From an uncultured Candidatus Poseidoniales archaeon (GTDB taxonomy: Archaea > Thermoplasmatota > Poseidoniia > Poseidoniales > Thalassarchaeaceae), in NCBI GenBank assembly GCA_964576865.1, contig CAZNVK010000008.1, positions 570 to 64,569 on the forward strand: DNA of 64,000 nt. The letters are read 5' to 3'. Positions within the stretch are counted from its first letter, which is position 1; every line of letters begins with the position of its first letter. Positions 1 to 64,000 of this stretch are shown in pieces. The notes under the pieces were generated by a model. That model was not told the DNA's origin. It ran no database searches and was given only the letters and a program-made list of their open reading frames with translations. The translations under genes were made by a program, and so were the position numbers.

Positions 1-8
1 CTGTCGAA

Positions 9-797
9 TTGATTCTCGTCACACCCCAGATGCAATCCTTTGAGGCAGGTGCCAAGACTGAGGATTCGGCAGATGTTCCACTTACCGAACTCGATGTTCC
101 ACACTGGGATGACGAGTACCCATTCTGGCAGTCGACGAGTGTCGATTTCGGCCAGCGTTCGGTGCAGTTCCGCCGAATCGTCATGCCGATGCACGAGGAT
201 GACGAGCGCATGGCAAAGTGGCTCGATGCGCTCGATATCGACGCGGTAGTCTGCAGTGGTTCGCGTCGAAATGTCAGCATGTGGGAGGATTGGATGGGAC
301 CGGCTGGCTCGATGCTTCGCGCCTCAGCCCTATCCGGACGACCGACCCTTGGAATCTGCTTCGGCCACCAATTACTCTGTCACGCACTCGGCGCGATAAT
401 CGAGCGCGCCGATAAATTATCCAGCGGCATCTGGGATGTTGACCTAACCAGCGAAGCGCAGGGCGACGAGCTGCTGACTTCCCACGCGAATACAGGAGCC
501 TGTGTTGCCGGCCTCTTCACTCACCAAGACCACGTGATGACAGTTCCAGAAAATTGCACTCTCCTCGGAACAACCACACATAACGATGTGACCGCTGTCC
601 GGGTTTGCTCCGAGAGTGGCGATGCCCTACCTGCCTGGGGATTGCAATTTCACCCCGAAGCGGCCAAGGCACGGATCGAACGCGCCTACGATTGGGGTCA
701 CATAACGGAGGAGGAATTCACCTCGATGAAAGGCGAGCACGATGGGGCAGGCATCCTCTCCTCCTTCGCAGAAATCGTCCACTCGCAGAGAGGATGA
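9..797 (+). CDS. Class I glutamine amidotransferase-like protein
   Basis: 262-aa ORF with nucleophile-elbow motif GICFGHQLL and downstream LQFHPE, typical of GATase1 domains. The ORF opens with TTG at the window edge, so the true start is uncertain. Confidence 0.7.
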   Translation: MILVTPQMQSFEAGAKTEDSADVPLTELDVPHWDDEYPFWQSTSVDFGQRSVQFRRIVMPMHEDDERMAKWLDALDIDAVVCSGSRRNVSMWEDWMGPAGSMLRASALSGRPTLGICFGHQLLCHALGAIIERADKLSSGIWDVDLTSEAQGDELLTSHANTGACVAGLFTHQDHVMTVPENCTLLGTTTHNDVTAVRVCSESGDALPAWGLQFHPEAAKARIERAYDWGHITEEEFTSMKGEHDGAGILSSFAEIVHSQRG

Positions 798-869
798 TTC
801 TCCGCCCCGAAGGGGCGGGCTACGTGGATTCGGATTAAATACGGACCGCAGGTCGGCGGGACGACATAG

Positions 870-2942
870 GTGAACACTATGATGGACATAACACAATTAG
901 CGGCAGGCACCGCAGTCTTCGGACTGATCATCGCCTACGTGCTGTACACGACGATTCAGAAGATCAAGATAGGAAATGAAACGGTTGCAGATATCACGAA
1001 TCAAATTCAAGATGGCGCAATGGCATTCCTCAAAGCTGAGTACCGCATTCTCAGCCTATTCGTTGCGGTTGTAGCAGTTCTGCTCTACGTGAATAACGGC
1101 CAGATGACTGCAATCGCATTCTTGGCCGGTGCTCTCGCGAGCGTCGCCGCTGGATTCAGCGGAATGCGCGCGGCGACCAGTGCCAATGGTCGCACCGCAA
1201 TGGCCGCTGCTGACGGTGGTCAGCCGGCGGCTCTCGAGGTTTCTTACAACGGCGGAGCCGTTATGGGACTCTCAGTCGGTGGACTCGGTCTGCTCGGTAT
1301 CTCAATCATGGCTCTATGGCTGGGAACCGGCGATGATGTCCAGAACATCGCTGGATTCGGAATGGGCGCTTCGTCCATCGCTCTCTTCGCCCGTGTCGGC
1401 GGTGGAATCTACACCAAGGCCGCCGATGTCGGTGCCGACCTCGTCGGCAAGGTCGAGGCAGGCATCCCCGAGGACGACCCTCGTAACCCGGGGGTCATCG
1501 CCGACAATGTCGGTGACAACGTCGGCGATGTCGCAGGCATGGGTGCTGACATCTTCGAGTCCTTCGTTGGCTCGATCATCGCAGCCATGGTTATCGCGCA
1601 GGCATCCTCAGAAATGGGTGCAGATTACGTCGTCTTGCCGATATTCCTCGGACTCGCAGGTTACGCAGCATCAATCGTCGGCGTCTTCAGCATGAAGCTG
1701 ATGAAGGGCGGCGACCCTGCAGCGGCTCTTCGAAACACCACCTTCATCGGCGCTGCTCTATTCTGGGCAGCTGGTTGGTTCGGTATCGATTACTTCGGAC
1801 TCGAGACCGGAACCGAGCCGATGTTGGCTGTCATCGCGGGTTCGCTCGTTGGAATCCTCATCGGACTCGTCACAGAGTATTACACAGGTATCGAGCCGGT
1901 CTTCGGAATCGATGTCAAGGCGATCCCTCACATCGGTGAGATGTCCAAGACCGGTCCTGCAACCAACGCCATCGCTGGACTCTCGGTCGGCATGATGTCG
2001 ACCTTCCTACCAATCCTCCTGATCGCTGGCGGAATCTTCGTCGCTAACGACATGATGATGGGTGCCGACGGCGCTACCGCCGAGCACGGACTATACGGAA
2101 TCGCGATGGCGGCTATGGGAATGCTCGCAACCGTCGGAGTGACGATGACAGTCGACGCTTACGGCCCAGTCGCCGACAATGCTGGCGGCATCGCCGAGAT
2201 GTCGGGACTCGGAAAGGATGTCCGCGACATCACCGATGGCCTCGACTCGATCGGTAACACGACCGCGGCCATCGGCAAGGGTTTCGCTATCGGTAGCGCG
2301 GCTCTGACCGCACTGGCACTCTTCGCCGCATTCGCAACCTCCGCTGGCTTGGAGTCAGCCGACCTCACCCTGACCTCCCCGACCGTCGTCATCGGTCTGC
2401 TCATCGGTGGTGCTCTACCATTCGTTGTAGCGGCCATGACAATGACTAGTGTGGGAAGCGCAGCTGGCGACATGGTCGTCGAGATTCGCCGCCAATTCCG
2501 TGAGATCGAAGGCCTACTCGAGGGCAGGGAAGGCGTCAAGCCCGACAGCGCTCGCTGCATCGAGATCTCAACACAAGCAGCCCTGCGCGAGATGCGCATG
2601 CCCGGACTCGTGGCAATCGCTTCCCCAGTGATCGTGGGATACGTTCTCGGTTCCGCTGCCCTAGGTGGAATGCTTGCTGGTGCACTTGTAACCGGCGTTC
2701 TGATGGCTCTCTTCATGGCGAACGCAGGTGGAGCATGGGACAATGCCAAGAAAGCCATTGAGCAAGGACACATCGACGGTGCTCAGAAGGGTGACGATGC
2801 ACATGATGCCGCAGTCATCGGCGACACAATCGGTGACCCATTCAAGGACACCAGCGGCCCTTCGCTGAACATCCTCATCAAGCTGATGTCGATCGTTGCT
2901 GTGGTCATCGCACCCGGTCTCACCTTGACCGGACTACTCTGA
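870..2942 (+). CDS. hppA: Membrane-bound H+(Na+)-translocating pyrophosphatase
   Basis: 690-aa polytopic protein with hallmark blocks [45 protein letters not shown] and [21 protein letters not shown]. Confidence 0.95.
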
Positions 2943-2961
2943 TCAAGACCACCCGTCGAGG

Positions 2962-2979
2962 CTGACGAAGCATCGTCAG
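2962..2979 (+). terminator. Hairpin just downstream of hppA (CTGACGA-AGCA-TCGTCAG)
   Basis: Perfect 7-bp stem with a 4-nt loop, 20 nt after the hppA stop. No oligo-T tract, so terminator function is speculative. Confidence 0.2.
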
Positions 2980-3009
2980 ACTCATGATGGGCCAGTAGGA
3001 GCGAGGGCT

Positions 3010-3969
3010 ATGCGAACCGGTGCGCTGGGACTCACCCTCCTCCTGCTGGCAGGCAGCCTCGCAGGCTGCGCAGGCCTCACAGGTGGTAATGGAGGCGGAG
3101 ACTCAGACGAGTCGATCACCAGCCCAACATGGGAGGTCGGAGATTGGTGGCTCTACACCTTCTCGACACCAGACTACTCAGACGACACAGCCCGTCTGGT
3201 CGTCGCATCCGACTCCGAGGAAGGTGGCACGGCCTACATGCTGGCGATCTCCAGCGAGACCGAAGCCCGCCGCCACGCCGTCCTCAACCACAACCCCTTC
3301 CTCGGCCGAATAACCCACGACAACCTCAGCGCCTTCGAGAACGGCATCGCACAACCCGTCCTCAATTTCCCACTCGAAGAGGGCGCATCGTGGATATTCA
3401 CCCTCTTCACCAACGACTGGACCGCAAATGTACTCGACACCACCGGAAACCTCGCCGTCATCTCAGCCCAAGCCGCTGACGGCGCCCGCCTCGACTACAT
3501 TTATGATTCAGAAGTCGGCTTCTTCGCCTCATTCATCTGGACCGACGCCGACGGCATCGTCCAACTCAGAATGCAACTCGCCGCCGGCGGCGAAGACCAC
3601 ACAGGCACAGTCTACTTCGTACGCGGCGGCGACCTCTACTCAGACACTTGGGATAACTCAGGCCCCGACGCAGAACTGCGTGACACATTCTTCGTCAGCG
3701 ACCACCCAAGCGACGGGGGGTGGGACGAGCTGATCTACTTCCTCGACGCTTCCTGCGGTAGTGGTGGCTCGAGCATTTCACTGACGCTCCGAGACCACTC
3801 ATCGATTTCTGCCCTTGAGCGTGTTTGGGGACCAGGGACCTCGGAGTACGGCACTTTGGGGACCATTCCCTACCCGAGTGAGGAGTATACACTGACGCTG
3901 ACATTCACTGGCAACACCCACCTTCGCCTCAAAATCGCTGGCGGAATCACCCAATCATGGACACTCTGA
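3010..3969 (+). CDS. Hypothetical secreted lipoprotein
   Basis: 319-aa ORF with signal peptide and lipobox (LLLLAGSLAGC). No recognisable catalytic motif. Confidence 0.6.
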   Translation: MRTGALGLTLLLLAGSLAGCAGLTGGNGGGDSDESITSPTWEVGDWWLYTFSTPDYSDDTARLVVASDSEEGGTAYMLAISSETEARRHAVLNHNPFLGRITHDNLSAFENGIAQPVLNFPLEEGASWIFTLFTNDWTANVLDTTGNLAVISAQAADGARLDYIYDSEVGFFASFIWTDADGIVQLRMQLAAGGEDHTGTVYFVRGGDLYSDTWDNSGPDAELRDTFFVSDHPSDGGWDELIYFLDASCGSGGSSISLTLRDHSSISALERVWGPGTSEYGTLGTIPYPSEEYTLTLTFTGNTHLRLKIAGGITQSWTL

Positions 3970-3978
3970 GGTGCGCCA

Positions 3979-4590
3979 ATGCCCAACCAAACTCCCCAAC
4001 CTCCGGGTACTCTCGTGATGATGCACGGGATGACGGGGACTTCAGCCAAGATGCAGCCGCTGGCTGAGCGTTTGCTGCCCAGCGGCTGGGAGGTCCTATG
4101 CCCGCAGGCTGAGATTCCGCATCCGACTCGCGGTGGATTTGCTTGGTGGCTGCGGGCTGAGGACCCGAGCCTGCCGTTGAATGAAGAGTCGCAAAGGCAG
4201 GTCGACCAATCGATGCAGCGGGTCATCGGGGAATTGCCCGGTGGACCGCTGATCGTAGGTGGTTTTTCTCAGGGCGGAGCGATTGCCTCCGCCCTGCTCG
4301 AGACCGCAGTGCAAGAGCGAATCGTCGGTCTCGTCCTTCTCGGCACCAAGACGGTGCGCCCAGAGAGCCTCGCCGAGCGCTTGCCGTTCCTGCGCCCGCG
4401 CCCCGTCGTCTGGATGCACGGCGAGCGCGACCATCTGGTTCCGATGGAACACGGGGTCGAGCACGCCGAGATTTTCGAGGCGGCTGAATGGCCGGTATTA
4501 CGCCTCGCGCACGAGAAGGGGCACATGGTCAATCTCAATCAATTCGATGAATTGAAGGCGGCCATCCAAAGGATAGCCGATTCGGCTTGA
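3979..4590 (+). CDS. Alpha/beta hydrolase, phospholipase/carboxylesterase family
   Basis: 203 aa with nucleophile elbow GFSQGG and late Asp/His (GERDHLVP, HEKGHMV), as in Abhydrolase_2-type esterases. Confidence 0.7.
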   Translation: MPNQTPQPPGTLVMMHGMTGTSAKMQPLAERLLPSGWEVLCPQAEIPHPTRGGFAWWLRAEDPSLPLNEESQRQVDQSMQRVIGELPGGPLIVGGFSQGGAIASALLETAVQERIVGLVLLGTKTVRPESLAERLPFLRPRPVVWMHGERDHLVPMEHGVEHAEIFEAAEWPVLRLAHEKGHMVNLNQFDELKAAIQRIADSA

Positions 4591-4648
4591 GCCGAACTCA
4601 AACGGAGAACTGAGTCAGCCAGAGAACTGGCTCGATCGAAGAACCGGC

Positions 4649-4909
4649 TCAAGCCAAGTATTCCATCAGATGGTCCGAGCCGCCCACAAAGCGCGGCTCG
4701 TCCCCTCGCAAATCGAAACAAACCGGCACGGTCCGGTGACCCGTTTCGCGAATCACATCGTCGCGCAAGCCATCGTGGTGTTCGGTATTGACCTCGGTGA
4801 AAGTGAAGCCCTTGGCCTTCAGTATATTCTTCGCCATAGTGCAATACGGGCAAACCGTCTTCGAAAAGAGGAGGAAATCCGTCTCACACGATTCAAGCCA
4901 CTGTTGCAT
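4649..4909 (-). CDS. Glutaredoxin-like protein
   Basis: CPYC redox motif followed by TVPVCF and GGSD (Grx fold). I chose ATG at 4909 (MQQWLES) because the longer ORF to 5014 would overlap the upstream gene end by more than 100 nt. Confidence 0.75.
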   Translation of the reverse strand: MQQWLESCETDFLLFSKTVCPYCTMAKNILKAKGFTFTEVNTEHHDGLRDDVIRETGHRTVPVCFDLRGDEPRFVGGSDHLMEYLA

Positions 4910-7900
4910 GCTCGCCAAGGTCAGCTCCCTCCATAGATTCGCCTTCGTCTGTCCACCACTGGCTTTCATCCTCGTCATTGCCCTGGTCTTCATCTTCTTC
5001 GAGTTCCTCATCACACTGATTCGGATCGATGAAGACGAGTAGAATCACGGTAATCATCGTCAGAGCGGCACCGATGTAGATCGAAGAAACGTAATCGAAG
5101 ATCGCAACCATCGATCCGGTGAATCCGTAAGCCATCACGCCAGAGATGTTGAACATCGACATATAGGCTGTGAATTGCGTGCCACCGACCTTGCTCCAAG
5201 TCAATCGCATGGCGACAGAAATCACGCAAATCCACGCGACTCCATTGATCAGCCCTCGAGCCATCAGATAGTAGGTCATTACCTCGGTGTCCATCCAATA
5301 TGGCTCAAGCAATCCGAGGACACCATTGGCTATTCCGAGTCCTGTGAAGCCGATCATCGCGACCTTGCGTACGCCGAATCTGTCTCCAAGGAATCCACCG
5401 AGTAATTGGCCGACGATCGTCGCCGCGAGGACCTTGCCGCCGACGATGATGTTGTACTTCTCCTGTGACCAACCAGCCTCGTTGATGAAGATGTCAATCA
5501 CGATTGGGTCGACGAATAGGTAGAGTTCGGAGAGAAGACAGAGGAATATCAGCAAGAAGGAAGAACGCAGATGGAATGCCTTTGTCAAATTGTAACTCGT
5601 TTCTGCGACAGACCGTCGAGTGCCTTCGCTGATGAATGAAAAGGGATTCTTCACTCCCGGTAATTCGACGAATCTATTCAAGCCGAATAACAAGATAGCG
5701 AGCAAGATACCATAATTTCTGATTTGCTTAGCAAGAGAATAGCCCTCGTAATTCAGGTCGACAGCGAGGATTCCTGATGTGAGGCCGACGACATAGACTG
5801 TGAGTGATAGAATCATCACGAGGGCTGCGGGCGAGATTTTGCTCTCGAATGTCGCTCGCCCGACTGCGCGTGCAGCCCACCATCGTTCTTCAGCAGCTCC
5901 TTCCCAAGGTAATTTGTCAGACTCGACGATATCCGCGACGACCTCTTCGATTTCCACCTCGTCGGTAACTTCAGCCTTGCGCGACCACGGGAAGAGGCGG
6001 GAGCTTGTATTCTCCCTGAGGAATAGTGGAACCATCATGATTAGGAGCAATAGAGGGAGTTGAATTCCGAGAACCCCTTTGATGCCAATCTTCGTCACGT
6101 ATGAACCGAGAACCGCTCCACCGACAATCATTCCACCACGCTTCGAGGCGAACATGAATCCGTTGGCCTTGCCGACTTCGTCGGTCTGCAGGATGTCGAC
6201 CGCGAGTGCATCGGTGCTGACATCCTGCAGCGATGCGAAGATATTGTGGATGAAGAGTAACTTGGTGACCAATTCAATCTTCGCGTTTAGGTCAGGAATG
6301 AATAGCAAGACTCCCAAGGTGATTGCCATTCCGAATTGAGCCATCAAAATCCACAGGCGTCGGGCGCCGTATTCGGGCTTCTGAACCACGTCGATGACAG
6401 GTCCCCAGATCCACTTGAAGGTCCAAGGAAGTGCGATTGTTGCGAAGAGTGTGGCAATCTCTGGCACGGTCGCACCGTTGGCTGCGAGGTATGCTGCGAA
6501 TGCGACACTGGTGAATCCCCATGGAAGGCCCTGAGCGAAATAGAGGACGGAGAGGATGACGAATCGGCGGAATTTATTCTCGGTGAGAGCGATGCCATCG
6601 AACCAAGCGTTCTTGGTGAACACGAGGACCTCGGGGATTCTCTTTGGATTGTATTTCTCAGCCACCTCATTGAAATCTGGGGCTTCGAAGTCGAAATCGA
6701 CATCGATTTCGTTTCTCCACCCCTCTCTCACAGTGGTTATTCCCAGAACTGCGAGGACCAGCAATAATGGAATGAAGAAGACCATTGGCCCTGTTACTGC
6801 GTCACCTCCCATTCCCGTTGTCCCGAAGCCAGTTCCTTCGCCATCGAGGAGGACTACGCGGCGAGCGTCGACGGGCGAGACGCTGTCATCTGAGACGACG
6901 AGCCGCGCGTAGATTGTGGAATTTCCAGTGTCGGTGAATGGGTCGAGTTTGATGTTCCAAGAGCTCCAATCGCGATCCTTCGAGAGGTCGGCGGCTCCTT
7001 TCCACTCGCCTCCACCAACGCGCACCTCGACAAGTCCCATGCTTGGGGCCGCTCCGGATGCTGTTCCGCGGATGTAGGACTCATTGCCAATTCCTTGCAT
7101 GGTGGTGATGTCCATGCTGACGTTGAGGGATGGGTCGATGCTGCCTGCCGCTTGCACGAAGGCAAGCGGGTCGGCCTGACCGTAGCCGAATTCATTGTCA
7201 GGCCGCGTCTCTAAAAGACTGCAATCGTTGAGGCCGGGGTCGGAGAGACTGATTTCACGCTCGATGGCGTGGGCGGCGAGGATATCCTTGAATTCGGCGT
7301 GTGTGATGTCTGGGTTTGCCTCCTTCATCAGAGCGGCGATTCCGGCCATCAATGGGGTTGCCATACTGGTTCCGGACTTGCTTGTGTAGCCATCCTTGGT
7401 GGCCGCGTCTGGGGCCATGATGTTCGAGCCGATGGTCGAGATGTCTGGTTTGACGCGACCGTCGGAGGTGTATCCTCGGCTGGAATAGATGGCGAGTCCG
7501 AGGTCCTTGTCGAGGGAGGCGACGGTGACCGGAAGGTTGGCGTCGCCGGGGCTATCGATGGTATTGCAACCTACAACGGTCATTCCGCCTAGTTCGTTTC
7601 CGGCGGAAAGCGTCGTTATGATGCCTGAATCGGCGACGGCGTCCATCTGTCGACTCCAAGCGCTGGAGCCGTCATTGTCGAAGTGAACCTCGAATTGCTG
7701 TTCGCCAAGAGACGAGGTGACAATGTCGATCCCGTGTCGGTCTTTGTTATCGATGGCCCATTGAGCGCCCTCGATGATATCCTCGATATCCCCTTCGCAG
7801 CAAGCGAGGATATTGATGACCCAGGCTCCCGGTGCGGTTCCGATGTATCGGGAGCCGTCAGCTGCGGTTTGACCGCCGCCGCTACCGGCGGCGATACCGG

Positions 7901-8702
7901 CGACATGAGTTCCGTGAGTTCCCGAATCGAAGGATTCGCTCGCCGGTTGTTCGGAATCGGTGTAGACCGCGTCGTAGAATGCCTTCACCTTGGGGTCGCA
8001 GTCCGCGGGAATCGGGTCGGGGTTAGGGTCGAGCGGGTCTGGGGGGTCGTCGACACAAGTGAATGGATCGTCGTCCATATCGTTCAGACCCTCATGGTCA
8101 CCGCGGACTCCGGTGTCGAGAACTGCGATTGTGACGCCGGTTCCGTCGAATCCGAAGGTTTCCCAAACTTCGTTGACCCCCATGTTCGGATTGGCTTCGT
8201 TCATGTGAGGTTCGGCCAATCCGAGGTCTTCCAGCATCACGAGGCCATTCAAATCGAAGAGAGGACTGGCCTCGTGAATCAATTCGAGAGGAATCGTCGC
8301 TGCGACCGTATCGAGATAGGTCGCCCTGAACGTTACCTCGACGCCGAGTCGCTGGAGAGCTTCGACATCGGCATCGCTTGGATGATGATCGTAATCGATG
8401 AAGACCCTAGCATGACCTGACGGCGCTCTGCGCCACCAATCTTCTTGGAACTCAACCGGCTGATCCAACAACCATTCCAGCCGGTCGTCTATCGAGTCGT
8501 GGTCTTTGTCACGGCTCCAATCCATCCACCACTGATGATGCAGTGCAAGTTCGATGCTATCACGCCACTCTCCATCTGCATCGAAGCCTCCTCGGCCTCG
8601 TTCCTCGATTAGGCTCGAGGCCGCCATCGGCAGAATCAGCACCAGAATCAACGCGCTTGCAACGAGGGTACGGCGTCCTGCCATGGGCAGGACGAATCTC
8701 AT
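4893..8702 (-). CDS. Fusion protein: secreted subtilisin-like (S8) serine protease, TM segment, then AmpG/PAT-like MFS permease
   Basis: 1269-aa uninterrupted ORF. Signal peptide, then S8 triad blocks AVLDTGV (D196), HGTHVAG (H263) and SGTSMATPLMAG (S446). TM segment near aa 639-657. From about aa 710 (about 6575 downward) a polytopic domain with FAQGLPWGF and LPWTFKWIWGPVID, as in AmpG-type MFS transporters. Acidic C-terminal tail. Confidence 0.8.
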   Translation of the reverse strand: MRFVLPMAGRRTLVASALILVLILPMAASSLIEERGRGGFDADGEWRDSIELALHHQWWMDWSRDKDHDSIDDRLEWLLDQPVEFQEDWWRRAPSGHARVFIDYDHHPSDADVEALQRLGVEVTFRATYLDTVAATIPLELIHEASPLFDLNGLVMLEDLGLAEPHMNEANPNMGVNEVWETFGFDGTGVTIAVLDTGVRGDHEGLNDMDDDPFTCVDDPPDPLDPNPDPIPADCDPKVKAFYDAVYTDSEQPASESFDSGTHGTHVAGIAAGSGGGQTAADGSRYIGTAPGAWVINILACCEGDIEDIIEGAQWAIDNKDRHGIDIVTSSLGEQQFEVHFDNDGSSAWSRQMDAVADSGIITTLSAGNELGGMTVVGCNTIDSPGDANLPVTVASLDKDLGLAIYSSRGYTSDGRVKPDISTIGSNIMAPDAATKDGYTSKSGTSMATPLMAGIAALMKEANPDITHAEFKDILAAHAIEREISLSDPGLNDCSLLETRPDNEFGYGQADPLAFVQAAGSIDPSLNVSMDITTMQGIGNESYIRGTASGAAPSMGLVEVRVGGGEWKGAADLSKDRDWSSWNIKLDPFTDTGNSTIYARLVVSDDSVSPVDARRVVLLDGEGTGFGTTGMGGDAVTGPMVFFIPLLLVLAVLGITTVREGWRNEIDVDFDFEAPDFNEVAEKYNPKRIPEVLVFTKNAWFDGIALTENKFRRFVILSVLYFAQGLPWGFTSVAFAAYLAANGATVPEIATLFATIALPWTFKWIWGPVIDVVQKPEYGARRLWILMAQFGMAITLGVLLFIPDLNAKIELVTKLLFIHNIFASLQDVSTDALAVDILQTDEVGKANGFMFASKRGGMIVGGAVLGSYVTKIGIKGVLGIQLPLLLLIMMVPLFLRENTSSRLFPWSRKAEVTDEVEIEEVVADIVESDKLPWEGAAEERWWAARAVGRATFESKISPAALVMILSLTVYVVGLTSGILAVDLNYEGYSLAKQIRNYGILLAILLFGLNRFVELPGVKNPFSFISEGTRRSVAETSYNLTKAFHLRSSFLLIFLCLLSELYLFVDPIVIDIFINEAGWSQEKYNIIVGGKVLAATIVGQLLGGFLGDRFGVRKVAMIGFTGLGIANGVLGLLEPYWMDTEVMTYYLMARGLINGVAWICVISVAMRLTWSKVGGTQFTAYMSMFNISGVMAYGFTGSMVAIFDYVSSIYIGAALTMITVILLVFIDPNQCDEELEEDEDQGNDEDESQWWTDEGESMEGADLGEHATVA

Positions 8703-8726
8703 GCCCTGTTTGAGGGTTCGCCACGA

Positions 8727-9587
8727 CTAATTCGTCGGTATCGATGTGAGTCCTTTCTCATCGTATTGCCAGTCGATGATTTGCCAACCTGCTTCCTCGA
8801 CCGCGATTCGCGCCTTCTGCACCGCCATCGGATTGCACAAAATTGCTGCACAACCCCCTGCTCCAGCTCCCAAGGCTTTCCAGGCCATGACCGTGCCACT
8901 GCTCAGGAGCGGATCGATTACTGAGCGGAATGGATCGTGTATCGAGGGGTCGATTGCGTCGACCCCTCGGCAGACCTCGTTGAGTGCCTCGACGAATAAT
9001 TGGCGTTGGTCTCGCTGGAGAGCATCAGCCATGATTCGGGCGGCGAGTCTGATGGTCTGCAGACCCTCGATAACTTGGGCGTCTCCGGATTCGTAACGTG
9101 ACCAGACGCGGTTCTGGATGTCACCCGATTTGTGGTCGATTCCGGAGTGGGCGATCAGGAGGTGTTTGTTGAGCCATTTTCGGGCTGAATGGGCGGGCTC
9201 GAATGGGAGTTGTTCGACCGAGTCCGCGATGAATAGGAATCGGTTGAAGCCGCCGTTTACCGCTGCCCATTGGTCCTGGCGACCGCAGCGGTTTCCTGCT
9301 GCGGTTTCGGCTTGGTAGGCAGCTTCTGCGACAGCCTCAGCAGAGTGGCCCTCGCCGCCTTGTAGTACGGCGATTCTTGCGACGTTCAGCGCACCGCTGG
9401 TCCCGAGGCCTGACCCCGCAGGGACATCGAAGCTGAACTCGACTTCGCCAGCCCCGTTTGGGCGGGCGGTAACCCATTTATCGATGGTGAAATTGACGAC
9501 CTCGCCTCCGTGATCATGAGTGTACGGGACGAGGTCGGTCCAGCCCCCTGCAAGATCCACTCGCAAGGGGGCTCGCCAAGCGACCAT
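8727..9587 (-). CDS. GHMP-family kinase (HddA/fucokinase-like sugar kinase)
   Basis: N-terminus WRAPLRVDLAGGWTD and GHMP motif PAGSGLGTSGA. Substrate unknown. Start taken at the ATG of MVAWRAP; the ORF extends to 9611. Confidence 0.7.
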   Translation of the reverse strand: MVAWRAPLRVDLAGGWTDLVPYTHDHGGEVVNFTIDKWVTARPNGAGEVEFSFDVPAGSGLGTSGALNVARIAVLQGGEGHSAEAVAEAAYQAETAAGNRCGRQDQWAAVNGGFNRFLFIADSVEQLPFEPAHSARKWLNKHLLIAHSGIDHKSGDIQNRVWSRYESGDAQVIEGLQTIRLAARIMADALQRDQRQLFVEALNEVCRGVDAIDPSIHDPFRSVIDPLLSSGTVMAWKALGAGAGGCAAILCNPMAVQKARIAVEEAGWQIIDWQYDEKGLTSIPTN

Positions 9588-9757
9588 AGCGATGCTTGAA
9601 CAATGGCACATTAGAACCTGCGTCTGGGCATCTCAAGGTCACTTCTGGAAAAATTAGGAAGCAATAGACACGGTCTCGGCGCTGGCGCGGCGGCGCTGCC
9701 GCCGACGCCAGAAGCCGAGACCGAAAATAAGGGGTATCGAAGACCCATCGGCTGAAC

Positions 9758-10483
9758 ATGGGCGAAGGCAGCACTGCCGCGGTCGAGGCAGCGATAGCAG
9801 CCTTCGCAGCCAACCAACCAGTGATGGTCTTCGACTCGGATTTCCGCGAGAAGGAGACCGACCTTCTGTGGCCGGCAACCGCCGCAACCCCCGAAGTCAT
9901 GCGCACCCTGCGCAAGGATTGCGGCGGCCTCCTCTTCCTCGCAATCGGCGACGAAATCGGCGAATTATTCGGCCTACCTTGGCTGCAGGACATCCACACA
10001 CACCCTGCACTAGTCGAGCAAAACCCTGTCCTCAGCCACCTCATCACCAATGACCTGCAATATGATTCGCGGTCGGCATTCACCCTCTCAATCAACCACC
10101 GTGACACCTACACCGGAATCACCGACCGCGACCGAGCCCTGACGACTCGCCGATTCGGAGAGTTAGCTGGCGAGTTGATGGGCTCGCAGCCCACCGAAAT
10201 CCACCCCCTCGAAGCCCTCGGCGCAGAGTTCCGCACACCCGGACACATTCCTGTTTGCAGAGAGTCACCAGGAGGCTTGGCCACGCGACAAGGACACACC
10301 GAACTCGCGGTGGCCATCGCGCGGCTCGCGGGCCAAGTGCCGGCGACCATCGGCGCGGAAATGTTGCAGCCAGATGGTGACGGAGCGTTGAGTGTCGAAG
10401 CGGCCAGAGAGTACGCGCAAGAACATGGTATTCCGATGATTACCGGAGCGGATTTGCTCAGTGCATTGGGAATCGAGGGCTGA
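9758..10483 (+). CDS. ribB: 3,4-dihydroxy-2-butanone 4-phosphate synthase
   Basis: Blocks VFDSDFREKETDLL, FTLSINHRDTYTGITDRDRA, FRTPGHI and RQGHTELAV match archaeal RibB. Confidence 0.9.
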   Translation: MGEGSTAAVEAAIAAFAANQPVMVFDSDFREKETDLLWPATAATPEVMRTLRKDCGGLLFLAIGDEIGELFGLPWLQDIHTHPALVEQNPVLSHLITNDLQYDSRSAFTLSINHRDTYTGITDRDRALTTRRFGELAGELMGSQPTEIHPLEALGAEFRTPGHIPVCRESPGGLATRQGHTELAVAIARLAGQVPATIGAEMLQPDGDGALSVEAAREYAQEHGIPMITGADLLSALGIEG

Positions 10484-10538
10484 GCGCAAGGGTTTGGCAA
10501 CCGAAGCATTGACGAGAATCGAAGGAGGCGCGAGACTG

Positions 10539-10997
10539 ATGGTCCGAGTCATGGCAGTCGGGGTATTCGACCTGCTGCATGCTGGCCATCTGCACTACGT
10601 CGAGCAAGCAAAGGCTCTCGGAGACGAACTCGTGGTCGTCGTTGCACATGATGATACGGTCCGTAAGCAGAAACACGAACCTGTGACTAATCAGAATCTG
10701 CGTATGCGCATGGTCACAGGCTTGAAGCCGGTCGACGAGGCGATTATTGGGAATCCTCCGAGCGTACCAATCTTCGACATCTTGGATGTCGTAAAACCTG
10801 ATGTCATCGCGCTTGGTTACGATCAGAAGCATTCGCGCGATTCAATCAAAGCAGGATTAGATGCGAATGGTTGGGGTCATGTCGAGGTTGTTCGGGTAGA
10901 AGGATTGGCTGATGATTTGGATGGCACGAGGAAGATCATCGCTCGAATCATCGACCTTTGGTCAGGTGAGACCGGCGGTCCTTACGAGGAGGACTGA
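10539..10997 (+). CDS. ribL: Archaeal FAD synthetase (CTP-dependent FMN cytidylyl/adenylyltransferase)
   Basis: VMAVGVFDLLHAGHLHYVEQAKALGDELVVVVAHDDTV and LKPVDEA resemble the MJ1179-type RibL cytidylyltransferase fold. Start chosen at MVRVMAVG; the ORF opens at 10461. Confidence 0.85.
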   Translation: MVRVMAVGVFDLLHAGHLHYVEQAKALGDELVVVVAHDDTVRKQKHEPVTNQNLRMRMVTGLKPVDEAIIGNPPSVPIFDILDVVKPDVIALGYDQKHSRDSIKAGLDANGWGHVEVVRVEGLADDLDGTRKIIARIIDLWSGETGGPYEED

Positions 10998-10999
10998 AG

Positions 11000-11599
11000 A
11001 TGTTCACTGGAATTGTAGCTGGGACCGTCGAAGTGTCTGCCATTGAGGAAGATGGCGAGATTCGCAGTTTTGTTGTCGACCTCGATGGATTCGATGAGGG
11101 TCTCGAGATCGGAGCGAGTGTTGCTCTTGATGGAGTCTGCATGACGGTAGTCTCTGTGGATGGTTCCGAGGTCCGATTTGATGCTATTCCCGAGACTCTA
11201 GAGCGCACGACGCTCGGGGCTGCACAGGCTGGCAGTCGGCTGAATGTCGAGCGCTCACTGCGCATGGGTGATGAGCTCGGTGGACATATTCTATCGGGTC
11301 ATGTGATGTTAACCGCGAGAGTACTAGAGAGAGTTATGCGCGGTCAAGGCATCGACCTCGTGATCGAAAATCCACCCGAGGCGCGACCGTACATTTTGGA
11401 GAAGGGGTTCGTTGCGGTCGATGGCATGTCTCTGACTATCGGCGAGGTTGCTGAAGACTCATTCAATCTGCATATTATTCCCGAAACACTCAGAGTCACC
11501 ACCATCGGCCAGAAGGTTGTGGGAGACTTGGTTAACATCGAGATTGACTCGCAGACTCAGGCCGTAGTCGATACTATTCGACGCATGGAGGTGAACTGA
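11000..11599 (+). CDS. ribE: Riboflavin synthase, eubacterial-type alpha chain
   Basis: 199 aa with MFTGIV N-terminus and internal two-barrel duplication (SVALDGVCMTV / FVAVDGMSLTI). Confidence 0.9.
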   Translation: MFTGIVAGTVEVSAIEEDGEIRSFVVDLDGFDEGLEIGASVALDGVCMTVVSVDGSEVRFDAIPETLERTTLGAAQAGSRLNVERSLRMGDELGGHILSGHVMLTARVLERVMRGQGIDLVIENPPEARPYILEKGFVAVDGMSLTIGEVAEDSFNLHIIPETLRVTTIGQKVVGDLVNIEIDSQTQAVVDTIRRMEVN

Positions 11600-11994
11600 T
11601 GAGAATCGCTGCAGTTTGTGGTTCCTTCCACAAGGAGGAGGTTGTGCGCATGCTCGACTGGGCGCGCGACGAGGCCACATCGAAGAATGCGGAAGTGACC
11701 GAAGTGGTCTGGGTTCCAGGTTCAATGGAGGCTCCTCTGGCACTCGAGCGGCTACTCGTCCGCGAAGATGTCGATGGAGCGGTTGCGCTGGGAATAATCG
11801 AACGTGGACAGACTCAACATGGACTTGTTATGGGTCAATCGGTAACTCGCGCGATAATCGATTTACAAATCAAACACGACAAGCCAATCGGGCTCGGAAT
11901 AATCGGACCAGGTGCCGAGCCCGAGCATATCGGACCGCGCCTTGAACCGCATGCCCGCGCCGCTATCGGCGCGGTCATCGCGATGCAAGAATGA
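11599..11994 (+). CDS. ribH: 6,7-dimethyl-8-ribityllumazine synthase
   Basis: 131 aa. VPGSMEAPLALERLL...DVDGAVALGIIERGQTQH...DKPIGLGIIGPG aligns with archaeal lumazine synthase. ATGA start/stop overlap with ribE. Confidence 0.85.
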   Translation: MRIAAVCGSFHKEEVVRMLDWARDEATSKNAEVTEVVWVPGSMEAPLALERLLVREDVDGAVALGIIERGQTQHGLVMGQSVTRAIIDLQIKHDKPIGLGIIGPGAEPEHIGPRLEPHARAAIGAVIAMQE

Positions 11995-12010
11995 GTCGCA
12001 TTACGCTGAC

Positions 12011-12871
12011 TCAGTTGCGGCGCGCCTTCAGAGTGAATGAGAGTGGGAAGCGAGTTTCACCCTCCTTTAGTCGCCAGTAGTTCGGGCGCGACGGCTCTAA
12101 TTTGTCCGGCCACAGGTCGTAGAATAATTCGTCGCGTTCGACCATCGATTCAATCGTGAATCCATTTGAGACAAGCGCGTTGATTACTGTATCGTAACGA
12201 TACTCCCAGCAATGGGTCACGCGCTCCCCTTTCCAATCGGGATCTGCATAACTTCCCTCACCAATCTCAGAGACTGGGTCCTCGTTGAACAAGTCATATT
12301 TCGGCACGAAAAGAGCACCCTGTGAGGTCTCCTTCGTATCGAGTGTATTGACGAATGGAGTCGACTCCTCAAGGTAGAGGATGCCGCCAGTATTGACTAA
12401 CTCAGAACACACTCTAGCCCACTCATCCAAGTTCGGCAACCAACATAGAGCACCACGTCCCGTGTACAAAATATCGAATTGCTCACCGGCAAAAGCTTCG
12501 GCAGCATTGGCAACCGTCGAATGAACGAATCGGGCATCTTCGATGCCTAAAATATCAGCGAAGCGTCGGGCCTCAGTAAGCGCATTTTGCGAAAAATCAA
12601 GGCCCGTCACGCGCGCCCCACGGCGCGCCCAAGAAAGTGTATCTGTGCCGATGTGGCACTGCATATGCAAGAGAGATTTACCAGCCACATCGCCAACCTC
12701 ATCAATCTCCCATGGGCCAAGTTTACACTCCCCAGCCAACCATTGCTCAATCCGATAAAACTCGGCCCCACCACCTTGCGCGTGAACAGAAGCAACCGCA
12801 TCCCAACTCGCATGATTCTCAGCGATGGCGACCTCGTCCGAGGCAGGAGGAGGAGCAGGGCGCCAAGTCAT
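12011..12871 (-). CDS. Class I SAM-dependent methyltransferase
   Basis: Motif I-like VTGLDFSQNAL preceded by LLHMQCHIG, and a conserved acidic loop. Start chosen at MTWRPAP; the ORF extends to 13060 but would then overlap the trxB start. Confidence 0.7.
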   Translation of the reverse strand: MTWRPAPPPASDEVAIAENHASWDAVASVHAQGGGAEFYRIEQWLAGECKLGPWEIDEVGDVAGKSLLHMQCHIGTDTLSWARRGARVTGLDFSQNALTEARRFADILGIEDARFVHSTVANAAEAFAGEQFDILYTGRGALCWLPNLDEWARVCSELVNTGGILYLEESTPFVNTLDTKETSQGALFVPKYDLFNEDPVSEIGEGSYADPDWKGERVTHCWEYRYDTVINALVSNGFTIESMVERDELFYDLWPDKLEPSRPNYWRLKEGETRFPLSFTLKARRN

Positions 12872-13028
12872 GAGCGCGGAGGTGAGCGCTGGTTGAAATG
12901 CTGTCGGGGGGCGAGTTTGTAGCCTGTCGCAAGTAGAGATTGCATCTTCCTCAAGGGTGAGGTTACGTCGATTGAAGCATGATTTCTCGGAGTCAATGTT
13001 CAAAGAACGCCAATCGTTGGCAAGTCCC

Positions 13029-13958
13029 ATGTCGGGCGAAGTGCGCAATGTAATCATCATCGGTTCGGGTCCGGCGGGCTACACTGCTGGGTTGTATTCC
13101 GCGCGTGCGATGCTGGAGCCTCTGATGTTTGCTGGCTACATGTCGGGTGGTCAATTGATGCTGACTTCCGATGTCGAGAATTTCCCGGGCTACCCTCAAG
13201 GGATTGGGGGTCCAGAGATGATGGTGCAGCTGCGCGAGCAGGCTGAGAGGTTCGGGCTCGAGGTTCAGGACAAGAATGTCGAGCGCGTCGATGTCAGCGA
13301 GCGCCCGTTCAAGGTCTGGGTCGAGGGCGAGGAGTTCCGCGCTCAGACCTTGATTATCTGCACGGGTGCTGAGGCGATTTGGCTGGGTGCTGAGGGTGAG
13401 GATGCTCAGAAGGGGCGTGGGATCAGCACCTGTGCCACTTGTGATGGGGCATTCTTCCGCGATGAGGAGATCATTGTCGTCGGAGGAGGCGATTCTGCGA
13501 TGGAAGAGGCAACCTTCCTGACTCGCTTTGCCAGCAAGGTGACAATCGTGCATCGGCGAGAGGGTTTCCGCGCCTCGAAGGTGATGTACGACAGGGCTGC
13601 GAACCACCCGAAGATCGAGATCAAGACGTTCCGCTCGGTGAAGAAGTGGTTGTCTGACGAGAAGGGTCTAACCGGTGCATTGCTTGAAGATCCGCGCGAT
13701 GGCTCGACCGAGGAAATCGCTTGTACTGGGGCTTTCATCGCGATTGGTCACAAGCCTATCACCGGATTCTTGGAAGGTCAGCTTGAGACAGATGATTCTG
13801 GCTATTTGCTTCACACCGAACACACGATGACGAGCGTTCCCGGTGTGTTCGCTGCCGGTGATGTAGTCGATACGAGGTACCGGCAGGCGATTACCGCCGC
13901 AGGAATGGGATGTGAGGCGGCAATCGATGCTGAGCGTTGGTTGGAAGACCAGCATTAA
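13029..13958 (+). CDS. trxB: Thioredoxin-disulfide reductase
   Basis: GSGPAGYTAG FAD motif, redox-active CATCDG, second dinucleotide motif VVGGGDSAMEEA, and C-terminal GVFAAGDV. Confidence 0.9.
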   Translation: MSGEVRNVIIIGSGPAGYTAGLYSARAMLEPLMFAGYMSGGQLMLTSDVENFPGYPQGIGGPEMMVQLREQAERFGLEVQDKNVERVDVSERPFKVWVEGEEFRAQTLIICTGAEAIWLGAEGEDAQKGRGISTCATCDGAFFRDEEIIVVGGGDSAMEEATFLTRFASKVTIVHRREGFRASKVMYDRAANHPKIEIKTFRSVKKWLSDEKGLTGALLEDPRDGSTEEIACTGAFIAIGHKPITGFLEGQLETDDSGYLLHTEHTMTSVPGVFAAGDVVDTRYRQAITAAGMGCEAAIDAERWLEDQH

Positions 13959-14039
13959 GGCAGCAATCGCGCACAGAATCTGTCTGTGTTGTGATTTTCG
14001 AGCCGAAGCCACCATGAGGGCTACGCCTTTCGTGGGCTC

Positions 14040-15188
14040 ATGGGCGATGATTTGAGCGCCGAGGAGAGCGCGCGTTACGCGCGCCACCTGATGCTTCCAG
14101 AGATGGGAGTTGAGGGTCAGAAGCGCTTGCGCGATTCTTCGGTGATGGTAATTGGTGCTGGCGGGTTGGGTTCGCCAGCGCTTCTGTACTTGGCCGCTGC
14201 TGGCGTTGGGCGGATAGGTATCATCGATGATGACCGAGTTGACATCACAAATCTGCAGCGGCAGGTGATTCACTCCAATGCCGCCGTCGGATCTCTCAAG
14301 GTCGAGTCGGCGGCTGCGAGGCTTCGGGAGTTGAATCCTGAAGTTGAGGTTGTCGAACACAATGTGCGGCTCAGTGTTGCGAACGCGTTGGATTTACTCA
14401 GAGGCTATGATGTCGTGCTCGACGGAACCGACAACTTCCCCACGCGCTATACGGTGAGCGATGCTTGCGAGATTCTGGGAACTCCATGGGTCTTTGGTAG
14501 CATTCATCGATTCGAAGGGCAGGTCAGCGTGTTCAATCTGGATGGAGGACCGAATTATCGCGATTTATTCCCGACCGCACCTCCGCCTGAACTGGCTCCG
14601 AATTGTGCTGAGGCTGGGGTTTTGGGAGTTCTTCCAGGAATTGTTGGGAGCATTCAAGCGGCTGAGGCATTGAAACTGATTCTAGGAGTTGGAGAGCCGC
14701 TCACAGGCCAATTACTCGCCATCGACGCTAAGACGATGCGAATGCGCTCGCTGAGATTTGAACGGGATGCAAGCCGAGAGGCTGTCACGGAGATGTCGGA
14801 GGACTTGGTGATGGCCGCTTGTACAAGCGTGACCCAAATCGCGGAACCAGCTCCAGGAGAAGTGCTCGAGATCACGCCCGCCGAATTCGTCAGTCGGAGA
14901 GAATCGGGCTGGAATCCATTCCTCCTCGATGTTCGTCGGGCTGTTGAGGAAGCTATCGTCTCCCTTCCCGACACAGATTTGAGGATCACTCACATCGCTG
15001 TCCCTTCCCGCTCTGAAGAGATTCCTCAGGATCGCGATGTGGTAGTCTACTGCAGGAGTGGTGGTCGATCAGATGCGGTCGCGCGCTGGATGGGACACGC
15101 TGGCTGGGACCGCGCCCGAGTCTGGAATATGGTCGGCGGCGTTCATCTGTGGGCAGATCAGGTGGATTCCGCTGTTCCGAAGTATTAG
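14040..15188 (+). CDS. ThiF/MoeB-family E1-like adenylyltransferase with C-terminal rhodanese domain (MoeZ/Uba4-like)
   Basis: YARHLMLPEMG, GAGGLGSP nucleotide loop, DDDRVDITNLQRQ, then a rhodanese active-site loop VVYCRSGGRS. Confidence 0.85.
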   Translation: MGDDLSAEESARYARHLMLPEMGVEGQKRLRDSSVMVIGAGGLGSPALLYLAAAGVGRIGIIDDDRVDITNLQRQVIHSNAAVGSLKVESAAARLRELNPEVEVVEHNVRLSVANALDLLRGYDVVLDGTDNFPTRYTVSDACEILGTPWVFGSIHRFEGQVSVFNLDGGPNYRDLFPTAPPPELAPNCAEAGVLGVLPGIVGSIQAAEALKLILGVGEPLTGQLLAIDAKTMRMRSLRFERDASREAVTEMSEDLVMAACTSVTQIAEPAPGEVLEITPAEFVSRRESGWNPFLLDVRRAVEEAIVSLPDTDLRITHIAVPSRSEEIPQDRDVVVYCRSGGRSDAVARWMGHAGWDRARVWNMVGGVHLWADQVDSAVPKY

Positions 15189-15201
15189 CAGCCCCTTTCA
15201 T

Positions 15202-15400
15202 TAGTGGTGAATAACAACATAGATGTGCGTTTAATTGTGGTAATTGAGCATGTAATTGCCATTTCTCTCACGCTCCAACCACTTATTCCCTCAATAGTGG
15301 TGAATTCTTATTGCAGTTTCTTGTTTAATAGTGGTGAAATATGCCAATATATTTCTAGAATAACGGTGTGAGAATAGGCGTTCTCCTCCGATAGTGGTGC
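15202..15400 (+). promoter_or_regulatory. Four direct copies of TAGTGGTG(A/C)A in an AT-rich 266-bp spacer
   Basis: Copies at 15202-15210, 15295-15303, 15329-15337 and 15392-15400, all in the same orientation. A degenerate copy TAATTGTGGTAA lies near 15232. The last copy sits in the loop of a 7-bp inverted repeat (15386-15392 / 15403-15409). Confidence 0.4.
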
Positions 15401-15454
15401 AAATCGGAGACGTACAGCGATTCTTTGTTGTACTAGAGGGCGCTGGCCGCACTC

Positions 15455-18316
15455 ATGGTTGGTCGGCGCGGCATCTGGCGGTGCCCGTCCTGCGGCAAGC
15501 ATCAGACTTGGAAATCGCGTGACCAAACGACGACGCGATTGGATCGTAAGTGCACCTCTTGCGATAATCGAATCCGCGTGACTCTTGACCGCTCGGCAAG
15601 CGGTCGTGGGCGCAAACAGCAAGCCTTGGTTTGGGAGCGCCCTCCTGAGACTTCCTTGGAGGAATTGCGGCAGGAAGTCGAACTCCGTGATGCAAGTGAA
15701 TCCAGTCCTTCTGAGCGCGGAGGGGTTGATGGACCAGCGAGTCAGCAGGATTTGCCGCCGCTTTGGGGAGCCGGATGGAGTCCTTCTGAGGCGCTGAAGT
15801 TCGCTGCGCCATTGCCCAGCGAGACCGCTAGGTCAGAGATGATGCGTTTTCTCATCGAGCGATACGACGGACATGTCGAGAGTGCTTTCGAGTGCTGGAA
15901 CGACCTCAACCCTCCGGAGCGCTTCAACGGACAATCCTTCCATGAGTTCTCAGATTCATTTTGTGACGCGTTTAGTCAAGTCTTGAGCGAACGCGTCTAC
16001 GAGCCCGGCCTGGCTGGGCTCGCCCAAGAGGAAATCATTCCTCGGCGCAGCGGCGCATTCTATCTTGACAGGCGTGCAGTGCGCATGTTACGCGATGTTG
16101 CACTGTGCCTGCGCCGCACCGCATACATGGCTGCGATCACCGTCGAGGACCGCTTCGAATGGCAGCGCTGGATGCACCGAACCCGCGCCCTCGACGAGCA
16201 CCTCAAGGACCTCTTCATGAACGGAATCCCTACTCCTGACGGAGGGAAATTCGGCGGCAAGGGATTCCGCTCGACCTGGCAAGAGGGTGTCGTCGCTTGC
16301 GCCACCTCGATGACTCGGGCAATCGATATTCCAGCCGAGTCGATCGATGAGGCAGATGTCATTGCCCCGATGATTCGCGATGTCGGACTTGCCCTCTCGA
16401 TGGGCCAAACCCCACTCGAGATCTTCAACGCACAGATGGGCAAGTCCACCTCCTACATGGATGGAGGTATCGAAGGGGCGGGCGGGCGAGATCTTCACGT
16501 CGGCAATTGGGACAAGCGCGTGCTTCCGCCGACCGCACCACTACCTATCGCCAGCGCTACCGCAACAGGCGTCGCGTTGGCTGCAAATCGGCTCGCAGCG
16601 CCTCGATTCCACCTTGCACCGGTCGGAGAGGGCTGCAGCAGCAGCGGTGAGTTCTGGGAAGCGATGAACCTCGCCGGTGCCAGAGGGCTCCCGATCGCCT
16701 ACATGATCCAGAACAATCAGATCGCCCTCGACACATTCACAGTCGGTCAGTCCGGAGCCGAGACTTTCGGCGACAAGGGTCATTCGATGGGAATCCCATC
16801 TTGGACCATGGACGGCTCCGACCCCGCCCAATTCCACGCATCGACAGCAGCTGCGCGAGAATACGCACTCGACGGAGCCGGAGCCACCCTCATCCACGTC
16901 GAAACCATGCGAGGATGTGGCCACGCCCACCATCACGACGACCTGTATCTCGGCGCAGCAAGCGGAAATCCGCCCGGTTATGTCGACCGCGAGCTGCTCA
17001 CATATTGGGCTGAGAAGGACCCAGTGCCGAACCACCGCGAGTTACTCATCCGCCTCGGAATCAGCGAGCGTCGCCTCGCGCGCATGGAAGAAGAGGAGCA
17101 AGCAGCCGTAGACGAAGCGCGCGCTCAAATGGAAGCAGCGCCGTGGCCTGAAGGCAATTCCGTAACCGAAGGAATCACCTCAATCCACAGCGCCCCGACC
17201 CACACCGAACAGTACGACCGCTTCGGTGTCAGCCTGCCAGGACCAGAGACACCCCTCAAACCCGGCGAGTGCGCAATCGAATTCTCAGACGCACCAAATT
17301 CCTGGACCTACTCCAAAGCCATCCAAAACGGGATGGTCTCGCTCGCCGACAAGTACGCAGATTCCATCGTATTCATGGGCGAAGATATGGAAATCGCTGG
17401 AGCCTTCGGAATGAATCTCCCACTCAAAGCCCGAGGCCACTCCGACAAACTCCTCGATATGCCCTTGGCCGAGGCGATAATCATCCATTCAGCGACGGGA
17501 GCGGCCCTCGGAGGAATGCGTCCGGTCGCAGAAATCCAATTCGGCGGATTCGCCGCACTCGCGATGAATCCGCTCATCAATAACGCAGCCCAGCTCCGCT
17601 GGCGCTGGGGCGCGAAAGTGCCGCTCACGGTCAGAATCCCGCTCGGGGCAAAGACCCGCAGCGGCCCATTCCACGCCAATATGATCGAGTCCTGGTTCGC
17701 CAACGACCCTGGACTCGTTCTGCTATTCCCATCGACGCCCCAAGACGCCTACGACCTCCTCGTCGAAGCCCACGCACTCGACGATCCAGTAGTATTCCTC
17801 GAACACATCGGCCTCTACGGACTCCGCGGAGGCAAAACCGGCTGGGGCGATTCAATCAACCAAATAGTCGACACAAAATCAGTCCACGAACGCCTCGCGC
17901 GCAACGAGACAAGCATCGGCAAAGCCCGAGTAATCCGAGGCGGCAAAGACCTCACAATCGTCACTTGGGGAGCTATGATACACGTTGCCCTCGATGCAGC
18001 CGAAGCAGCTGCAGCCCGCGGCATCGAGGCGGAAATCGTCGACCTCAGAACGCTGGCACCTTTCGACGCGCAGACATGCATCGATTCAGTGCGAAGAACA
18101 GGTCGTTTAATCGTCCTGCAAGAGGCGCAATACACCGGAGGTTTGGGGCACACGGTGAGCAGTCGTATCCTCGAAGAGGCCTTTTGGAACCTCGAAAATG
18201 CACCGGTCGTCATCGGGGCTCTCGACACCCCCGTTCCGTTCTCACCCCCTCTCGAAGACCACACGATTCCGACCTCAGACCTCGTGCTACGTCATATCAG
18301 GCGCATGTGTGAATGA
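15455..18316 (+). CDS. 2-oxoacid dehydrogenase E1 component, fused alpha+beta, with about 200-aa N-terminal extension containing a Cys4 zinc ribbon
   Basis: 953-aa ORF. CPSC...CTSC (15482-15562). TPP-binding alpha part VGEGCSSSGEFWEAMNLAGARGLPIAYMIQNNQIALDT. Beta part from about 17290 (IVFMGEDMEIAGAFG, MPLAEAIIIHSATGAALGGMRPVAEIQF). True start uncertain. Confidence 0.8.
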   Translation: MVGRRGIWRCPSCGKHQTWKSRDQTTTRLDRKCTSCDNRIRVTLDRSASGRGRKQQALVWERPPETSLEELRQEVELRDASESSPSERGGVDGPASQQDLPPLWGAGWSPSEALKFAAPLPSETARSEMMRFLIERYDGHVESAFECWNDLNPPERFNGQSFHEFSDSFCDAFSQVLSERVYEPGLAGLAQEEIIPRRSGAFYLDRRAVRMLRDVALCLRRTAYMAAITVEDRFEWQRWMHRTRALDEHLKDLFMNGIPTPDGGKFGGKGFRSTWQEGVVACATSMTRAIDIPAESIDEADVIAPMIRDVGLALSMGQTPLEIFNAQMGKSTSYMDGGIEGAGGRDLHVGNWDKRVLPPTAPLPIASATATGVALAANRLAAPRFHLAPVGEGCSSSGEFWEAMNLAGARGLPIAYMIQNNQIALDTFTVGQSGAETFGDKGHSMGIPSWTMDGSDPAQFHASTAAAREYALDGAGATLIHVETMRGCGHAHHHDDLYLGAASGNPPGYVDRELLTYWAEKDPVPNHRELLIRLGISERRLARMEEEEQAAVDEARAQMEAAPWPEGNSVTEGITSIHSAPTHTEQYDRFGVSLPGPETPLKPGECAIEFSDAPNSWTYSKAIQNGMVSLADKYADSIVFMGEDMEIAGAFGMNLPLKARGHSDKLLDMPLAEAIIIHSATGAALGGMRPVAEIQFGGFAALAMNPLINNAAQLRWRWGAKVPLTVRIPLGAKTRSGPFHANMIESWFANDPGLVLLFPSTPQDAYDLLVEAHALDDPVVFLEHIGLYGLRGGKTGWGDSINQIVDTKSVHERLARNETSIGKARVIRGGKDLTIVTWGAMIHVALDAAEAAAARGIEAEIVDLRTLAPFDAQTCIDSVRRTGRLIVLQEAQYTGGLGHTVSSRILEEAFWNLENAPVVIGALDTPVPFSPPLEDHTIPTSDLVLRHIRRMCE

Positions 18317-18385
18317 GCTACTTGACCTCGCCAGCGGCGGCAATGAACTCAAACATCATGAGCGAGGCGCGGAGGACGAGATACA

Positions 18386-19327
18386 ATGCTGAACTCCGAC
18401 CCCGCACTGGTTCTCATCGGATTCGCCCTGCTGATGGCTGGCGGCGAAGGGGTTGTGCAGGGCGCGATAAAAATCGCTTACAGACTGCGTGTTCCACCGC
18501 TTCTGGTTGGATTCACCATCGTTGCGATTGGCACCTCGCTTCCCGAGCTGGCGGTCGCACTCGAAGCGATTGGGCAAGGCGACCCTGACATCGCGGTAGG
18601 CGGCGTTCTCGGGTCGAATGTAGCCAATGTGATGTTGGTTCTGGGAACCGCGTGCATGCTCGGCTCTGGTGGCGATGCAGGCGCTGGACTTCGTCGCGAT
18701 GCAATGGCGGTCATCGTCGCGACGATTCTACTCACCGCCTTCGTCTACATGGGTCAGATCCCATCCGAAGGCGGCATTCTGATGCTGATTCTACTAGTTG
18801 CATACTACACCTATTCCTATCTCTATTCAAGAGGGAAAGGTGAGGAGACAGAAGCCGAGGATACCTGGCTCCCTGACAATATCATCCTCGCTATCGCAGC
18901 GACTGTGTTAGGCGGCGTGATGATCTGGCAGGGAGCGGTGATGCTATTGGAAGGTGCCACTGGATTGGCGGAAGACTATGGCATCCCCGACTCCGTCATC
19001 GGTTTGTCTATGGTGGCTCTTGGTACATCCCTCCCTGAATTGGCTGTAACTCTCATTGCTGCTCTTCGGAATCAAGGCGGAGTCGCTGTTGGAAACGTCC
19101 TCGGATCGAATGTCATGAACATTCTAGGAATCCTCGGGACCGCTTCCGTCGTCGGTGGAGGCATCGAGGTCGCTGCTGAATTCGCCGGACGAGACATCTG
19201 GGTGGTGATCCTGACATCTGGTCTGGTTGCTGCCATGCTGCTCGATGATCGTGAGATCGGCCGTCGAGTCGGTGCTACGATGGTTGTCGGATATCTGGCC
19301 TACATGGCCTTCCTCTACATCGGCTGA
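18386..19327 (+). CDS. Ca2+/cation antiporter, CaCA (YrbG-like) family
   Basis: Two alpha-repeats, each with GTSLPELAV (AIGTSLPELAVAL and ALGTSLPELAVTL), and GSNVANV/GSNVMNI. About 10 TM segments. Confidence 0.85.
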   Translation: MLNSDPALVLIGFALLMAGGEGVVQGAIKIAYRLRVPPLLVGFTIVAIGTSLPELAVALEAIGQGDPDIAVGGVLGSNVANVMLVLGTACMLGSGGDAGAGLRRDAMAVIVATILLTAFVYMGQIPSEGGILMLILLVAYYTYSYLYSRGKGEETEAEDTWLPDNIILAIAATVLGGVMIWQGAVMLLEGATGLAEDYGIPDSVIGLSMVALGTSLPELAVTLIAALRNQGGVAVGNVLGSNVMNILGILGTASVVGGGIEVAAEFAGRDIWVVILTSGLVAAMLLDDREIGRRVGATMVVGYLAYMAFLYIG

Positions 19328-19371
19328 CCTCGGCTTCACTCACCAACGCTATCCGCTTGGTACTGACTTCC

Positions 19372-19908
19372 TCAGTCGCACCTCCGGTGGCTCCATTGCG
19401 CAGCCGGCGCGGCCGGATGCGCTCCTAGAATGTCGCAGAGCAGTTCGAGATGGATGCGGTCCTCCTCATCGAAGGCACCGAATAGATCACTATCGATATC
19501 GAGGACCGCCAGCAATCCACCGCGCGGATTGAGGAGCGGTACGACGATCTCGGAGTTCGTCGTGCTCGAGCAGGCGATGTGTTCGGGTCTGGCGTGGACA
19601 TCGGGCACGAGCTGCGTCTTCTTCTCACGCGCTGCAGCACCACAGATTCCGTGCTTGAACTGAATGGTGGTGCAGCCGTGACCCCCCTGGTACGGACCGA
19701 CCTTGAGCGTGCAAGGTTCGGTTACACGATAGAATCCTGTCCAGTGGAAGTAGGTGAATGCGTGATGTAACTCGCACACAGTGGTGGCGAGCACTGCTAC
19801 CCAATCGCTTTCACCTTCGATCGCGGCGACGATGCGGTTAGTCACCTCGGTGTATTGGGACCGGCGCGTCGCCGTGTCACTGCTGCGATAGACGGGCTCG
19901 AGTGTCAA
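19372..19908 (-). CDS. GAF-domain free methionine-(R)-sulfoxide reductase-like protein
   Basis: WTGFYRV...VGPYQGGHGC...GICGAAA...DVHARPEHIACSSTTNSEIVVPL...LDIDS resembles the YebR/fRMsr family. TTG start preceded by GAGGAGGTG. Confidence 0.8.
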   Translation of the reverse strand: MTLEPVYRSSDTATRRSQYTEVTNRIVAAIEGESDWVAVLATTVCELHHAFTYFHWTGFYRVTEPCTLKVGPYQGGHGCTTIQFKHGICGAAAREKKTQLVPDVHARPEHIACSSTTNSEIVVPLLNPRGGLLAVLDIDSDLFGAFDEEDRIHLELLCDILGAHPAAPAAQWSHRRCD

Positions 19909-20227
19909 CTCGCCACCTCCTCAACCGATGCCGTCGCTCTCGGCAAATCGAAACTCGTCACGAAATGGACGAGCCCGATTCCGGGCGACTCGATCAGATT
20001 GGTGTGCACGCTTCGATTCAGAACGCGTTCTGCGCCCAAAGCACACCCTCCCCTTCATCGATGGAACTCACACGCATACGCCAACACGTCGGACGCATCC
20101 ACATCGGCATCGTCGGAGCCATATTCGCTGTGGCCGCCATATGTGTGGCGGCTGCTGCTCCTGCGTTGCGGTCGGATGTCAGTCCAAGGGCCGTTAAGCC
20201 CTCGTTGTGCTGGGCCTTGTTCTGCAT
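19905..20227 (-). pseudogene. Small upstream ORF with disrupted reading frame (frameshift and/or in-frame TGA)
   Basis: ATG at 20227 with GAGGTGA 7 nt upstream opens a 69-codon frame ending at 20018. A second frame with better GC3 runs to a TGA that overlaps the fRMsr TTG start (TTGA), but it contains an in-frame TGA at 20057-20055. Confidence 0.3.
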
Positions 20228-20332
20228 GTGTTTCTCACCTCAGGTTGGTTCCCCCATTCTTTGGGGTAGGCCGGGCGGAGGTGCCTATCGTATTTCATTG
20301 GTTTGTTTTCGATGTATCACGCCGCTGTGAAT

Positions 20333-20349
20333 CACCCCCTAAGGGGGTG
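20333..20349. promoter_or_regulatory. 17-bp perfect palindrome CACCCCCTAAGGGGGTG in a divergent intergenic region
   Basis: 8-bp arms around a single central base, about 125 bp upstream of the acyl-CoA dehydrogenase start. Confidence 0.3.
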
Positions 20350-20474
20350 TGTGCGGAAGGTGCGCAAGTTTCGAGGGGGGGCCGATTTCGCGGTGGGTTG
20401 TAGCCGGAGAGGCCCCGCGTCGGCGGCGGGGTATCGGTGCGAATGGCTAAGGGAGGGTCGCCTGTGGCACAGTC

Positions 20475-21623
20475 ATGGCAGACTTCGGATTGTCCGAGGA
20501 GCAGGAGATGCTGCGCGAACTCGCTCACGAGTTCGCCAGGAACTCGGTTCGCCCGCATGCTGAGGAGTGGGATTCGCAGAATGAGTTCCCGCTTGAGGCG
20601 ATCGCTGAGGCGCACGCTCTCGGCTTGACCAATCTGCACGTTCCTGCTGAGTATGGCGGGATGGGCATGGGGATTTTTGACGAGGTACTGGTGACTGAGG
20701 AATTCTCCTGGGGCGACCCGGGGTTCAGCACCGCGGCTTATTCGAACGGACTGACCGCGGGGCCGATTATCACAGGTGGTACCGAGGAGCAGAAGGAAGA
20801 GTATCTCGGCCGGCTGGTGAAGGAGCCGAAGATTGCTTCGTACTGTGTCACCGAGCCGGCCGCTGGTAGCGATGTCGCTAGCATTGAGACGACCGCCGTT
20901 CGAGATGGCGACCACTACGTTCTGAACGGGGAGAAGATGTTCATCACGGGAGCCGGTCACGCTGACTGGTTCTTCGTGCTCGGCTACACCGACAAATCGG
21001 CCGGCTACAAGGGCATGAGCTCCTTCATCGTCGAGAGTGGTTGGGACGGGGTTTCACTGGGTAAGAAGGAGACCAATATGGGGCAGCGTGCGTCCGACAC
21101 TCGAGGGGTTCGATTCGAGGATGTTCACGTGCCTGTCGAGAACCTCGTCGGAGGCGTCGAAGGCAAGGGCTGGTTCAATGCCATGAAAGCCTTCGATTTG
21201 TCGCGTCCGAACGTCGCCGCGCAGGCGGTTGGTTGCGCTCGCGCGGCCTACGAACATGCCTTGCAGTACGCCGATGAACGCGAGACATTCGGCAAGAAAT
21301 TGCATCAGCACCAATCCCTTCAATTCATGCTCGCCGACATGAAGACGAAGATTGAGGCGAGCCGCCTTCTGACCTGGCGAACCGCTTGGGAAGCAGACAA
21401 TGGAATTCGCAACACAGAGAGTGCGGCTCATGCCAAGAGATTCGCCGCCGATTCCTGCATGGAAATCACCACCGATGCGGTGCAGATCTTCGGCGGCTAC
21501 GGCTACTCGGAGGAGTACCCGGTGGCACGCCTCATGCGCGCGGCCAAAGTGCTGCAGATCTACGAGGGCAGCAGTCAGGTTCAGCGCATGATCATCGGTC
21601 GCGAAATGACTCGAAACCTCTGA
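20475..21623 (+). CDS. Acyl-CoA dehydrogenase (short/medium-chain type)
   Basis: 382 aa. SYCVTEPAAGSD, FITGAGHADW and QIFGGYGYSEEYPVARLMRAAKVLQIYEGSSQVQR are typical ACAD signatures. Confidence 0.9.
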   Translation: MADFGLSEEQEMLRELAHEFARNSVRPHAEEWDSQNEFPLEAIAEAHALGLTNLHVPAEYGGMGMGIFDEVLVTEEFSWGDPGFSTAAYSNGLTAGPIITGGTEEQKEEYLGRLVKEPKIASYCVTEPAAGSDVASIETTAVRDGDHYVLNGEKMFITGAGHADWFFVLGYTDKSAGYKGMSSFIVESGWDGVSLGKKETNMGQRASDTRGVRFEDVHVPVENLVGGVEGKGWFNAMKAFDLSRPNVAAQAVGCARAAYEHALQYADERETFGKKLHQHQSLQFMLADMKTKIEASRLLTWRTAWEADNGIRNTESAAHAKRFAADSCMEITTDAVQIFGGYGYSEEYPVARLMRAAKVLQIYEGSSQVQRMIIGREMTRNL

Positions 21624-21735
21624 TTCGGGGCCTCCTCTGAATCCGCGAATCTGGACCCAAAACAGCCCTTTGGGCTGCCCACGCGAGGAACCGCTTGATT
21701 CAAGGTGGGGCCGCGATGCCCCGCATTCGATATCC

Positions 21736-23748
21736 ATGAGTGATACCGCTGCAATCCGTGCCCGATTGACCGCTTTCGCGATTCTCGGAATGATGCTCGT
21801 CCCAGCACTTGCAGCTCCGGTTCCAGCGGTCAACAACCCGACCGCAGACGCGCCGATGCCGACCTACGCCGAGCAGATCGGCGATTGGTGGGAGAACACA
21901 AACATGGACCTCGACGGCGATTACATCCACGATGCTATCTGGATCGCCGCCCAAAACAATCACCGAGAATACCTCGACGAGGATGGACGAATCTCCGTCA
22001 TCGTCGACTTCGACCACACGCCGAGCGAAGCAGACCAAGCCATGCTCGAGCGTGAGGTCGCCTTCCAAACCCAGTTCAGATACTGGCTCATCGATTCAAT
22101 CGCAGGAACCGTCGAACTCGACCGCATTGACGAACTCATCGACCTACCCGGAGTAGTCTTCGTCGAGCTCGACGGCTGGCTCGAAGTGCAGATGAAAGAC
22201 GTCGTCCCAACCCACGGCGTCGACCTCGTCTGGCAAGACACAGGATACACCGGCGAAGGGGTAACGATGGCAATCATCGACACCGGAATCGACGGAAACC
22301 ACACCGGCGTCGACGACCTCGACGACGATAATTCGACACACGACCCGAAGATCCTCGCATTCTACGACGCGGTAAACAACCCCGGCCTAACCAACGGCAG
22401 CGAGGTCTTCCCATACGATGACCACGGCCACGGAACCCACTGCGCAGGAATCACCACCGGAACCGGAGCGCCTACCTTCGAGCACGTGGGAATCGCCCCT
22501 CAAGCCAATCTCGTCGGAGTCAAGGTGCTCAGCGGTAGCGGAGGCGGAACCTACGCCCAAGTGATGGCAGGTATGCAGTGGACAGTCGACAAGCGCCACG
22601 ATTTCAATATCCGAGCGGCCAGCCTCAGCCTTGGCGGACCTGGCCTCTCGGAATGGACCTCCAGCGAGAAAGAATCCGTCAACAGAATGGCCAACGAGAT
22701 GATGCGAGCTGGAGTTGCAGTCTTCATCGCAGCAGGCAACTCCGCCTTCAGCGCACAGATCGGAACACCCGGCAGCGCTGAAGACGTGATCACGGTCGGA
22801 GCCCTCGATAAGGACACCAAGATTGCCGCATATTCGAGCCAAGGCCCGACCGAAGAAGGGCGCATCAAGCCGAACGTAGCATTCGTCGGATCAAGCGTGA
22901 ACGCGCCCGCCGCAAACACCGGAGACGGCTACACCTCGATGTCCGGAACCAGCATGGCAACGCCCGGTGCCGCAGGTGTTGGAGTCCTCATGTTCCAGGC
23001 GAACCCTGACCTGAGCCCGTTTGACATTCGCAATATCATGCAGGAGACGTCGACCTACCGCCAGTGCCACTACATGCTGGCCAACGAACCCTGCGCGGAG
23101 GACCTCATCCCCAAGAACCGACAAAACAACGTCTACGGCCACGGACACGTCAACGCACAACCTTCAGTCGAAGAGGCTGCGAATTACCACTACGAACTCA
23201 GTATGGCGCTGAATGTGACGCTGGCGAGCGAGTATGGGATGGATAATCGCGTGCACATCGGTCAGGGCGATTCGGTTGTCTTCAACCTGGCCGGCGGCGT
23301 TCAGCGAGTCCAGTGGCGCACATGGGATATGCGAGATAATTGGATGGATTTGTCTGAGTTCGAGATTGGCGACGAGCAGTTTGAGGTGACTCACAGTCTG
23401 CTCGTCGACCGACTTCGATTCTTGCCGAATAACACCGTCGAGGGCGACCAAGTGATCCTTGTTCGCGCCGTCGCGGGTGACGAGGCATCGACCAACCTTG
23501 CGGTTGCGATTCATGTGATGGGCGAGGAGAAGGTCGCTGCCTCGGGTGGTGGCGACTCTCTGATGGGACTGCTTGTGGGAGTGCTCGCGCTGCTGGTATT
23601 GGTTCTTCTCGCTGCGCTCGCTTTTGCTGGTGTGCAATTGCGCGAGCGCGGCTATTTTGATGGCGATGAGGAGTACGACGAGGAGATGGATGCCGCCGTC
23701 GAATCAATGATGGGTGATGAGGCGGTGGACGCCTCAGATGGCGATTGA
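21736..23748 (+). CDS. Secreted subtilisin-like (S8) serine protease with C-terminal TM anchor and acidic tail
   Basis: Signal peptide. Triad blocks MAIIDTGID, HGHGTHCAG and SGTSMATPGAAG. C-terminal hydrophobic segment LLVGVLALLVLVLLAALAFAG. Start chosen at MSDTAAIR; the ORF opens at 21670. Confidence 0.85.
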   Translation: MSDTAAIRARLTAFAILGMMLVPALAAPVPAVNNPTADAPMPTYAEQIGDWWENTNMDLDGDYIHDAIWIAAQNNHREYLDEDGRISVIVDFDHTPSEADQAMLEREVAFQTQFRYWLIDSIAGTVELDRIDELIDLPGVVFVELDGWLEVQMKDVVPTHGVDLVWQDTGYTGEGVTMAIIDTGIDGNHTGVDDLDDDNSTHDPKILAFYDAVNNPGLTNGSEVFPYDDHGHGTHCAGITTGTGAPTFEHVGIAPQANLVGVKVLSGSGGGTYAQVMAGMQWTVDKRHDFNIRAASLSLGGPGLSEWTSSEKESVNRMANEMMRAGVAVFIAAGNSAFSAQIGTPGSAEDVITVGALDKDTKIAAYSSQGPTEEGRIKPNVAFVGSSVNAPAANTGDGYTSMSGTSMATPGAAGVGVLMFQANPDLSPFDIRNIMQETSTYRQCHYMLANEPCAEDLIPKNRQNNVYGHGHVNAQPSVEEAANYHYELSMALNVTLASEYGMDNRVHIGQGDSVVFNLAGGVQRVQWRTWDMRDNWMDLSEFEIGDEQFEVTHSLLVDRLRFLPNNTVEGDQVILVRAVAGDEASTNLAVAIHVMGEEKVAASGGGDSLMGLLVGVLALLVLVLLAALAFAGVQLRERGYFDGDEEYDEEMDAAVESMMGDEAVDASDGD

Positions 23749-24295
23749 CAGGGCTATCATCCTCGCCGCTGGTGCGGGCCAGCGCTTGGGTCAGCCCAAG
23801 GCGCTGGTCGAGGTCGGTGGAGCGACCCTTGTCGAGATTGTCGCAGAACGGTTGGTTGAGACCGACCTCGAAGTGACTATTGTGACACGGGCAGAATTGG
23901 TTGAGCGGATTCGAGAGCTTCTGCCCGCGGCTAATCTTGTAATCAATCCCGAGCCGGAAGCAGGGCGCACAGGCAGCATCCAATGCGGCCTCGACTCGAT
24001 TGGAGTCGGGCCGGTGCTAATCGCCCCTGTTGACCGGCCCGGATTCAGCCACGCAACAGTCGAAGCTCTGTGCGAGGCTGATGCGACTTGCTGTCCGGCC
24101 ATGGATGGTCGTGGAGGCCATCCAATCGCTGTGTCAGCGGCGGATTGTGAGCGCATCCGCGAAGCCCGTCCAGACACGCCGCTGCGCGACCTCATCGAGC
24201 CAATTCGAATCGAGGTCGCCGACCCTCACCTGCATCTCAATATCGACACGCCTGAGGACATCAATACCCTCAGGCGTGTCGCAGCAGCCCTGTGA
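23738..24295 (+). CDS. MobA-like NTP transferase (probable molybdenum cofactor cytidylyl/guanylyltransferase, MocA-like)
   Basis: AIILAAGAGQRLGQPKAL N-terminal nucleotide-binding loop. About 185 aa. Lies near the XdhC and Mo-hydroxylase genes. Overlaps the protease stop by 11 nt. Confidence 0.75.
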   Translation: MAIDRAIILAAGAGQRLGQPKALVEVGGATLVEIVAERLVETDLEVTIVTRAELVERIRELLPAANLVINPEPEAGRTGSIQCGLDSIGVGPVLIAPVDRPGFSHATVEALCEADATCCPAMDGRGGHPIAVSAADCERIREARPDTPLRDLIEPIRIEVADPHLHLNIDTPEDINTLRRVAAAL

Positions 24296-24336
24296 ACCGC
24301 CCTGCTGGACGAGCCACATGTGCGAGTCAGCCACCA

Positions 24337-25647
24337 TCAGGGCTGCAACAATCGCTCAACATCTGGGTATTCACCCATAGCCCAAAGGAACGCCAAACCG
24401 ACCAACAAGGCCGGCAAAGTCGTGTGAATTGTAGCCCATAGAGAAGCCGCCTTATGCCTCACCAAGAGAGGGAACAGAGCATCGCCATCCTGTGAAATCG
24501 CATTGGCAACAAGCGCCGGGAAGGAGATCAACCCCTCGACATAAGCCGTGATGGCGATGATCTGAGGGCCGCAGCCGGGAATCAATCCGACTCCAGCCGC
24601 GACGACGACCGCGCCGACCCCGGCACCATGCTTGGCGAGGTCGCCCTCGGTCATGCCGAAAGCAATCATCCCGAACTCGAAGGCGAGGTAGGCGATGAGG
24701 ACCCAGAAGGTCACAAAAGCGGTCTCGGAGGCGGCGTGAACAAGGGTCTCGTCCATCGAATGCAACTTGTCTCCAATCGTTGCTTCGGTATCGTCAGCGA
24801 AGAAATTCTTGCTCGAAAGATAGAGGATAATCGACAGCGAAGTTCCGACGAATCCAACCCAAGTAACAAGCCCATCGCGCGTGGTCGGGTCCCACACGAG
24901 TTCAGGCGCATAATCGGGGTCCTGTGCGTACCAGACGAGAAGGAGAATCGCGAGCACAAGGCCGACAGCGGTAACAGCCCACCACACTCGGTAACCCTGG
25001 TGCAGAATCTGGTAACCCAAGCCCTCTGGGACCTCCCGGGGCAGGTCATCGATGACTGAATCATGGCCGTGGAGGTCGCAATGTGCATCCTCCTCGAGTT
25101 GCTTTGCGACCTCCTCTCCGAGTGGTTCGTCCGCGCTGTCACCTGACCCTAGGGTCGGGCCGAAGCGCCCGAGCGGACGAGATGGGGTGACGCCCACTGC
25201 GTCAGCCCCGTATCCCCACGCAACGCCGACGACGAAGGAGGTCGCGTGGACGACTAGAACTGGGATTAGGAAGTCTGGATTTTGGAAGACGGCGCCGATG
25301 AGTACGAATGCGGCGTCGCCCAGTGTCGCGATGAGCGTGGCGATGACGGTTCCGTAGGTTACGTAGCCACGCGCGTACATTGGCATCATGATGATGGCGC
25401 CGCCGCAGCCGGGGGTCATTCCCATGAGTGCGCCGAGCACCGGTTGCCAGCGCTTATTGTCGCGAATCCATTCTACGAATCGGCCCGCGGTGACGTATTG
25501 CAGCCAGCTGAAAAGCAGTACCATGGCTGCTACGAAAACGGTAACTGCGAGGAAGGCATCTCGCATCGATACGACCAGAATCTCTAGCGCCTCACCAAAG
25601 GTGACATCCAATGCCATGGTGCGAGCGGCCAGCAGCCACCATATCAA
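24337..25647 (-). CDS. Polytopic membrane protein with duplicated PGCG motif (putative metal/ion permease, ArsP_2/DUF2899-like)
   Basis: 436 aa, about 10 TM segments, with an internal repeat: MTPGCGGAIIMMP...LGDAAFV and LIPGCGPQIIA...SQDGDALFP. The family assignment is from memory and unverified. Confidence 0.55.
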   Translation of the reverse strand: MIWWLLAARTMALDVTFGEALEILVVSMRDAFLAVTVFVAAMVLLFSWLQYVTAGRFVEWIRDNKRWQPVLGALMGMTPGCGGAIIMMPMYARGYVTYGTVIATLIATLGDAAFVLIGAVFQNPDFLIPVLVVHATSFVVGVAWGYGADAVGVTPSRPLGRFGPTLGSGDSADEPLGEEVAKQLEEDAHCDLHGHDSVIDDLPREVPEGLGYQILHQGYRVWWAVTAVGLVLAILLLVWYAQDPDYAPELVWDPTTRDGLVTWVGFVGTSLSIILYLSSKNFFADDTEATIGDKLHSMDETLVHAASETAFVTFWVLIAYLAFEFGMIAFGMTEGDLAKHGAGVGAVVVAAGVGLIPGCGPQIIAITAYVEGLISFPALVANAISQDGDALFPLLVRHKAASLWATIHTTLPALLVGLAFLWAMGEYPDVERLLQP

Positions 25648-25746
25648 AGTTAGCCGAGGCTAACTCCGCCGTCAGAAGTGGAACTTTGCGGAGTTGGCAC
25701 CATTCCCGCGTGCGCGGCAAATCCCATATCGCCAGCCGCGCCCGCG

Positions 25747-26586
25747 ATGATGATGACGAGTGCCACGCTCGCCTGGGTCCTCGATAGGCTCTCTCGCGGC
25801 GAGCGCGTGGCTCTTGCTTCGGTTGTCGAGGCGAGCGGAAGTGTTCCTGGCAAACCAGGGGCGCGTATGGCGGTGACGAATCGTGGGAAGCGTCACGGAA
25901 CTGTGGGTGGAGCAGGACTCGAGTTGAGGGTCGAGGGACACCTTGAGCAGATGCTCGTCAATGGTTCGAGCACCAGTCGAGTCGAGACCTACGTCCTGCA
26001 TCGCGATGCGAAGGGCAAAGAGGCGACGGCGCTAAACAGCCTCTGCGGCGGTCGTGTGACCGTCTCTTTGGAGGTGCTCGAACCGATGCCACACATTCTG
26101 ATTGCCGGCGGCGGACATTGCGGTCAGGCAGTCGCCGCCGTCTGCGACAATCTCGGATGGTCACATAGCGTCTACGACATCCGATCCGAGTACTCTGCCA
26201 ACGAACTTTACCCGAATGCCGTCGAGAATCACGATGGAGATGTCGACGGCTTCGTCTCCAGCCTTACTGATGAGGGGTTCCTGCGGTTCTCAGATGTATT
26301 GCTCCTCGGTCATGATTGGGCGGTGGACCAAGACCTCCTGATCGGCATGCTGCGAGCGCGAGGCGAAGAGACTCGGCCTCGTATTGGCGCAATCGGCTCG
26401 CGCTCGAAATGGACTGCATTCAGCAAGGCTCTACTCGATGCCGGAATCAGTCAATCAGCCATCGATTCGGTTCGTTGTCCAATCGGCATCGACATCGGCG
26501 CAGAGAGCCCTGAAGAGATTGCAATCGCCGTCTGCGCCGAGATAATGGCGCTCGAGAAGCAGAGCCTCACGAGCGCCGAAGACTGA
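25747..26586 (+). CDS. XdhC/CoxI-family Mo-hydroxylase maturation factor
   Basis: N-terminal VALASVVEASGSVPGKPGARMAV and Rossmann-like ILIAGGGHCGQAVA, then PIGIDIGAESPEEIAIAV. Start chosen at MMMTSATL. Confidence 0.8.
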   Translation: MMMTSATLAWVLDRLSRGERVALASVVEASGSVPGKPGARMAVTNRGKRHGTVGGAGLELRVEGHLEQMLVNGSSTSRVETYVLHRDAKGKEATALNSLCGGRVTVSLEVLEPMPHILIAGGGHCGQAVAAVCDNLGWSHSVYDIRSEYSANELYPNAVENHDGDVDGFVSSLTDEGFLRFSDVLLLGHDWAVDQDLLIGMLRARGEETRPRIGAIGSRSKWTAFSKALLDAGISQSAIDSVRCPIGIDIGAESPEEIAIAVCAEIMALEKQSLTSAED

Positions 26587-26612
26587 AATGCGGCCCGTCG
26601 GGCCGCCCATAC

Positions 26613-27839
26613 ATGCGAGCAGCCGCCTTGGCCCTCATCCTGATGCTCACATCAGCGATGCTCAGCGGCTGCATCTGGGGCGACGAGCCCACGCCTGAGG
26701 AGCCAGAATTAACCGACGATGGGTGGCGCCCATTCAGCGTCGTCGCCCCAATCGACACTGGAATCAATGTCTACCACGACCACTTCAGAACCAATGAGAC
26801 GTTGCCCGATTGGATGCTCGAGCAATTCGGTGTGACGATGACATGCGATTTGACCTTCGAGGGCACTTGGGAGGAGCGTTACGAGGCCGACAGAGCAACC
26901 TGTTGGGACGTAATCAACGCCACCGATATCGTCTACTTCCCCGGCACACGAATCATCGGAACCACCCCCGACGATAATACCGACATCCCAATCCTCGACG
27001 ATCCTTACGACGGCCACGGCACAGCGGTCACTGGAGCTGTCATCAATGCGAATCCCGAGGCGGTGATTTTCTTCGTCGAGGGATTCTCCGACGCAGCGGT
27101 TCTCGCCGCAGCTAACCAACCGCTCGTCGACATCATAACAACCAGCTTCGGACCACCCGGTTCGGTTCCAGTAACTGGTATCGAACATTCGACCAAGGTC
27201 GCGGTGGTCCAGAACAAGAAGATCCACACGGGTGCAGCCGACAATTCACCTTCACCCTCGGTCCAAGATTCGACCGCCGGCCCACCTTGGAGCATCGGAA
27301 TCTCGGGCTATGCCGAAGAGGACGATGACCAGAAGGAGACGATGAGCGGCACCTATCCCGATGTCGCCGCAGACTGGACCCAAGTCCTTCCCGACCACAA
27401 CACCATCGACGGTTATCACCAGACCAGCGGAACCTCATTCGCAACCCCGCGAACCGCTGGACTGCTCTCCAAAGTCCTCCAGCATCTGCGTGCGGAATTC
27501 GGCGACGACTCGAGCGGCGCCGACCCAATTCTGCGAAGCGGCCTCATCGTCAATGGAACCGATTACTCGGCGACTGAGGCCGACATCCGCGACGCGCTCA
27601 ACCTATCCGGATGGTATCCTAGCGCGGCGACTTGGGACCCATCAAGCGGCACCATGCCCATCTCACCCGTCGCGCCTTGCACCCAAGTCGGCTGGGGAGT
27701 GGTCAACGAGTCAAACGTCCTGCCGATGATAAAACACCTCAACGGCACCGAGCAGATGCCCAACCGCCCCGCCGATGTAGTCCAATGCATGGCGGTCAAT
27801 CAAGCGATTCGCGAGGCATATTGGCAATTCAGAGCTTGA
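26613..27839 (+). CDS. Subtilase-like (S8) lipoprotein
   Basis: Lipobox MLSGC. Triad-like blocks VVAPIDTGINVYHDHF, DGHGTAVTGAV and SGTSFATPRTAG. Confidence 0.7.
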   Translation: MRAAALALILMLTSAMLSGCIWGDEPTPEEPELTDDGWRPFSVVAPIDTGINVYHDHFRTNETLPDWMLEQFGVTMTCDLTFEGTWEERYEADRATCWDVINATDIVYFPGTRIIGTTPDDNTDIPILDDPYDGHGTAVTGAVINANPEAVIFFVEGFSDAAVLAAANQPLVDIITTSFGPPGSVPVTGIEHSTKVAVVQNKKIHTGAADNSPSPSVQDSTAGPPWSIGISGYAEEDDDQKETMSGTYPDVAADWTQVLPDHNTIDGYHQTSGTSFATPRTAGLLSKVLQHLRAEFGDDSSGADPILRSGLIVNGTDYSATEADIRDALNLSGWYPSAATWDPSSGTMPISPVAPCTQVGWGVVNESNVLPMIKHLNGTEQMPNRPADVVQCMAVNQAIREAYWQFRA

Positions 27840-27947
27840 CTCCCGAATTATCTCTCAAAAACTGCAGTTTCCGATAATTCGACCGTAGGTCGAGTGCAAA
27901 ACTCCAGTTCCGGTTGCTTGAATACAGAATACGCCATCTGCGAGACG

Positions 27948-28595
27948 ATGCGCAAGGTGTCCCTGAGGTGGTATAGCGCGACCATCAAGGGCTCCAAGGA
28001 ACTCTCGAAGATTCTAGACGTCTGCGACCGATTCGAGGTACTCGCACACCTCGGAGTCTCTCCAGTCGGGATCGTCCAACTCGCTGAAATCGAGCTCAAA
28101 CCCGACCGAGACATCCACGAACTATCAGACCTCGACTCCTTCCAAGTGATGGATATCCACGAAGAATCAGAAGATGGAATTCTAGCGAGCATCCTCTGCT
28201 CACACAGTCTGGCAAAATCAGCAATCGAACTTTCAAACTTGCATCTCCAGCCGCCATACGGCATCGATTCAGTCCGCGGCATGGAGATGAGAGTCACTGG
28301 CCTCACCGGCGCAATGCGACGTTTTCTCGCCCTCCTCAGAGTAGTTCTCCCGCCGGATAAGGTCAGTGTCATGACGACGCGTGGTGAACTCGTTAATGGG
28401 TGGGACGAGGTGCTGACGGCGAGGCAGCAGGAGGTGTTGGCTTTCGCTGTCGAGCGCGGCTATTACGACGAAGGAAAGGAGTTGACAATCAAGGAATTGG
28501 CAGATGAAATGGGCATCTCCCGTTCGACTTTCGGCGGCCACTTGCAGGGGGCTGAGAGAGCCGTTCTTCGCAAGGCTGCATCCGATCTCGAGTAA
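27948..28595 (+). CDS. HTH_10 (Bat-like) DNA-binding transcriptional regulator
   Basis: C-terminal LTARQQEVLAFAVERGYYDEGKELTIKELADEMGISRSTFGGHLQGAERAVLRK is the halobacterial-type HTH_10 motif. The ORF opens with GTG at 27894, so the start is uncertain. Confidence 0.7.
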   Translation: MRKVSLRWYSATIKGSKELSKILDVCDRFEVLAHLGVSPVGIVQLAEIELKPDRDIHELSDLDSFQVMDIHEESEDGILASILCSHSLAKSAIELSNLHLQPPYGIDSVRGMEMRVTGLTGAMRRFLALLRVVLPPDKVSVMTTRGELVNGWDEVLTARQQEVLAFAVERGYYDEGKELTIKELADEMGISRSTFGGHLQGAERAVLRKAASDLE

Positions 28596-28704
28596 TCGAA
28601 AACGACTCGATTTAGGATGATGTTCGAGGAGGCGATTCTCGCATACGTGAGTCCGTAGGACTCAAACCGAAGCGTAATAGGATAATCCGGATTGGATTCA
28701 GTTC

Positions 28705-29274
28705 ATGGTGCAACACCGGCTACCGATGCTTCCCTCGGCTGGGGAAGTGCCTTGGCGGGCTACGGTGAATGGTGTTGAGAAGCAGTTGAACATCGAAGGC
28801 AATGCGATTCTGCTCGATGTTCTTCGTGACCAGGCTGGTAGTCTGGGGACGAAGCGAGGCTGCGATATGGGGACTTGTGGGTGCTGCTCTGTGCTGGTTG
28901 ATGGGCAGCCTCGACTCTCCTGTTTGACGCTGGCTGCTGAGGCTGATGGGGCTGAGATTACGACGGTTGAGGGGTTGGCTGATGGGCATCATCTGCATCC
29001 GATTCAGGAGATGTTTGCGGAGTGCGGAGGCTCGCAGTGTGGCTTTTGCACGCCGGGATTCTTGGTGGTTTGTTCGGCGCTATTGGAGGAAAATCCTGCG
29101 CCGAGTGATGATGAGATCAAGTGTGCGATTGAAGGGAATCTGTGTCGCTGCACCGGATATCAGCAGATTGTTGACTCGGTGCGAGCGGCCTCTGAGATTC
29201 TGACTTGGGGGCAGGCGATTGAGGATTCCACCTCGCCGAAGAGCGACCCTCATCCGGGCTTTTCTGGGGAGTGA
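28705..29274 (+). CDS. Mo-hydroxylase small subunit, two [2Fe-2S] clusters (CoxS/XdhC-iron-sulfur type)
   Basis: CDMGTCGCCSV (plant-type 2Fe-2S), then QCGFCTPGF and NLCRCTGY. Confidence 0.9.
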   Translation: MVQHRLPMLPSAGEVPWRATVNGVEKQLNIEGNAILLDVLRDQAGSLGTKRGCDMGTCGCCSVLVDGQPRLSCLTLAAEADGAEITTVEGLADGHHLHPIQEMFAECGGSQCGFCTPGFLVVCSALLEENPAPSDDEIKCAIEGNLCRCTGYQQIVDSVRAASEILTWGQAIEDSTSPKSDPHPGFSGE

Positions 29275-32060
29275 TTGACTTGGCCGAGAAGAATGAGGAT
29301 GAGATGGTCGGCTACCGGCAACAGCCGGGAAAGTTGCCCTTTTCGAAGCCGGGTTCGGGAGGGAAAAATCAATTCTCCAAGCCGACGGATCAGGCGATGA
29401 TTCCTGAGTCACATGGCGGAGAGAAGGTACAGCCTTGGGGTCCTCATCGCCACGATGGGCTGGTCAGCGGGCAGGTCATCGGTAAGCCGACTGCGCTTGT
29501 CGATAGTCGTTGGAAGGTGACTGGACAAGCGCATTATGGTGATGATGTGCGATTGCCGGGCGAGCTGATCGGTAGGATTGTTCGCTCGCCCCACCATTAT
29601 GCTCGAGTGCTCTCTATCGATTGCTCGAGGGCACTCGAATTGCCGGGCGTTGTCGCGATTGCGACGGGGGCTGATGCTGCGAACAAATTCGGCGTGCTGC
29701 CGGTTACCAAGGATGAGCACGCCATGGCCGTAGAGAAGGTTCGCCACGCTGGCGATTTGGTCTGCTGCGTGGCGGCGGAGGATGAGGCGACGGCTCGGGA
29801 GGCCGAGCGCTTGATCGAGGTCGAGTACGAAGTTCTCGACTCGATTCACGATATGCGCGACGGCTTGGAGGATTCCGAGAATCCGATTCACGATAGAGGT
29901 CGCTACCACATCGGAGAGGCAAATGTGCAGAAGCGTGTCTTCCAAGAGTTCGGCGATGTGGATGGAATGGCGGGTAATGCGGTCGCCAGCCACAAGCAGA
30001 ATTGGTTGTTCGCGGGTGTGAATCACGCAGCGACCGAGCCGCACGCAGTGGTCGCTCACTGGGACCCTTCGGGCCGGCTGACGCTCTACACTCCGCAACA
30101 AGTTCCCCACTATGTCCACCGGGCTTTGGCAGATGTCCTCGAGATTCCGATGCACCAAATCAATGTCCACCGTACATTCGTTGGCGGTGGCTTCGGCGGC
30201 AAATCTGACCCATTTCCGCACGAGATGTGCGCGGCCATTCTGGCGCGAAAATCTGGCCGCCCGGTGCGGATTACCTTCGACCGCGAGGAAGTCTATTGGA
30301 TCAATCGCGGTCGCCACCCAAGTCGAATCGAAATGAATCTGCACGCGGATTCGGAGGGGCGAATCTGCGGTATCGAAACCGATGCGCTCATCGATGGTGG
30401 GGGATTCGCCTCATTCGGTCACGTCACGACCTACTACAACGGTGTGCTCCACACCGCGCCTTACGAAATAGGAGCGTTCCATTACACCGGCGCTCGCGTC
30501 TGGACGAATAAGCCGGCGAGCGGCGCGATGCGCGGTCACGGCGCGGTCAATTCACGCTGCGCGGTCGAGACCGGGCTCGACGACCTAGCGGAGCAGCTCG
30601 CCGTCGACCCGATCACCCTACGGCTCGCAAATCTTCTCCCACCACACTCGGCGACAATCACCGGTTTCCGCGTCACCAGCATCGGAATGCGGGAATGCCT
30701 CGAGCGAGTCAAGGAAGCGAGCGGCTGGGACGAGAAATTCCGCAAGATGCCGCTCGGCAAAGGAATCGGTATCGGCTGCGGATTCTTCATCTCGGGCTCG
30801 GGACTACCAATTCACTGGGACCCGAACAAATTCCCACACGCCACCGTCCACCTCAAAATCGACATGGATGGCGGAGTCACAGTCCACACCGGCGCCGCAG
30901 AAATAGGCCAAGGCTCGGACACCGTCGTCGCCCAAGCCGTCGCCGAGGTCCTAGGTCTCCCCCTCGACATGATTCGCATCAAGTCACGCGACTCCGACAC
31001 CTCCCCTGTCGACCTCGGCTCCTACTCCTCGCGTGTCACATTCATGAACGCAAACGCGGCGATTTCCGCAGCCATGGAAATCCGCGACCGGCTCCTCGAC
31101 GCAACCGCGGAAATCACCGGAGCCGCCCGAGCAAAACTCGTCATCGGCGACCGCCGAATCTTCGCAAAGAACGACCCGGCGGTCGGCGTCTCCTACCTAG
31201 AAGCGCTCCACAAGGCCCAGGAGGACCGTGGAGCACTGGTCTCATCGGGCGCGTACCGAACGCCCCCGATGGGCCGCACCCACAAGGGCGCGGCCGCCGG
31301 CCTTGCGCCGGCGTATTCGTTCTCAGCCTACGTAGCAGAGGTGTCCGTCGACGTCGAAACCGGGCAAACCAAAGTGGAGGAAGTTTGGGCGGCGCACGAT
31401 TGTGGCAAAGCACTCAATCCGCTCTCCGTGAAAGGGCAAATCATCGGCTCCTGCCACATGGGGATGGGCCAAGTTCTCAGCGAGGAAATGCGCTACGGTC
31501 GCAGCGGCCATCTGATGAATCCCGACCTGCTCGATTACAAGATTCCGAGCGTTCACGAAATGCCGAAAGTGACTCCGATTATTGTTGAGTCGAACGACCC
31601 GGAAGGGCCGTTCGGGGCGAAGGAGGCGGGCGAGGGTCCGTTGTTGCCGATTTTGCCCGCCGTCTGTAATGCGGTGTATGATGCGGTGGGCGTGAGGACG
31701 GCTGAATTGCCTATCACGCCCGACCGCATGCACAAATTGATTGAGAAGAAGTGCAAATCGAGCGGAATCAAAGATCCTCTCGATTTGGTCGCGCCACTGC
31801 TCGAACACTCTGCTCTGCAGGATGCTCTCGCCGCGCGCGCAGACGAGCATGCCGAGCGAGACCTCGCTCGCAGGCTCGATGATGACCGCCAGCCCTACCA
31901 CAATGGTGCGCTCTTCGGGCTCGACCCGACCGTCCCTCCAGACGAGGTCGATGAGCGCTGGGCGGTCAATGTGATTCCATCCAAAGAATACCTTGCTTCC
32001 CCGCGCTTGGCAGGTAGCGCGTGGAAGCATACCGAGCGCCGGCACCGAGGTGATGCCTGA
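29271..32060 (+). CDS. Mo-hydroxylase large (molybdopterin-binding) subunit, xanthine dehydrogenase/aldehyde oxidase family
   Basis: 929 aa with GTGA overlap to the small subunit. Blocks GGGFGGK, GAMRGHGAVN, EIGQGSDT and AKEAGEGPLLP. About 70-aa N-terminal and about 140-aa C-terminal extensions beyond the usual core. Confidence 0.9.
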   Translation: MIDLAEKNEDEMVGYRQQPGKLPFSKPGSGGKNQFSKPTDQAMIPESHGGEKVQPWGPHRHDGLVSGQVIGKPTALVDSRWKVTGQAHYGDDVRLPGELIGRIVRSPHHYARVLSIDCSRALELPGVVAIATGADAANKFGVLPVTKDEHAMAVEKVRHAGDLVCCVAAEDEATAREAERLIEVEYEVLDSIHDMRDGLEDSENPIHDRGRYHIGEANVQKRVFQEFGDVDGMAGNAVASHKQNWLFAGVNHAATEPHAVVAHWDPSGRLTLYTPQQVPHYVHRALADVLEIPMHQINVHRTFVGGGFGGKSDPFPHEMCAAILARKSGRPVRITFDREEVYWINRGRHPSRIEMNLHADSEGRICGIETDALIDGGGFASFGHVTTYYNGVLHTAPYEIGAFHYTGARVWTNKPASGAMRGHGAVNSRCAVETGLDDLAEQLAVDPITLRLANLLPPHSATITGFRVTSIGMRECLERVKEASGWDEKFRKMPLGKGIGIGCGFFISGSGLPIHWDPNKFPHATVHLKIDMDGGVTVHTGAAEIGQGSDTVVAQAVAEVLGLPLDMIRIKSRDSDTSPVDLGSYSSRVTFMNANAAISAAMEIRDRLLDATAEITGAARAKLVIGDRRIFAKNDPAVGVSYLEALHKAQEDRGALVSSGAYRTPPMGRTHKGAAAGLAPAYSFSAYVAEVSVDVETGQTKVEEVWAAHDCGKALNPLSVKGQIIGSCHMGMGQVLSEEMRYGRSGHLMNPDLLDYKIPSVHEMPKVTPIIVESNDPEGPFGAKEAGEGPLLPILPAVCNAVYDAVGVRTAELPITPDRMHKLIEKKCKSSGIKDPLDLVAPLLEHSALQDALAARADEHAERDLARRLDDDRQPYHNGALFGLDPTVPPDEVDERWAVNVIPSKEYLASPRLAGSAWKHTERRHRGDA

Positions 32061-32181
32061 TGTTCGAACCGCTCGCGGAGAACGCGACTAGCGCAGCGCA
32101 CGCTGCCCTCCCACCAACCCAACCTCCGCGTGCTCCGCGTGCTCAGCGTGAGGCACCCCTGACGAATGGAGGTGAACTCTG

Positions 32182-33162
32182 ATGCGCATGCCTCCATTCA
32201 ACCTCCACAATCCGAAGAGCCTCGACGAGGCGCTCGCCACTGCAGGAGAACTCGCCGCCGCCGGCCATGAATTCGATTGGGTCGCCGGCGGCACCGACCT
32301 GCTGCCCAATTACAAGTGGCACATCAATGTCAAGCCTCACGTGATCTCGCTGGCCCGAGTCAGCGAACTCACCAAGCTCAGCTCGACCCACATCGGCGCG
32401 ATGGTACGACTCCACGACCTAGCCGAAGCCGACGAGACCCACCCGGTCCTCGCAAAAGCGGCAGACTCGATCGCCAGCGTTCTCATCCGCCGCTCTGGAA
32501 CCGTTGGCGGAAACATCTGCCTTGACACGCGATGTTATTGGTTCAACCAGACCGAGCAATGGCGCGAATCGATTGACTGGTGCCACAAGTGCGACTGCGG
32601 AACCGATGCCGACTGCCGCGTGATTCCGAACCAGAACACCCTCTGTGTCGCCACCTACCAGGCCGACCTCGCTCCGGTACTGATGTGCCTCGACGCGACC
32701 ATTCACCTCGCTTCGCCGGACCGCAAACGCTCGATGCCGCTCAGCGAATTTTTCCAACTCGACGGGATGACCCGCAATGTGCTACAGCCCGGCGAGTTGG
32801 TCACTCACCTGACCCTCCCAGATGACGCAGGTGAGTGGCAAGGAGATTACCAGAAGTTGAGGCAGCGCGAGTCTTGGGATTTCCCAGAGGCGGGAGTTGC
32901 CGTACTGTGGAAGAAGAACGGGGGTGCAAAACCAGCCGCACTCCGAGTCGCGACTACCGGACTGGAATCGATTCCTGGACTACACACCGAACAAGCCGAA
33001 GCGGCCCTCAGCGATTGGAATGGAATGGAATCCATCGATGCGATGGCAGAGGCGATTCGAAAAGCCGTCAAACCCGTACAAAACACGTGGTACGCGCCTT
33101 CGTATAGGAGAAAGATGGTCAAGGTACTCACACGTCGCGCGTGTGCAGGGATGCTGGAGTGA
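32182..33162 (+). CDS. Mo-hydroxylase medium (FAD-binding) subunit
   Basis: GGTDLLPNYKW, RRSGTVGGNI and a C-terminal CO-dehydrogenase-flavoprotein-like domain. GGAGGTG 7 nt before the ATG. Confidence 0.85.
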   Translation: MRMPPFNLHNPKSLDEALATAGELAAAGHEFDWVAGGTDLLPNYKWHINVKPHVISLARVSELTKLSSTHIGAMVRLHDLAEADETHPVLAKAADSIASVLIRRSGTVGGNICLDTRCYWFNQTEQWRESIDWCHKCDCGTDADCRVIPNQNTLCVATYQADLAPVLMCLDATIHLASPDRKRSMPLSEFFQLDGMTRNVLQPGELVTHLTLPDDAGEWQGDYQKLRQRESWDFPEAGVAVLWKKNGGAKPAALRVATTGLESIPGLHTEQAEAALSDWNGMESIDAMAEAIRKAVKPVQNTWYAPSYRRKMVKVLTRRACAGMLE

Positions 33163-33167
33163 GCCGA

Positions 33168-34106
33168 ATGAAGTCGCGAATCATGGTTCTAAGTGTCATC
33201 GCGATGATGCTGCTTCCAATCGTTCCAAGCACCATCGCGCAGCCCGATCCATCGATTGGAAATTGGGAACTCGGTATCGACTATCCTGAGGAAGATGATT
33301 CGAATCCATTCATGGTTCAGAAAAACGGAAACAACATCATCACATTTTGGGTTGCGAATGACGGATTATTCAACATCAAGGTCTCCTTCGAGTACGACAT
33401 CCCTTGGGAGGCTCAATTCTCCGGCCCAGAGAGTGCGACGGTCGGGGCCGGCAGCAATACTTCCATCGACCTCGTCATCGTTGGAATTGATGTCTATGCT
33501 CATGCCGCAGGTACGCAAGAGACGTTCACAATCACTGCAAATCTGGATGAGCGAAATGGGATGCCAGTCATCATCCCAGAATCTCAGGAGAAATCAGGTA
33601 CCCTTGAAATTCCAGAGATCTTCGAATTGAGCGTCGACCTCGCCGACCCAGTCGGTCCGATGAACGCTGGAACCGACGCCATCCTGCGCGTCACCGTCAC
33701 CAATCGAGGCAATGCTCGTGACAAGGTTCGCGAGGTCGAAGTTACAGACGATTGCCCTCTGATGACGACCGATGAAGGACTGGATGTCCTGCTATCAAGA
33801 AACCTCGAGAAGGGCGGAGCGACGACAGCCGATCTCAAGGTGATGGCATCGGAGAGCCACCCAGCTCGACAGTGCCGCATCGAGGTGACCGTGGCATCAG
33901 ATGGAGCCGACGGTACTCAACTTGCAACCGATTACACTCGAGTGACCGTCGAAACCACTCCGACTAAACCCGACGACCCTGAGGACCCAGACGAGCCCAG
34001 CGACCCCGTAGAAGTAGTCACCTCCAACCTTCCCGCACCAGGCCTCAGCATCATCCTAAGCATCCTAATCGGGGTATTGATCGCAAGAAGCTCAAGACGC
34101 TTCTAA
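33168..34106 (+). CDS. Secreted protein with CARDB-like beta-sandwich repeats and PGF-CTERM-like tail
   Basis: Signal peptide. ILRVTVTNRGNARDKV-type strand motif. Pro/Asp/Glu linker, then LPAPGLSIILSILIGVLIARSSRRF. Confidence 0.6.
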   Translation: MKSRIMVLSVIAMMLLPIVPSTIAQPDPSIGNWELGIDYPEEDDSNPFMVQKNGNNIITFWVANDGLFNIKVSFEYDIPWEAQFSGPESATVGAGSNTSIDLVIVGIDVYAHAAGTQETFTITANLDERNGMPVIIPESQEKSGTLEIPEIFELSVDLADPVGPMNAGTDAILRVTVTNRGNARDKVREVEVTDDCPLMTTDEGLDVLLSRNLEKGGATTADLKVMASESHPARQCRIEVTVASDGADGTQLATDYTRVTVETTPTKPDDPEDPDEPSDPVEVVTSNLPAPGLSIILSILIGVLIARSSRRF

Positions 34107-34296
34107 TTCAATACCAAAGACCCTACGTTATGGGCCTGTTTCAGCGCACTGTGATGGTGCAGAATAAGCAGCGAGAGCAGCCCAATCCACTTTGTCGAGG
34201 TGCCCTGTAATCAACAACATATATCTGTGGTATGAGGCTCGCGACGAAGCGTAGGTGTGCCCAGCGTACGCTAACGATGAAAGGATTGGTAATGCA

Positions 34297-35901
34297 ATGG
34301 CTGGCGAGAAATCCGAGGAAGCCAATTTCACCAATATCGTGGTGGGCTCCGTGGCAACCACTCTGGTCCTCCTTCTGATCCTCCCTATGATCTTCGTCGC
34401 GGGCAAATCCACTTACTACTCCGCCTATGTGGAGGGGGGGGATAGCGACACTGAGAAACTCGCCCAAGTCTCCGATATGAGGGACTCGTTAGCGGACACT
34501 TCTGACTCAGATGTCAACGGTTATTTCATCGCTAACACCATGTCGACTCCAATGTTGGTCAACGATTGGAAGGACCCTCACAGAACCGCTTTGATGGTTA
34601 TTGGTCCAGAAAAACCAATCGCTGAAACTGAAGCGCAAGCAATTTTCGATTTCGTCACCGAGAAAGGAGGCAAGGTAATCGTTGCTGCAGACGGGACGAA
34701 TGCCAACCGTCTAGCCGAGAAATTCGGAGTGACCTTCTTCGATGCTCCTCTGAATGACGAGAACCAATTCTGGTTGGAGTATGAGAACGGAGAGGCGGTT
34801 CGTGGTTCCTGGCTCAATGTATGGGGATTGGCCTCAGTATCGCAAGACGTAAACGATCTGGAGGCTTCCTACCTCAGACAGGGTTGTGTCGATGCCCTTG
34901 ATCGCCCTGAGAATCGCTTGAACTGCCGACTGCCAGTTATGTTCCGCTCACCTACGGGAATGAAGTTCGAGCCATTGCCAATGGACACCACAAACCCAAA
35001 TCATCGTGATGTCAACATTCTTTCGATGGCCTCATCATCTGCTTTCATCGACATCCAAGGTAATGGTCGAGCCGATGATCCCAAGAATCCAGCTCCAGGA
35101 GATCTCTCGACGATTATCCGCATCGATTATCCCAATATCACCGCCTTCGATCAGGTGACGGCCGGTAGCGGCGGACTAGGCGGGAATACTCGAGAACTCT
35201 CGGTCACTGGTAGTATCGTATTCGTCGCGGATGAGGAGGCATTCTCTAACCGGATGTGGAATCTTGATGTTGCCGAAGAGAACAAGATGAGTCGAACCTG
35301 CGAGCAGCACACGAATCATTGCTGGCGAGACATCGTACGTGATACAGATTGGGAAGGAAACGAGTTGTACTTCGAACTCCTGATCAATGATATGATGGAA
35401 CACGACAATCAGAAAATGGCGAAGTCTGTACGTACCGACCATAGCAATTTCCAAATCGTCTTCGACGAGAGTCGTCACGTTACAGGAATCATCTCCGCCC
35501 CCTTCGTCGAAGCGATGGGAACCGTCGTTCTCCTGACGTCGAATACTTTCCTCAAGTGGCTCGTTGTCCTCAATGTCGGCCTGCTGCTTCTCGTCGCAAT
35601 GATGGTTGTTCCCGAGAAGGAGAATTGGCGCCATGTCTTCGATCTCACGCGTTTCAAGGACCGCCCCAATAAATTGGATCCAGGCACCTATCGCACACGT
35701 GTGCAGCAGGCGTTATTCACCAAGGTCAGAGTTCATTACGACCTCACCCGCGACCAGATGGCGGTTAAGCCGCCGGCTGAGATTCAAACGATGATCGGAG
35801 ACCCCCGACTCGTGGAATTGGCATATAGCCAGAGCCGAAAATACACTCCCCAGGAATTGCGACAGCTGATGGTCGCGATACGACGCTGGGGTAAGAACTG
35901 A
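34297..35901 (+). CDS. Hypothetical membrane protein, first gene of the MoxR-DUF58 cluster
   Basis: N-terminal TM, large extracytoplasmic domain, and a C-terminal TM (VVLLTSNTFLKWLVVLNVGLLLLVAMMVV). Possibly DUF4350-like; unverified. The ORF opens with GTG at 34255. Confidence 0.55.
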   Translation: MAGEKSEEANFTNIVVGSVATTLVLLLILPMIFVAGKSTYYSAYVEGGDSDTEKLAQVSDMRDSLADTSDSDVNGYFIANTMSTPMLVNDWKDPHRTALMVIGPEKPIAETEAQAIFDFVTEKGGKVIVAADGTNANRLAEKFGVTFFDAPLNDENQFWLEYENGEAVRGSWLNVWGLASVSQDVNDLEASYLRQGCVDALDRPENRLNCRLPVMFRSPTGMKFEPLPMDTTNPNHRDVNILSMASSSAFIDIQGNGRADDPKNPAPGDLSTIIRIDYPNITAFDQVTAGSGGLGGNTRELSVTGSIVFVADEEAFSNRMWNLDVAEENKMSRTCEQHTNHCWRDIVRDTDWEGNELYFELLINDMMEHDNQKMAKSVRTDHSNFQIVFDESRHVTGIISAPFVEAMGTVVLLTSNTFLKWLVVLNVGLLLLVAMMVVPEKENWRHVFDLTRFKDRPNKLDPGTYRTRVQQALFTKVRVHYDLTRDQMAVKPPAEIQTMIGDPRLVELAYSQSRKYTPQELRQLMVAIRRWGKN

Positions 35902-35927
35902 AAAAAACAGAAAATGGAGAGAGAAGA

Positions 35928-36932
35928 ATGACTGAAGAAAAAGCAGCGACCAAGAAGAAGGCCGCAGGGACCAAGAAAGTGAGCGATAAGCTCGCTGCCG
36001 TCGGTGCGATCGGACAAGCGATCAGCACCGAGGTACAGAAGGTGATTATTGGAAAGAGCCACGTGATCGACAATGTGTTGGTCAACATCCTGTCCAATGG
36101 AAACCTCCTGTTCGAGGATTACCCGGGCCTTGCAAAGACCCTGATGACGAATACGTTTGCCGATGCGCTCGGCTGCGACTTCAAGCGTGTACAGTTCACG
36201 CCTGACCTGTTGCCAGCCGATATCACGGGAACGAATATCTACGATGCGAAGAAGGGAGAGTTCACGTTCAAGCCTGGACCTATCTTCTGCAACCTACTCC
36301 TGTCTGACGAGATTAACCGTGCGCCACCAAAGACGCAAGCGGCTCTTCTCGAGGCCATGCAGGAGAAGCAGGTGACCATCGGAACCGTCACCCACAAGCT
36401 CCCAGCTCCGTTCCTGACGATGGCGACCCAGAACCCTGTCGAGCAGGAAGGAACTTACCCACTACCTGAAGCTCAGCTTGACCGATTCATGTTCAAGATG
36501 AGTGTCGGATACCCAGACCGCGCAGATGAGGACGAAATCCTCGCTCGACGTATCGCCCGAAAGAAGGACGAGGTCGAGGTTGAGGTCATCACTGACCCAG
36601 CACGTGTGGTTGCAATGCAGCAAGCGATTGAGGATGTCTACGTCGACCCAGCAGTTCGCATGTACATGGTCGAGATTGTCTCGCGAACCCGTGAGGACCC
36701 ACGAGTGCTCGTCGGTTCCTCGCCACGTGGTTCGCAGGCTCTGTTGAAGACGAGCCGATCCGCCGCTGCAATGCGCGGTCGCGACTTCGTGACTCCTGAC
36801 GATGTGAAGTCGGTTGCAACCCTCGCGGTCGCCCACCGATTGATCCTCAAGCCTGAGCACCAGATCAAGGGACTGGAGACTGACGAAGTCATCTCGGACA
36901 TCCTGCGTCAGGTACCAGTGCCAACAGTGTGA
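35928..36932 (+). CDS. MoxR-family AAA+ ATPase
   Basis: LLFEDYPGLAKT (Walker A region), LLLSDEINRAPPKTQAALLEAMQE (Walker B/sensor), and VGSSPRGSQALL. Confidence 0.9.
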   Translation: MTEEKAATKKKAAGTKKVSDKLAAVGAIGQAISTEVQKVIIGKSHVIDNVLVNILSNGNLLFEDYPGLAKTLMTNTFADALGCDFKRVQFTPDLLPADITGTNIYDAKKGEFTFKPGPIFCNLLLSDEINRAPPKTQAALLEAMQEKQVTIGTVTHKLPAPFLTMATQNPVEQEGTYPLPEAQLDRFMFKMSVGYPDRADEDEILARRIARKKDEVEVEVITDPARVVAMQQAIEDVYVDPAVRMYMVEIVSRTREDPRVLVGSSPRGSQALLKTSRSAAAMRGRDFVTPDDVKSVATLAVAHRLILKPEHQIKGLETDEVISDILRQVPVPTV

Positions 36933-36969
36933 GACAGTCGAACGACTGAAGAAAGGGAGGTGAGAGCCG

Positions 36970-38286
36970 ATGGCATGGAGCAGAAAATCAGCGATGTTCG
37001 CCGCGCTGGCGATAGCATTGTACCTGCTTGGACTGGTGCTGCGAAATCAGCAATTGGTCACCGTCGCCGTGGTTCTCCTCTCATTCCTCACCTACGCGGC
37101 CTTCCGCACCACCCACGCAGATGTCGCATCGAGCGGCCGTCGTCTTGACGACGCGGAAGCCGACGCGGGAATCCAATTACAGACAATCATCGCCATGAGG
37201 AAGCTATCATCAGCACGCGTCTTCGAAGATGGTGAGATCGATGTCGTTCTCAGAATCCAGAACCGTTCAACTCTCTCCAAGGTTCTGGAGGTCCGAGACA
37301 GGGTCCCCGAAGTCATGCGAATCAAGAAGGGGGCGAATTACGTCCTGATGGAACTCGGTGGCCGAAAGGAAACCGAGATCGCCTACACGATTGAGGCCCC
37401 ATTGCGTGGATTCTACACAATCGGACCCGTATGTGTACGCGTACAGGATGCATTCGGCCTGTTCCACAATGAGCGCGAGATTCATCTCTACGATGATTTC
37501 CTCGTATTCCCAAAGATGGAGGACATCAAGGACGCGCTCATCAAGAGTCGTGTGCCGAAGATTTTCACCGGTGCGGTCAATATCCGCAACCCTGGTGAGG
37601 GAACCAATTTCTACAATCTGCGAGAATACATCCCCGGAGACCCGATGAAGAAGGTCAACTGGAAGGCGTGGGCTCGCTCTGGCAAGATGATGGTCAACGA
37701 ATTCGAGCGAGATGCTGTCAGCGACATCATTCTGATCATCGACAGCCGCTCTATCAGTGAGACCGGACCGGTCAGCCGGAATTCTCTGGTGTACAGCACT
37801 CGAGCGGCTGCCAGTCTCGCCCAGTATTTCCTAGCAAGGCGAGACTCGGTTGGCTTGGTGACCTATGGAGACGAAATCGTTTCCGTCGACCGCGATACCG
37901 GAAAGAAGCAACTCTACGTTATTTTGACCAAGCTCGCGGGCGCGATGGCAAAAGGAAACACTCCATTGAAGGTCGTCACCAACCGTATTCTACCACACAT
38001 CAACCGTGGTAGTCCAATCATCATCATGAGTCCACTCGAGGACGACCCGACCATCATGGACGCAGTACGCGACCTGAGGGCGCGCAATTTCGACGTGACC
38101 ATCCTTTCACCCTCGAGCCTTGAGTTTGAATTCGACGCACGAAGACTCGACAGAACTGGATACGAGGTTCTCAAGACCGAGCGTGACATCCTAATCAGCG
38201 AGTTGCGAGGTCTTGGTGCGAATGTGATGGATTGGGAACCGGACATGATGCTGGTTACCGCACTCGCAGGAGCGAGAGGATTCTGA
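36970..38286 (+). CDS. DUF58 (vWA-like) protein
   Basis: Two N-terminal TM segments. YIPGDPMKKVNWKAWARSGKMMVNEFE is the DUF58 signature. Sits downstream of MoxR, as is usual. Confidence 0.85.
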   Translation: MAWSRKSAMFAALAIALYLLGLVLRNQQLVTVAVVLLSFLTYAAFRTTHADVASSGRRLDDAEADAGIQLQTIIAMRKLSSARVFEDGEIDVVLRIQNRSTLSKVLEVRDRVPEVMRIKKGANYVLMELGGRKETEIAYTIEAPLRGFYTIGPVCVRVQDAFGLFHNEREIHLYDDFLVFPKMEDIKDALIKSRVPKIFTGAVNIRNPGEGTNFYNLREYIPGDPMKKVNWKAWARSGKMMVNEFERDAVSDIILIIDSRSISETGPVSRNSLVYSTRAAASLAQYFLARRDSVGLVTYGDEIVSVDRDTGKKQLYVILTKLAGAMAKGNTPLKVVTNRILPHINRGSPIIIMSPLEDDPTIMDAVRDLRARNFDVTILSPSSLEFEFDARRLDRTGYEVLKTERDILISELRGLGANVMDWEPDMMLVTALAGARGF

Positions 38287-38292
38287 GGTGAG

Positions 38293-39231
38293 ATGATGGC
38301 TGATCCGAAAGCAGAAGGTGCAAGCGATACCGCTCACCTATATGATGGAAAGACGATTCGCTCGTCCGCACCCAGTCGGAAGAAGGCAGCCGGGCGTCTG
38401 AAGTCCAGCACTGAGATTCCAGAGGATGCAATTCCTGAGATTCACGTTCCATCGTGGATTGAATCCTTCTTCGGCGGTCCTATCGTGTCCTCGATGAAGT
38501 TTCTTCCTGCGAATAACACCGTCTCGACCCTACAGATGGTATCGGGTGGAATCCTCATTCTCCTCACCTTCCTCACCTTCGTCATCACCCCGGTCTCAGG
38601 AACTGCTTGGTTCAGCCTCGCCAATGCAATTAGTATGCCGATCCTCGGGGGTATCCTACACATCACCATCCTCGCGGTAGGAGCAATCGGTGGTATCTAC
38701 GGGATTTTCCAGCGCGACCAAAGGGCGCTTCTGATTTCCTATGTCGCGCTGATTCTCGTCACTCTGCGATTCGCGGGAAGCAAGGTTGAATTCGGATTGA
38801 ATCTGCTTCCAGAGGGTGAAATCGCCCAGAAATTCCTACTCATTCTCTATGCTCTCTTCCTAGTGATGTACTTTGAATTGACGAGCGGTATCATTCGCTT
38901 CTCGATGCTCGACACCTCGATACGAACCGGCGAGGTCTATGTCATGGGTGAGGGGAAGATTATCCGCCAATATCACCGCGCCATCGGAATCACTCCACTG
39001 GTCGCTGGTGCGGTTGCCCTTCTGACCCTGCTGATCAACCTCATCGTGCCAGCGATCGTTGGTATCTTCGACAGCGTTCAGGCTGCAAGGTTGAGCGAGT
39101 CTGTCGAACTGACGAGCGTGTACGGTGTCGCTATGGGAACCGCATTCGTGTTCACGATTATTGCGGCGGCATTTGCGATTAATCTGCCGCTGCGAATCCA
39201 GCAGATGCAGGAAAACCGCAGCGGCAAGTGA
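38293..39231 (+). CDS. Hypothetical polytopic membrane protein
   Basis: 312 aa with about 6-7 TM segments. Starts 7 nt after the DUF58 stop. Confidence 0.55.
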   Translation: MMADPKAEGASDTAHLYDGKTIRSSAPSRKKAAGRLKSSTEIPEDAIPEIHVPSWIESFFGGPIVSSMKFLPANNTVSTLQMVSGGILILLTFLTFVITPVSGTAWFSLANAISMPILGGILHITILAVGAIGGIYGIFQRDQRALLISYVALILVTLRFAGSKVEFGLNLLPEGEIAQKFLLILYALFLVMYFELTSGIIRFSMLDTSIRTGEVYVMGEGKIIRQYHRAIGITPLVAGAVALLTLLINLIVPAIVGIFDSVQAARLSESVELTSVYGVAMGTAFVFTIIAAAFAINLPLRIQQMQENRSGK

Positions 39232-39239
39232 TGCTGCAC

Positions 39240-40352
39240 TTATTCTTCCTGTATCGAGGATAGATAGCCGCCGAGCATTCCGAGGTCAGCCACGACCAGA
39301 CGGGCGATGGCCTCCACCACAGGGACAGCTCGTGGACCGAGAACTGGATCGTGACGCCCGGGTACTTTGAGTGACCTCTGTTCTCCGCTTGGAAGGTGAA
39401 GGGTGGATTGTTCGCGTGCGATACTGCTCGGCGGCTTGAAGTGGACGATTACGCGCATTGGTGCGCCTGTTGAGCGGCCGCCGAGGGCACCGTCAGCTTG
39501 GGCTTCGTCTGAGCCTTCTAGAGAGGGTTCTTTGCCGTCGAGGTGCCAAGCATCATTGTGTTCTGATCCGCGCATGCGGGATGCGGAGACGCCACGGGAG
39601 AACTCGACTGCGCGGGCTCCGGGTATCGCCATCATGCCGCGTGCGAGTGCTGGTTCGAGGCCGTCGAACCAAGGTTCTCCGAGGCCGATAGGGAGGCCTT
39701 CGATGATGCACTCGACGCTGGAGCCGATTGAATCTTGGTCGAGGCGAACCGATTCGATGAGGTTGGAGAAGCGAGACGTTGCCTTCTCGTCTCGACAATT
39801 CAGCCGAGCCATGTCGCTGCCTTCGGCGAGCCCAGAGATTCGGTCGAGGGCGAAGAGTGGGGCAGCCATCTCGTCGCCGACTGAGTGAAGATGGGCAGCA
39901 ACGGTCCAGCCAGCCGATCTTAGAAGACCTCGAAGTTGGCTGGCTGCTGAGACCAAACCATAGGTCAGGCGGGCGGATTGAGAACCGCCTCCTCGCAAAT
40001 CGGCGGCGCCGCCTGAACGCACCTGTTCGGTCATGTCCGCGTGGCCAGGTCGTGGTTGGTTGGGGAGGAAGCCGTAGTCCTTTGAACGAGCGTCCGAATT
40101 CCAAGTGAGCATGAGTATGGGCCAGCCCGTCGCCTTGCCTTCGTGGACTCCAGAGAGGAGTTCACATGAATCGGTCTCAGAGCGAGCGCTGAGCCCCTTT
40201 CGACCGGGACGACGACGCTCGATATCATCTCGCAATGCCTCGAGATCGATTTGAGTTCCAGCAGGAATGCCCTCGATGAGAGCGCCTACGCATCGACCGT
40301 GGCTCTCGCCGAATAGGGTCACGCGAACCGAATCACCGAGTCTCATTCCCAT
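39240..40352 (-). CDS. aroC: Chorismate synthase
   Basis: VTLFGESHGRCVGALIEGIPAG, RPGHAD, GGGSQSAR and GRHDPV blocks. Confidence 0.9.
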   Translation of the reverse strand: MGMRLGDSVRVTLFGESHGRCVGALIEGIPAGTQIDLEALRDDIERRRPGRKGLSARSETDSCELLSGVHEGKATGWPILMLTWNSDARSKDYGFLPNQPRPGHADMTEQVRSGGAADLRGGGSQSARLTYGLVSAASQLRGLLRSAGWTVAAHLHSVGDEMAAPLFALDRISGLAEGSDMARLNCRDEKATSRFSNLIESVRLDQDSIGSSVECIIEGLPIGLGEPWFDGLEPALARGMMAIPGARAVEFSRGVSASRMRGSEHNDAWHLDGKEPSLEGSDEAQADGALGGRSTGAPMRVIVHFKPPSSIAREQSTLHLPSGEQRSLKVPGRHDPVLGPRAVPVVEAIARLVVADLGMLGGYLSSIQEE

Positions 40353-41209
40353 GGTTCGCGCACCACCTCGAATTTCTCATCGGTTGTGATCTTGGTTCGA
40401 AGCCAACGCAGGTCCATCGAATTGAGGAAGGCTTCGACGAGTTCCGAACGATCTTGGTCAGCCAACACTACGATGGCAGGACCCGAGCCGGTAATCGACG
40501 CAGGGCAACCCGTTCTGACCTCGATTTCCTCGCAGAGCGCTTGAGCCTCCTCATCGCCGAGGGCTTGAGATACGAGGTGACCATTGAGACGGAATGCTTC
40601 GATTGGGTCACCTCTCCTTAGCAAGCAGACCACATCCTCGAAGCGGTGTTGTAGGGCTTGAAAGTCGGCGACACGGGTTAGCGACTTTTGCTCGTCTCGG
40701 ATGATGATGTAGACCTCTTTCAAAGGGAACTCAATCGCCTCACGGAAGGGTTCGGTAGTATCGGTCGCGTCGACCAGCCAGACCGTTTCCCAATCGGCTG
40801 CGACATCGAGGTCGTCAATGGCCGATGTCATACTGACGCCGCATTGGATTTGCACCGCGGATAAGAGGGAGTAGGTCACAGCCGCGGAGAGATGGTGATG
40901 AGTCGCGTTTGAGAGGGCGCGTTGGGCAGCGACGAGTAATGCGGAACTGGATTTGAGACCCATTCCGATCGGGATTTCAGACTTTATTTCCCAGCCCAAC
41001 TCACCGGTAGGCAGCGGGAGGTCTCTGGCTTGCCATGCTTCGAGGAGGATTGCCAGGAGGTTCGATTCGTCCTCAAGAATTGGAATTGGATTGTCGGTCA
41101 ACATGACCGTGGTGCCGAGGCTGATTGGGACCGCCGAGCCGTTTCCGCATCCAGCGGCGTGGAGCAGGCTGAATCCACCATTGGCTCGGCCGATACCGTG
41201 AACCTTCAT
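40343..41209 (-). CDS. aroK: Archaeal GHMP-type shikimate kinase
   Basis: GHMP motif IPIGMGLKSSSAL. About 288 aa. Overlaps aroC and aroB' within the shikimate operon. Confidence 0.8.
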   Translation of the reverse strand: MKVHGIGRANGGFSLLHAAGCGNGSAVPISLGTTVMLTDNPIPILEDESNLLAILLEAWQARDLPLPTGELGWEIKSEIPIGMGLKSSSALLVAAQRALSNATHHHLSAAVTYSLLSAVQIQCGVSMTSAIDDLDVAADWETVWLVDATDTTEPFREAIEFPLKEVYIIIRDEQKSLTRVADFQALQHRFEDVVCLLRRGDPIEAFRLNGHLVSQALGDEEAQALCEEIEVRTGCPASITGSGPAIVVLADQDRSELVEAFLNSMDLRWLRTKITTDEKFEVVREPWE

Positions 41210-42141
41210 CGCTCGTTCATCTCTCCTGAAATTTCGCGGCCGACGTGTCGCATGCCCGACGATGTGCGGACTGTGATTTGGTCACCAGATGCAAGTGAGG
41301 TGACGCTCAGTGTGCCGGTTTGGCCGATGAAGCGGACGGTCTCGGCTTGTTGTGTGAGGACTTGACCGGAGACTCCGTCGGCTTCGAAGCGGACGAGGAG
41401 GAATGGGCGGCGCTCGATTTTAAGACGGCCGATTGTGGCAGAGCGCAGTGCGCCGCCCACATCGGTAATCGCAACTTGGTCACCCGCTTCGAGTTCGCTC
41501 AAGTAGCGGGTTGAGGCGTCCGCCATCAAGCAGTAAGCATGGACGGCTCCAGCATTAACTCGGAATGGACGAGACGGAACGAATTCGCTCGGCAAAGTCT
41601 CGCCATGAATCAGAACTAGAGCATTTGCAGAGGAACCGATAAGCATGCCCTCGCCATCAGACAAGCGCTCGGTCAAATCGACGCAGACGCGCTCACCAAC
41701 ACCCCCAGACTCAACGGCGGTGACCTCAGCCAAGCACAGCTCAACACCAGCGCCAGCATCTTCCGGCCCGATATCACAGCGCTCACCTGCGACCGCCTCA
41801 GCCGCAGACCAGAGGCCAGCATGATCAGGCAGAACCAACGCATCCACGCCATGCTCCAAAGCGAAGGCAGCCCCGCGAAGGTCAACCTCGGCAGAAATCG
41901 CCGCGGCCACGCGAGTCCCGCTACCAGCCGCAGCAGCAACGATGTTCTCGAGCGGAATCATCGTCCAATCCGAACATCGAACAAGAATCCAATCGACCAT
42001 CCCAACGAGAGACAGAGCCTCGTCCTGCCCGCGAAAATCATCCAATTGAACGACCGAAACATCGGCAGCAGAACCCGACCAGAGCCGATCCGCGCGAGTA
42101 GCCAAAGCCGACTCGCCAGCGGATTCGAGCCATAATTGCAC
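41206..42141 (-). CDS. 3-dehydroquinate synthase II (archaeal type)
   Basis: DWTMIPLEN, RPFRVNAGAVHAY, RYLSELEAGD and IGRLKIERRPFLLV match the MJ1249 family. GTG start at 42141 (5 nt after the upstream stop, behind GGGGTGA) matches the family N-terminus. The ORF continues to 42282. Confidence 0.85.
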   Translation of the reverse strand: MQLWLESAGESALATRADRLWSGSAADVSVVQLDDFRGQDEALSLVGMVDWILVRCSDWTMIPLENIVAAAAGSGTRVAAAISAEVDLRGAAFALEHGVDALVLPDHAGLWSAAEAVAGERCDIGPEDAGAGVELCLAEVTAVESGGVGERVCVDLTERLSDGEGMLIGSSANALVLIHGETLPSEFVPSRPFRVNAGAVHAYCLMADASTRYLSELEAGDQVAITDVGGALRSATIGRLKIERRPFLLVRFEADGVSGQVLTQQAETVRFIGQTGTLSVTSLASGDQITVRTSSGMRHVGREISGEMNER

Positions 42142-42145
42142 AAAT

Positions 42146-42940
42146 TCACCCCAGAAGTTTCGCAGCCTCAGCTGCGCTCGCCCCATCGTGAACAACCGCC
42201 CGAAGAGCGCGAACATGAGCCTCGGGGTCAGCAGCACCGAAGACCTGCCGACCCATGCAAACCCCGCCACCACCAGCGGCAATTGCCTGCTGGACTACCT
42301 TGAGCAATTCAGCAAAAGAAGCCCCCAAAGGACCACCCGCGATTAGCACAGGAATCGGGACTGTAGCACAGACCTCAGCAAAGGAGTCGGAATCGCCCGT
42401 CCAGGGCACCTTGACAACATCGCAACCGAGTTCCCAAGCTACTCGTGCCGCGTGAGCAACACCGCCAGTCGAATCATCATCAGCGACGACAAGATTCGCA
42501 CCACGAGGATATACCATACCCAGAACAGGCATTCCGAGAGCGATCGCCTCACCGGTCAATTCACCCATTTCGGCGATCATCTCCGGCTCAGCCTCATCAC
42601 CCAAATTCACCTGAGCCGAACAAGCGCTAGCACCCCGGAAAAGGCACTCGTCCGCAGTAGCAACCCGGACCTTTTCACCAGCCCGTGACCCACCGTGAAC
42701 CGTCGAAACCGAGACATGGCAAACGAAGCCATTCCAGCCCGTTCGCTCGAAGTGATGGCTCAAAGTCCCCTTCTGCAAAACGATCGCATCCGCCCCACCT
42801 GCAATGCACGAATCGACCACCGTGTCCATCCGCTCAAGCCCTCGCTCAGGGTAGTCCGAGATACCATGGTCCATCGGAATCCACACGCCGCGTCCGTCCG
42901 GGAGCAGGCGGGCGAGCCTCTCGAATAGCGTCTCAGCCAT
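42146..42940 (-). CDS. 2-amino-3,7-dideoxy-D-threo-hept-6-ulosonate synthase (DeoC/FbaB-family class I aldolase)
   Basis: IPMDHGISDYP, active-site region DVVKVPWTGD, about 264 aa, directly upstream of DHQ synthase II. Start at MAETLFERL; the ORF opens at 43078. Confidence 0.8.
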   Translation of the reverse strand: MAETLFERLARLLPDGRGVWIPMDHGISDYPERGLERMDTVVDSCIAGGADAIVLQKGTLSHHFERTGWNGFVCHVSVSTVHGGSRAGEKVRVATADECLFRGASACSAQVNLGDEAEPEMIAEMGELTGEAIALGMPVLGMVYPRGANLVVADDDSTGGVAHAARVAWELGCDVVKVPWTGDSDSFAEVCATVPIPVLIAGGPLGASFAELLKVVQQAIAAGGGGVCMGRQVFGAADPEAHVRALRAVVHDGASAAEAAKLLG

Positions 42941-43074
42941 GGGAGTCCGCCTGCACATCTTCACTTGAAAGGATGCGCAGGGAAATCCTGCCGGTGAAAG
43001 CACTCCCAAAGGGAGTGAATTGGGAAAACTGACTACAAAACATTCGATTCCGATTCGGAAAATCAGAATCGACT

Positions 43075-43854
43075 TCACAAGTTGAAATCGATGATTAATG
43101 GCGCGTGATCTGAACAGTCGAGCCCTGCCTGTCGGTTGACTTCTGCCGATTCAAAGGCGGCGAAGGCCGAATCGTTGGCGAGCACGTAATCGATGCGCCA
43201 GCCGCGGTCGAGCGCGCGGGCTTGACCACGGTTCGACCACCAAGTGTAGGGTCCCTTGCGCTCGCCGAAGTGAATTCGGTGAAGGTCGTGCCAGCCGCTT
43301 GCTAGGAAGCGGCTGAACCATTCGCGCTCATGCTCGAGGAAGCCCGAAGTCATTCGATTCCCGCTCGGATTCCAGATGTCATCTTCAGTGTGAGCGATAT
43401 TGAGATCACCGACGAGGATTGCCGGTTCTGGTGAGTTGAGATAGGTCTTGGCCCAGACGAGAAGGTCCTCGAGCCACTGGTCCTTGTAGGCCTGGCGAGC
43501 CGGCCCGGAACCACCGTTTGGCAGGTAGATATTGATGCAGGTGAGAGGGCCGGATTTCGTTGTTAGAACGCGACCTTCGGCATCGGTGGGGTCGAGGGTT
43601 GTGCCGATGCCGCGACCGAGATCTTCGACCCCTAATCGGGACATCGAGGCAACGCCGGAGTAGCCTTTCTTCTCGGCGGGGTGCCAAATCACATCATGCC
43701 CGCCGGGCATCTCCCAACCCGCCGGCAATTGTTCTGGCAGCGCGCGAACCTCTTGCAGCAGCCAGACATCGGCGTCGATTCGCTCGACCCACTCATCCAA
43801 GCCCTTGCGAATCGCCGCTCGAATCCCATTCACATTCCAGGTGACGACTCGCAT
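43075..43854 (-). CDS. xth: Exodeoxyribonuclease III / AP endonuclease
   Basis: MRVVTWNVNGIRA, LQEV, GDLNIAH, RIDYVL and SDHAPL motifs. Confidence 0.9.
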   Translation of the reverse strand: MRVVTWNVNGIRAAIRKGLDEWVERIDADVWLLQEVRALPEQLPAGWEMPGGHDVIWHPAEKKGYSGVASMSRLGVEDLGRGIGTTLDPTDAEGRVLTTKSGPLTCINIYLPNGGSGPARQAYKDQWLEDLLVWAKTYLNSPEPAILVGDLNIAHTEDDIWNPSGNRMTSGFLEHEREWFSRFLASGWHDLHRIHFGERKGPYTWWSNRGQARALDRGWRIDYVLANDSAFAAFESAEVNRQAGLDCSDHAPLIIDFNL

Positions 43855-43948
43855 GCTGACCGATTCGTTCTCCTTTGGAGAACGCCCTTCAACAATCCGG
43901 CCGCGCTACCCGCCATTCATTGACCAGAATCAGGTGAATTGGGTGGCC

Positions 43949-46396
43949 TCAATTCGAAAATTCCTTGACCTTCTCGACCAAGTCCATTTGCTGCACGCGC
44001 CACATTCCAAGCGGGGTCAGAGCCAGCGAGATGAACAACACGATTCCTGCCAATCCGGCTGAGATGACTGGGTCAGCTTGAACCTCGAAGTAGAATGCCC
44101 ATTGAACCATTTGACTCATCAGCCATTTCGTTCCGAGAATCGAGAAAATCGCTCCAAGAATTCCACCGATCAAGCCGATGGCGAAGTGTTCACCGAGCAT
44201 CATCGAACCTATTCGCTTGAGCGGCGCGCCGAGCACTCTCAGCGTCGCCAATTCCGAGTCGCGCTCAGCTAGGTTCATGATGAGAGTGTTGAACAATACC
44301 ACGAATGCGATGATGACGCCGAGCATCTGAATCGCCACGAAGAATCCTTGCTGCATCTCCATCAGCGCCGACATCGAGTCAATCATATCCTGCTTCTCGA
44401 TGATTCCAATCGACATCTCTCCCAGAGCCCCATTCGTCTCGAATCCTTCCGGTATTGCCAATAGAACCGATGTCGCTTCAATTCCAACCTCAGCCGCCAA
44501 GTCGGTGCGGTGGAATTGGATGGTTCGCGAGACCTCTCCCTCGGTGATGCCGACGACGTGTATCTCGACCTCTTGCGAACCGAATAGGATCGATTGGAAA
44601 TCTCCCACTTGCCAATCTAGGAAATGCTGCATTCCGTTATCGATGACGACTTCGACGGGCGATGCGCCAGCAATGGGAAGTCGGCCTTCTGACAATTGCA
44701 GAATCTGCATCGCCTCATCGCCCGAAGTCGCGAATTCATCCAAACCAATCGCCACCAATTGTCGAGGGTCATCGACCAAATTCGCAGGGAACATCAAGTG
44801 CAATTCGTACTCGATGGAGTTCTCCTCTGCCCACTCAACCACATTGCCTTCCGTGCCCGGGAAGACCAAGACCTGAGTATCCCAATTGGAGCGTTCCTCT
44901 ACATTTCCAATCATCAGACTCTCCATCGAATCCATCATGAATAGCATCGAACCGAGAATCAACATCGAAAGCCCCACGGCGAAGAAAGTGAAAGCTAGCC
45001 GGATGGGCTTCCGCGTACTCGACCGAACGGTCAATCCGACAGTCGTCGGAAGCCGCGAGGTCATCCTCTGTATCGCTCGCGAACTCAACTTCACCTCATG
45101 CTCGCCGCGCATCACGACCAAGGGGTCGAGATTAGCGGCCTGCCAAGCAGGCCGGAAGCCCGAGAAGAGAACCAAAGCCATGGTTATGATGAGTATCTCG
45201 ATGACGGAATTATTTGAGACACTATTTCCAACAACGGGAATCCCAATGATTCCCTCGTACATTTCTTCCATACCCGGTGCGCCGACGAATATGCCCAGCA
45301 GTACCCCGAAGAAGGAGCCAATCAGACCTATTCCGATAGGCGCGAGGATGTAGGATGGCATGATTGCTGAGCGCGGGATTCCAAGTGTTCGCAGGATGGC
45401 AATCTCCCGCGCTTGGGATTGAATCAATCGCTGGAGACTGAGGAAGATGGTGATACCAGCGACGATCACCAGCATCCCAGTGATGACTGGGTAGGATTTC
45501 ATCGCACCTTCCGCGTCTGCGCGGAGGAATTCGACCGAGGAAATTCCAGAACGGTCGTAGACAATCGCTCCTTGATCGATCTCGGTCGTTATCGTCGTCA
45601 GAGCCCCCAGAACGGGAGTCAACTCCTCCCCCTCGTCCTCCTCCGTCGATAGCAGATCATAATCCGGCGTGCCGACGATATCAATCGACAATAGATTCGC
45701 CGAGCCAGCACTCTGATCGGCGAGAGTCTCCAATCCCTCTGCCGTGAGATAACCTGTCACGAACTTGCCGGACTCGGCGGGCACAATCGTCCCTGGTGCA
45801 GCGAAGTACAGATGATGCGAGTGGTAACCGAAGCCCACGATTGTGAAGTTCAAAGCGCCGTGACCAGCACCGATTGACACAGTATCACCAATCTCAACTT
45901 CAAGACCCTCAACGACGTGAGCATCCAGCACAATCTCGTCAGCAGCCTGCGCAAGGCGTCCATCGCAGCAATCGTGCTCCGGCATCCAGACTCGGTCGAC
46001 ATAGCCCTCATCGACGCCGTGCCAGATCGCCGGAACGAGCCTCTCGGACCCATCTTTCTCGGTGTGGAAGAGCAATCCATCGAGCACCAGGCGCGGTTCG
46101 CACTCCATCATCACCAATTCGGATTCTGGCCATTGATTCGAGATCTCCTCGCACAGCCTCGACGATTCCGTCGATGTCCAAATCGACCTCGGATTCTCTA
46201 CCCAGACATCTCCGAGGTTGGTTCCAGTCTCGGAATCACCATAGATATCATCGTACATATTGGTCGCAGTATGAGCATAATGCCCGAAGGCGATGCCTGC
46301 AAAAACACCTACCATGATGATTAGCACCACGGCAAGAAGCCGTAATTTCGTCCGCCAGAGACTTCGAACCAGCCTCTTGGTGAGCAGGAGTTTCAT
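43949..46396 (-). CDS. ABC transporter permease with two FtsX domains (MacB/LolE-like)
   Basis: 815 aa with two 4-TM FtsX-type modules (REIAILRTLGIP and ELATLRVLGAP), each preceded by a large extracytoplasmic domain. Confidence 0.85.
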   Translation of the reverse strand: MKLLLTKRLVRSLWRTKLRLLAVVLIIMVGVFAGIAFGHYAHTATNMYDDIYGDSETGTNLGDVWVENPRSIWTSTESSRLCEEISNQWPESELVMMECEPRLVLDGLLFHTEKDGSERLVPAIWHGVDEGYVDRVWMPEHDCCDGRLAQAADEIVLDAHVVEGLEVEIGDTVSIGAGHGALNFTIVGFGYHSHHLYFAAPGTIVPAESGKFVTGYLTAEGLETLADQSAGSANLLSIDIVGTPDYDLLSTEEDEGEELTPVLGALTTITTEIDQGAIVYDRSGISSVEFLRADAEGAMKSYPVITGMLVIVAGITIFLSLQRLIQSQAREIAILRTLGIPRSAIMPSYILAPIGIGLIGSFFGVLLGIFVGAPGMEEMYEGIIGIPVVGNSVSNNSVIEILIITMALVLFSGFRPAWQAANLDPLVVMRGEHEVKLSSRAIQRMTSRLPTTVGLTVRSSTRKPIRLAFTFFAVGLSMLILGSMLFMMDSMESLMIGNVEERSNWDTQVLVFPGTEGNVVEWAEENSIEYELHLMFPANLVDDPRQLVAIGLDEFATSGDEAMQILQLSEGRLPIAGASPVEVVIDNGMQHFLDWQVGDFQSILFGSQEVEIHVVGITEGEVSRTIQFHRTDLAAEVGIEATSVLLAIPEGFETNGALGEMSIGIIEKQDMIDSMSALMEMQQGFFVAIQMLGVIIAFVVLFNTLIMNLAERDSELATLRVLGAPLKRIGSMMLGEHFAIGLIGGILGAIFSILGTKWLMSQMVQWAFYFEVQADPVISAGLAGIVLFISLALTPLGMWRVQQMDLVEKVKEFSN

Positions 46397-46405
46397 TCGA
46401 TAGCC

Positions 46406-47086
46406 TCACACTTTCTCGTCGGAGATGATCTTCCCGCTATCGAGACGAATTACTCGAGTTGCATACTTCATCAGCGACTCATCGTGCGTCACAAAAATCG
46501 TCGTAATTCCCTCGGCCTCGCAAGCCTTCACTAGGACTTCCATCACCATGGCTGAAGTCTTGGAATCGAGATTACCGGTCAATTCGTCCCCCAGCAGCAG
46601 CCGTGGGCTCTTCGCAAGGCTCCGTGCAATCGCGACGCGCTGCTGCTGACCCCCACTGATTTCCGTCGGGAAGCGGTCGACCTCATCCTCGAGTCCGACC
46701 AAAGCCAGCAATTCCCTCGCTCGCTTCTCATCGCGACCACCAGATAATTCCTGTATCAGCAGGATATTCTCCAGCACTGTCAGATCCTGCAAGAGATTGA
46801 AGAATTGGAAGACATAGCCGATGTTGTCCCGCCGAAAAGTCGTCATCTCCTCCGGCGCGTTCTTCGGAACCGCCCTCCCCTCAAAGGTATACGAGCCAGC
46901 CGTCGGACTATCCAGCGCAGCCACACAATTCAGCAGCGTCGTCTTGCCCGACCCAGAAGGCCCCAGCAATATGATGCGCTCGCCCTCAGCAATCGACAGA
47001 GCGACTCCGTCGAGCGCCTTGACGGTACCAGAGACCATCTCGTAATACCGCTTCATCCCAGTTATCTCTAGCAATGATTCCGACAT
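46406..47086 (-). CDS. ABC transporter ATP-binding protein (MacB/LolD-like)
   Basis: Walker A GPSGSGKTT, signature SGGQQQRVAIAR, and Walker B LLLGDE. Start at MSESLLEI; the ORF opens at 47107. Confidence 0.9.
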   Translation of the reverse strand: MSESLLEITGMKRYYEMVSGTVKALDGVALSIAEGERIILLGPSGSGKTTLLNCVAALDSPTAGSYTFEGRAVPKNAPEEMTTFRRDNIGYVFQFFNLLQDLTVLENILLIQELSGGRDEKRARELLALVGLEDEVDRFPTEISGGQQQRVAIARSLAKSPRLLLGDELTGNLDSKTSAMVMEVLVKACEAEGITTIFVTHDESLMKYATRVIRLDSGKIISDEKV

Positions 47087-47126
47087 CTGAACCACTTTGT
47101 GGTTCAACGCAGGTTGCCGAGACTAT

Positions 47127-49190
47127 TCAATCCGCCGCACCTGCGAAGAATGCCATCGAATCCCGGAATAATTCCTCACGCCGCTTCCGCTTATTCCGCA
47201 TCACGTGCATACCAGTGAATGCAACAGCGAGCAGTATCACGAAGGGAATGAATGCCTCAGCGTGATACCGTTCCATGAATTCGATGATCCCGCGAGCGGT
47301 ATAAGCCCAGGTCAAAGAAGCCGCAGTCCCGCCGAATAAACAGGCCACCAGAACCCGTTCAAACCGCATGCGAGCGACCAATCCAAGCATAGCGCCAACA
47401 AGCACGCCGCTCGCCATGAACGGAATCCAAACGAATACGATCAGGAACCAGAATCCGTATTTCTCGATGCGCGTCTGATTCTTGTGAGCAACATATTCGA
47501 CACTCGACAAGATGTCCCCCATGAATGGATTCTGCAGCAGAGCCCCAGTGATTCCACCTTGTTTGGCGACCATCGCCTCACCCTCAAACTCGTCCACCCC
47601 ACGCTCAACCCGCCCCGCCACGGCTCGGTCGGAAAGCGTCGCCTTCTCATTCCTCGCACTGACAACGAGGGTGCGCCCACCGAGGTGCTCTGTGAGGTCG
47701 TTGAGGAGGTGGGCGTTGAGGTCAGCCTGCATATCTCGGTACGTGGGCTTGAACAAGAAATACGAGAACCGCATCACCGGTCGGTAAATCACCCGCACGA
47801 AAACCGCATCCTCATCGGCGAGGACAGCCGTCCCGTAATCGACCAGATCGTGCTTTCTGAACCAGCGATTCAAACTGGTCTGGGCGGCTGCTTCTAGCCA
47901 TCCATAAGCGCTCATCTCCGCGAAGAAAGAGGAATAATCCTCGAGGGGAGTGAAAGGGCCATCGTCGATGTTGAAGGAGATTCGTGATCCCTCGTGGGCC
48001 TCATGAATATCATCGTCGACGCAGATTATCTTCAATTGAAGAGGTCTCATTTCGCCGAAGATCGCGAATTCCTCGAGCAGACTACGGGTCAGTTCGGCTC
48101 GGATGTCCGAAGGTTGTTGGATGGTTGTTGGACGGGTTGTGTAGGGGAGCAATACATCGATTGAAATCGGTCTTTCTTGCATCTTCATCTGTTTGAATTC
48201 GATATCGATGAGGACCTGCTCAAGTGTCGAACTCAGGGTTCTATGGATTAGACGGCGAAGCTGGGCTTCGGTGAGCAGATCATCAGTGTCTCTGTGGTAC
48301 ATCTTGTGCATCAATGGGTATTGGACGCAGAGGAAGAAGAGCGACATTCCCAGCGATACCATCGCCATCCACCAAGCTGGGATGCCGGCGTTACCGCCGG
48401 TCAGCATCGCTGCCTCGCGGCCGCCGACCCACTCGGCTCCCATCATGATCCATCCCCATTCGCCGAGTCCTTCGATGGTCCAGCAAGAACGAGGTTCCTC
48501 ATCGAAGACTTGCACTTCCTGCTTCTCATCAGAACTGAACGGGCCGCTCGAGTGAGAGGTGATTTCAACAAGGACCTGTTTCCACGCCAATGGATTTTCG
48601 TCGCCTCCATCTATCAGAGCCGAGAGTTCCTCTTGGCTCATCTCATCGAAGTCTGATTCGGTCATTACCTGCCAGATACTCACCGTCGAAGTGTAAGTTC
48701 CGTCATCGAATTCGGACGGATCAAGGCTCAAACGTTGATCGCCGAGACCGCCTTCAAGATGAAGAGATGAGTTGCCAGAGCCTGAAATGAGTTGAATACC
48801 GATGACAGTCTGAATCGTCGAGTCAACATTGTATGATTTGGCTTCGATGAGATGTTCGTCGGCGGAGAAGTAGACATTGAACCAGATGGTTCCAGTCTGG
48901 TCGATGCATTCTCCGCCGGGGTCGAGAGGAGTCTTTGAGAGGGTCGAATCGACAGCAATCGAGTCGGCGGCGACCCAGCCTGAGGACATCACGAAGACGC
49001 CGCCGAAGAAAATAATCCCAATCGTCACACCAACAATTAGAGTATAATCTTCAAAGGCCCCTCGAAAGAATCGCTTATCACCTTCGCGGCGATTTCGGAT
49101 CCGGTCCAACTCCCGATCGAGACTGTCCTTCTCGGACTCTCCGGGCAAAGCTACCGCAGTCACGAGGCTGGCAGGGATTGGCCGGGCCAT
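47127..49190 (-). CDS. Hypothetical large membrane protein
   Basis: N-terminal TM, about 200-aa extracytoplasmic region, central TM pair, cytoplasmic domain, and C-terminal TM bundle (WFLIVFVWIPFMASGVLVGAMLG, reminiscent of small-multidrug-export/COG2426 domains). Alternative TTG start at 49256 overlaps the upstream stop (TTGA). Confidence 0.6.
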   Translation of the reverse strand: MARPIPASLVTAVALPGESEKDSLDRELDRIRNRREGDKRFFRGAFEDYTLIVGVTIGIIFFGGVFVMSSGWVAADSIAVDSTLSKTPLDPGGECIDQTGTIWFNVYFSADEHLIEAKSYNVDSTIQTVIGIQLISGSGNSSLHLEGGLGDQRLSLDPSEFDDGTYTSTVSIWQVMTESDFDEMSQEELSALIDGGDENPLAWKQVLVEITSHSSGPFSSDEKQEVQVFDEEPRSCWTIEGLGEWGWIMMGAEWVGGREAAMLTGGNAGIPAWWMAMVSLGMSLFFLCVQYPLMHKMYHRDTDDLLTEAQLRRLIHRTLSSTLEQVLIDIEFKQMKMQERPISIDVLLPYTTRPTTIQQPSDIRAELTRSLLEEFAIFGEMRPLQLKIICVDDDIHEAHEGSRISFNIDDGPFTPLEDYSSFFAEMSAYGWLEAAAQTSLNRWFRKHDLVDYGTAVLADEDAVFVRVIYRPVMRFSYFLFKPTYRDMQADLNAHLLNDLTEHLGGRTLVVSARNEKATLSDRAVAGRVERGVDEFEGEAMVAKQGGITGALLQNPFMGDILSSVEYVAHKNQTRIEKYGFWFLIVFVWIPFMASGVLVGAMLGLVARMRFERVLVACLFGGTAASLTWAYTARGIIEFMERYHAEAFIPFVILLAVAFTGMHVMRNKRKRREELFRDSMAFFAGAAD

Positions 49191-49252
49191 CAACCCGCCG
49201 GTCCTCGCGTGCGAGTTCCTGCGGAACTCGATACACCTTGTCCGCTGCCGAT

Positions 49253-51370
49253 TCAATCGCGTCGCGATGCCATCGCAGCGCCTAGCATACCAAGGGCTGC
49301 GATGAGGGAACCGAATCCTGGCAACATTGGGTTCTGAGCCTTGGATTCGCTAGTGTATTCATCCGCCCAAGTATCGTAGAAATCGAAATCCCATGCCTCG
49401 TCTCCAGCAGCAGTGATGGTCATCACATCGCCGGCCGAAATCATCCCGTCGCCATCATTGTCATCGTAGACGAATGTGGCCCAGGAATCCGCACCGATAC
49501 TCATCGTCGTCTCACTGGTCGAGAGGACTGCCGAGGCAAGGACATCACAATCGCTTGGAAGCGGGTCGTCTTCCTCACCCATATCGTCATATTGCGGAGG
49601 AGCATCGCTGCAATCGATCGCTCGGAACTCGAAGTCTGAGATTGGCGCGTTGAATATCTGTGAAGTGTTCACCGTGGCAAAGTACGTCTCTGGCTCGGGC
49701 GCCGGTTCCTCGATTGTCGGATTGAGGAAAGCGATGAAGAGATGATCGCCAACGAGTTCGTAGCGGATGTACTCGGTCTCACCGTCAGGCCAAGTGATGA
49801 CCTGCATCGTGTCATCCATCTCCATCGAAATTGGAACTGGATCCCCGCAGATCGACTCGTCCGCATCCCAGACCAATCCATTCATCTCGCAATCCGATTC
49901 GGACATGAAGGCGAATTGGACATGGAAGGTGTCCTCGCTCACTGTGACGAGTTGAGGTGTGCCATCTTCCCTCACCACTGCCCAACGAATATTCGCTGCA
50001 TCGAAAACCGGCTCACCCTCGCCGATTTCAGGTGGCAAATCGTCCACACCGACGACTTCGCCGCACCATTCGGGGAAGTCGGGGTGAGCCGATACCCCTG
50101 CGTCTATCGTTTCGTTCTCGAAATCATCTAGAGACGAGGCGAGTACATTGACCAAGCCACAGCCCCAGAAATGGTTCATCGTCCACTCTTCTTCATCCGA
50201 GTCATCCTCATCGAGGTGGGCGGTGCCATTAGCTGAGTTCTCATGGTCTGGTGATTGGCCGAAATCGTCGGTACAGTACCAAGTCTCGTCTTCTGAGTCC
50301 AATTCGCAGTAGAACCACCATTCATCCCACTCTTCGTCGGATTCGTTAATCTTGCACCACCAGCGAATATCGTCGCCTCCGCTGACGGCCTCCTCGTAGC
50401 CTTCCCACTCACAGTGTCCGTACTCAGACCAGTCGACACCATCGCCATCGCCCTCGTCATCCCAATCATCCCAATCACCCTCGCCTTCGGATTCATCCTC
50501 CAACCAATCGATCGGCAGGGCGGTTCGTGGTAGGGTTTCGTCAATGGTGATGACGATTGCGTCCCCCCACATCGCAGTGTATTCTGCGTACATATCTGTG
50601 GTATCGTTCGTCCCTTCTTGGGTGAATGAAATCAATTCCTCGTCCTCGGCGAGCGTGATGGTGAGCTTGATTGTCAGATTCGCCTCAGAGTCAAAGTAAT
50701 CCAATTCTAGAACGTGGTTATTCTCCTTTGAATCCCAAGATATGCTGGGTTCAACACCTGCGGGGATATCTCCGAATCCTTCCATCTCTTCGATTCCCAC
50801 CTCATCGACCCCTCCACTTGCCGATTGGTCGAATGAATGCACCAGTTGCATGACATCGGGGTCGTTATCCCTAGTCTGTGTCGATGTCGATTCACTGGTT
50901 CCGGTCATCATCAATGAAAGAGTTTGATCGACATTGACGACCTCTCCTATCTGTGTTAGAGAGTAGTCGATTGATATGTAGGGTGCCATATCCATTTTCA
51001 TGCGTAGATATGCGGATGAATTGGCGAGATCTACCTTGACCGTACGCTGCACGGTACTCTCAACGGTCATGCCGCCCTCCTCGACCGTCATCTCGACATG
51101 ATAGGAGAACCCGGCCTTGGGAGACTTCTCCAACATAGCATCGATGTCCATTGACTCCTCCATCTCATCGAGGAAGGTCTGCATCGATACAAGGTAGATA
51201 CAGTCGCCAAGCGCCTCGGCAGTGGCATTTTCTTCGTAGTTCGCTGCATTCTCATCCATGCAGCCGAGGAGATCGTCAACGAGGTCCTCGATTTCCTCAC
51301 CGGAAAGACATCCTGTGAGTGGGGTCGCGACCAGAATCAGGCTTGCAAGCAGAGCGAATGCTCGGTTCAT
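49253..51370 (-). CDS. Very acidic cell-surface lipoprotein with PGF-CTERM sorting signal
   Basis: Lipobox LTGC. Asp/Glu/Trp-rich body. C-terminus MLPGFGSLIAALGMLGAAMASRRD (49256-49327) is a canonical PGF-CTERM archaeosortase-A signal. Confidence 0.7.
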   Translation of the reverse strand: MNRAFALLASLILVATPLTGCLSGEEIEDLVDDLLGCMDENAANYEENATAEALGDCIYLVSMQTFLDEMEESMDIDAMLEKSPKAGFSYHVEMTVEEGGMTVESTVQRTVKVDLANSSAYLRMKMDMAPYISIDYSLTQIGEVVNVDQTLSLMMTGTSESTSTQTRDNDPDVMQLVHSFDQSASGGVDEVGIEEMEGFGDIPAGVEPSISWDSKENNHVLELDYFDSEANLTIKLTITLAEDEELISFTQEGTNDTTDMYAEYTAMWGDAIVITIDETLPRTALPIDWLEDESEGEGDWDDWDDEGDGDGVDWSEYGHCEWEGYEEAVSGGDDIRWWCKINESDEEWDEWWFYCELDSEDETWYCTDDFGQSPDHENSANGTAHLDEDDSDEEEWTMNHFWGCGLVNVLASSLDDFENETIDAGVSAHPDFPEWCGEVVGVDDLPPEIGEGEPVFDAANIRWAVVREDGTPQLVTVSEDTFHVQFAFMSESDCEMNGLVWDADESICGDPVPISMEMDDTMQVITWPDGETEYIRYELVGDHLFIAFLNPTIEEPAPEPETYFATVNTSQIFNAPISDFEFRAIDCSDAPPQYDDMGEEDDPLPSDCDVLASAVLSTSETTMSIGADSWATFVYDDNDGDGMISAGDVMTITAAGDEAWDFDFYDTWADEYTSESKAQNPMLPGFGSLIAALGMLGAAMASRRD

Positions 51371-51464
51371 CGGCCGTCAATGCTCGAGCACCCGTCTTGA
51401 ATCTGATGCCGGCACTGACCAGATGAGAATTACAGATTAGGCGTTAATCGAATGTGGTTTGAAC

Positions 51465-52718
51465 TCAGTCTGTGAATCTGAAATCACCTGACATATCGGA
51501 CCACATCAGAGCTGTCAGAGCATTCAGTCCGGTCTGCATTCCAAGTTCGAATTGATCTCGCCCCCCGGCCAATTGGTAGAGGATATCGACTCGGTCGGTG
51601 GGCGCATGTTTTGGTGACTGTTCACAGGTATCATCTTCCTCCTGAATGAATTCGTGCATCCCGCGCATCCAAGTCGCTGGCCATCCGCGCGAGATGAAAT
51701 TGTAATGATCTGAATTCCCTTTGGTGTCGTCGAGCACCACCACCCACTCATGTGGATACTGGAGCTCGTCGTAGAGGACGCCATCCAACCACCTCCAAAG
51801 CTCGTCGGCATCCTCCCTCATCTCATCCGTCACATTCGTTCCGCGATCCTCGTAATATGACCAGTCATCGAGGGGCGAAGTGAATAGATAGAGGTGGAAG
51901 TATTCCTCGTCACAGCCGCTTAGTTGGCTGATTGGTTGAGTTTGAACCGGCCAGTTCAATCCATACATATCGAGGTTGATGTAAGTTGCAATTTCAACAC
52001 CCTCTGGAAGATTTTCAACGAAGGTCTCACTGCCATATCCTGCACCTTCAGGTGAACCTTGGCCCTGCCATTCCTCGTAATCCCAAGTGGCGAATTTCCA
52101 AGTGTGCTTTGGCTTCAAATCAATCCCTTGTTCATCAAAATAAATTTGCCATTCCTTGACCAGACGAGCGAGTTCCAACACCGAAGCAACACCGGTGGCA
52201 TCATCGTAAGCACCCTCTGAAGTACAACCGGGATACTCGATTCCGACGATAATCTGTTGCGAATAACAAATCGCATCGTAATGGCCTCCAACAACAATCC
52301 AGGAATTCGGGTCCTCACCCTCTAGAGTCGCGATGTAATTTCGACAGTCTTCGCACAATTGTGTAGTGAATTCCTGAATCTCGACCTCATATCCAAGATC
52401 CTCAAATCTGAATTGAATGAAATCACCAGCATTTGCGTGAGCGGTCGTGTCGATTTTTCTGTAGCCGAAATCGGCCAGAGTTTCGATATCATCGACAACA
52501 ATGCTCGCATTTGCCCATGTAATTGGCGGGTTATTTTCCAATTCTTCGTCAAGACTTCGCTCTGCTTGAGATAAGACCCATTCACCGAATAGAATGCCAG
52601 CCCCGATTGTGGCTGAGACGAGGATCACGACGATGGTTGTCGCGATGATTGCAACCTTGTGACGGTACTCGAGTTTGAATCCCGAACCCTCATCCTCCAC
52701 GACTATCGTGTTAGGCAT
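51465..52718 (-). CDS. M28-family metallo-aminopeptidase, membrane-anchored
   Basis: N-terminal TM. VGGHYDA, GAYDDATGVASVLELAR and EEWQGQGS metal-ligand blocks. ATG at 52718; alternative TTG at 52751. Confidence 0.8.
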   Translation of the reverse strand: MPNTIVVEDEGSGFKLEYRHKVAIIATTIVVILVSATIGAGILFGEWVLSQAERSLDEELENNPPITWANASIVVDDIETLADFGYRKIDTTAHANAGDFIQFRFEDLGYEVEIQEFTTQLCEDCRNYIATLEGEDPNSWIVVGGHYDAICYSQQIIVGIEYPGCTSEGAYDDATGVASVLELARLVKEWQIYFDEQGIDLKPKHTWKFATWDYEEWQGQGSPEGAGYGSETFVENLPEGVEIATYINLDMYGLNWPVQTQPISQLSGCDEEYFHLYLFTSPLDDWSYYEDRGTNVTDEMREDADELWRWLDGVLYDELQYPHEWVVVLDDTKGNSDHYNFISRGWPATWMRGMHEFIQEEDDTCEQSPKHAPTDRVDILYQLAGGRDQFELGMQTGLNALTALMWSDMSGDFRFTD

Positions 52719-52751
52719 TGCGCGAGAAGGCTTCTTTCTTTTGGCGGCCAA

Positions 52752-52953
52752 GGTGCATGGGACAGGGCTTCCTGTTCGGAACTTCCCTCCCTACGGTCAG
52801 TCCAGTTCCGACCTATCGCTGAATCAGAGATTCAGCTCGGTTCAAGTTTCCCTCGCTGGCGCTCAGTCCAACTTGAACCCGCCGCGCGAACGGCCGCTTC
52901 GCTTGACATCAATCAGTTCGCGCTAGGGTTCGAATCCTGTCCGCAACTGCACC
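52752..52953 (-). ncRNA. Structured noncoding element E1 (about 202 nt), function unknown
   Basis: Ends pair (GGTGCAGTTGCGGACAGG / CCTGTCCCATGCACC). Internal perfect stems:
- 52839-52848 / 52870-52879 (10 bp)
- 52818-52825 / 52829-52836 (8 bp)
- 52777-52783 / 52804-52810 (7 bp)
- 52884-52891 / 52916-52923 (8 bp)
No ORF. Strand inferred from neighbouring genes. Confidence 0.3.
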
Positions 52954-52985
52954 GCTTGAAATTGATTAATGGTGCAGGGGACAGG
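52927..52985. repeat. Copy 1 of a 59-nt repeat derived from the tRNA-Leu(CAG) 3' end and its trailer
   Basis: 58/59 identical to 53058-53116, offset 131 bp. Contains an inverted tRNA 3'-end copy, a 17-nt spacer, and the last 16 nt of the tRNA including the CCA complement. Confidence 0.9.
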
Positions 52986-53084
52986 TGATTGAAAACCACC
53001 GCTTCCCGCCTTTGGCGGTCCAGCGCCGACCTTCCGCCGAATCGAAGATTCGGCTCAGGTTCGAATCCTGTCCGCACCTGCACC
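52971..53084 (-). ncRNA. Structured noncoding element E2 (about 114 nt), function unknown
   Basis: Ends pair as 8 bp + 3-nt TGC bulge + 7 bp (GGTGCAGG-TGC-GGACAGG / CCTGTCCCCTGCACC). Internal hairpins at 53036-53054 (7 bp) and 53006-53018 (5 bp). The hairpin GGTGG-TTTTCAA-TCACC has a G-U pair only when read on the minus strand. Confidence 0.3.
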
Positions 53085-53116
53085 GCTTGAAATTGATTAA
53101 TGGTGCAGGGGACAGG
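53058..53116. repeat. Copy 2 of the 59-nt repeat (overlaps the real tRNA-Leu(CAG) 3' end)
   Basis: See copy 1. 53056-53084 is also an inverted repeat of 53102-53127 with a 3-nt GCA/TGC insertion. Confidence 0.9.
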
Positions 53117-53185
53117 ATTCGAACCTGCGAAGCACTACGCACAGCGACCTGAACGCTGCCCCTTTGACCGCTCGGGAACCCCTGC
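53101..53185 (-). tRNA. tRNA-Leu (anticodon CAG), CCA encoded
   Basis: Minus strand reads GCAGGGGTTCCCGAGCGGTCAAAGGGGCAGCGTTCAGGTCGCTGTGCGTAGTGCTTCGCAGGTTCGAATCCTGTCCCCTGCACCA. 7-bp acceptor, anticodon loop TTCAGGT, long variable arm, and GGTTCGAATCC T-arm. Confidence 0.9.
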
Positions 53186-53248
53186 TTGGGTTCCCGTCGA
53201 ACCACCCTCCATATTTCATCGTGGCGAAGGCAAATTCATCGCACTCAA

Positions 53249-53291
53249 GCGCGACAGTTCAGATTCAAGGAGGGATGGTGTAGGAGGTAGG
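53249..53291. repeat. Partial duplicate of the tRNA-Leu(TAG) 3' end plus trailer
   Basis: 39/43 identical to 53479-53521, offset 230 bp. Ends at the same tRNA position as the family-A partial copy and is followed by the same 9-mer TGATTGAAA (53292-53300). Confidence 0.85.
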
Positions 53292-53463
53292 TGATTGAAA
53301 GCTTAGTTCACCCAGCCCCACGAGATATGGAATCGATAGGATGGTTTGAGTACTACCTGCGAAGGTTTGAGAAGAAACCGTTTGAAATGCACTCCGCAGA
53401 ATCTGATTTTCAGTCCAAGCGAGATTGAATTCAATCAGCCGCTCGCGGCTCTGGAGTAGCGAA

Positions 53464-53485
53464 GTCGCGCTCTCGAGAGCGCGAC
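53464..53485 (-). terminator. Perfect 22-nt palindrome GTCGCGCTCTCGAGAGCGCGAC in the tRNA-Leu(TAG) trailer
   Basis: Begins 21 nt after the tRNA 3' end. 9-bp stem with a 4-nt loop. Could act in termination or processing. Only its distal half is kept in the duplicated copy at 53249. Confidence 0.35.
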
Positions 53486-53505
53486 AGCTCAGATTCAAGG
53501 AGTTA

Positions 53506-53590
53506 TGGTGCAGGAGGTAGGATTCGAACCTACGAAGCACTACGCACTGGGACCTAAACCCAGCCCCTTTGACCGCTCGGGTACCCCTGC
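53506..53590 (-). tRNA. tRNA-Leu (anticodon TAG), CCA encoded
   Basis: Minus strand reads GCAGGGGTACCCGAGCGGTCAAAGGGGCTGGGTTTAGGTCCCAGTGCGTAGTGCTTCGTAGGTTCGAATCCTACCTCCTGCACCA. Anticodon loop TTTAGGT and a long variable arm. Confidence 0.9.
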
Positions 53591-53694
53591 TTGACCCCCG
53601 TGCGCCGCGACCACATCAAGAATCCAACGGATGGTGGTTCTTGCCCCATAGGGTCTTAACATGAGCATTCAGCGAAGTCATTCCGGGGGAGCAC

Positions 53695-54705
53695 ATGTCA
53701 CGTATCGGCGTTCTCGGTTTGGGCAATTGGGGAACGGCCCTTTCCAAGGTGTGGTGCGAGGATGGCCACAATGTGCTTGGGTGGACGATCGAACAGGAAG
53801 TCTACGAGTCGCTAATGACCTCAAATATCAACGAGAAGTACCTTCCTGGTGATGAGATTCCAGACCTCGACGTTACGATGGAAATGTCAGATCTCACCGA
53901 TGCCTGTGAGATACTGATACTGGCTTTGCCGAGTGGCGTAATCCTCTCCGTGGTCAACGACCTGATCCCCCTGCTTCGCCCCTCCCATGTTCTGCTAGAC
54001 CTTGCTAAAGGATTGGCGCCGACAGCCGAGAGCGAGTCGGGGATGATTTCACAGGAGATCGAGGATAGGCTGGCGGCTGCCGGGAAGTCGAATCCTGTGG
54101 TGGTTCTGACCGGCCCGACGATCGCGCCGGAGGTCGCGCGCGGCGTGATGACTACAGCGGTCGTCGCCTGTCATGACAGATCGGTCGCCAATCGGATTGC
54201 TGAGAGATTGTCGACCGAGACTTTGGTGTTGACTGCGACCGATGATATCGATGGGGCTGAATTGTGGGGTGCGTACAAGAATACGGTCGCCCTTGCCTGT
54301 GGGCTGGTCGATGGCCTGCGCGGCAGTATCGGCGGTGATAATCTCAAGGCCGCGCTCGTGCTTGCTGGATTTTCTGAGGGAATAAAATTGCTGGAGGCGA
54401 TGGGGGCTGAGGCCTCGACGGCTTTTGGGCCGGCGGGGATCGGCGATCTGTACGTGACGGCGACCAGCCCGAGTTCGCGGAATCGGACTCTGGGTGAGAA
54501 ATTAGGTTCGGGCAAGTCGCTCGAAGAATCGCTCGGGGAGATGCACATGGTCGCTGAAGGCGTTCGAGCGAACCGAATGTTCCTGAATCGCGCGCGTCGG
54601 TTGGGACTCGAGGTTCCTTTCCAGCGCGCGCTGGGCGACCTGCTGTCAGGAGATGCTGAGGTCGGCGATGCTGTTCGAAGCATGGTCGAGGCTTACGAGT
54701 CCTGA
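53695..54705 (+). CDS. gpsA: NAD(P)H-dependent sn-glycerol-3-phosphate dehydrogenase (bacterial type)
   Basis: IGVLGLGNWGTAL dinucleotide fold, LAKG, GPTIAPEVA, KN(T)VALACG and RNRTLGEKLG blocks. Confidence 0.9.
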   Translation: MSRIGVLGLGNWGTALSKVWCEDGHNVLGWTIEQEVYESLMTSNINEKYLPGDEIPDLDVTMEMSDLTDACEILILALPSGVILSVVNDLIPLLRPSHVLLDLAKGLAPTAESESGMISQEIEDRLAAAGKSNPVVVLTGPTIAPEVARGVMTTAVVACHDRSVANRIAERLSTETLVLTATDDIDGAELWGAYKNTVALACGLVDGLRGSIGGDNLKAALVLAGFSEGIKLLEAMGAEASTAFGPAGIGDLYVTATSPSSRNRTLGEKLGSGKSLEESLGEMHMVAEGVRANRMFLNRARRLGLEVPFQRALGDLLSGDAEVGDAVRSMVEAYES

Positions 54706-54776
54706 TCCGGGGCTGCAAACCCCGTTAGTGCGCGGAATGTTTGATTGCCGCGAGCCGGCGATGAGGAGCGAGGGAG

Positions 54777-55004
54777 ATGGCCGCGGCGGAATTGACCGAG
54801 TTTGAGACGCGGCTCCTGAAGTGGCTCGCTGCATCGGATTTCGAAGAGGTACCATGGTCAACCAAGCGAGCCGCTGAGGCCTTCAAGGTCAACGAAAAGG
54901 ATGTCTACGAGGCTTTGGCCGCCTTGACAGCCAAGGTCCCGCATAATATCCAGATTTACTACGAAGACGATGCGATTCGCATCGTCGCCGACGACGCCCT
55001 CTGA
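54777..55004 (+). CDS. Small acidic hypothetical protein
   Basis: 75-aa ORF with GAGGAG 9 nt upstream of the ATG and good GC3 bias. No recognisable motif. Confidence 0.45.
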   Translation: MAAAELTEFETRLLKWLAASDFEEVPWSTKRAAEAFKVNEKDVYEALAALTAKVPHNIQIYYEDDAIRIVADDAL

Positions 55005-55019
55005 AGCAAGGTGGACACC

Positions 55020-55961
55020 TCAATTCAAGTCGACTTGGCCCGGGTCCACCTTGACCGGATCTCGACTTACCAGAATATCTCGCCAGCGCGGCCGGCGCAG
55101 GTCGTTGACCTCGTCTATGAATCCTCGACGCACGTGCAGAGAAATCTGATCGATGACGACGACAACGACGAACATCACGATGATCAAAGCGAGGACTTTG
55201 TCATAGAGTTGGAATGGTGAGAGGTAGTGATTCATGTACCAACCGATACCACCCGCACCGACCAGTCCGATGACAGACCCGTGACGAACATTGTACTCGA
55301 ACATGAAAAGCATCTGACTGAGCAGGGCGTTACTCGCTTCCGGGATGGCGAAGAAGCGCGCCACCTGCCAGCGCGGCAGACCCATGGCGCGCGCTACTTC
55401 GAGGGGCTCCTTGCTGACACCCTCCAGCGCCTCGTATTGCAGTTTCCCGAGGTAACCGACGGTGTACATGGTCATGGCAAGAACACCCGCGAGCGGCCCG
55501 ATGCCGACGATGATGACGAAGATCAATGCCCAGATGAGAGAGGGGAGGACTCGCATTGCTGCAAGGATTTGTCGTGTGGTCTGAGACAACCAATAAGGCG
55601 AGAGATTGGAGGCTGCCATCGCCGCCAGTGGCAATGAGATAATCATGCCAAAGACCGTAGCGAGAATTGCGATTTCGATGGTCTGAGTCATGCCGACGAC
55701 GGCTGGTGAACAGAGGAAATCAGATTCGAAGGTGCATGGTGGATGGGTCCAGCCGGCGCGCTCTGTCAGTACGCTAAAATCGGGAGGAAGAGCTTCTGCG
55801 CCGAGGATGAGGAGATTGCTCCAACCATCGACCAATTTCCAAAATGTAATCTGTAGATGGTTGGTGATTAGCAGAGTGATGATTCCGATGATGACGCCGG
55901 CACGTAGCACGGGCCGGCGTGCGAGAAGTCGTAGACTGCTCGTAAGACGTGACTCAGTCAA
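55020..55961 (-). CDS. ABC importer permease, PhnE-like
   Basis: 313 aa, about 6 TM, with EAA-like loop EALEGVSKEPLEVARAMGLPRWQ. TTG start 6 nt after GGGAGGA. Confidence 0.85.
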   Translation of the reverse strand: MTESRLTSSLRLLARRPVLRAGVIIGIITLLITNHLQITFWKLVDGWSNLLILGAEALPPDFSVLTERAGWTHPPCTFESDFLCSPAVVGMTQTIEIAILATVFGMIISLPLAAMAASNLSPYWLSQTTRQILAAMRVLPSLIWALIFVIIVGIGPLAGVLAMTMYTVGYLGKLQYEALEGVSKEPLEVARAMGLPRWQVARFFAIPEASNALLSQMLFMFEYNVRHGSVIGLVGAGGIGWYMNHYLSPFQLYDKVLALIIVMFVVVVVIDQISLHVRRGFIDEVNDLRRPRWRDILVSRDPVKVDPGQVDLN

Positions 55962-55977
55962 AGTGAATCCTCCCGAC

Positions 55978-56745
55978 TCACGAAGACGCCTCCTCGATCA
56001 GAGGTAGGCTAGGCCTCGCTTCCTCATCCTCCTCAAATGGAATGAGTCGGCGCCCACGCAACTGCAGGACGCGGTCACAAAACGTACGGGCGCGCACTGG
56101 ATTATGGTCGACGAGCAGAATCGCCATCCTATGGTCGTCGGCCATATGTCGGAACAACTCGATGATACCGCGGGCGGTCTCTGCATCGAGTTCACCAAGG
56201 CACTCGTCTGCCAGCAGAAGATCCGGTTCCTGCAACATCGCGCGCGCGATTGCAACGCGTCTCTGCTGCCCCCCCGATAAGCGATTCACGGATTCGAGAG
56301 TCTTGTCGGTCAATCCGACCTCATCGATGACCTCGCGAGTCTCATCTCGCATCTTCTTGCTAGGCAGAGATAGTGCGGTCTGTAGGAAACTCGCCTCTGT
56401 CAATGCCCCCATCAAGACGTTGTATCCAACGGTCTGATGCTGAACCAGCCCCAGCCTCTGTGGTATCAGACCGATGGCACCTTTCTCGGCTCGTGTCGTG
56501 GAGGTGCTACAGCACTCGACCGAACCGGAAAGGGGCTTGACGAGCCCAGCTGCAGTGCGCAGCAGGGTAGTCTTACCGATACCAGAACGGCCGGTCAGTC
56601 CTACGATTTCACCGGCCCGAACCTCGAGATTCAATCCCTCGATCAAAGGCGACTCGTTATCGAAGCCAATGGCCGCATCGGTCATGCGGAGACGGACGGG
56701 GTTCGGATCTTCCACCGACACCCCGCCCGTCCTCTCCATGCTCAC
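55978..56745 (-). CDS. ABC importer ATP-binding protein, PhnC-like
   Basis: Walker A GRSGIGKTT, signature SGGQQRRVAIAR, and Walker B LLLADE. GTGA overlap with the binding-protein stop. Confidence 0.9.
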   Translation of the reverse strand: MSMERTGGVSVEDPNPVRLRMTDAAIGFDNESPLIEGLNLEVRAGEIVGLTGRSGIGKTTLLRTAAGLVKPLSGSVECCSTSTTRAEKGAIGLIPQRLGLVQHQTVGYNVLMGALTEASFLQTALSLPSKKMRDETREVIDEVGLTDKTLESVNRLSGGQQRRVAIARAMLQEPDLLLADECLGELDAETARGIIELFRHMADDHRMAILLVDHNPVRARTFCDRVLQLRGRRLIPFEEDEEARPSLPLIEEASS

Positions 56746-57728
56746 TCGTCGTACTTCTCATCGAAGTATGCTGCGATGCCCGGGATTGCTCCGATAGCAT
56801 CGCTGTACGAGCCGAGGTGCTCCTCAGTCGTGACCTGCGAGATTCCTGGAGTGTTCAGAACACCATCGAGAATCTCGACGCCGCCTTCCTCAGTGTTCAG
56901 AGCGAGGAAAGCCTCGACGATGGCGTCGATCTTCTCCTGGCTCGTGGTCTCGGTATTGACCATCACTGGGTGGCTCGGGACCTGACCGAAGGCGGGCTCG
57001 AGAGGACGGTACTGGTCACGCTCGAGGCACCAGTCGTTTCCTTCGCAGTGGTCCTCGTAGGAAGTGGTCTTGCCGAATGCGACATCGCCGACTCCCTCTG
57101 TCATACAGCGCAAGGCACCGCTGTAGCTGTAGTAGAGGTCTCCCTTCTCAGGAATCGAGGCATTACCGAAGTGCTCCTCGATGGTTGTGCGTAGGGAAGC
57201 GATGTCATCAGCGTCTCCGCTGACATCGACGATTCCGTTGTTGATCATATATCCCATCGGCATCAGCATTCCAGCCGACTTGAGCCAGCCCGTGTGGCAG
57301 GAATCCTTGCCCTCGAGGTCCTCGAGAGACTGGATTTCCGAGTCAGCGAGGACCCAAGCCTGCGCTGTGTAGTAGGTGGTACCATCGCTCTTCTGGTCGG
57401 CCAGAATCGCATCGAGGCCGTGCTGCTTCCAGGCGATCCATGCAGCGCCTCCATCAAGGAAAGCGATGTCTGCGTGACCGAAGCGAAGAGCCTCGATTGC
57501 AGCGATGTCCGAGGTGATGGGGTAGAGCTCCACCTCGTATCCCGACTGAGCTGCGATGAAGTCAGCAAGCACCTGTGGGTTGGCTGACGGATCTTCGTAG
57601 TCGTCCTGAGTCTTGAAAGCGATTCGGATCACCTTCTCATCTTCTTCTTTCGATTCAAGGCATCCGGCCATGCCAGCGCTCAGAATCAGAGTCGCCAGCA
57701 GGGCATTCATCAACAAATTCATTCTCAT
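56742..57728 (-). CDS. Substrate-binding lipoprotein, PhnD-superfamily, with transferrin-like Fe3+/carbonate-binding motifs
   Basis: Lipobox AGC. Blocks FLDGGAAW, TYYTAQAWV, GKDSCHTGWLKSAGMLMPMG, YSYSGALRCMTEGVGDVAF and FGQVPSHPVMV parallel a transferrin lobe (see findings). Confidence 0.85.
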   Translation of the reverse strand: MRMNLLMNALLATLILSAGMAGCLESKEEDEKVIRIAFKTQDDYEDPSANPQVLADFIAAQSGYEVELYPITSDIAAIEALRFGHADIAFLDGGAAWIAWKQHGLDAILADQKSDGTTYYTAQAWVLADSEIQSLEDLEGKDSCHTGWLKSAGMLMPMGYMINNGIVDVSGDADDIASLRTTIEEHFGNASIPEKGDLYYSYSGALRCMTEGVGDVAFGKTTSYEDHCEGNDWCLERDQYRPLEPAFGQVPSHPVMVNTETTSQEKIDAIVEAFLALNTEEGGVEILDGVLNTPGISQVTTEEHLGSYSDAIGAIPGIAAYFDEKYDE

Positions 57729-57924
57729 TTATTCACTTCCATTTCAGGGTTCGTCGTATTTCCGACGAGGCGCGCGACCGACCATCTCGATATATAGTTT
57801 AGGCTGCCCTAAACTTCTCGGTTTTCGCTATACTAAAAGCCTACAATTAGAAATTCAAGCGCATGAACACGCCTCCGACAAGCAGCCGATAGCCATATCG
57901 TGCGCGAGGCTCCCGTCGAAGCAC

Positions 57925-59928
57925 ATGACTCGCGATGATGCCCTACGCTTCGCAGTCCTCCTGACCATGTTCGCCATGGTCACATCGTGGGTTCCGATGA
58001 GCGCACCCGATCATCAATTACAGGAATTTGACGAGCGTCGAGAACAACTCGGAGGAGACGGCCCGACGCTCGAAGAACAATGCAGCTCGATCACCTTCGA
58101 GGACATGTTCGAGTACTCGAAGGCGATCTTCGATATACAGGTCGCAAACGATTGGAACTCTGCCCAAGTTGGAGCGGTGGCGTGGATCAACGGAAGTCTT
58201 TCCGACGAAGTTCGGCAGAAGTTGGACGAATATGTCGCAGCGGTTTATCCCAGTGGGGACGATGGATGGATCTCCACAGATGAGAGAGAGGGAGTTCGAG
58301 CGATTGCCTCAGAGTGCGTTCAACACACCCTAACCCGACTCGGTATGCGCGACGGCAGCCCTCACAGGGGGGGAGAGGGAACCGATTGGAAGAACGTCAG
58401 TTGGACCGAGGACGAGGTTCTGGTCGAGGAGTGGAACCTCGTCCCGCCTCGCCATTCAGAGATTCGGGATTGCAGTGGCTTCGGCAGCAGCAGCGACTGC
58501 GTCGAGGTGCCTGTTGAGCCGGCGAGTGAGAGGGATTGCGATACCGATATCGACGCGTCAGCTGGTGCTGATGAGTGCCGAATGACGCTGTGGCTCAATG
58601 CGACGATGACAATTTCTCATCTCAATGACCCGAATGAGTTCACAGTGGCGTTCAATGCCTCGAATATGTCGAATGTCGAGTATCACATCACCTTCCCGCA
58701 GACGGATGGATTGAGGCTCGACATGTGGGAGGAATGCGAGGGTCGAGATGTCGAGGCGGCGGTTGGCGATTATGCGGGCGAGGCCCCGATTCGAGGCAGT
58801 TGTGTCGGCGATGGTTCAAGCTCTTACGAAATCGCCGAGAACGAGGATGGTAGTCTGACCTACTCCTTCTACCCTGAGATGCCGTACTGGCCTATCGGTG
58901 AGGATCTATTCGCCGATTTCACAACCGCGCCGATTCCTGTGGATGAGCCGCCGGAGTGGACCGATGCTGCTCCGGCGGATGGCGCATGGTTCCCGCGCGC
59001 GAGCGGGGGTTCGCAAGTTATTGCTGATTGGAACAGCATCCAGAATTGGTTCGTCGACGAGGCAGGTGTTGCTTCGCTAGAAGTCGTTTGCCGCGGCGAT
59101 GCTGGATTGGATGTGGCCTATGAGGATCGTGAGATTTCGATGGATGTACCCCGTGGCCAGGCCGGCGAGGTGACTTGTGAGGCGATTGACCGAGCCGACC
59201 AATCATCTGGCAGCCGGACTTGGAATGTCGGTGTTCCATTCCAGATATCCACCTCTACCACGGATTTGGCCGACCCTCACCCAATCACACTGAGTCCGAC
59301 CTCGGGTTGGCCTGAATTGAGTGTCGAGATTGGATTCACATCCGAACATGGTGGCAGCGCTACCTACTCGGGTCCTTTCTCACTCTACATGTCCGAAATC
59401 ACAGTGGACGTGGCGGCTGGCGGTACTGTTCCTGGCACTGCCTACGTTGTGGTTCGCGTGACAGGGGACGAAGTCTACTCGATGCTGGCAACCTACGACT
59501 TGGGGATTGAGAAGGCTAGCAGCGCACCGATTGTGACAGTCAATAGTGAGGGTTGGGACGGTAGTTCTTGGTCGATGAGCGGGCAATTCTCCGACCCTGA
59601 TGGGGAGGCGGTCTCATTCACTCTGCTCATCGATGGCTCGGCGGTAGGCGAGGTCAGCGTCAGCGGTAATAATTGGGCGACTCCGGCCATTGATTTCTCA
59701 GTCTGGGCTGAGGGAACTCACACGGTTCAGGTCGATGCATGCGATGATTCTGGCATGTGCGTGAATCAGCAAAGAATCGTCGATAATTCTCACCTCTTCG
59801 CCGAGCCTGAGCCCGAGCCTGGAGACATTGAGGAACCTCAACCCCTTCCTGGATTGCCTGCCATGGGGCTCGGTGGACTACTCGCCGCGGCATCTGCCGC
59901 ACTCATATACTCGGGCCGACGCGACTGA
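57925..59928 (+). CDS. Large acidic cell-surface protein with PGF-CTERM-like tail
   Basis: Signal/TM at the N-terminus ([19 protein letters not shown]) and C-terminus [27 protein letters not shown]. The ORF formally opens at 57613, but that part overlaps the divergent gene. Confidence 0.65.
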
Positions 59929-59932
59929 GAAC

Positions 59933-60985
59933 ATGAGCTTCTCCGGGACGGTCGAGAAGGAGTCCCATGAGGGTGGTCTGATGATCGCTTTCGAGGGCAA
60001 GGCGCCTCGATTGGGTGCCACGCTTCGAATCATCGGCGGCAAGCCGATTGGACGCGTGAATACGGTGATTGGCGCCGTCGACCGAGCTCTGATTCACATT
60101 CATCCTGTCGCCGATGACATCGATGCAATTAGCGCGGTCGGTTCTCCTGTCGAAATCGCTCCGCGCGAGCGTCGCGATCGCTCCGACCGTGGCCGAGGAC
60201 GCTACGATCGTCGCGAGGGCGGCCGAGGTCGCGATGGTGGCAGATACCAGAGTCGTGAGAATCGTGGATTCGACCGCCGCAATGACCGCCGAGACAATCG
60301 CGGCGGCAACCGCGGAGGAGATTGGGATTGCCCCAAGTGCAAGAACAACAACTTCGCCTTCCGCGACAAGTGCAATCGCTGCGATGCTGAGCGCCCAGAA
60401 GGCGCCGGAAGCAGCAGCGGACACGGCGGACAGCGTGGCGGCGGCAAATTCCAGCGCCGCGATGACCGCGGCTTCGACCGCCGCAATGACCGCGGTGGCA
60501 GGGACTTCCGCGACAACCGCGGTCGAGATCGAGGCGGGCGCGACAACAAAGAAGGTCGAAGTGGGGACTGGGATTGCCCCAAGTGCAAGAACAACAATTT
60601 CGCCTTCCGCGACAAGTGCAACCGCTGCGATGCAAGCCGCCCTAGCGGAGGTGGCAGCAGCGGCGGCAGCCGTGGAGGCAACCGCGGAGGACGTGACAGT
60701 CGTGGCGGCGGAGACCGCAGAGATTCACGCGGCGGAGACCGCAGAGATAACCGGGGCGGAGACCGAGGCGGAAGCCGCGGAGGCGACCGTGGAGGACGCA
60801 GCGGCGGTGACCGCAGAGATTCGCGTGGCGGTGATAGACGCGGCCCTCGCCCAGGACCTCGCGACGGACCGGACAGGGGACGTTCACCTGGAAGCGGTAG
60901 CAAGCCGCGACGCCCAGGATTCCGCGGAGGCGGAAGGGGCGGCCCAAGCCGCAACCGACCAGGGCGCGGCAGCGGACGCCGCTGA
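59933..60985 (+). CDS. Gar1-like beta-barrel protein fused to two RanBP2-type zinc fingers and RGG/RG-rich low-complexity regions
   Basis: N-terminal [43 protein letters not shown] resembles the H/ACA RNP Gar1 core. It carries two copies of [24 protein letters not shown] (W-x-C-x2-C-x3-N-x6-C-x2-C). The remainder is RGG/RDxRGG repeats. Confidence 0.7.
60323..60387 (+). repeat. Zinc-finger coding repeat, copy 1
   Basis: 65 nt, 63/65 identical to 60569-60633 (offset 246 nt). Confidence 0.9.
60569..60633 (+). repeat. Zinc-finger coding repeat, copy 2
   Basis: See copy 1. Confidence 0.9.
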
Positions 60986-61030
60986 GTAAGCAACCCCAGC
61001 ATTCATCCCCACCTCACGCGAGCAGCGGTC

Positions 61031-62125
61031 ATGGCGAGCAGCGCGGAGATGCTGTGGATCGACGTGCTCGAGCACGAAGAAGCGGGCGAGCGCGAAGAAG
61101 CGCTCGAACTCGCACAAAAAATCACCCGCATAGAGCCCGACCATACGTCCGCCTGGAGGATGGTCGCCCGCATGACCCTCCCCCCGCAGAGACGCGGACA
61201 GCAAGAGATGCCGACGCTGGCGCAGGCCGCGACCGCGCTCGGGGCGCTGCGCCGCGTCGTACAACTCGAACCCGACGACCGCGAGTCGTGGATTCTCGGC
61301 GGAATCCTCCTCGTGGACCACCTCGGTATGCTCGAGGAAGCCTTGGTCTGGTGGCAGGAGCGCAGAGTGGTTGAACCGTCAGAGGTGACGCCATTGGTGG
61401 AGCAGATCGCGATTCTTGTGCGACTTGGCATGTATACGCAGGCGGGTGAGCTGCTTGAAGTGCTGTTCAGCGAGGGCATGGAATCGCCTGATAGCCGCCA
61501 ATTGGTAAAGATGGATCAAGTTCGAAAAATGGTCGAAAAGGCTGCGAAGATGGAAAAGGATGAGGTTTTCAGACCACAGAATCCGAAGCATCCGAGATGG
61601 GAGATAATCGATCGGATGAAGGCTCGCAAACCGCTTTCTGAGACTTTTTTTCTGTTCACTTTCGTAGCACCGATCGTCTTCTTGATAGGGACTGTGGCAA
61701 TGCAACTTCTAGGTGGGACTCAGTACGGATTCATTCTGGTTTTCCTGATTATTCTCGGGTTGTTCATGGGGGTCTCGCGAATGGGCTCTGGCCTGCTTCA
61801 CTCGCTCAATAGACACGCCCTGGACCTCGACCGGGCGCTCGACGTGGAGGCTACTTCTGGGATGGTCTGCGTGCCTGATGGCATTCGCGGCAGCAAGCTG
61901 TATGAGCACCTGCTCGGGAAGCGTCCTGAAGGATTCCGCGAGCGTCATGAGCGGATTGTTGACGCGGATGAGAAACTCAAACGGAAATGGAAGCCTGTGC
62001 TCCCTGATTTCTCTTCTGTTGGGGATGAATCTTGGTGGGGTGAGGGGGATGAGTCGGGAGATGATTCCTCGGATGCATATGAGGACTCAGATGAGCCGCT
62101 TGAATTGGATGAACTCGAGGATTGA
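61031..62125 (+). CDS. Hypothetical membrane protein with TPR-like N-terminal domain and acidic C-terminus
   Basis: 364 aa. Helical-repeat-like N-terminus, two adjacent TM segments (FFLFTFVAPIVFLIGTVAM, FILVFLIILGLFMGV), and a DE-rich tail. Confidence 0.55.
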   Translation: MASSAEMLWIDVLEHEEAGEREEALELAQKITRIEPDHTSAWRMVARMTLPPQRRGQQEMPTLAQAATALGALRRVVQLEPDDRESWILGGILLVDHLGMLEEALVWWQERRVVEPSEVTPLVEQIAILVRLGMYTQAGELLEVLFSEGMESPDSRQLVKMDQVRKMVEKAAKMEKDEVFRPQNPKHPRWEIIDRMKARKPLSETFFLFTFVAPIVFLIGTVAMQLLGGTQYGFILVFLIILGLFMGVSRMGSGLLHSLNRHALDLDRALDVEATSGMVCVPDGIRGSKLYEHLLGKRPEGFRERHERIVDADEKLKRKWKPVLPDFSSVGDESWWGEGDESGDDSSDAYEDSDEPLELDELED

Positions 62126-62188
62126 GTAAAGCGTTGGGCGCTTGCCGTGCGGATCATTGCCCGCAGCGGTTCGTGTGCCGGCATTGAC

Positions 62189-63454
62189 TCATGTGCCAGC
62201 CGAGTAATCGTTGAGGTAGGCTATTTGCTCGGCCGTGAGAGTATCGATGTCTACTCCTTCGGCGGCTAGCTTGAGGGCTGCTAATTCGCGGTCCTGCTCT
62301 GCGCTGATGTCGTAGACGATATCATCGTATGAGTCTCCCTCGGCTGCGAGACGGCAAAGCGCGAGGAATTGGTTGGCGAATGACATGTCCATGACTTCAC
62401 TCGGATGTCCTTCGGCGGCTGCAAGATTGACTAGGCGGCCACGTGCGAGCAGGTGGATGGTGCGGCCGCCCGTGAGTTCGAATGCCTCATTATTCTCGCG
62501 AATCGTGTAGATTCGCTCGGCTCGCTCTTCGAGGTCGCCGATATTGATCTCGCAATCGTAATGACCGGTATTGCAGACGATTGCGCCCTCCTTCATTGAA
62601 TCGAAGTGGCGACCGATGATGACGTCCTTCATCCCGGTCGCCGTGCAGAAAACATCACCGATGGCTGCCGCATCGTCCATCTGCATCACGCGGAAGCCAT
62701 CCATCACCGCCTTCAGGGCGGCGAGAGGGTCGACCTCGGTGACGACGACATTGGCTCCCATGCCTCGGGCTCGGTTGGCCAATCCCCTGCCGCAGTGACC
62801 GTATCCCGCGACCACGAAGGTCTTGCCAGCGAGGAGAACGCTGGTGGCGCGAATGATTCCATCGAGCGTGGATTGGCCGGTGCCGTGAACATTATCGAAA
62901 TCCCACTTGGTCGAGGCATCGTTGACCGCGATGACGGGGTAGCGCAATTCGCCAGCCTCGCCCATCGCTCGCAAGCGATGAACTCCAGTTGTGGTCTCCT
63001 CAGTGCCACCGATGACGCCTTCCGCTAATTCGGGATATTGCGCGTGCACGCGGTAAATCAGGTCGGCCCCGTCATCGAGTGTGAGAGTTGGCTTGAATTC
63101 GAGGGTTCGGTCGATCGATTCATAGAATTCCTCTTTATTCTGACCGTACCAAGCGTGGACGCTGTATCCTTCTGCGGCCAACCAAGCGGCCACATCATCT
63201 TGGGTCGAGAGAGGATTGCAGCCGGACCAGGATACTGTTGCGCCGGCTGCTTCGATCGTCTCAATCAGAACTGCCGTCTCCTTGGTGACGTGCAGGCAGC
63301 CAGCCACTCGCTGACCGGCGAGTGGCTGATTCTTGACAGCCTGGGCGCGCAATGCAGCGAGAGCAGGCATTCTGCTACGCGCCCATGCAACCTTCAGACC
63401 TCCCGCCTCTGCGAGCGAGAGGTCTGCCACGGTGTAGCGCTCAGCAGCATCCAT
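62189..63454 (-). CDS. ahcY: Adenosylhomocysteinase
   Basis: SCNPLSTQDDVAA, GYGHCGRG NAD loop, NTGHYDCEI and AEGRLVNL-like (ARGRLVNLAAAEGHP) blocks. Start at MDAAERY; the ORF opens at 63484. Confidence 0.95.
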   Translation of the reverse strand: MDAAERYTVADLSLAEAGGLKVAWARSRMPALAALRAQAVKNQPLAGQRVAGCLHVTKETAVLIETIEAAGATVSWSGCNPLSTQDDVAAWLAAEGYSVHAWYGQNKEEFYESIDRTLEFKPTLTLDDGADLIYRVHAQYPELAEGVIGGTEETTTGVHRLRAMGEAGELRYPVIAVNDASTKWDFDNVHGTGQSTLDGIIRATSVLLAGKTFVVAGYGHCGRGLANRARGMGANVVVTEVDPLAALKAVMDGFRVMQMDDAAAIGDVFCTATGMKDVIIGRHFDSMKEGAIVCNTGHYDCEINIGDLEERAERIYTIRENNEAFELTGGRTIHLLARGRLVNLAAAEGHPSEVMDMSFANQFLALCRLAAEGDSYDDIVYDISAEQDRELAALKLAAEGVDIDTLTAEQIAYLNDYSAGT

Positions 63455-63575
63455 GTCCCGTGGCGGTCGCCTCCGGGTCTTCAAGGTGCGGCTGAGCGAC
63501 CCCCGAAATCGAAGGCCAGCTCAGCCGTTGTGACCCAAAGGGTCACCGTACTACTCAGGCGTCTCGGATGGTGGC

Positions 63576-64000
63576 TTAATTGCCGCCGCCTTGACGTTGC
63601 TGGGCGTAATACGCTGCGTAATACTGCTCGGCGTATTGGCGAGCAGTCGCCTCGTCGTAGCCCTGACCAACCATTTGCTGGACGTAGGCTTCGACTGGAT
63701 CCATCTGCTCGACACCTCCGAATTGCTCGACGGTGTCGCCTGCCTCGTCTCCCTTGCCGCGGCCGCGCATCACCAGAGTGACTCCGACGATTGCGAGGAC
63801 CGCGATGAGTCCGACGGCGACGATCATAATCGTCTGTATATTGCCGCTGTCCTTCTCACAACCATCTGCGGACGGGTTGAGTGCACATGGATCGCTTGGG
63901 CGTGGCAGCAGGTCGATAGTGAACGAATTGTCAATCGTGTATCGACTGCCGTCGCCCTCGACGACTCGCCAGTAGACAGTCAACTGAACACCGGTTGTCT
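63576..64000 (-). CDS. C-terminal part of a surface protein (TM anchor plus Tyr/Gln-rich cytoplasmic tail); 5' end lies outside the window
   Basis: The frame stays open to the window edge. TM segment IMIVAVGLIAVLAIVGVTLVM, then YAEQYYAAYYAQQRQGGGN. Confidence 0.5.
   Translation of the reverse strand, partial: TTGVQLTVYWRVVEGDGSRYTIDNSFTIDLLPRPSDPCALNPSADGCEKDSGNIQTIMIVAVGLIAVLAIVGVTLVMRGRGKGDEAGDTVEQFGGVEQMDPVEAYVQQMVGQGYDEATARQYAEQYYAAYYAQQRQGGGN

Follow-up and report, generated by a model that had tools for sequence, protein, structure and literature searches.

How tRNA-Leu genes come to be trailed by nested copies of their own 3' ends is the question raised by this locus. The window, by which we mean the whole 64,000-nt stretch of DNA that was analyzed, carries two tRNA-Leu genes upstream of a peptidase gene and comes from Marine Group IIb (Thalassarchaeaceae). 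Marine Group II (MGII) archaea, uncultured and among the most abundant archaea of the plankton, have mobile elements and noncoding RNAs that are barely known. We propose that small, nonautonomous modules probably enter tRNA-Leu 3' ends by insertion or recombination, accumulating in tandem, and that the region is, on balance, best read as a pile-up of such modules behind the two genes. The features from the tRNA-Leu(CAG) gene outward are as follows, where a is a direct copy of the tRNA end, a' is an inverted copy, and E2 and E1 are the two segments in question.

53101-53185, minus strand: tRNA-Leu(CAG) (ARAGORN; Rfam tRNA, 47.3 bits)
53085-53100, minus strand: linker 1, the first 16 nt of E2, TTAATCAATTTCAAGC in tRNA sense; related linkers occur in all other modules
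53058-53084, minus strand: a' of E2, an inverted T-arm and acceptor 3' strand into which 3 nt (TGC) are inserted, seen as an inverted repeat; complementarity reaches 53056
52986-53057, minus strand: E2 body, type A1, from folds and from its alignment, with pair counts, to four homologous modules
53036-53054, minus strand: E2 hairpin 1, predicted by folding
52999-53027, minus strand: E2 hairpin 2, predicted by folding
52984-53000, minus strand: E2 T-arm-like hairpin, predicted by folding
52970-52985, minus strand: direct repeat a, copy 2, closing E2; 16/16 identical to the tRNA end
52954-52969, minus strand: linker 2, the start of E1, identical to linker 1
52927-52953, minus strand: a' of E1, GGTGCAGTTGCGGACAGGATTCGAACC, 1 base off the a' of E2
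52839-52926, minus strand: tRNA-proximal body of E1, type A3, by similarity to the module of L163
52767-52838, minus strand: distal body of E1, a type A2 remnant without its own a', by covariance model and motif search
52752-52766, minus strand: direct repeat a, copy 3, 14/15 identical; of the copies it lies farthest out and has diverged most, and the peptidase start codon is 33 nt downstream

The repeats recur far above chance, and all of those listed in an earlier note on this DNA were found where it had placed them. Copy 1 of the direct repeat is the final 16 nt of tRNA-Leu(CAG) itself (53101-53116; CCTGTCCCCTGCACCA in tRNA sense). The motif GGTGCAKGGGACAGG occurs three times (52752, 52971, and 53102) against 0.17 expected, and the first of these is the third, diverged tRNA-end copy that had been claimed. 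The linker GCTTGAAATTGATTAA has two exact occurrences and is 16 nt long, not the 17 nt first given, and the 59-nt repeat is contained within a longer, 64-nt direct repeat of 95% identity (52922-52985 versus 53053-53116). The inverted T-arm and acceptor copy with its TGC insertion is also present: 18 nt are perfectly inverted (53056-53073 versus 53110-53127), and the match extends past the insertion to 53084/53102. Logan unitigs from seven DNA runs (at least four studies) matched 52500-52976 and 52956-53107 with 0 differences, and E1 was matched exactly by Logan contigs L349 and L350, and by L351 at all but 2 bases, which lie in the inverted copy. Independent ENA, JGI, and NCBI assemblies spanned single modules together with unique flanks. 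Thus, the repeats, whose presence in independent assemblies had been proposed as a check for artifact, are reproduced in metagenome assemblies and are not an assembly artifact, as the unitigs of seven runs agree without a difference; the tandem order of E2 and E1 rests on a 32-nt exact repeat.

E2 is a single intact module. A covariance model matched it from 52970 to 53084 with 116.9 bits, and its a' forms a hairpin of -48.6 kcal/mol (z, -9.5). In the predicted folds, both E2 and E1 are closed by a bulged helix of the kind originally described, and in E2 this helix pairs GGUGCAGG(UGC)GGACAGG with CCUGUCCCCUGCACC-A as 8 bp, a 3-nt bulge, and 7 bp. The closing helix of E2 is a copy of the tRNA-Leu acceptor and T-stem; it is acceptor-like and has a discriminator and a tRNA-like 3' end, and the modules of L083, L339, and L196 are closed likewise. 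Both segments fold much better than dinucleotide shuffles on each of the two strands (E2, z of -4.8/-5.4; E1, z of -3.6/-5.1).

E1 had been treated as one element, but it is a chimera, a fusion of fragments of two older modules. Over 102 aligned nt, the end of its linker, its a', and its A3 body share about 87% identity with the module that follows tRNA-Leu(CAA) in MAG BH13 (L163), with compensatory changes in stems. The proximal body contains the hairpins GCGCGAAC...GTTCGCGC and GGTTCAAGTT...AAACTTGAACC. The distal body is similar instead to the BH13 tRNA-Leu(TAG) module and matched the covariance model at 52758-52852 (38.8 bits; E, 4e-6); its hairpins are GCTGAATC-AGA-GATTCAGC (52818-52836, plus strand) and a CGGAAC...GTTCCG hairpin.

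How widely such modules occur was addressed by searching other genomes. The modules form an undescribed family that inserts at tRNA-Leu 3' ends in a few MGII archaea. Read in tRNA sense, each module opens with a 15- to 17-nt AT-rich linker whose last bases are ..AAGC or ..CAGC. There follow a', which inverts about 22 to 27 nt of the tRNA T-arm and acceptor 3' strand; a set of two or three hairpins; and a, which directly copies the last 16 nt of the tRNA from the T-stem 3' strand through CCA. Modules measure about 110 to 130 bp, with a' to a spanning about 105 to 115 bp. They were seen behind four tRNA-Leu isoacceptors (CAG, TAG, TAA, and CAA) in at least four MGII lineages, a linkage for which two of the three informative scans were themselves built on the tRNA-Leu acceptor end. 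Type A1 bodies lie behind CAG (the window), TAA (BH13, L083), and TAG or hybrid tRNAs (L335, L339), and type A3 bodies lie behind CAA (L163) and within E1. In a distant MGII genome, F8MGII_1 (L196), two tandem modules follow this architecture around an unrelated body. The tRNA-end direct repeat is 16 nt (at most 20 with flanking matches) in L002, L083, L339, E2, and L196, is shortened in L335 and L163, and reaches 64 nt where modules are in tandem. A covariance model run over 85 MGII sources found modules in these lineages only. Moreover, no module copy was found elsewhere in the 64-kb window, and no full module was found at the gpsA locus of other species-level relatives, of which L015 has short trailer remnants only. 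A genome scan for any ...ACCA followed by a linker and an inverted T loop gave, among the matches listed, chance or bacterial hits only, and a metagenome scan with the hairpin-1 pattern gave three chance matches to unrelated sequence. Runs of N in L018, L040, and L062 were considered as T-loop insertions and proved to be gaps or masks.

The second tRNA-Leu gene of the window has a related trailer with a decayed insert, and its features are as follows.

53506-53590, minus strand: tRNA-Leu(TAG) (ARAGORN and Rfam); its last 16 nt are 53506-53521
53292-53505, minus strand: insert B', absent from empty alleles and present in L339 and L002
53248-53291, minus strand: displaced tRNA-Leu(TAG) end (53276-53291; 15/16) and native trailer (53248-53275)

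The first 28 nt of B' (53478-53505) copy the native trailer, a degenerate a' lies within the insert at 53343-53360, and its last bases are TTTCAATCA, as in E2. The displaced copy is followed by the tRNA-Leu(CAG) promoter region and is orthologous to the trailer of the empty allele in L334. Together these make a 44-nt direct repeat of 91% identity, comprising the tRNA-Leu(TAG) 3' end and trailer (53248-53291 versus 53478-53521). We conclude that this 44-nt duplication, overlooked at first, is the same phenomenon as the E1/E2 repeats and that B' is a decayed insert, probably older still than the modules of E1.

Comparison with close relatives revealed the modules as presence/absence polymorphisms. 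Among members of one 90%-identity peptidase cluster, six assemblies (L334, L346, L347, L348, L355, and L356) carry an empty allele in which tRNA-TAG, 90 nt, tRNA-CAG, 65 nt, and the peptidase follow one another. L356 belongs to the same MAG as L001, the gpsA of which is 96% identical to that of the window. L335 to L338 have one module, L339 to L343 and BH13 (L002) have a module and B, and B', E2, and E1 are all present in the window. Across these relatives, the intergenic region measures between 347 and 977 bp. The last tRNA-end copy of the window has orthologs at the same junction in L002 and L339. In BH13, tRNA-TAG is followed by a module and a second CCTACCTCCTGCACCA and then by the trailer that directly adjoins the tRNA in the window, and when aligned to the empty allele, the filled allele appears as a clean 16- to 17-nt duplication. 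Distal copies are more diverged than proximal ones, modules are mosaic in makeup, and L339 has a hybrid tRNA.

The E1/E2 region differs by large indels between close relatives, and the modules offer a fast-evolving strain-typing marker. Many MAG contigs end inside these tRNA-Leu genes, and we attribute such breaks in MGII assemblies to the modules. Logan contigs that encode the exact gpsA protein stop at the tRNA.

How the modules arrive may be reconstructed from these alleles. A module would enter exactly behind the CCA, and the 16-nt tRNA end would be duplicated on its far side, whether by a staggered cut and fill-in, as for casposons, or by exchange of an att core, as for tyrosine integrases. 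As newer modules arrived at the intact tRNA end, older ones would be displaced outward, to decay and recombine there, and the contents of the window could be ordered by age, with E2 youngest, E1 derived from two older modules, and B' older still. Of the three readings in the earlier note, recombination scars in tRNA-Leu is the best supported, given the 16-nt brackets, the presence or absence of modules in near-identical relatives, the tandem stacking, and the decay away from the tRNA. The scars are not merely passive, however, as the same structured module types occur behind four tRNA-Leu genes at unlinked loci. The suggestion of an attenuator-like trailer has no support, since most relatives lack modules while their flanking genes are the same. 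Against insertion, the bracket of B' is 44 nt rather than 16, and the repeat length varies.

What moves the modules is not carried by them. The segments had been called ORF free, which is not literally so, as mechanical ORFs of 56 to 109 aa overlap them, but the two longest (109 and 79 aa) had no Pfam match, and the modules are without coding capacity. Because they encode nothing, the modules would need either an enzyme encoded elsewhere and acting in trans or ectopic recombination between tRNA-Leu loci. A Pfam scan of 18 proteins and two overlapping ORFs, covering ORFs of at least 120 aa from 36970 to 63454, found no integrase, transposase, Cas1, or reverse transcriptase, and neither a Cas1-type casposase nor PolB was found among the same ORFs. 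Genes for an integrase, transposase, Cas1, or reverse transcriptase were likewise absent from the flanks of the other loci inspected, including the L196 ORFs. Four scans of viral contigs, queried with the a-linker-a' hairpin, the tRNA-Leu end, the module right end, and hairpin 2, found no larger element sharing the module ends. Set by eye against the reverse complement of the right end, the left end of the insert gave about 5 to 6 matches in 9 to 10 AT-rich positions and no clear terminal inverted repeat (TIR), so that any TIR of the kind a transposon would have is weak at best. A CRISPR array was rejected, as there are three repeat copies with mutually related "spacers" and no cas genes among the scanned ORFs, and an integron attC was rejected, as the bulged imperfect palindrome is present without a GTTRRRY core, gene cassettes, or integrase.

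The inverted copy is not explained by a plain target duplication. The a' matches the type of the neighboring tRNA in 7 of 8 modules, and we infer from this match that arm-to-arm gene conversion within the a-linker-a' palindrome may keep a' like its own tRNA, the tRNA arm being held fixed by selection. Both the direct repeat and a' follow the local tRNA at isoacceptor-specific positions, which a fixed, element-borne att does not predict. Moreover, about 130 bp is too short for the circle that an ordinary double-stranded element would form on excision.

How else might the modules be read? They may resemble t-elements, being cotranscribed with tRNA-Leu and cut at their borders by RNase P, tRNase Z, or the 3'-end machinery to give structured RNAs of about 110 nt or the 5' end of the downstream peptidase mRNA, a reading that we consider unlikely but worth weighing and that could be compatible with an insertional origin. 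Module borders fall just after CCA on both sides, closing helices of 12 to 15 bp end in ACCA (E2, L083, L339, and L196), and the peptidase 5' region is always closely preceded by the last tRNA-end copy. Covariation, for which the earlier note had suggested looking in related genomes, was found as compensatory changes in internal hairpins: among five A1 modules, 97.3% of cells are paired, and six pairs change on both sides, three of them in internal helices that are not tRNA copies, although relatedness among only five sequences can inflate such counts. The A1 consensus also folds better in tRNA sense (-55.3 versus -46.8 kcal/mol), with G-U pairs on that strand. The compensatory changes and the tRNA-sense G-U pairs are a sign that structure is under selection, possibly as RNA, and the compensatory changes are why we keep a tRNA-like role in play. 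Plant mitochondrial t-elements offer a precedent for tRNA-like end formation (PMC1920247).

Other observations weigh against such processing. The modules occur in no RNA run, and the two runs touching the region (X16 and X17; oligo-dT) cover tRNA bodies only. Modules are absent from most MGIIb relatives, the closest included, and the A1, A2, A3, and F8 bodies vary in hairpin content, so that a single RNA is not conserved among them. The canonical T loop is not conserved: the T-arm-like hairpins of E2 (GGUGG-UUUUCAA-UCACC) and L083 (UGGGA-UUCAAUC-UCCCA) have a noncanonical loop that is unpaired in the consensus fold, and A2, A3, and F8 modules lack the hairpin. The Rfam tRNA models and ARAGORN reject the modules. 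At gathering and permissive thresholds, Rfam over the region gave only the two tRNAs above family threshold, so that the original statement of no known RNA family was correct by that database; the best tRNA-clan match (RF00005/CL00001) on E2 was tRNA-Sec, with 15.5 bits where the gathering score is 47 (E, 8.3). ARAGORN called no tRNA in the modules by default or with introns allowed and made inconsistent, spurious calls at lowered thresholds. A bulge-helix-bulge motif (two 3-nt bulges on opposite strands of a 4-bp helix) was not found, as the predicted helices bulge on one strand only. Finally, a tRNA-end copy beside an old trailer is the automatic result of insertion with duplication.

Several further candidates were set aside. 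Rfam matches to microRNA families reflect a long hairpin only. By eye, neither E2 nor E1 is a decayed inverted tRNA-Leu gene, as no similarity continues past the T arm, and C/D-box, T-box-like, and leader-peptide readings lack consistent motifs.

Alternatively, the modules may be passive and immobile, the attL and attR arms left by internal deletion of a larger tyrosine-integrase element in tRNA-Leu, such as a provirus, plasmid, or Charybdis-like element. A tRNA 3' end repeated directly is the classic mark of an att site, the B' repeat of 44 nt is akin to long att identities, and the modules are mosaics with a common 5' half and differing 3' halves, as in the two BH13 modules, which share an identical 38-nt stretch and diverge beyond it. 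Integrase elements are also reported beside Poseidoniales tRNA genes, and tandem accretion occurs at Methanosarcina tRNA-Leu. Independent deletions, however, would not produce modules alike in length and architecture both in a distant genome and at four or more loci; no full-length relative with these ends was found in the viral contigs scanned or in any locus inspected, and the repeats fit each local tRNA rather than a common attP. We consider passive remnants quite improbable.

We also give little credence to a bolder idea, in which a selfish or domesticated element mimics tRNA, is transcribed with tRNA-Leu, and is excised at the two CCA ends as an RNA of 110 to 130 nt. Such an RNA, which would carry a tRNA-Leu acceptor/T-stem top half, might, as a long shot, have a cellular role or be an intermediate that copies the module to other tRNA-Leu genes. 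The cellular role could be to make the 5' end of the downstream mRNA or to serve LeuRS, RNase P, or the CCA-adding enzyme as a decoy or handle.

Purely local rearrangement is very improbable. Slippage, fold-back priming, or unequal crossing-over between tandem tRNA-Leu genes with palindromic T-arms would suit a recombinogenic locus, here marked by a hybrid tRNA in L339, the loss of tRNA-CAG in several relatives, and the 64-nt, 95% repeat, and palindromes favor template switching. The bodies, however, resemble neither tRNA genes nor the native spacers of the empty alleles, and homologous bodies at unlinked tRNA-Leu loci on other contigs (L083 and L163) and the modules of another genome (L196) largely refute it. 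Misjoined reads of two similar tRNA-Leu genes are almost certainly not the source, even though many MAG contigs break within these genes, as the unitigs of seven runs carry 0 differences and independent assemblies span the modules.

How do insertion modules at tRNA-Leu 3' ends compare with known systems? The tRNA-Leu 3' ends of Methanosarcina have accumulated casposons and integrase elements in tandem, with target duplications of 14 bp and with solo remnants (PMC4779613, PMC6977970), and in Poseidoniales, integrase-bearing Charybdis elements integrate beside tRNA genes (bioRxiv 10.1101/2025.08.03.668216). The modules resemble Methanosarcina casposons in their tRNA-Leu 3'-end target, a target duplication in the mid-teens of base pairs (14 for the casposons and 16 in five of the modules), tandem stacking, gene-less remnants, and strain-variable presence. 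They differ in that the duplication lies wholly inside the tRNA, from the T-stem 3' strand to CCA, whereas that of the casposon overlaps the last 4 bp. Unlike casposons, modules lack convincing TIRs, a casposase and PolB were not seen, and modules are only about 110 to 130 bp with an inverted copy of the target that casposons do not have. If a site-specific enzyme moves the modules, the recombination system would be one that targets the T stem-to-CCA segment of tRNA genes.

Tyrosine-integrase elements leave att scars at tRNA genes, and CIMEs are known from streptococcal ICEs; sublocation classes were reportedly set out by Williams in 2002. The modules share with such scars and CIMEs the tRNA 3'-end direct repeats from the border of T loop and T stem, tandem accretion, and the lack of an integrase. 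Unlike att scars, module repeats track the local isoacceptor with no common attP, and no integrase gene or fragment was found among the neighboring ORFs scanned. We know of no described CIME as small as the modules, nor of an a-linker-a' palindrome among described att architectures.

MITE target duplications are usually a few bp, and the 16 nt of the modules is longer. Prokaryotic MITEs (PMC10969869) and PATEs (PMC3119063) are small, noncoding, structured, and nonautonomous and occur in several copies per genome. The modules are likewise small, noncoding, highly structured, and nonautonomous, with related copies. We do not regard them as MITEs, as they are found only behind tRNA-Leu genes and in a single orientation, and their inverted "terminal repeats" are only local copies of the target tRNA end.

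Haloferax has a tRNA-like element upstream of 5S rRNA that is cut by tRNase Z, and mascRNA is also tRNA-like. The modules are like t-elements (PMC1920247) in placing an ACCA-ending acceptor and T-stem mimic between a tRNA and a downstream gene, and the modeled helix may be a substrate of RNase P and tRNase Z. They differ in that a multihairpin insert replaces the T loop and in being a strain-variable insertion instead of a conserved signal. Should the modules be processed into RNAs, archaeal chromosomes would hold a counterpart of the organellar t-elements.

How two tRNA-Leu genes, set between an M28 peptidase gene and gpsA, came to carry long structured trailers is best approached from the layout of the locus.

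51465-52718, minus strand: M28 peptidase, flanking gene
53101-53185, minus strand: tRNA-Leu(CAG), by ARAGORN and Rfam
53506-53590, minus strand: tRNA-Leu(TAG), by ARAGORN and Rfam
53695-54705, plus strand: gpsA, flanking gene

Order of elements from tRNA-Leu(CAG) onward, tRNA sense
1: tRNA-Leu(CAG), end ...CCTGTCCCCTGCACCA
2: linker TTAATCAATTTCAAGC
3: a', inverted copy of the tRNA T-arm and acceptor 3' strand
4: body, 72 nt
5: CCTGTCCCCTGCACCA, second copy
6: linker, same as first
7: a', second occurrence
8: body, 160 nt
9: CCTGTCCCATGCACC, then the peptidase leader

This order indicates two inserts, E2 (52970-53084) and E1 (52752-52953), with the 16-nt tRNA end (a) directly repeated on either side of each. 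The same logic holds at tRNA-Leu(TAG), where a 214-nt insert, B' (53292-53505), precedes a displaced copy of that gene's terminal 16 nt together with its native trailer (53248-53291). There, a 44-nt direct repeat (53248-53291 versus 53478-53521), comprising these 16 nt and 28 nt of trailer, brackets 186 nt (53292-53477) that end TTTCAATCA, as E2 does, and include a degenerate inverted copy of the tRNA end at 53343-53360. In E1, the proximal part is of body type A3, with ~87% identity over 102 aligned nt to a module behind tRNA-Leu(CAA) in the MAG BH13, and the distal part is of type A2; thus, E1 is a chimera of two older modules.

The repeats on which an earlier note had based its account (direct, inverted and a third tRNA-end copy) were all recovered by a repeat finder, including a 64-nt direct repeat at 95% identity (52922-52985 and 53053-53116) and a perfect 18-nt inverted repeat (53056-53073 and 53110-53127). 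The tRNA-end motif GGTGCAKGGGACAGG occurs 3 times versus 0.17 expected from dinucleotide shuffles, far above chance, and the linker, which is 16 rather than 17 nt long, occurs in two exact copies. The closed multi-hairpin shapes proposed for E2 and E1 were reproduced on both strands (z of -3.6 to -5.4). The segments are not strictly ORF-free, as mechanical ORFs overlap them, but the two longest lack a Pfam match. Seven metagenome runs on seawater, drawn from four or more studies, contain the region, and unitigs from six of the seven reproduce 52500-52976 and 52956-53107 without a mismatch. Moreover, two separate Logan contigs (L349 and L350) carry E1 exactly. The repeats thus recur in independent assemblies, where their absence would have pointed to an artefact, and we conclude that the window elements are not one. 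In a third contig encoding an identical peptidase (L351:1-40, starting within the linker), the inverted copy of E1 reads GGTGCAGGTGCGGACAGGATTCAAACC and differs from the window at two bases, one of which agrees with the copy in E2; L351 may represent a variant strain or modules arranged differently.

The surroundings are chromosomal. Each of the 80 top-ranking gpsA relatives comes from a Marine Group IIb/Thalassarchaeaceae MAG. The scan of the remaining ORFs from 36970 to 63454 gave ordinary chromosomal functions (shikimate pathway, ABC transporters, AdoHcy hydrolase), with no integrase, transposase, Cas1 or reverse transcriptase among them by Pfam. Long ORFs at 57670-59928 (752 aa) and 38293-39231 (312 aa) have no Pfam match, and an ORF at 59933-60985 matches a RanBP-type zinc-ribbon family and contains degenerate tandem repeats (60220-60800; units of 24-32 nt and ~204-246 nt). 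We note that many Marine Group II (MGII) MAG contigs end inside tRNA-Leu genes (L001, L007, L009, L031, L047, L051, L060, L065 and L078) and that N runs start in the tRNA-Leu T loop in L018, L040 and L062; MGII assemblies generally break at this pair of similar genes with its variable trailers.

Five arrangements of the intergenic region occur within one 90%-identity peptidase cluster. In six assemblies (L334, L346-348, L355 and L356) it is empty, reading tRNA-TAG, 90 nt, tRNA-CAG, 65 nt and peptidase; L356 shares its MAG with L001, and the gpsA of L001 has 96% identity to that of the window. The other forms carry one A1 module with loss of tRNA-CAG (L335-338), A1 plus a further insert, B (L339-343), A2 plus B (BH13), or B' plus E2 and E1 (the window). 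BH13 and the window form a clean filled/empty pair at tRNA-TAG, with the tRNA end duplicated over 16 to 17 nt. Other species-level relatives have no full module at this locus, and L015 has short trailer remnants. In the window and in BH13, the most diverged repeat copy is the most distal one. Judged from these alleles, the modules are recent insertions. They are also mosaic: the TAG and TAA modules of BH13 (L002 rc and L083:5609-5660) are identical over 38 nt (ATTCGAACCCTAGCCGAATCTGTGATTCGGCGGTGGGT) and diverge completely beyond them, suggesting that modules within a single genome have exchanged sequence. Separately, L352-L354 encode a 456-aa form of the peptidase. Upstream of it (locus ~1900-2620), the place of the tRNAs and gpsA is taken by a MopE-like (Cu-binding) gene of very large size, and the native tRNA-CAG trailer is reduced to its final ~35 nt (..ATCATCAATTCCGCCC through to the start codon).

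Pattern scans and inspection of relatives' loci extended the family. BH13 has modules behind tRNA-Leu(TAG), tRNA-Leu(TAA) and tRNA-Leu(CAA) on three different contigs; L335-338 have one behind tRNA-Leu(TAG) and L339-343 one behind a hybrid tRNA. The distant Poseidoniales MAG F8MGII_1 has the architecture twice in tandem around an unrelated AT-rich body, and linker plus a short acceptor-strand complement are all that remains in L015 and L178.

Module body types
A1: hairpin GCCGAATC-NNN-GATTCGGC, GCGC..CCGCC hairpin, T-arm-like hairpin; E2, L083, L335, L339
A2: first hairpin as A1, then GGAAC..GTTCC hairpin; BH13-TAG, distal E1
A3: BH13-CAA, proximal E1

tRNA ends (variable part) and their inverted copies
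CCTGTCC, GGACAGG: window
CCTACC, GGTAGG: BH13, L335
CCCATCC, GGATGGG: BH13 TAA
CCTGCCG, CGGCAGG: BH13 CAA

The inverted copy matches its own tRNA in 7 of 8 modules. The exception is L339, in which a TAG-type a' adjoins a CAG-type tRNA end; its tRNA (L339:2029-2113, same sequence in L341) combines a TAG anticodon with a T-arm and acceptor 3' strand from tRNA-Leu(CAG) and looks like a hybrid from recombination between the tandem pair. A covariance model trained on five A1 modules recovered all modules, among them the F8MGII_1 module and E1's distal half, and nothing further in 85 MGII sources (0.69 Mb). In line with the earlier note, which could place the elements in no RNA family, no Rfam family matched, and our literature searches yielded no description. 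Its suggestion of recombination scars came closest of its three readings, yet the modules are better named a family of small structured insertions, confined as far as tested to tRNA-Leu 3' ends.

We rate the modules as tRNA-targeted, non-autonomous insertions. The alleles show modules inserted directly behind the CCA end, with a duplicate of the tRNA's terminal 16 nt beyond each, and show that modules pile up in tandem, decay and recombine; a putative enzyme would carry out the insertion. The a' arm would be part of the element, held in step with the tRNA arm through arm-to-arm gene conversion inside the palindrome, and L339 may be a recent recombinant with conversion still pending. No recombinase gene was found in ORFs scanned at 36970-63454 or in those of the F8MGII_1 locus L196, no terminal inverted repeats at module ends, and no full-length parent in viral-contig scans. 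One candidate mechanism is staggered-cut transposition with target duplication, a duplication being favoured by repeats that follow the sequence of the isoacceptor next to them; casposons at Methanosarcina tRNA-Leu likewise leave 14-bp duplications, tandem stacks and solo remnants (PMC4779613, PMC6977970). Another is tyrosine-integrase exchange at an att core; exchange based on homology is favoured by the mosaicism of the modules and by the repeat of 44 nt that flanks B'. Integrase-bearing Charybdis elements adjoin tRNA genes in Poseidoniales (bioRxiv 10.1101/2025.08.03.668216). Neither candidate explains the inverted copy.

Less likely, the modules act as, or move via, tRNA-mimicking RNAs. 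A splicing-endonuclease handle, also raised earlier, finds no bulge-helix-bulge motif in the E2 and E1 folds. Three points weigh against a role like that of t-elements: the small number and relatedness of the sequences, body types that share no single conserved RNA, and the lack of any module in the majority of relatives. The two RNA runs that reach this region cover just the tRNA bodies. Nevertheless, the predicted a'/a helix mimics the stacked acceptor and T stems of tRNA-Leu, with ACCA at its end, and module borders fall just past a CCA on both sides. Pairing holds for 97.3% of cells in the alignment of five A1 modules, six pairs are changed on both sides (three of them in internal helices other than the tRNA copies), and the consensus folds better in the tRNA sense (-55.3 versus -46.8 kcal/mol). 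Thus, on predicted structure, a role resembling that of t-elements (PMC1920247) is possible.

What the first reader, a model, noticed from the sequence alone, without database searches (positions are those of the whole stretch)
59933..60985. Gar1-like protein with a eukaryote-style GAR/RGG tail and two RanBP2-type zinc fingers
The first 85 or so residues resemble the Gar1 beta-barrel of H/ACA pseudouridylation RNPs ([23 protein letters not shown], compared with the G-x-V-x-D-V-F-G-P-V pattern of Gar1). Archaeal Gar1 proteins that I know are short and lack Gly/Arg-rich domains, whereas eukaryotic Gar1 is flanked by GAR domains.

Here the core is followed by about 265 residues of RGG/RDxRGG repeats. 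Embedded in them are two near-identical [24 protein letters not shown] modules. These fit the RanBP2/ZRANB2/FUS-type zinc finger consensus W-x-C-x2-C-x3-N-x6-C-x2-C, a single-stranded-RNA-binding finger mainly known from eukaryotes. The two finger-coding segments are 63/65 identical at the DNA level (60323-60387 and 60569-60633), which points to a recent internal duplication. The combination resembles FET-family or Gar1 RNA-binding architecture in an archaeon.
Basis: partly seen in the sequence, partly recalled or inferred. Interest (0 to 1): 0.65.

Follow-up and report, generated by a model that had tools for sequence, protein, structure and literature searches.

The report
Archaeal Gar1 with FUS-like RNA-binding tail
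A marine group II archaeon encodes a Gar1-type pseudouridylation-complex subunit with a 270-residue arginine/glycine-rich tail and two FUS-type RNA-binding zinc fingers, an add-on that reviews describe as eukaryote-specific.

Summary
Window 59933-60985 (+) is one 350-aa ORF, and contigs from two independent seawater studies reproduce it with no differences.

- **Gar1 core (residues 1-79).** The single sequence falls below Pfam threshold (E 0.044). Family-level evidence is strong: profile-profile probability 99.2%, a profile hit to Pyrococcus Gar1 at E 2.4e-5, and an AlphaFold model (pLDDT 89) matching solved Gar1 at TM 0.79-0.85.
- **Tail (residues 80-350).** It is predicted disordered, carries net charge +40, and has 16 RGG and 25 RG motifs.
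- **Zinc fingers.** Two RanBP2-type fingers score Pfam E 7e-19. Their best solved match is human FUS, and they keep every RNA-contact position of the GGU-reading class.
- **Distribution.** The gene sits in at least 114 Poseidoniales species genomes, in conserved synteny. Core and fingers are under strong purifying selection (dN/dS up to 0.12). Finger number ranges 0-4 and protein length 134-461 aa.
- **Correction.** The finger duplication is old. Their near-identity here looks like gene conversion, not recent duplication.
- **Difference from eukaryotes.** The tail is Asp-rich and Phe-poor, and only C-terminal.

I read it as the lineage's H/ACA Gar1 with an added RNA-binding arm. I could not test whether a second canonical gar1 exists, nor Cbf5 or RNA binding. 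It is a new variant of a known kind, with no description found in the searched literature.

The parts
59933..60985 (+). Whole gene: Gar1-like protein with RGG/zinc-finger tail, 350 aa plus stop
   Evidence: define the ORF. One search shows independent assemblies identical over it. Searches give orthologues in at least 114 Poseidoniales species genomes, all in frame; the five complete closest orthologues (L001, L002, L003, L005, L006) share the window's C-terminus [10 protein letters not shown].
59933..60169 (+). Gar1 beta-barrel core, aa 1-79
   Evidence: AlphaFold2 pLDDT 89.1 and pTM 0.78. Foldseek to P. furiosus Gar1 2ey4_D gives TM 0.79/0.85 and rmsd 2.1 A. hhalign to canonical Gar1 gives 99.2%. 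Profile versus PDB Gar1 gives E 2.4e-5. dN/dS is 0.04-0.12.
60170..60313 (+). Disordered R/G/D-rich linker 1, aa 80-127, net charge +10
   Evidence: pLDDT about 30-47. Composition.
60314..60403 (+). RanBP2-type zinc finger 1, aa 128-157; Cys at 133, 136, 147, 150
   Evidence: Pfam PF00641 best stretch 129-155. Best PDB match is the human FUS zinc finger, E 1.5e-7. pLDDT about 79. RNA-contact positions are D, N, F, F, R, N.
60404..60562 (+). Disordered R/G/D-rich linker 2, aa 158-210, net charge +7
   Evidence: pLDDT about 32. Composition. DNA repeat family D3 links it to linker 1.
60563..60646 (+). RanBP2-type zinc finger 2, aa 211-238; Cys at 215, 218, 229, 232
   Evidence: Second PF00641 stretch. 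The 66-nt core differs from finger 1 at 3 synonymous sites, but from the orthologous finger 2 of L001 at 7 sites. pLDDT 76-79.
60647..60982 (+). C-terminal RGG tail, aa 239-350: 11 RGG, net charge +21. Includes a 24-nt (8-aa GGDRRDSR) tandem array at 60705-60831
   Evidence: TRF period 24, 5.3 copies; composition; pLDDT about 30.
57613..59928 (+). Conserved upstream neighbour: large protein with no Pfam match and a PGF-CTERM-like end. Its stop lies 4 nt before the gar1 ATG, and its true start is probably internal, near aa 92-105
   Evidence: No Pfam hit. tblastn finds it upstream of gar1 in 76 of 80 loci. The same arrangement occurs in distant family members.
61031..62125 (+). Conserved downstream neighbour: TPR-containing protein, 45 nt after the gar1 stop
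   Evidence: Pfam TPR_14 E 1.5e-8. Present downstream in 67 of 80 loci.

Best explanation
The gene encodes the Gar1 subunit of the box H/ACA pseudouridylation ribonucleoprotein of a marine group IIb archaeon (Thalassarchaeaceae, Poseidoniales).

Residues 1-79 form the Gar1 six-stranded barrel. In characterised H/ACA RNPs this barrel docks on the catalytic domain of Cbf5. It acts through Cbf5's thumb loop to position the substrate and speed product release, without touching RNA itself.

In this lineage the barrel is followed by a 271-residue, strongly basic, disordered arm. Three RG/RGG-rich, Asp-interspersed segments are separated by two RanBP2-type zinc fingers of the FUS/EWS/ZRANB2 class. 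That class reads single-stranded GGU/GGN.

I propose the arm gives the RNP a direct, multivalent hold on RNA. The fingers would capture G-rich single-stranded stretches of pre-rRNA or other substrates. The RGG segments would add low-specificity affinity and chaperone activity. Together they would tether the enzyme to its substrates and raise the local substrate concentration. This is the role suggested for the GAR domains of eukaryotic Gar1.

Shown here: domain identities, disorder prediction, assembly correctness, order-wide conservation and purifying selection. Inferred: Cbf5 binding, zinc and RNA binding, and the functional consequence.
For: Gar1 identity:
- Pfam and NCBIfam both give Gar1 as the top, though weak, hit for the core.
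- 13 of 14 close and 13 of 32 diverse orthologue cores hit Pfam Gar1, and no other family is hit at E up to 1e-3.
- The family profile finds P. furiosus Gar1 at E 2.4e-5.
- hhalign to canonical Gar1 gives 99.2% probability.
- A profile of canonical Gar1 reciprocally retrieves the marine group II proteins, e.g. P0047 at E 3e-12 against 5.8 billion sequences.
- The AlphaFold model's 12 best PDB matches are all Gar1 from archaea, yeast, insect and human.
- JGI/IMG already names several members 'rRNA processing protein Gar1'.

Core-gene behaviour:
- 114 confirmed loci in species-representative Poseidoniales genomes. Among the 80 listed loci there is one per assembly, except one assembly that appears twice.
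- Synteny is conserved across the order.
- dN/dS is 0.04-0.12 for the barrel and up to 0.05 for the fingers.
- Length changes in the tail always stay in frame.

Tail as an RNA binder:
- PF00641 E 7e-19.
- The closest solved relative is the FUS zinc finger, including the 6g99 chain.
- All positions that PMC6384913 lists as RNA contacts are present in the FUS/EWS pattern D, N, F, F, R, N.
- 16 RGG motifs and net charge +40.
- Three folded islands in an otherwise pLDDT-30 chain.
- Yeast Gar1 RGG domains measurably alter H/ACA catalysis and appear to touch substrate RNA (PMC8096250).
Against: The single sequence is below the curated Gar1 thresholds of Pfam and NCBIfam. NCBI's pipeline calls family members 'hypothetical protein' or 'zinc finger protein'.

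The gar1-tfb linkage seen for canonical gar1 in related Thermoplasmata is absent here. There is therefore no positional orthology.

I could not inspect a whole Poseidoniales genome, so a separate short gar1 has not been excluded. The presence of cbf5 and nop10 in the same genome was also not checked.

No RNA-seq run covering the gene could be found. Many Thalassarchaeaceae species carry only a 55-120-aa basic tail without fingers, so the fingers are dispensable for the core function.
Confidence: 0.7

Rival explanations
1. Neofunctionalised paralogue. The protein keeps a Gar1-fold barrel but no longer belongs to the H/ACA RNP. It would act as a general FET-like RNA-binding protein or chaperone, for instance in mRNA or rRNA handling. 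A separate short canonical Gar1 elsewhere in the genome would serve Cbf5.
For: The core is divergent, below Pfam and NCBIfam thresholds. The gene is not next to tfb as canonical Thermoplasmata gar1 is. Instead it sits in a conserved block with a surface protein and a TPR protein. The RGG-finger-RGG layout copies the C-terminal half of FUS, a general RNA binder.
Against: Neither search returned a second Gar1-like sequence attributed to Poseidoniales: the exhaustive profile search carries no names or taxonomy, and the canonical-profile search is not exhaustive. tblastn of canonical Gar1 on about 0.84 Mb of held Thalassarchaeaceae DNA hits only this gene. The barrel is under strong purifying selection. 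It superposes on Gar1 better than on Naf1 or translation-factor barrels. IMG assigns it the Gar1 function.
Confidence: 0.17
2. The tail is functionally neutral or not RNA-directed. It would be a slippage-driven low-complexity expansion. The fingers would serve protein-protein contacts, as in Ran-, ubiquitin- or SAMP-binding NZF-type fingers, or nothing at all.
For: Tail length and finger number vary widely between species, 0-4 fingers and 134-461 aa. The tail is built of 12- and 24-nt tandem units prone to slippage. The second-best solved match after FUS is a Ran-binding Nup153 finger.
Against: Fingers are under dN/dS up to 0.05 with saturated synonymous divergence. They retain all six RNA-contact positions of the GGU-binding class rather than the Nup153 or NZF pattern. 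The reading frame and the conserved C-terminal end are kept through every length change. A basic tail is present in every complete family protein examined.
Confidence: 0.1
3. Assembly or annotation artefact: a chimeric or collapsed repeat region, or two genes fused by a sequencing error.
For: Short-read assemblies often break or frameshift in this region. Database homologues end in adapter sequence or switch frame.
Against: Contigs from two independent studies span the ORF with zero differences. The architecture is reproduced in dozens of independent MAGs and single-cell genomes, including a long-read 1.6-Mb contig, L003.
Confidence: 0.01

Closest known systems
Archaeal Gar1 (for example Pyrococcus furiosus PF1791; PDB 2ey4, 2hvy)
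   Same: The same about 75-residue six-stranded barrel: TM 0.79-0.85, rmsd about 2 A, 21-22% identity. The same position at the N-terminus of the protein. Homology is supported at 99.2% by hhalign. Some other archaeal Gar1s also have a basic K/R-rich tail of up to about 55 residues.
   Different: Canonical proteins are 75-133 aa and described as lacking GAR regions (PMC7991803). This one is 350 aa, with 16 RGG motifs and two zinc fingers. It lacks the gar1-tfb gene linkage. The core is divergent enough to fall below curated HMM thresholds.
Eukaryotic Gar1/GAR1 (yeast Gar1p, human GAR1/NOLA1)
   Same: [quoted passage not shown] The presumed accessory RNA-binding role is shared (PMC8096250).
   Different: Eukaryotic GAR domains flank the core on both sides. 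In fibrillarin the repeats are spaced mostly by Phe; that eukaryotic Gar1 GAR domains are also Phe-spaced, carry essentially no acidic residues and contain no zinc fingers is my own knowledge, not tested here. This tail is only C-terminal, is 13% Asp (RDxRGG and DRRDSRGG units) and carries two RanBP2 fingers. Arginine methylation is unknown.
FET proteins (FUS, EWS, TAF15), C-terminal RGG2-ZnF-RGG3 module
   Same: The finger is most similar to the FUS zinc finger among solved structures, E 1.5e-7. It shares its RNA-contact pattern: D4, N14, aromatic 17, aromatic 19, R20, N24. The finger is embedded between RGG segments as in FUS.
   Different: There is no RRM and no SYGQ-rich low-complexity domain. 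There are two fingers rather than one. The first Cys pair is C-x2-C, against C-x4-C in FUS. The module is attached to a Gar1 barrel in an archaeon.
ZRANB2 (ZNF265) tandem RanBP2 fingers
   Same: Two tandem ssRNA-type RanBP2 fingers with C-x2-C spacing in finger 2. Hits are significant, E 4e-5 to 1e-4. The class binds GGU (PMC6384913).
   Different: ZRANB2 has R19-R20 where this protein has F19-R20. ZRANB2 fingers are N-terminal and followed by an RS domain.
ArnA of Sulfolobus (RanBP2-type zinc finger plus FHA domain)
   Same: It is a precedent that RanBP2-type fingers exist in archaea (PMC6509490).
   Different: It has a different partner domain and function (regulation of archaellum expression). 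It has no RGG tail, and no relationship to Gar1 is known.

Membership tests
Gar1 (Pfam PF04410; H/ACA RNP subunit) | Significant match of the sequence to the Gar1 core profile | tested here: met
   The single sequence is sub-threshold: E 0.044 and 14 bits against a cut-off of 29.3. Family-level evidence is met. 13 of 14 and 13 of 32 orthologue cores hit PF04410, best E 1.5e-7. The profile versus PDB Gar1 gives E 2.4e-5. hhalign gives 99.2% and E 6e-20. A reciprocal hit from a canonical Gar1 profile gives E 3e-12.
Gar1 (Pfam PF04410; H/ACA RNP subunit) | Six-stranded beta-barrel fold superposable on solved Gar1 | tested here: met
   AlphaFold2 pLDDT 89.1. The top 12 Foldseek PDB matches are all Gar1, with TM 0.70-0.79 (query) and up to 0.86 (target). 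Naf1 and aIF5B barrels score lower.
Gar1 (Pfam PF04410; H/ACA RNP subunit) | Binds the catalytic domain and thumb loop of Cbf5 within a Cbf5-Nop10-L7Ae-guide RNA particle | not testable with these tools
   No complex prediction or biochemistry is available. cbf5 and nop10 are not in the 64-kb window.
Gar1 (Pfam PF04410; H/ACA RNP subunit) | Is the genome's Gar1 orthologue, i.e. the only Gar1 homologue, present as a core gene | tested here: inconclusive
   It behaves as a core gene: 114 species genomes, with one locus per assembly among the 80 listed except one assembly. No canonical Gar1 attributed to Poseidoniales appeared. However, no whole genome could be scanned.
Gar1 (Pfam PF04410; H/ACA RNP subunit) | gar1 immediately upstream of tfb (supportive synteny seen in related Thermoplasmata, not strictly defining) | tested here: not met
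   Canonical Thermoplasmata gar1 is followed by TFIIB and tRNA intron endonuclease genes. Here, and in 67 of 80 orthologous loci, a TPR protein follows, and no tfb lies in the held DNA.
RanBP2-type zinc finger (Pfam PF00641), ssRNA-binding class | W-x-C-x2-4-C-x3-N-x6-C-x2-C consensus and a profile score above the curated cut-off | tested here: met
   Both fingers fit the consensus. PF00641 scores 67.1 bits against a cut-off of 27, in two stretches.
RanBP2-type zinc finger (Pfam PF00641), ssRNA-binding class | RNA-contact residues D4, N14, aromatic 17, R or W at 19, R20, N24 (criteria of PMC6384913) | tested here: met
   The window fingers read D, N, F, F, R, N. This is the FUS/EWS pattern with Phe in place of Trp at position 19 (sequence; criteria; alignment to FUS).
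RanBP2-type zinc finger (Pfam PF00641), ssRNA-binding class | Binds one zinc ion and single-stranded GGU/GGN RNA | not testable with these tools
   Requires biochemistry.
Eukaryotic-type GAR/RGG domain (as in Gar1, fibrillarin, nucleolin) | A long (over 50 aa) disordered segment with more than 10 RGG or RG repeats | tested here: met
   16 RGG and 25 RG in 271 aa. The C-terminal segment alone has 11 RGG in 112 aa. pLDDT is about 30.
Eukaryotic-type GAR/RGG domain (as in Gar1, fibrillarin, nucleolin) | Repeats spaced mainly by Phe with few acidic residues; GAR domains on both sides of the Gar1 core | tested here: not met
   The tail has 35 Asp and 9 Phe, four of the Phe inside the fingers. There is no N-terminal GAR segment. 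The eukaryotic pattern is taken from PMC9957100 and PMC7991803.
Eukaryotic-type GAR/RGG domain (as in Gar1, fibrillarin, nucleolin) | Arginine methylation by a PRMT | not testable with these tools
   The only SAM-methyltransferase-domain hit among the window ORFs scanned (12011-13060, minus strand) resembles UbiG-type and lysine methyltransferases, not PRMTs. No proteomic data are available.
FET family (FUS/EWS/TAF15) | SYGQ-rich low-complexity domain plus RRM plus RGG-ZnF-RGG | tested here: not met
   Only the RGG-ZnF-RGG part is present. No RRM or other domain was found by Pfam. It is not a FET member.

The most novel reading that the evidence does not exclude
Poseidoniales may have independently evolved, or acquired from marine eukaryotes, a nucleolar-style, multivalent RGG plus FUS-type zinc-finger module on an rRNA-modification enzyme. 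This module could drive RNA-dependent clustering, that is condensate-like ribosome-biogenesis foci, in an archaeon without a nucleolus. That would make it a prokaryotic counterpart of GAR-domain-driven nucleolar organisation.
Probability: 0.15. Interest if true: 0.85.

Novelty: new variant of a known kind. Interest (0 to 1): 0.6.

Why it matters
Reviews of H/ACA RNPs state that archaeal Gar1 lacks GAR regions. They treat RGG domains on Gar1 as a eukaryote-specific innovation, linked to the nucleolus and to phase separation (PMC7991803, PMC8096250).

Here an entire order of very abundant ocean archaea, not closely related to eukaryotes, carries long RGG tails on Gar1. In many species these tails hold one to four FUS-class RNA-binding zinc fingers under strong purifying selection. 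This points to convergent evolution or horizontal transfer of a 'nucleolar' design.

It offers a simple system, with natural variants carrying 0-4 fingers, for asking what GAR tails do for a pseudouridylation enzyme. It also widens the known range of ssRNA-binding RanBP2 fingers.

On the practical side, current pipelines annotate these proteins inconsistently as hypothetical, 'zinc finger protein' or Gar1. Short-read assemblies also often truncate or frameshift them.

Tried and rejected
- Single-sequence search of the core against PDB sequences found nothing; profiles were needed.
- The exact-sequence look-up of the window protein found no record, for either the 350-aa or the 385-aa form.
- The diverse alignment A3 was too variable for the genome scan; A2 was used instead.
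- No RNA-seq run could be listed for the gene, so expression is untested.
- Rfam found only a tRNA in the window and no H/ACA sRNA.
- I tried to locate a marine group II tfb locus to look for a second small gar1. I used the last homologue search on a Thermoplasmatota TFB. The 120 listed hits were 80-99% identical, and every named one was from Thermoplasmata, Thermoplasmatota or another non-Poseidoniales archaeon. The held loci contain no tfb, so the paralogue question stays open.
- The window methyltransferase at 12011-13060 was tested as a possible PRMT and rejected.
- A phmmer search of the RGG tail against the PDB returned nothing.
- The alternative-frame ORFs over the repeat (60114-60989 plus strand, 60202-61002 minus strand, and others) were rejected as compositional artefacts. 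Only the RGG frame is continuous with the barrel, contains the fingers and is conserved across species.
Full report
**What is there**

Window 59933-60985 (+) is a single 350-codon ORF. It starts 4 nt after the stop of the upstream gene. Its N-terminus, MSFSG, is the one conserved in all close orthologues.

The protein has five parts.
- Residues 1-79 form a compact domain.
- Two 24-residue modules, [24 protein letters not shown], sit at 129-152 and 211-234.
- Three Arg/Gly/Asp-rich stretches cover 80-127, 158-210 and 239-350.

The 271-residue tail has 71 Arg, 69 Gly and 35 Asp. It holds 16 RGG and 25 RG motifs, with net charge +40 and pI 11.6. Part of it is a 24-nt tandem array encoding GGDRRDSR.

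The finger pattern W-x-C-x2-C-x3-N-x6-C-x2-C occurs only at these two places in all six frames of the window.

**Is it real sequence?**

Yes. The stretch is held almost word for word by seawater metagenomes from four independent studies. One 14.4-kb contig (run X1) spans all of 59700-61200, and one 2.7-kb contig (run X5) spans 59889-61200. Both show zero differences. Two other runs break only at the finger repeat, as expected for k-mer assemblies.

Orthologues with the same architecture occur in dozens of independent MAGs and single-cell genomes. One lies on a long-read 1.6-Mb contig.

**The N-terminal domain is a Gar1 barrel**

Alone, the sequence hits Pfam Gar1 only at E 0.044 (14 bits, cut-off 29.3). 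It hits NCBIfam Gar1 equivalogs at E 0.01-0.04.

- Of 14 close orthologue cores, 13 hit PF04410, best E 1.5e-7.
- Of 32 diverse cores, 13 hit at E up to 1e-3, and no other family is hit.
- A profile of the 32 cores finds Pyrococcus furiosus Gar1 in the PDB at E 2.4e-5. Yeast, human and insect Gar1 follow.
- Profile-profile comparison with nine canonical short archaeal Gar1 proteins gives 99.2% probability and E 6e-20 over 78 columns.
- Reciprocally, a canonical Gar1 profile retrieves the marine proteins at E down to 3e-12 in 5.8 billion sequences.
- An AlphaFold2 model of residues 1-81 (pLDDT 89.1, pTM 0.78) has Gar1 chains as its 12 best PDB matches. P. furiosus 2ey4_D gives TM 0.79/0.85 and rmsd 2.1 A. 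Yeast 3u28_C, human telomerase H/ACA lobe and insect snoRNP chains follow. These rank ahead of Naf1 and the aIF5B and ATPase barrels.

The fold and homology claims are therefore well supported.

**The fingers are RanBP2-type, of the RNA-binding class**

Pfam Zn_ribbon_RanBP scores E 7.4e-19, 67 bits against a cut-off of 27, in two stretches. Among solved structures the best match is the human FUS zinc finger (5yvh_B at E 1.5e-7; 6g99_B). Nup153 and ZNF265/ZRANB2 come next.

PMC6384913 lists the RNA-contact positions of this class, in finger numbering: D4, N14, an aromatic at 17, R19 (Trp in FUS and EWS), R20 and N24. It uses 'aromatic at 17 plus the W-x-C consensus' to select putative RNA binders. 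The window fingers read D, N, F, F, R, N. This is the FUS/EWS pattern with Phe in place of Trp at position 19.

A full-length AlphaFold2 model shows three folded islands, at 1-79, 128-157 and 211-238, with pLDDT 71-82. The rest scores about 30.

**Who has it**

Homologues of the core come only from uncultured marine archaea. They are labelled Candidatus Thalassarchaeaceae, Thalassarchaeum, Poseidoniales, marine group II, or more loosely Euryarchaeota or Thermoplasmatota.

An exhaustive HMM search of 1.84 billion representative proteins found 125 clusters.
- The top roughly 110 have the barrel at the N-terminus, followed by basic tails. They reach up to 461 aa and carry 0-4 fingers.
- The weakest hits are ordinary 75-101-aa Gar1 proteins.

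A scan of one genome per GTDB species gave 114 confirmed loci, all in Poseidoniales-type MAGs. Among the 80 listed loci there is one per assembly, apart from one duplicate assembly and one mis-binned contig.

Among the 80 loci kept, 44 have one to four fingers. Most of the others have only a basic R/G/K/S tail, giving proteins of about 134-200 aa where complete; a few are cut off by contig ends or assembly gaps. No finger occurs outside this gene in 775 kb of these loci.

The window's closest relatives are L001-L006, 88-95% identical in the core, from genus-level group MGIIb-O1. They have two or three fingers and 287-379 aa; those that are complete share the C-terminus [10 protein letters not shown].

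Gene order is conserved across the order: glycerol-3-phosphate dehydrogenase, ABC transporter, unknown surface protein, this gene, TPR protein, then S-adenosylhomocysteine hydrolase on the opposite strand.

**Selection and the 'recent duplication'**

Against the five closest species, dN/dS is 0.04-0.12 for the barrel. For the fingers it is up to 0.05 where synonymous divergence (dS 0.5-1.6) is not saturated.

Fingers 1 and 2 are positional orthologues across the genus. Over 28 codons, window finger 1 is closest to L001 finger 1 (94%). Window finger 2 is closest to the finger 2 of L001 and L002 (88%). The duplication is therefore old.

Within the 66-nt core, however, window finger 2 differs from window finger 1 at 3 sites. 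It differs from its orthologue in L001 at 7 sites. It also ends CDA like finger 1, where every other last finger ends CQA. This is best read as gene conversion of the finger-2 core by finger 1 in this lineage. The counts are small, so the inference is tentative.

**How it most likely works**

In characterised archaeal RNPs, Gar1 binds Cbf5 and contacts the root of its thumb loop. It improves substrate placement and product release without touching RNA (PMC4551948). Eukaryotic Gar1 adds RGG domains. In a reconstituted yeast RNP these change catalysis and appear to contact substrate RNA (PMC8096250).

I infer that the Poseidoniales protein is the lineage's Gar1. Its tail would be an accessory RNA-binding arm. 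The fingers would hold single-stranded GGU/GGN, and the RGG segments would add multivalent, low-specificity affinity. Together they would tether the RNP to pre-rRNA or other targets.

Still inferred: Cbf5 binding, zinc and RNA binding, and any condensate behaviour.

**What argues against it, and the main rival**

- The core is divergent enough that NCBI's pipeline names members 'hypothetical' or 'zinc finger protein', whereas JGI/IMG names some 'rRNA processing protein Gar1'.
- Canonical gar1 of related Thermoplasmata lies directly upstream of tfb. This gene does not.
- I could not scan a whole Poseidoniales genome, so a separate short gar1 is not excluded.
- The attempt to reach a marine group II tfb locus failed.

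The rival is a neofunctionalised paralogue acting as a FET-like general RNA binder. I give it about 0.17.

**Comparison with the known**

- It is a Gar1 by fold and homology.
- It is not a FET protein, because it has no RRM and no SYGQ domain.
- Its tail is only loosely 'eukaryote-style'. It is Asp-rich and Phe-poor, whereas the GAR repeats of fibrillarin are spaced mainly by Phe. It lies only C-terminal to the core, whereas eukaryotic Gar1 has GAR regions on both sides.
- Basic tails of up to about 55 residues exist on some other archaeal Gar1 proteins. The novelty is therefore one of degree plus the fingers.
- RanBP2-type fingers have an archaeal precedent in Sulfolobus ArnA.
- Full-text searches found no paper linking Poseidoniales with Gar1 or Cbf5, and none describing an archaeal Gar1 with RGG or zinc-finger extensions. 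A 2021 review states that archaeal Gar1 lacks the GAR regions.

**Verdict**

This is a new variant of a known kind and is moderately to highly interesting. Confidence in the Gar1-with-RNA-binding-arm reading is 0.7.

Noticed in passing
window 4893-8702 (-): A single 1268-aa ORF combines a Peptidase_S8 subtilase domain (aa 186-507) with an MFS transporter domain (aa 716-1014). This is an unusual protease-transporter fusion, or possibly two genes read as one.
   Followed up: no
window 4893-8702 (-), 21670-23748 (+), 26613-27839 (+): Three subtilase (S8) genes lie within 64 kb.
   Followed up: no
window 53695-63484; also L086, L087, L088 and most of L001-L080: An order-wide conserved gene block surrounds gar1. 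It runs glycerol-3-phosphate dehydrogenase, phosphonate-type ABC transporter, a 640-770-aa protein with no Pfam match and a PGF-CTERM-like end, gar1 with its tail, a TPR protein, then AdoHcy hydrolase on the opposite strand. Why a Gar1 gene is locked between a surface protein and a TPR protein is unexplained.
   Followed up: partly
proteins P0083-P0142 (second subfamily, N-terminus MF.G.V..SHEGGLL): Many of the long tails in this subfamily end in a conserved short motif, roughly [FY]R[KR][AS][KR]GK..GHAHN..P, which is absent from the window's subfamily. It may be an interaction motif.
   Followed up: no
L077 (PBUF01000091.1): A contig filed under a 'Gammaproteobacteria bacterium' MAG carries the marine group II gar1 block. 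It is probably a mis-binned contig.
   Followed up: no
proteins P0001, P0025, P0032, P0038, P0044, P0133; P0002, P0054, P0058, P0099: Database homologues often end in translated Illumina adapter (LSLIHI, CLLYTSPSPRD) or change reading frame inside the repeat. The tail is systematically truncated or frameshifted in short-read assemblies, so its prevalence is underestimated.
   Followed up: partly
window 60114-60989 (+), 60202-61002 (-), 60129-60635 (-): Long alternative-frame ORFs (Ala/Thr-rich, Pro/Arg/Leu-rich) overlap the RGG-coding repeat. I read them as compositional by-products of the GC-rich repeat, not genes.
   Followed up: partly
window 53509-53590 (-): One tRNA gene. It is the only Rfam match in the window at gathering threshold, and no H/ACA or C/D sRNA was detected.
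   Followed up: no
window 23714-38286: A cluster of molybdenum-hydroxylase genes (2Fe-2S, MoCo-binding and FAD subunits at 28705-33162) lies with XdhC (25678-26586), a MobA-like transferase (23714-24295) and a MoxR AAA plus DUF58 pair (35928-38286).
   Followed up: no
L081-L085 (Thermoplasmata/Thermoplasmatota): Canonical gar1 there sits in an RNA-processing neighbourhood. It lies directly upstream of tfb and next to the tRNA-splicing endonuclease. In four of the five loci (L081, L082, L084, L085) a CTP-transferase-like/NTPase fusion gene lies upstream, and in three of them (L081, L084, L085) TruA-type pseudouridine synthase and SpoU methylase genes lie nearby.
   Followed up: partly
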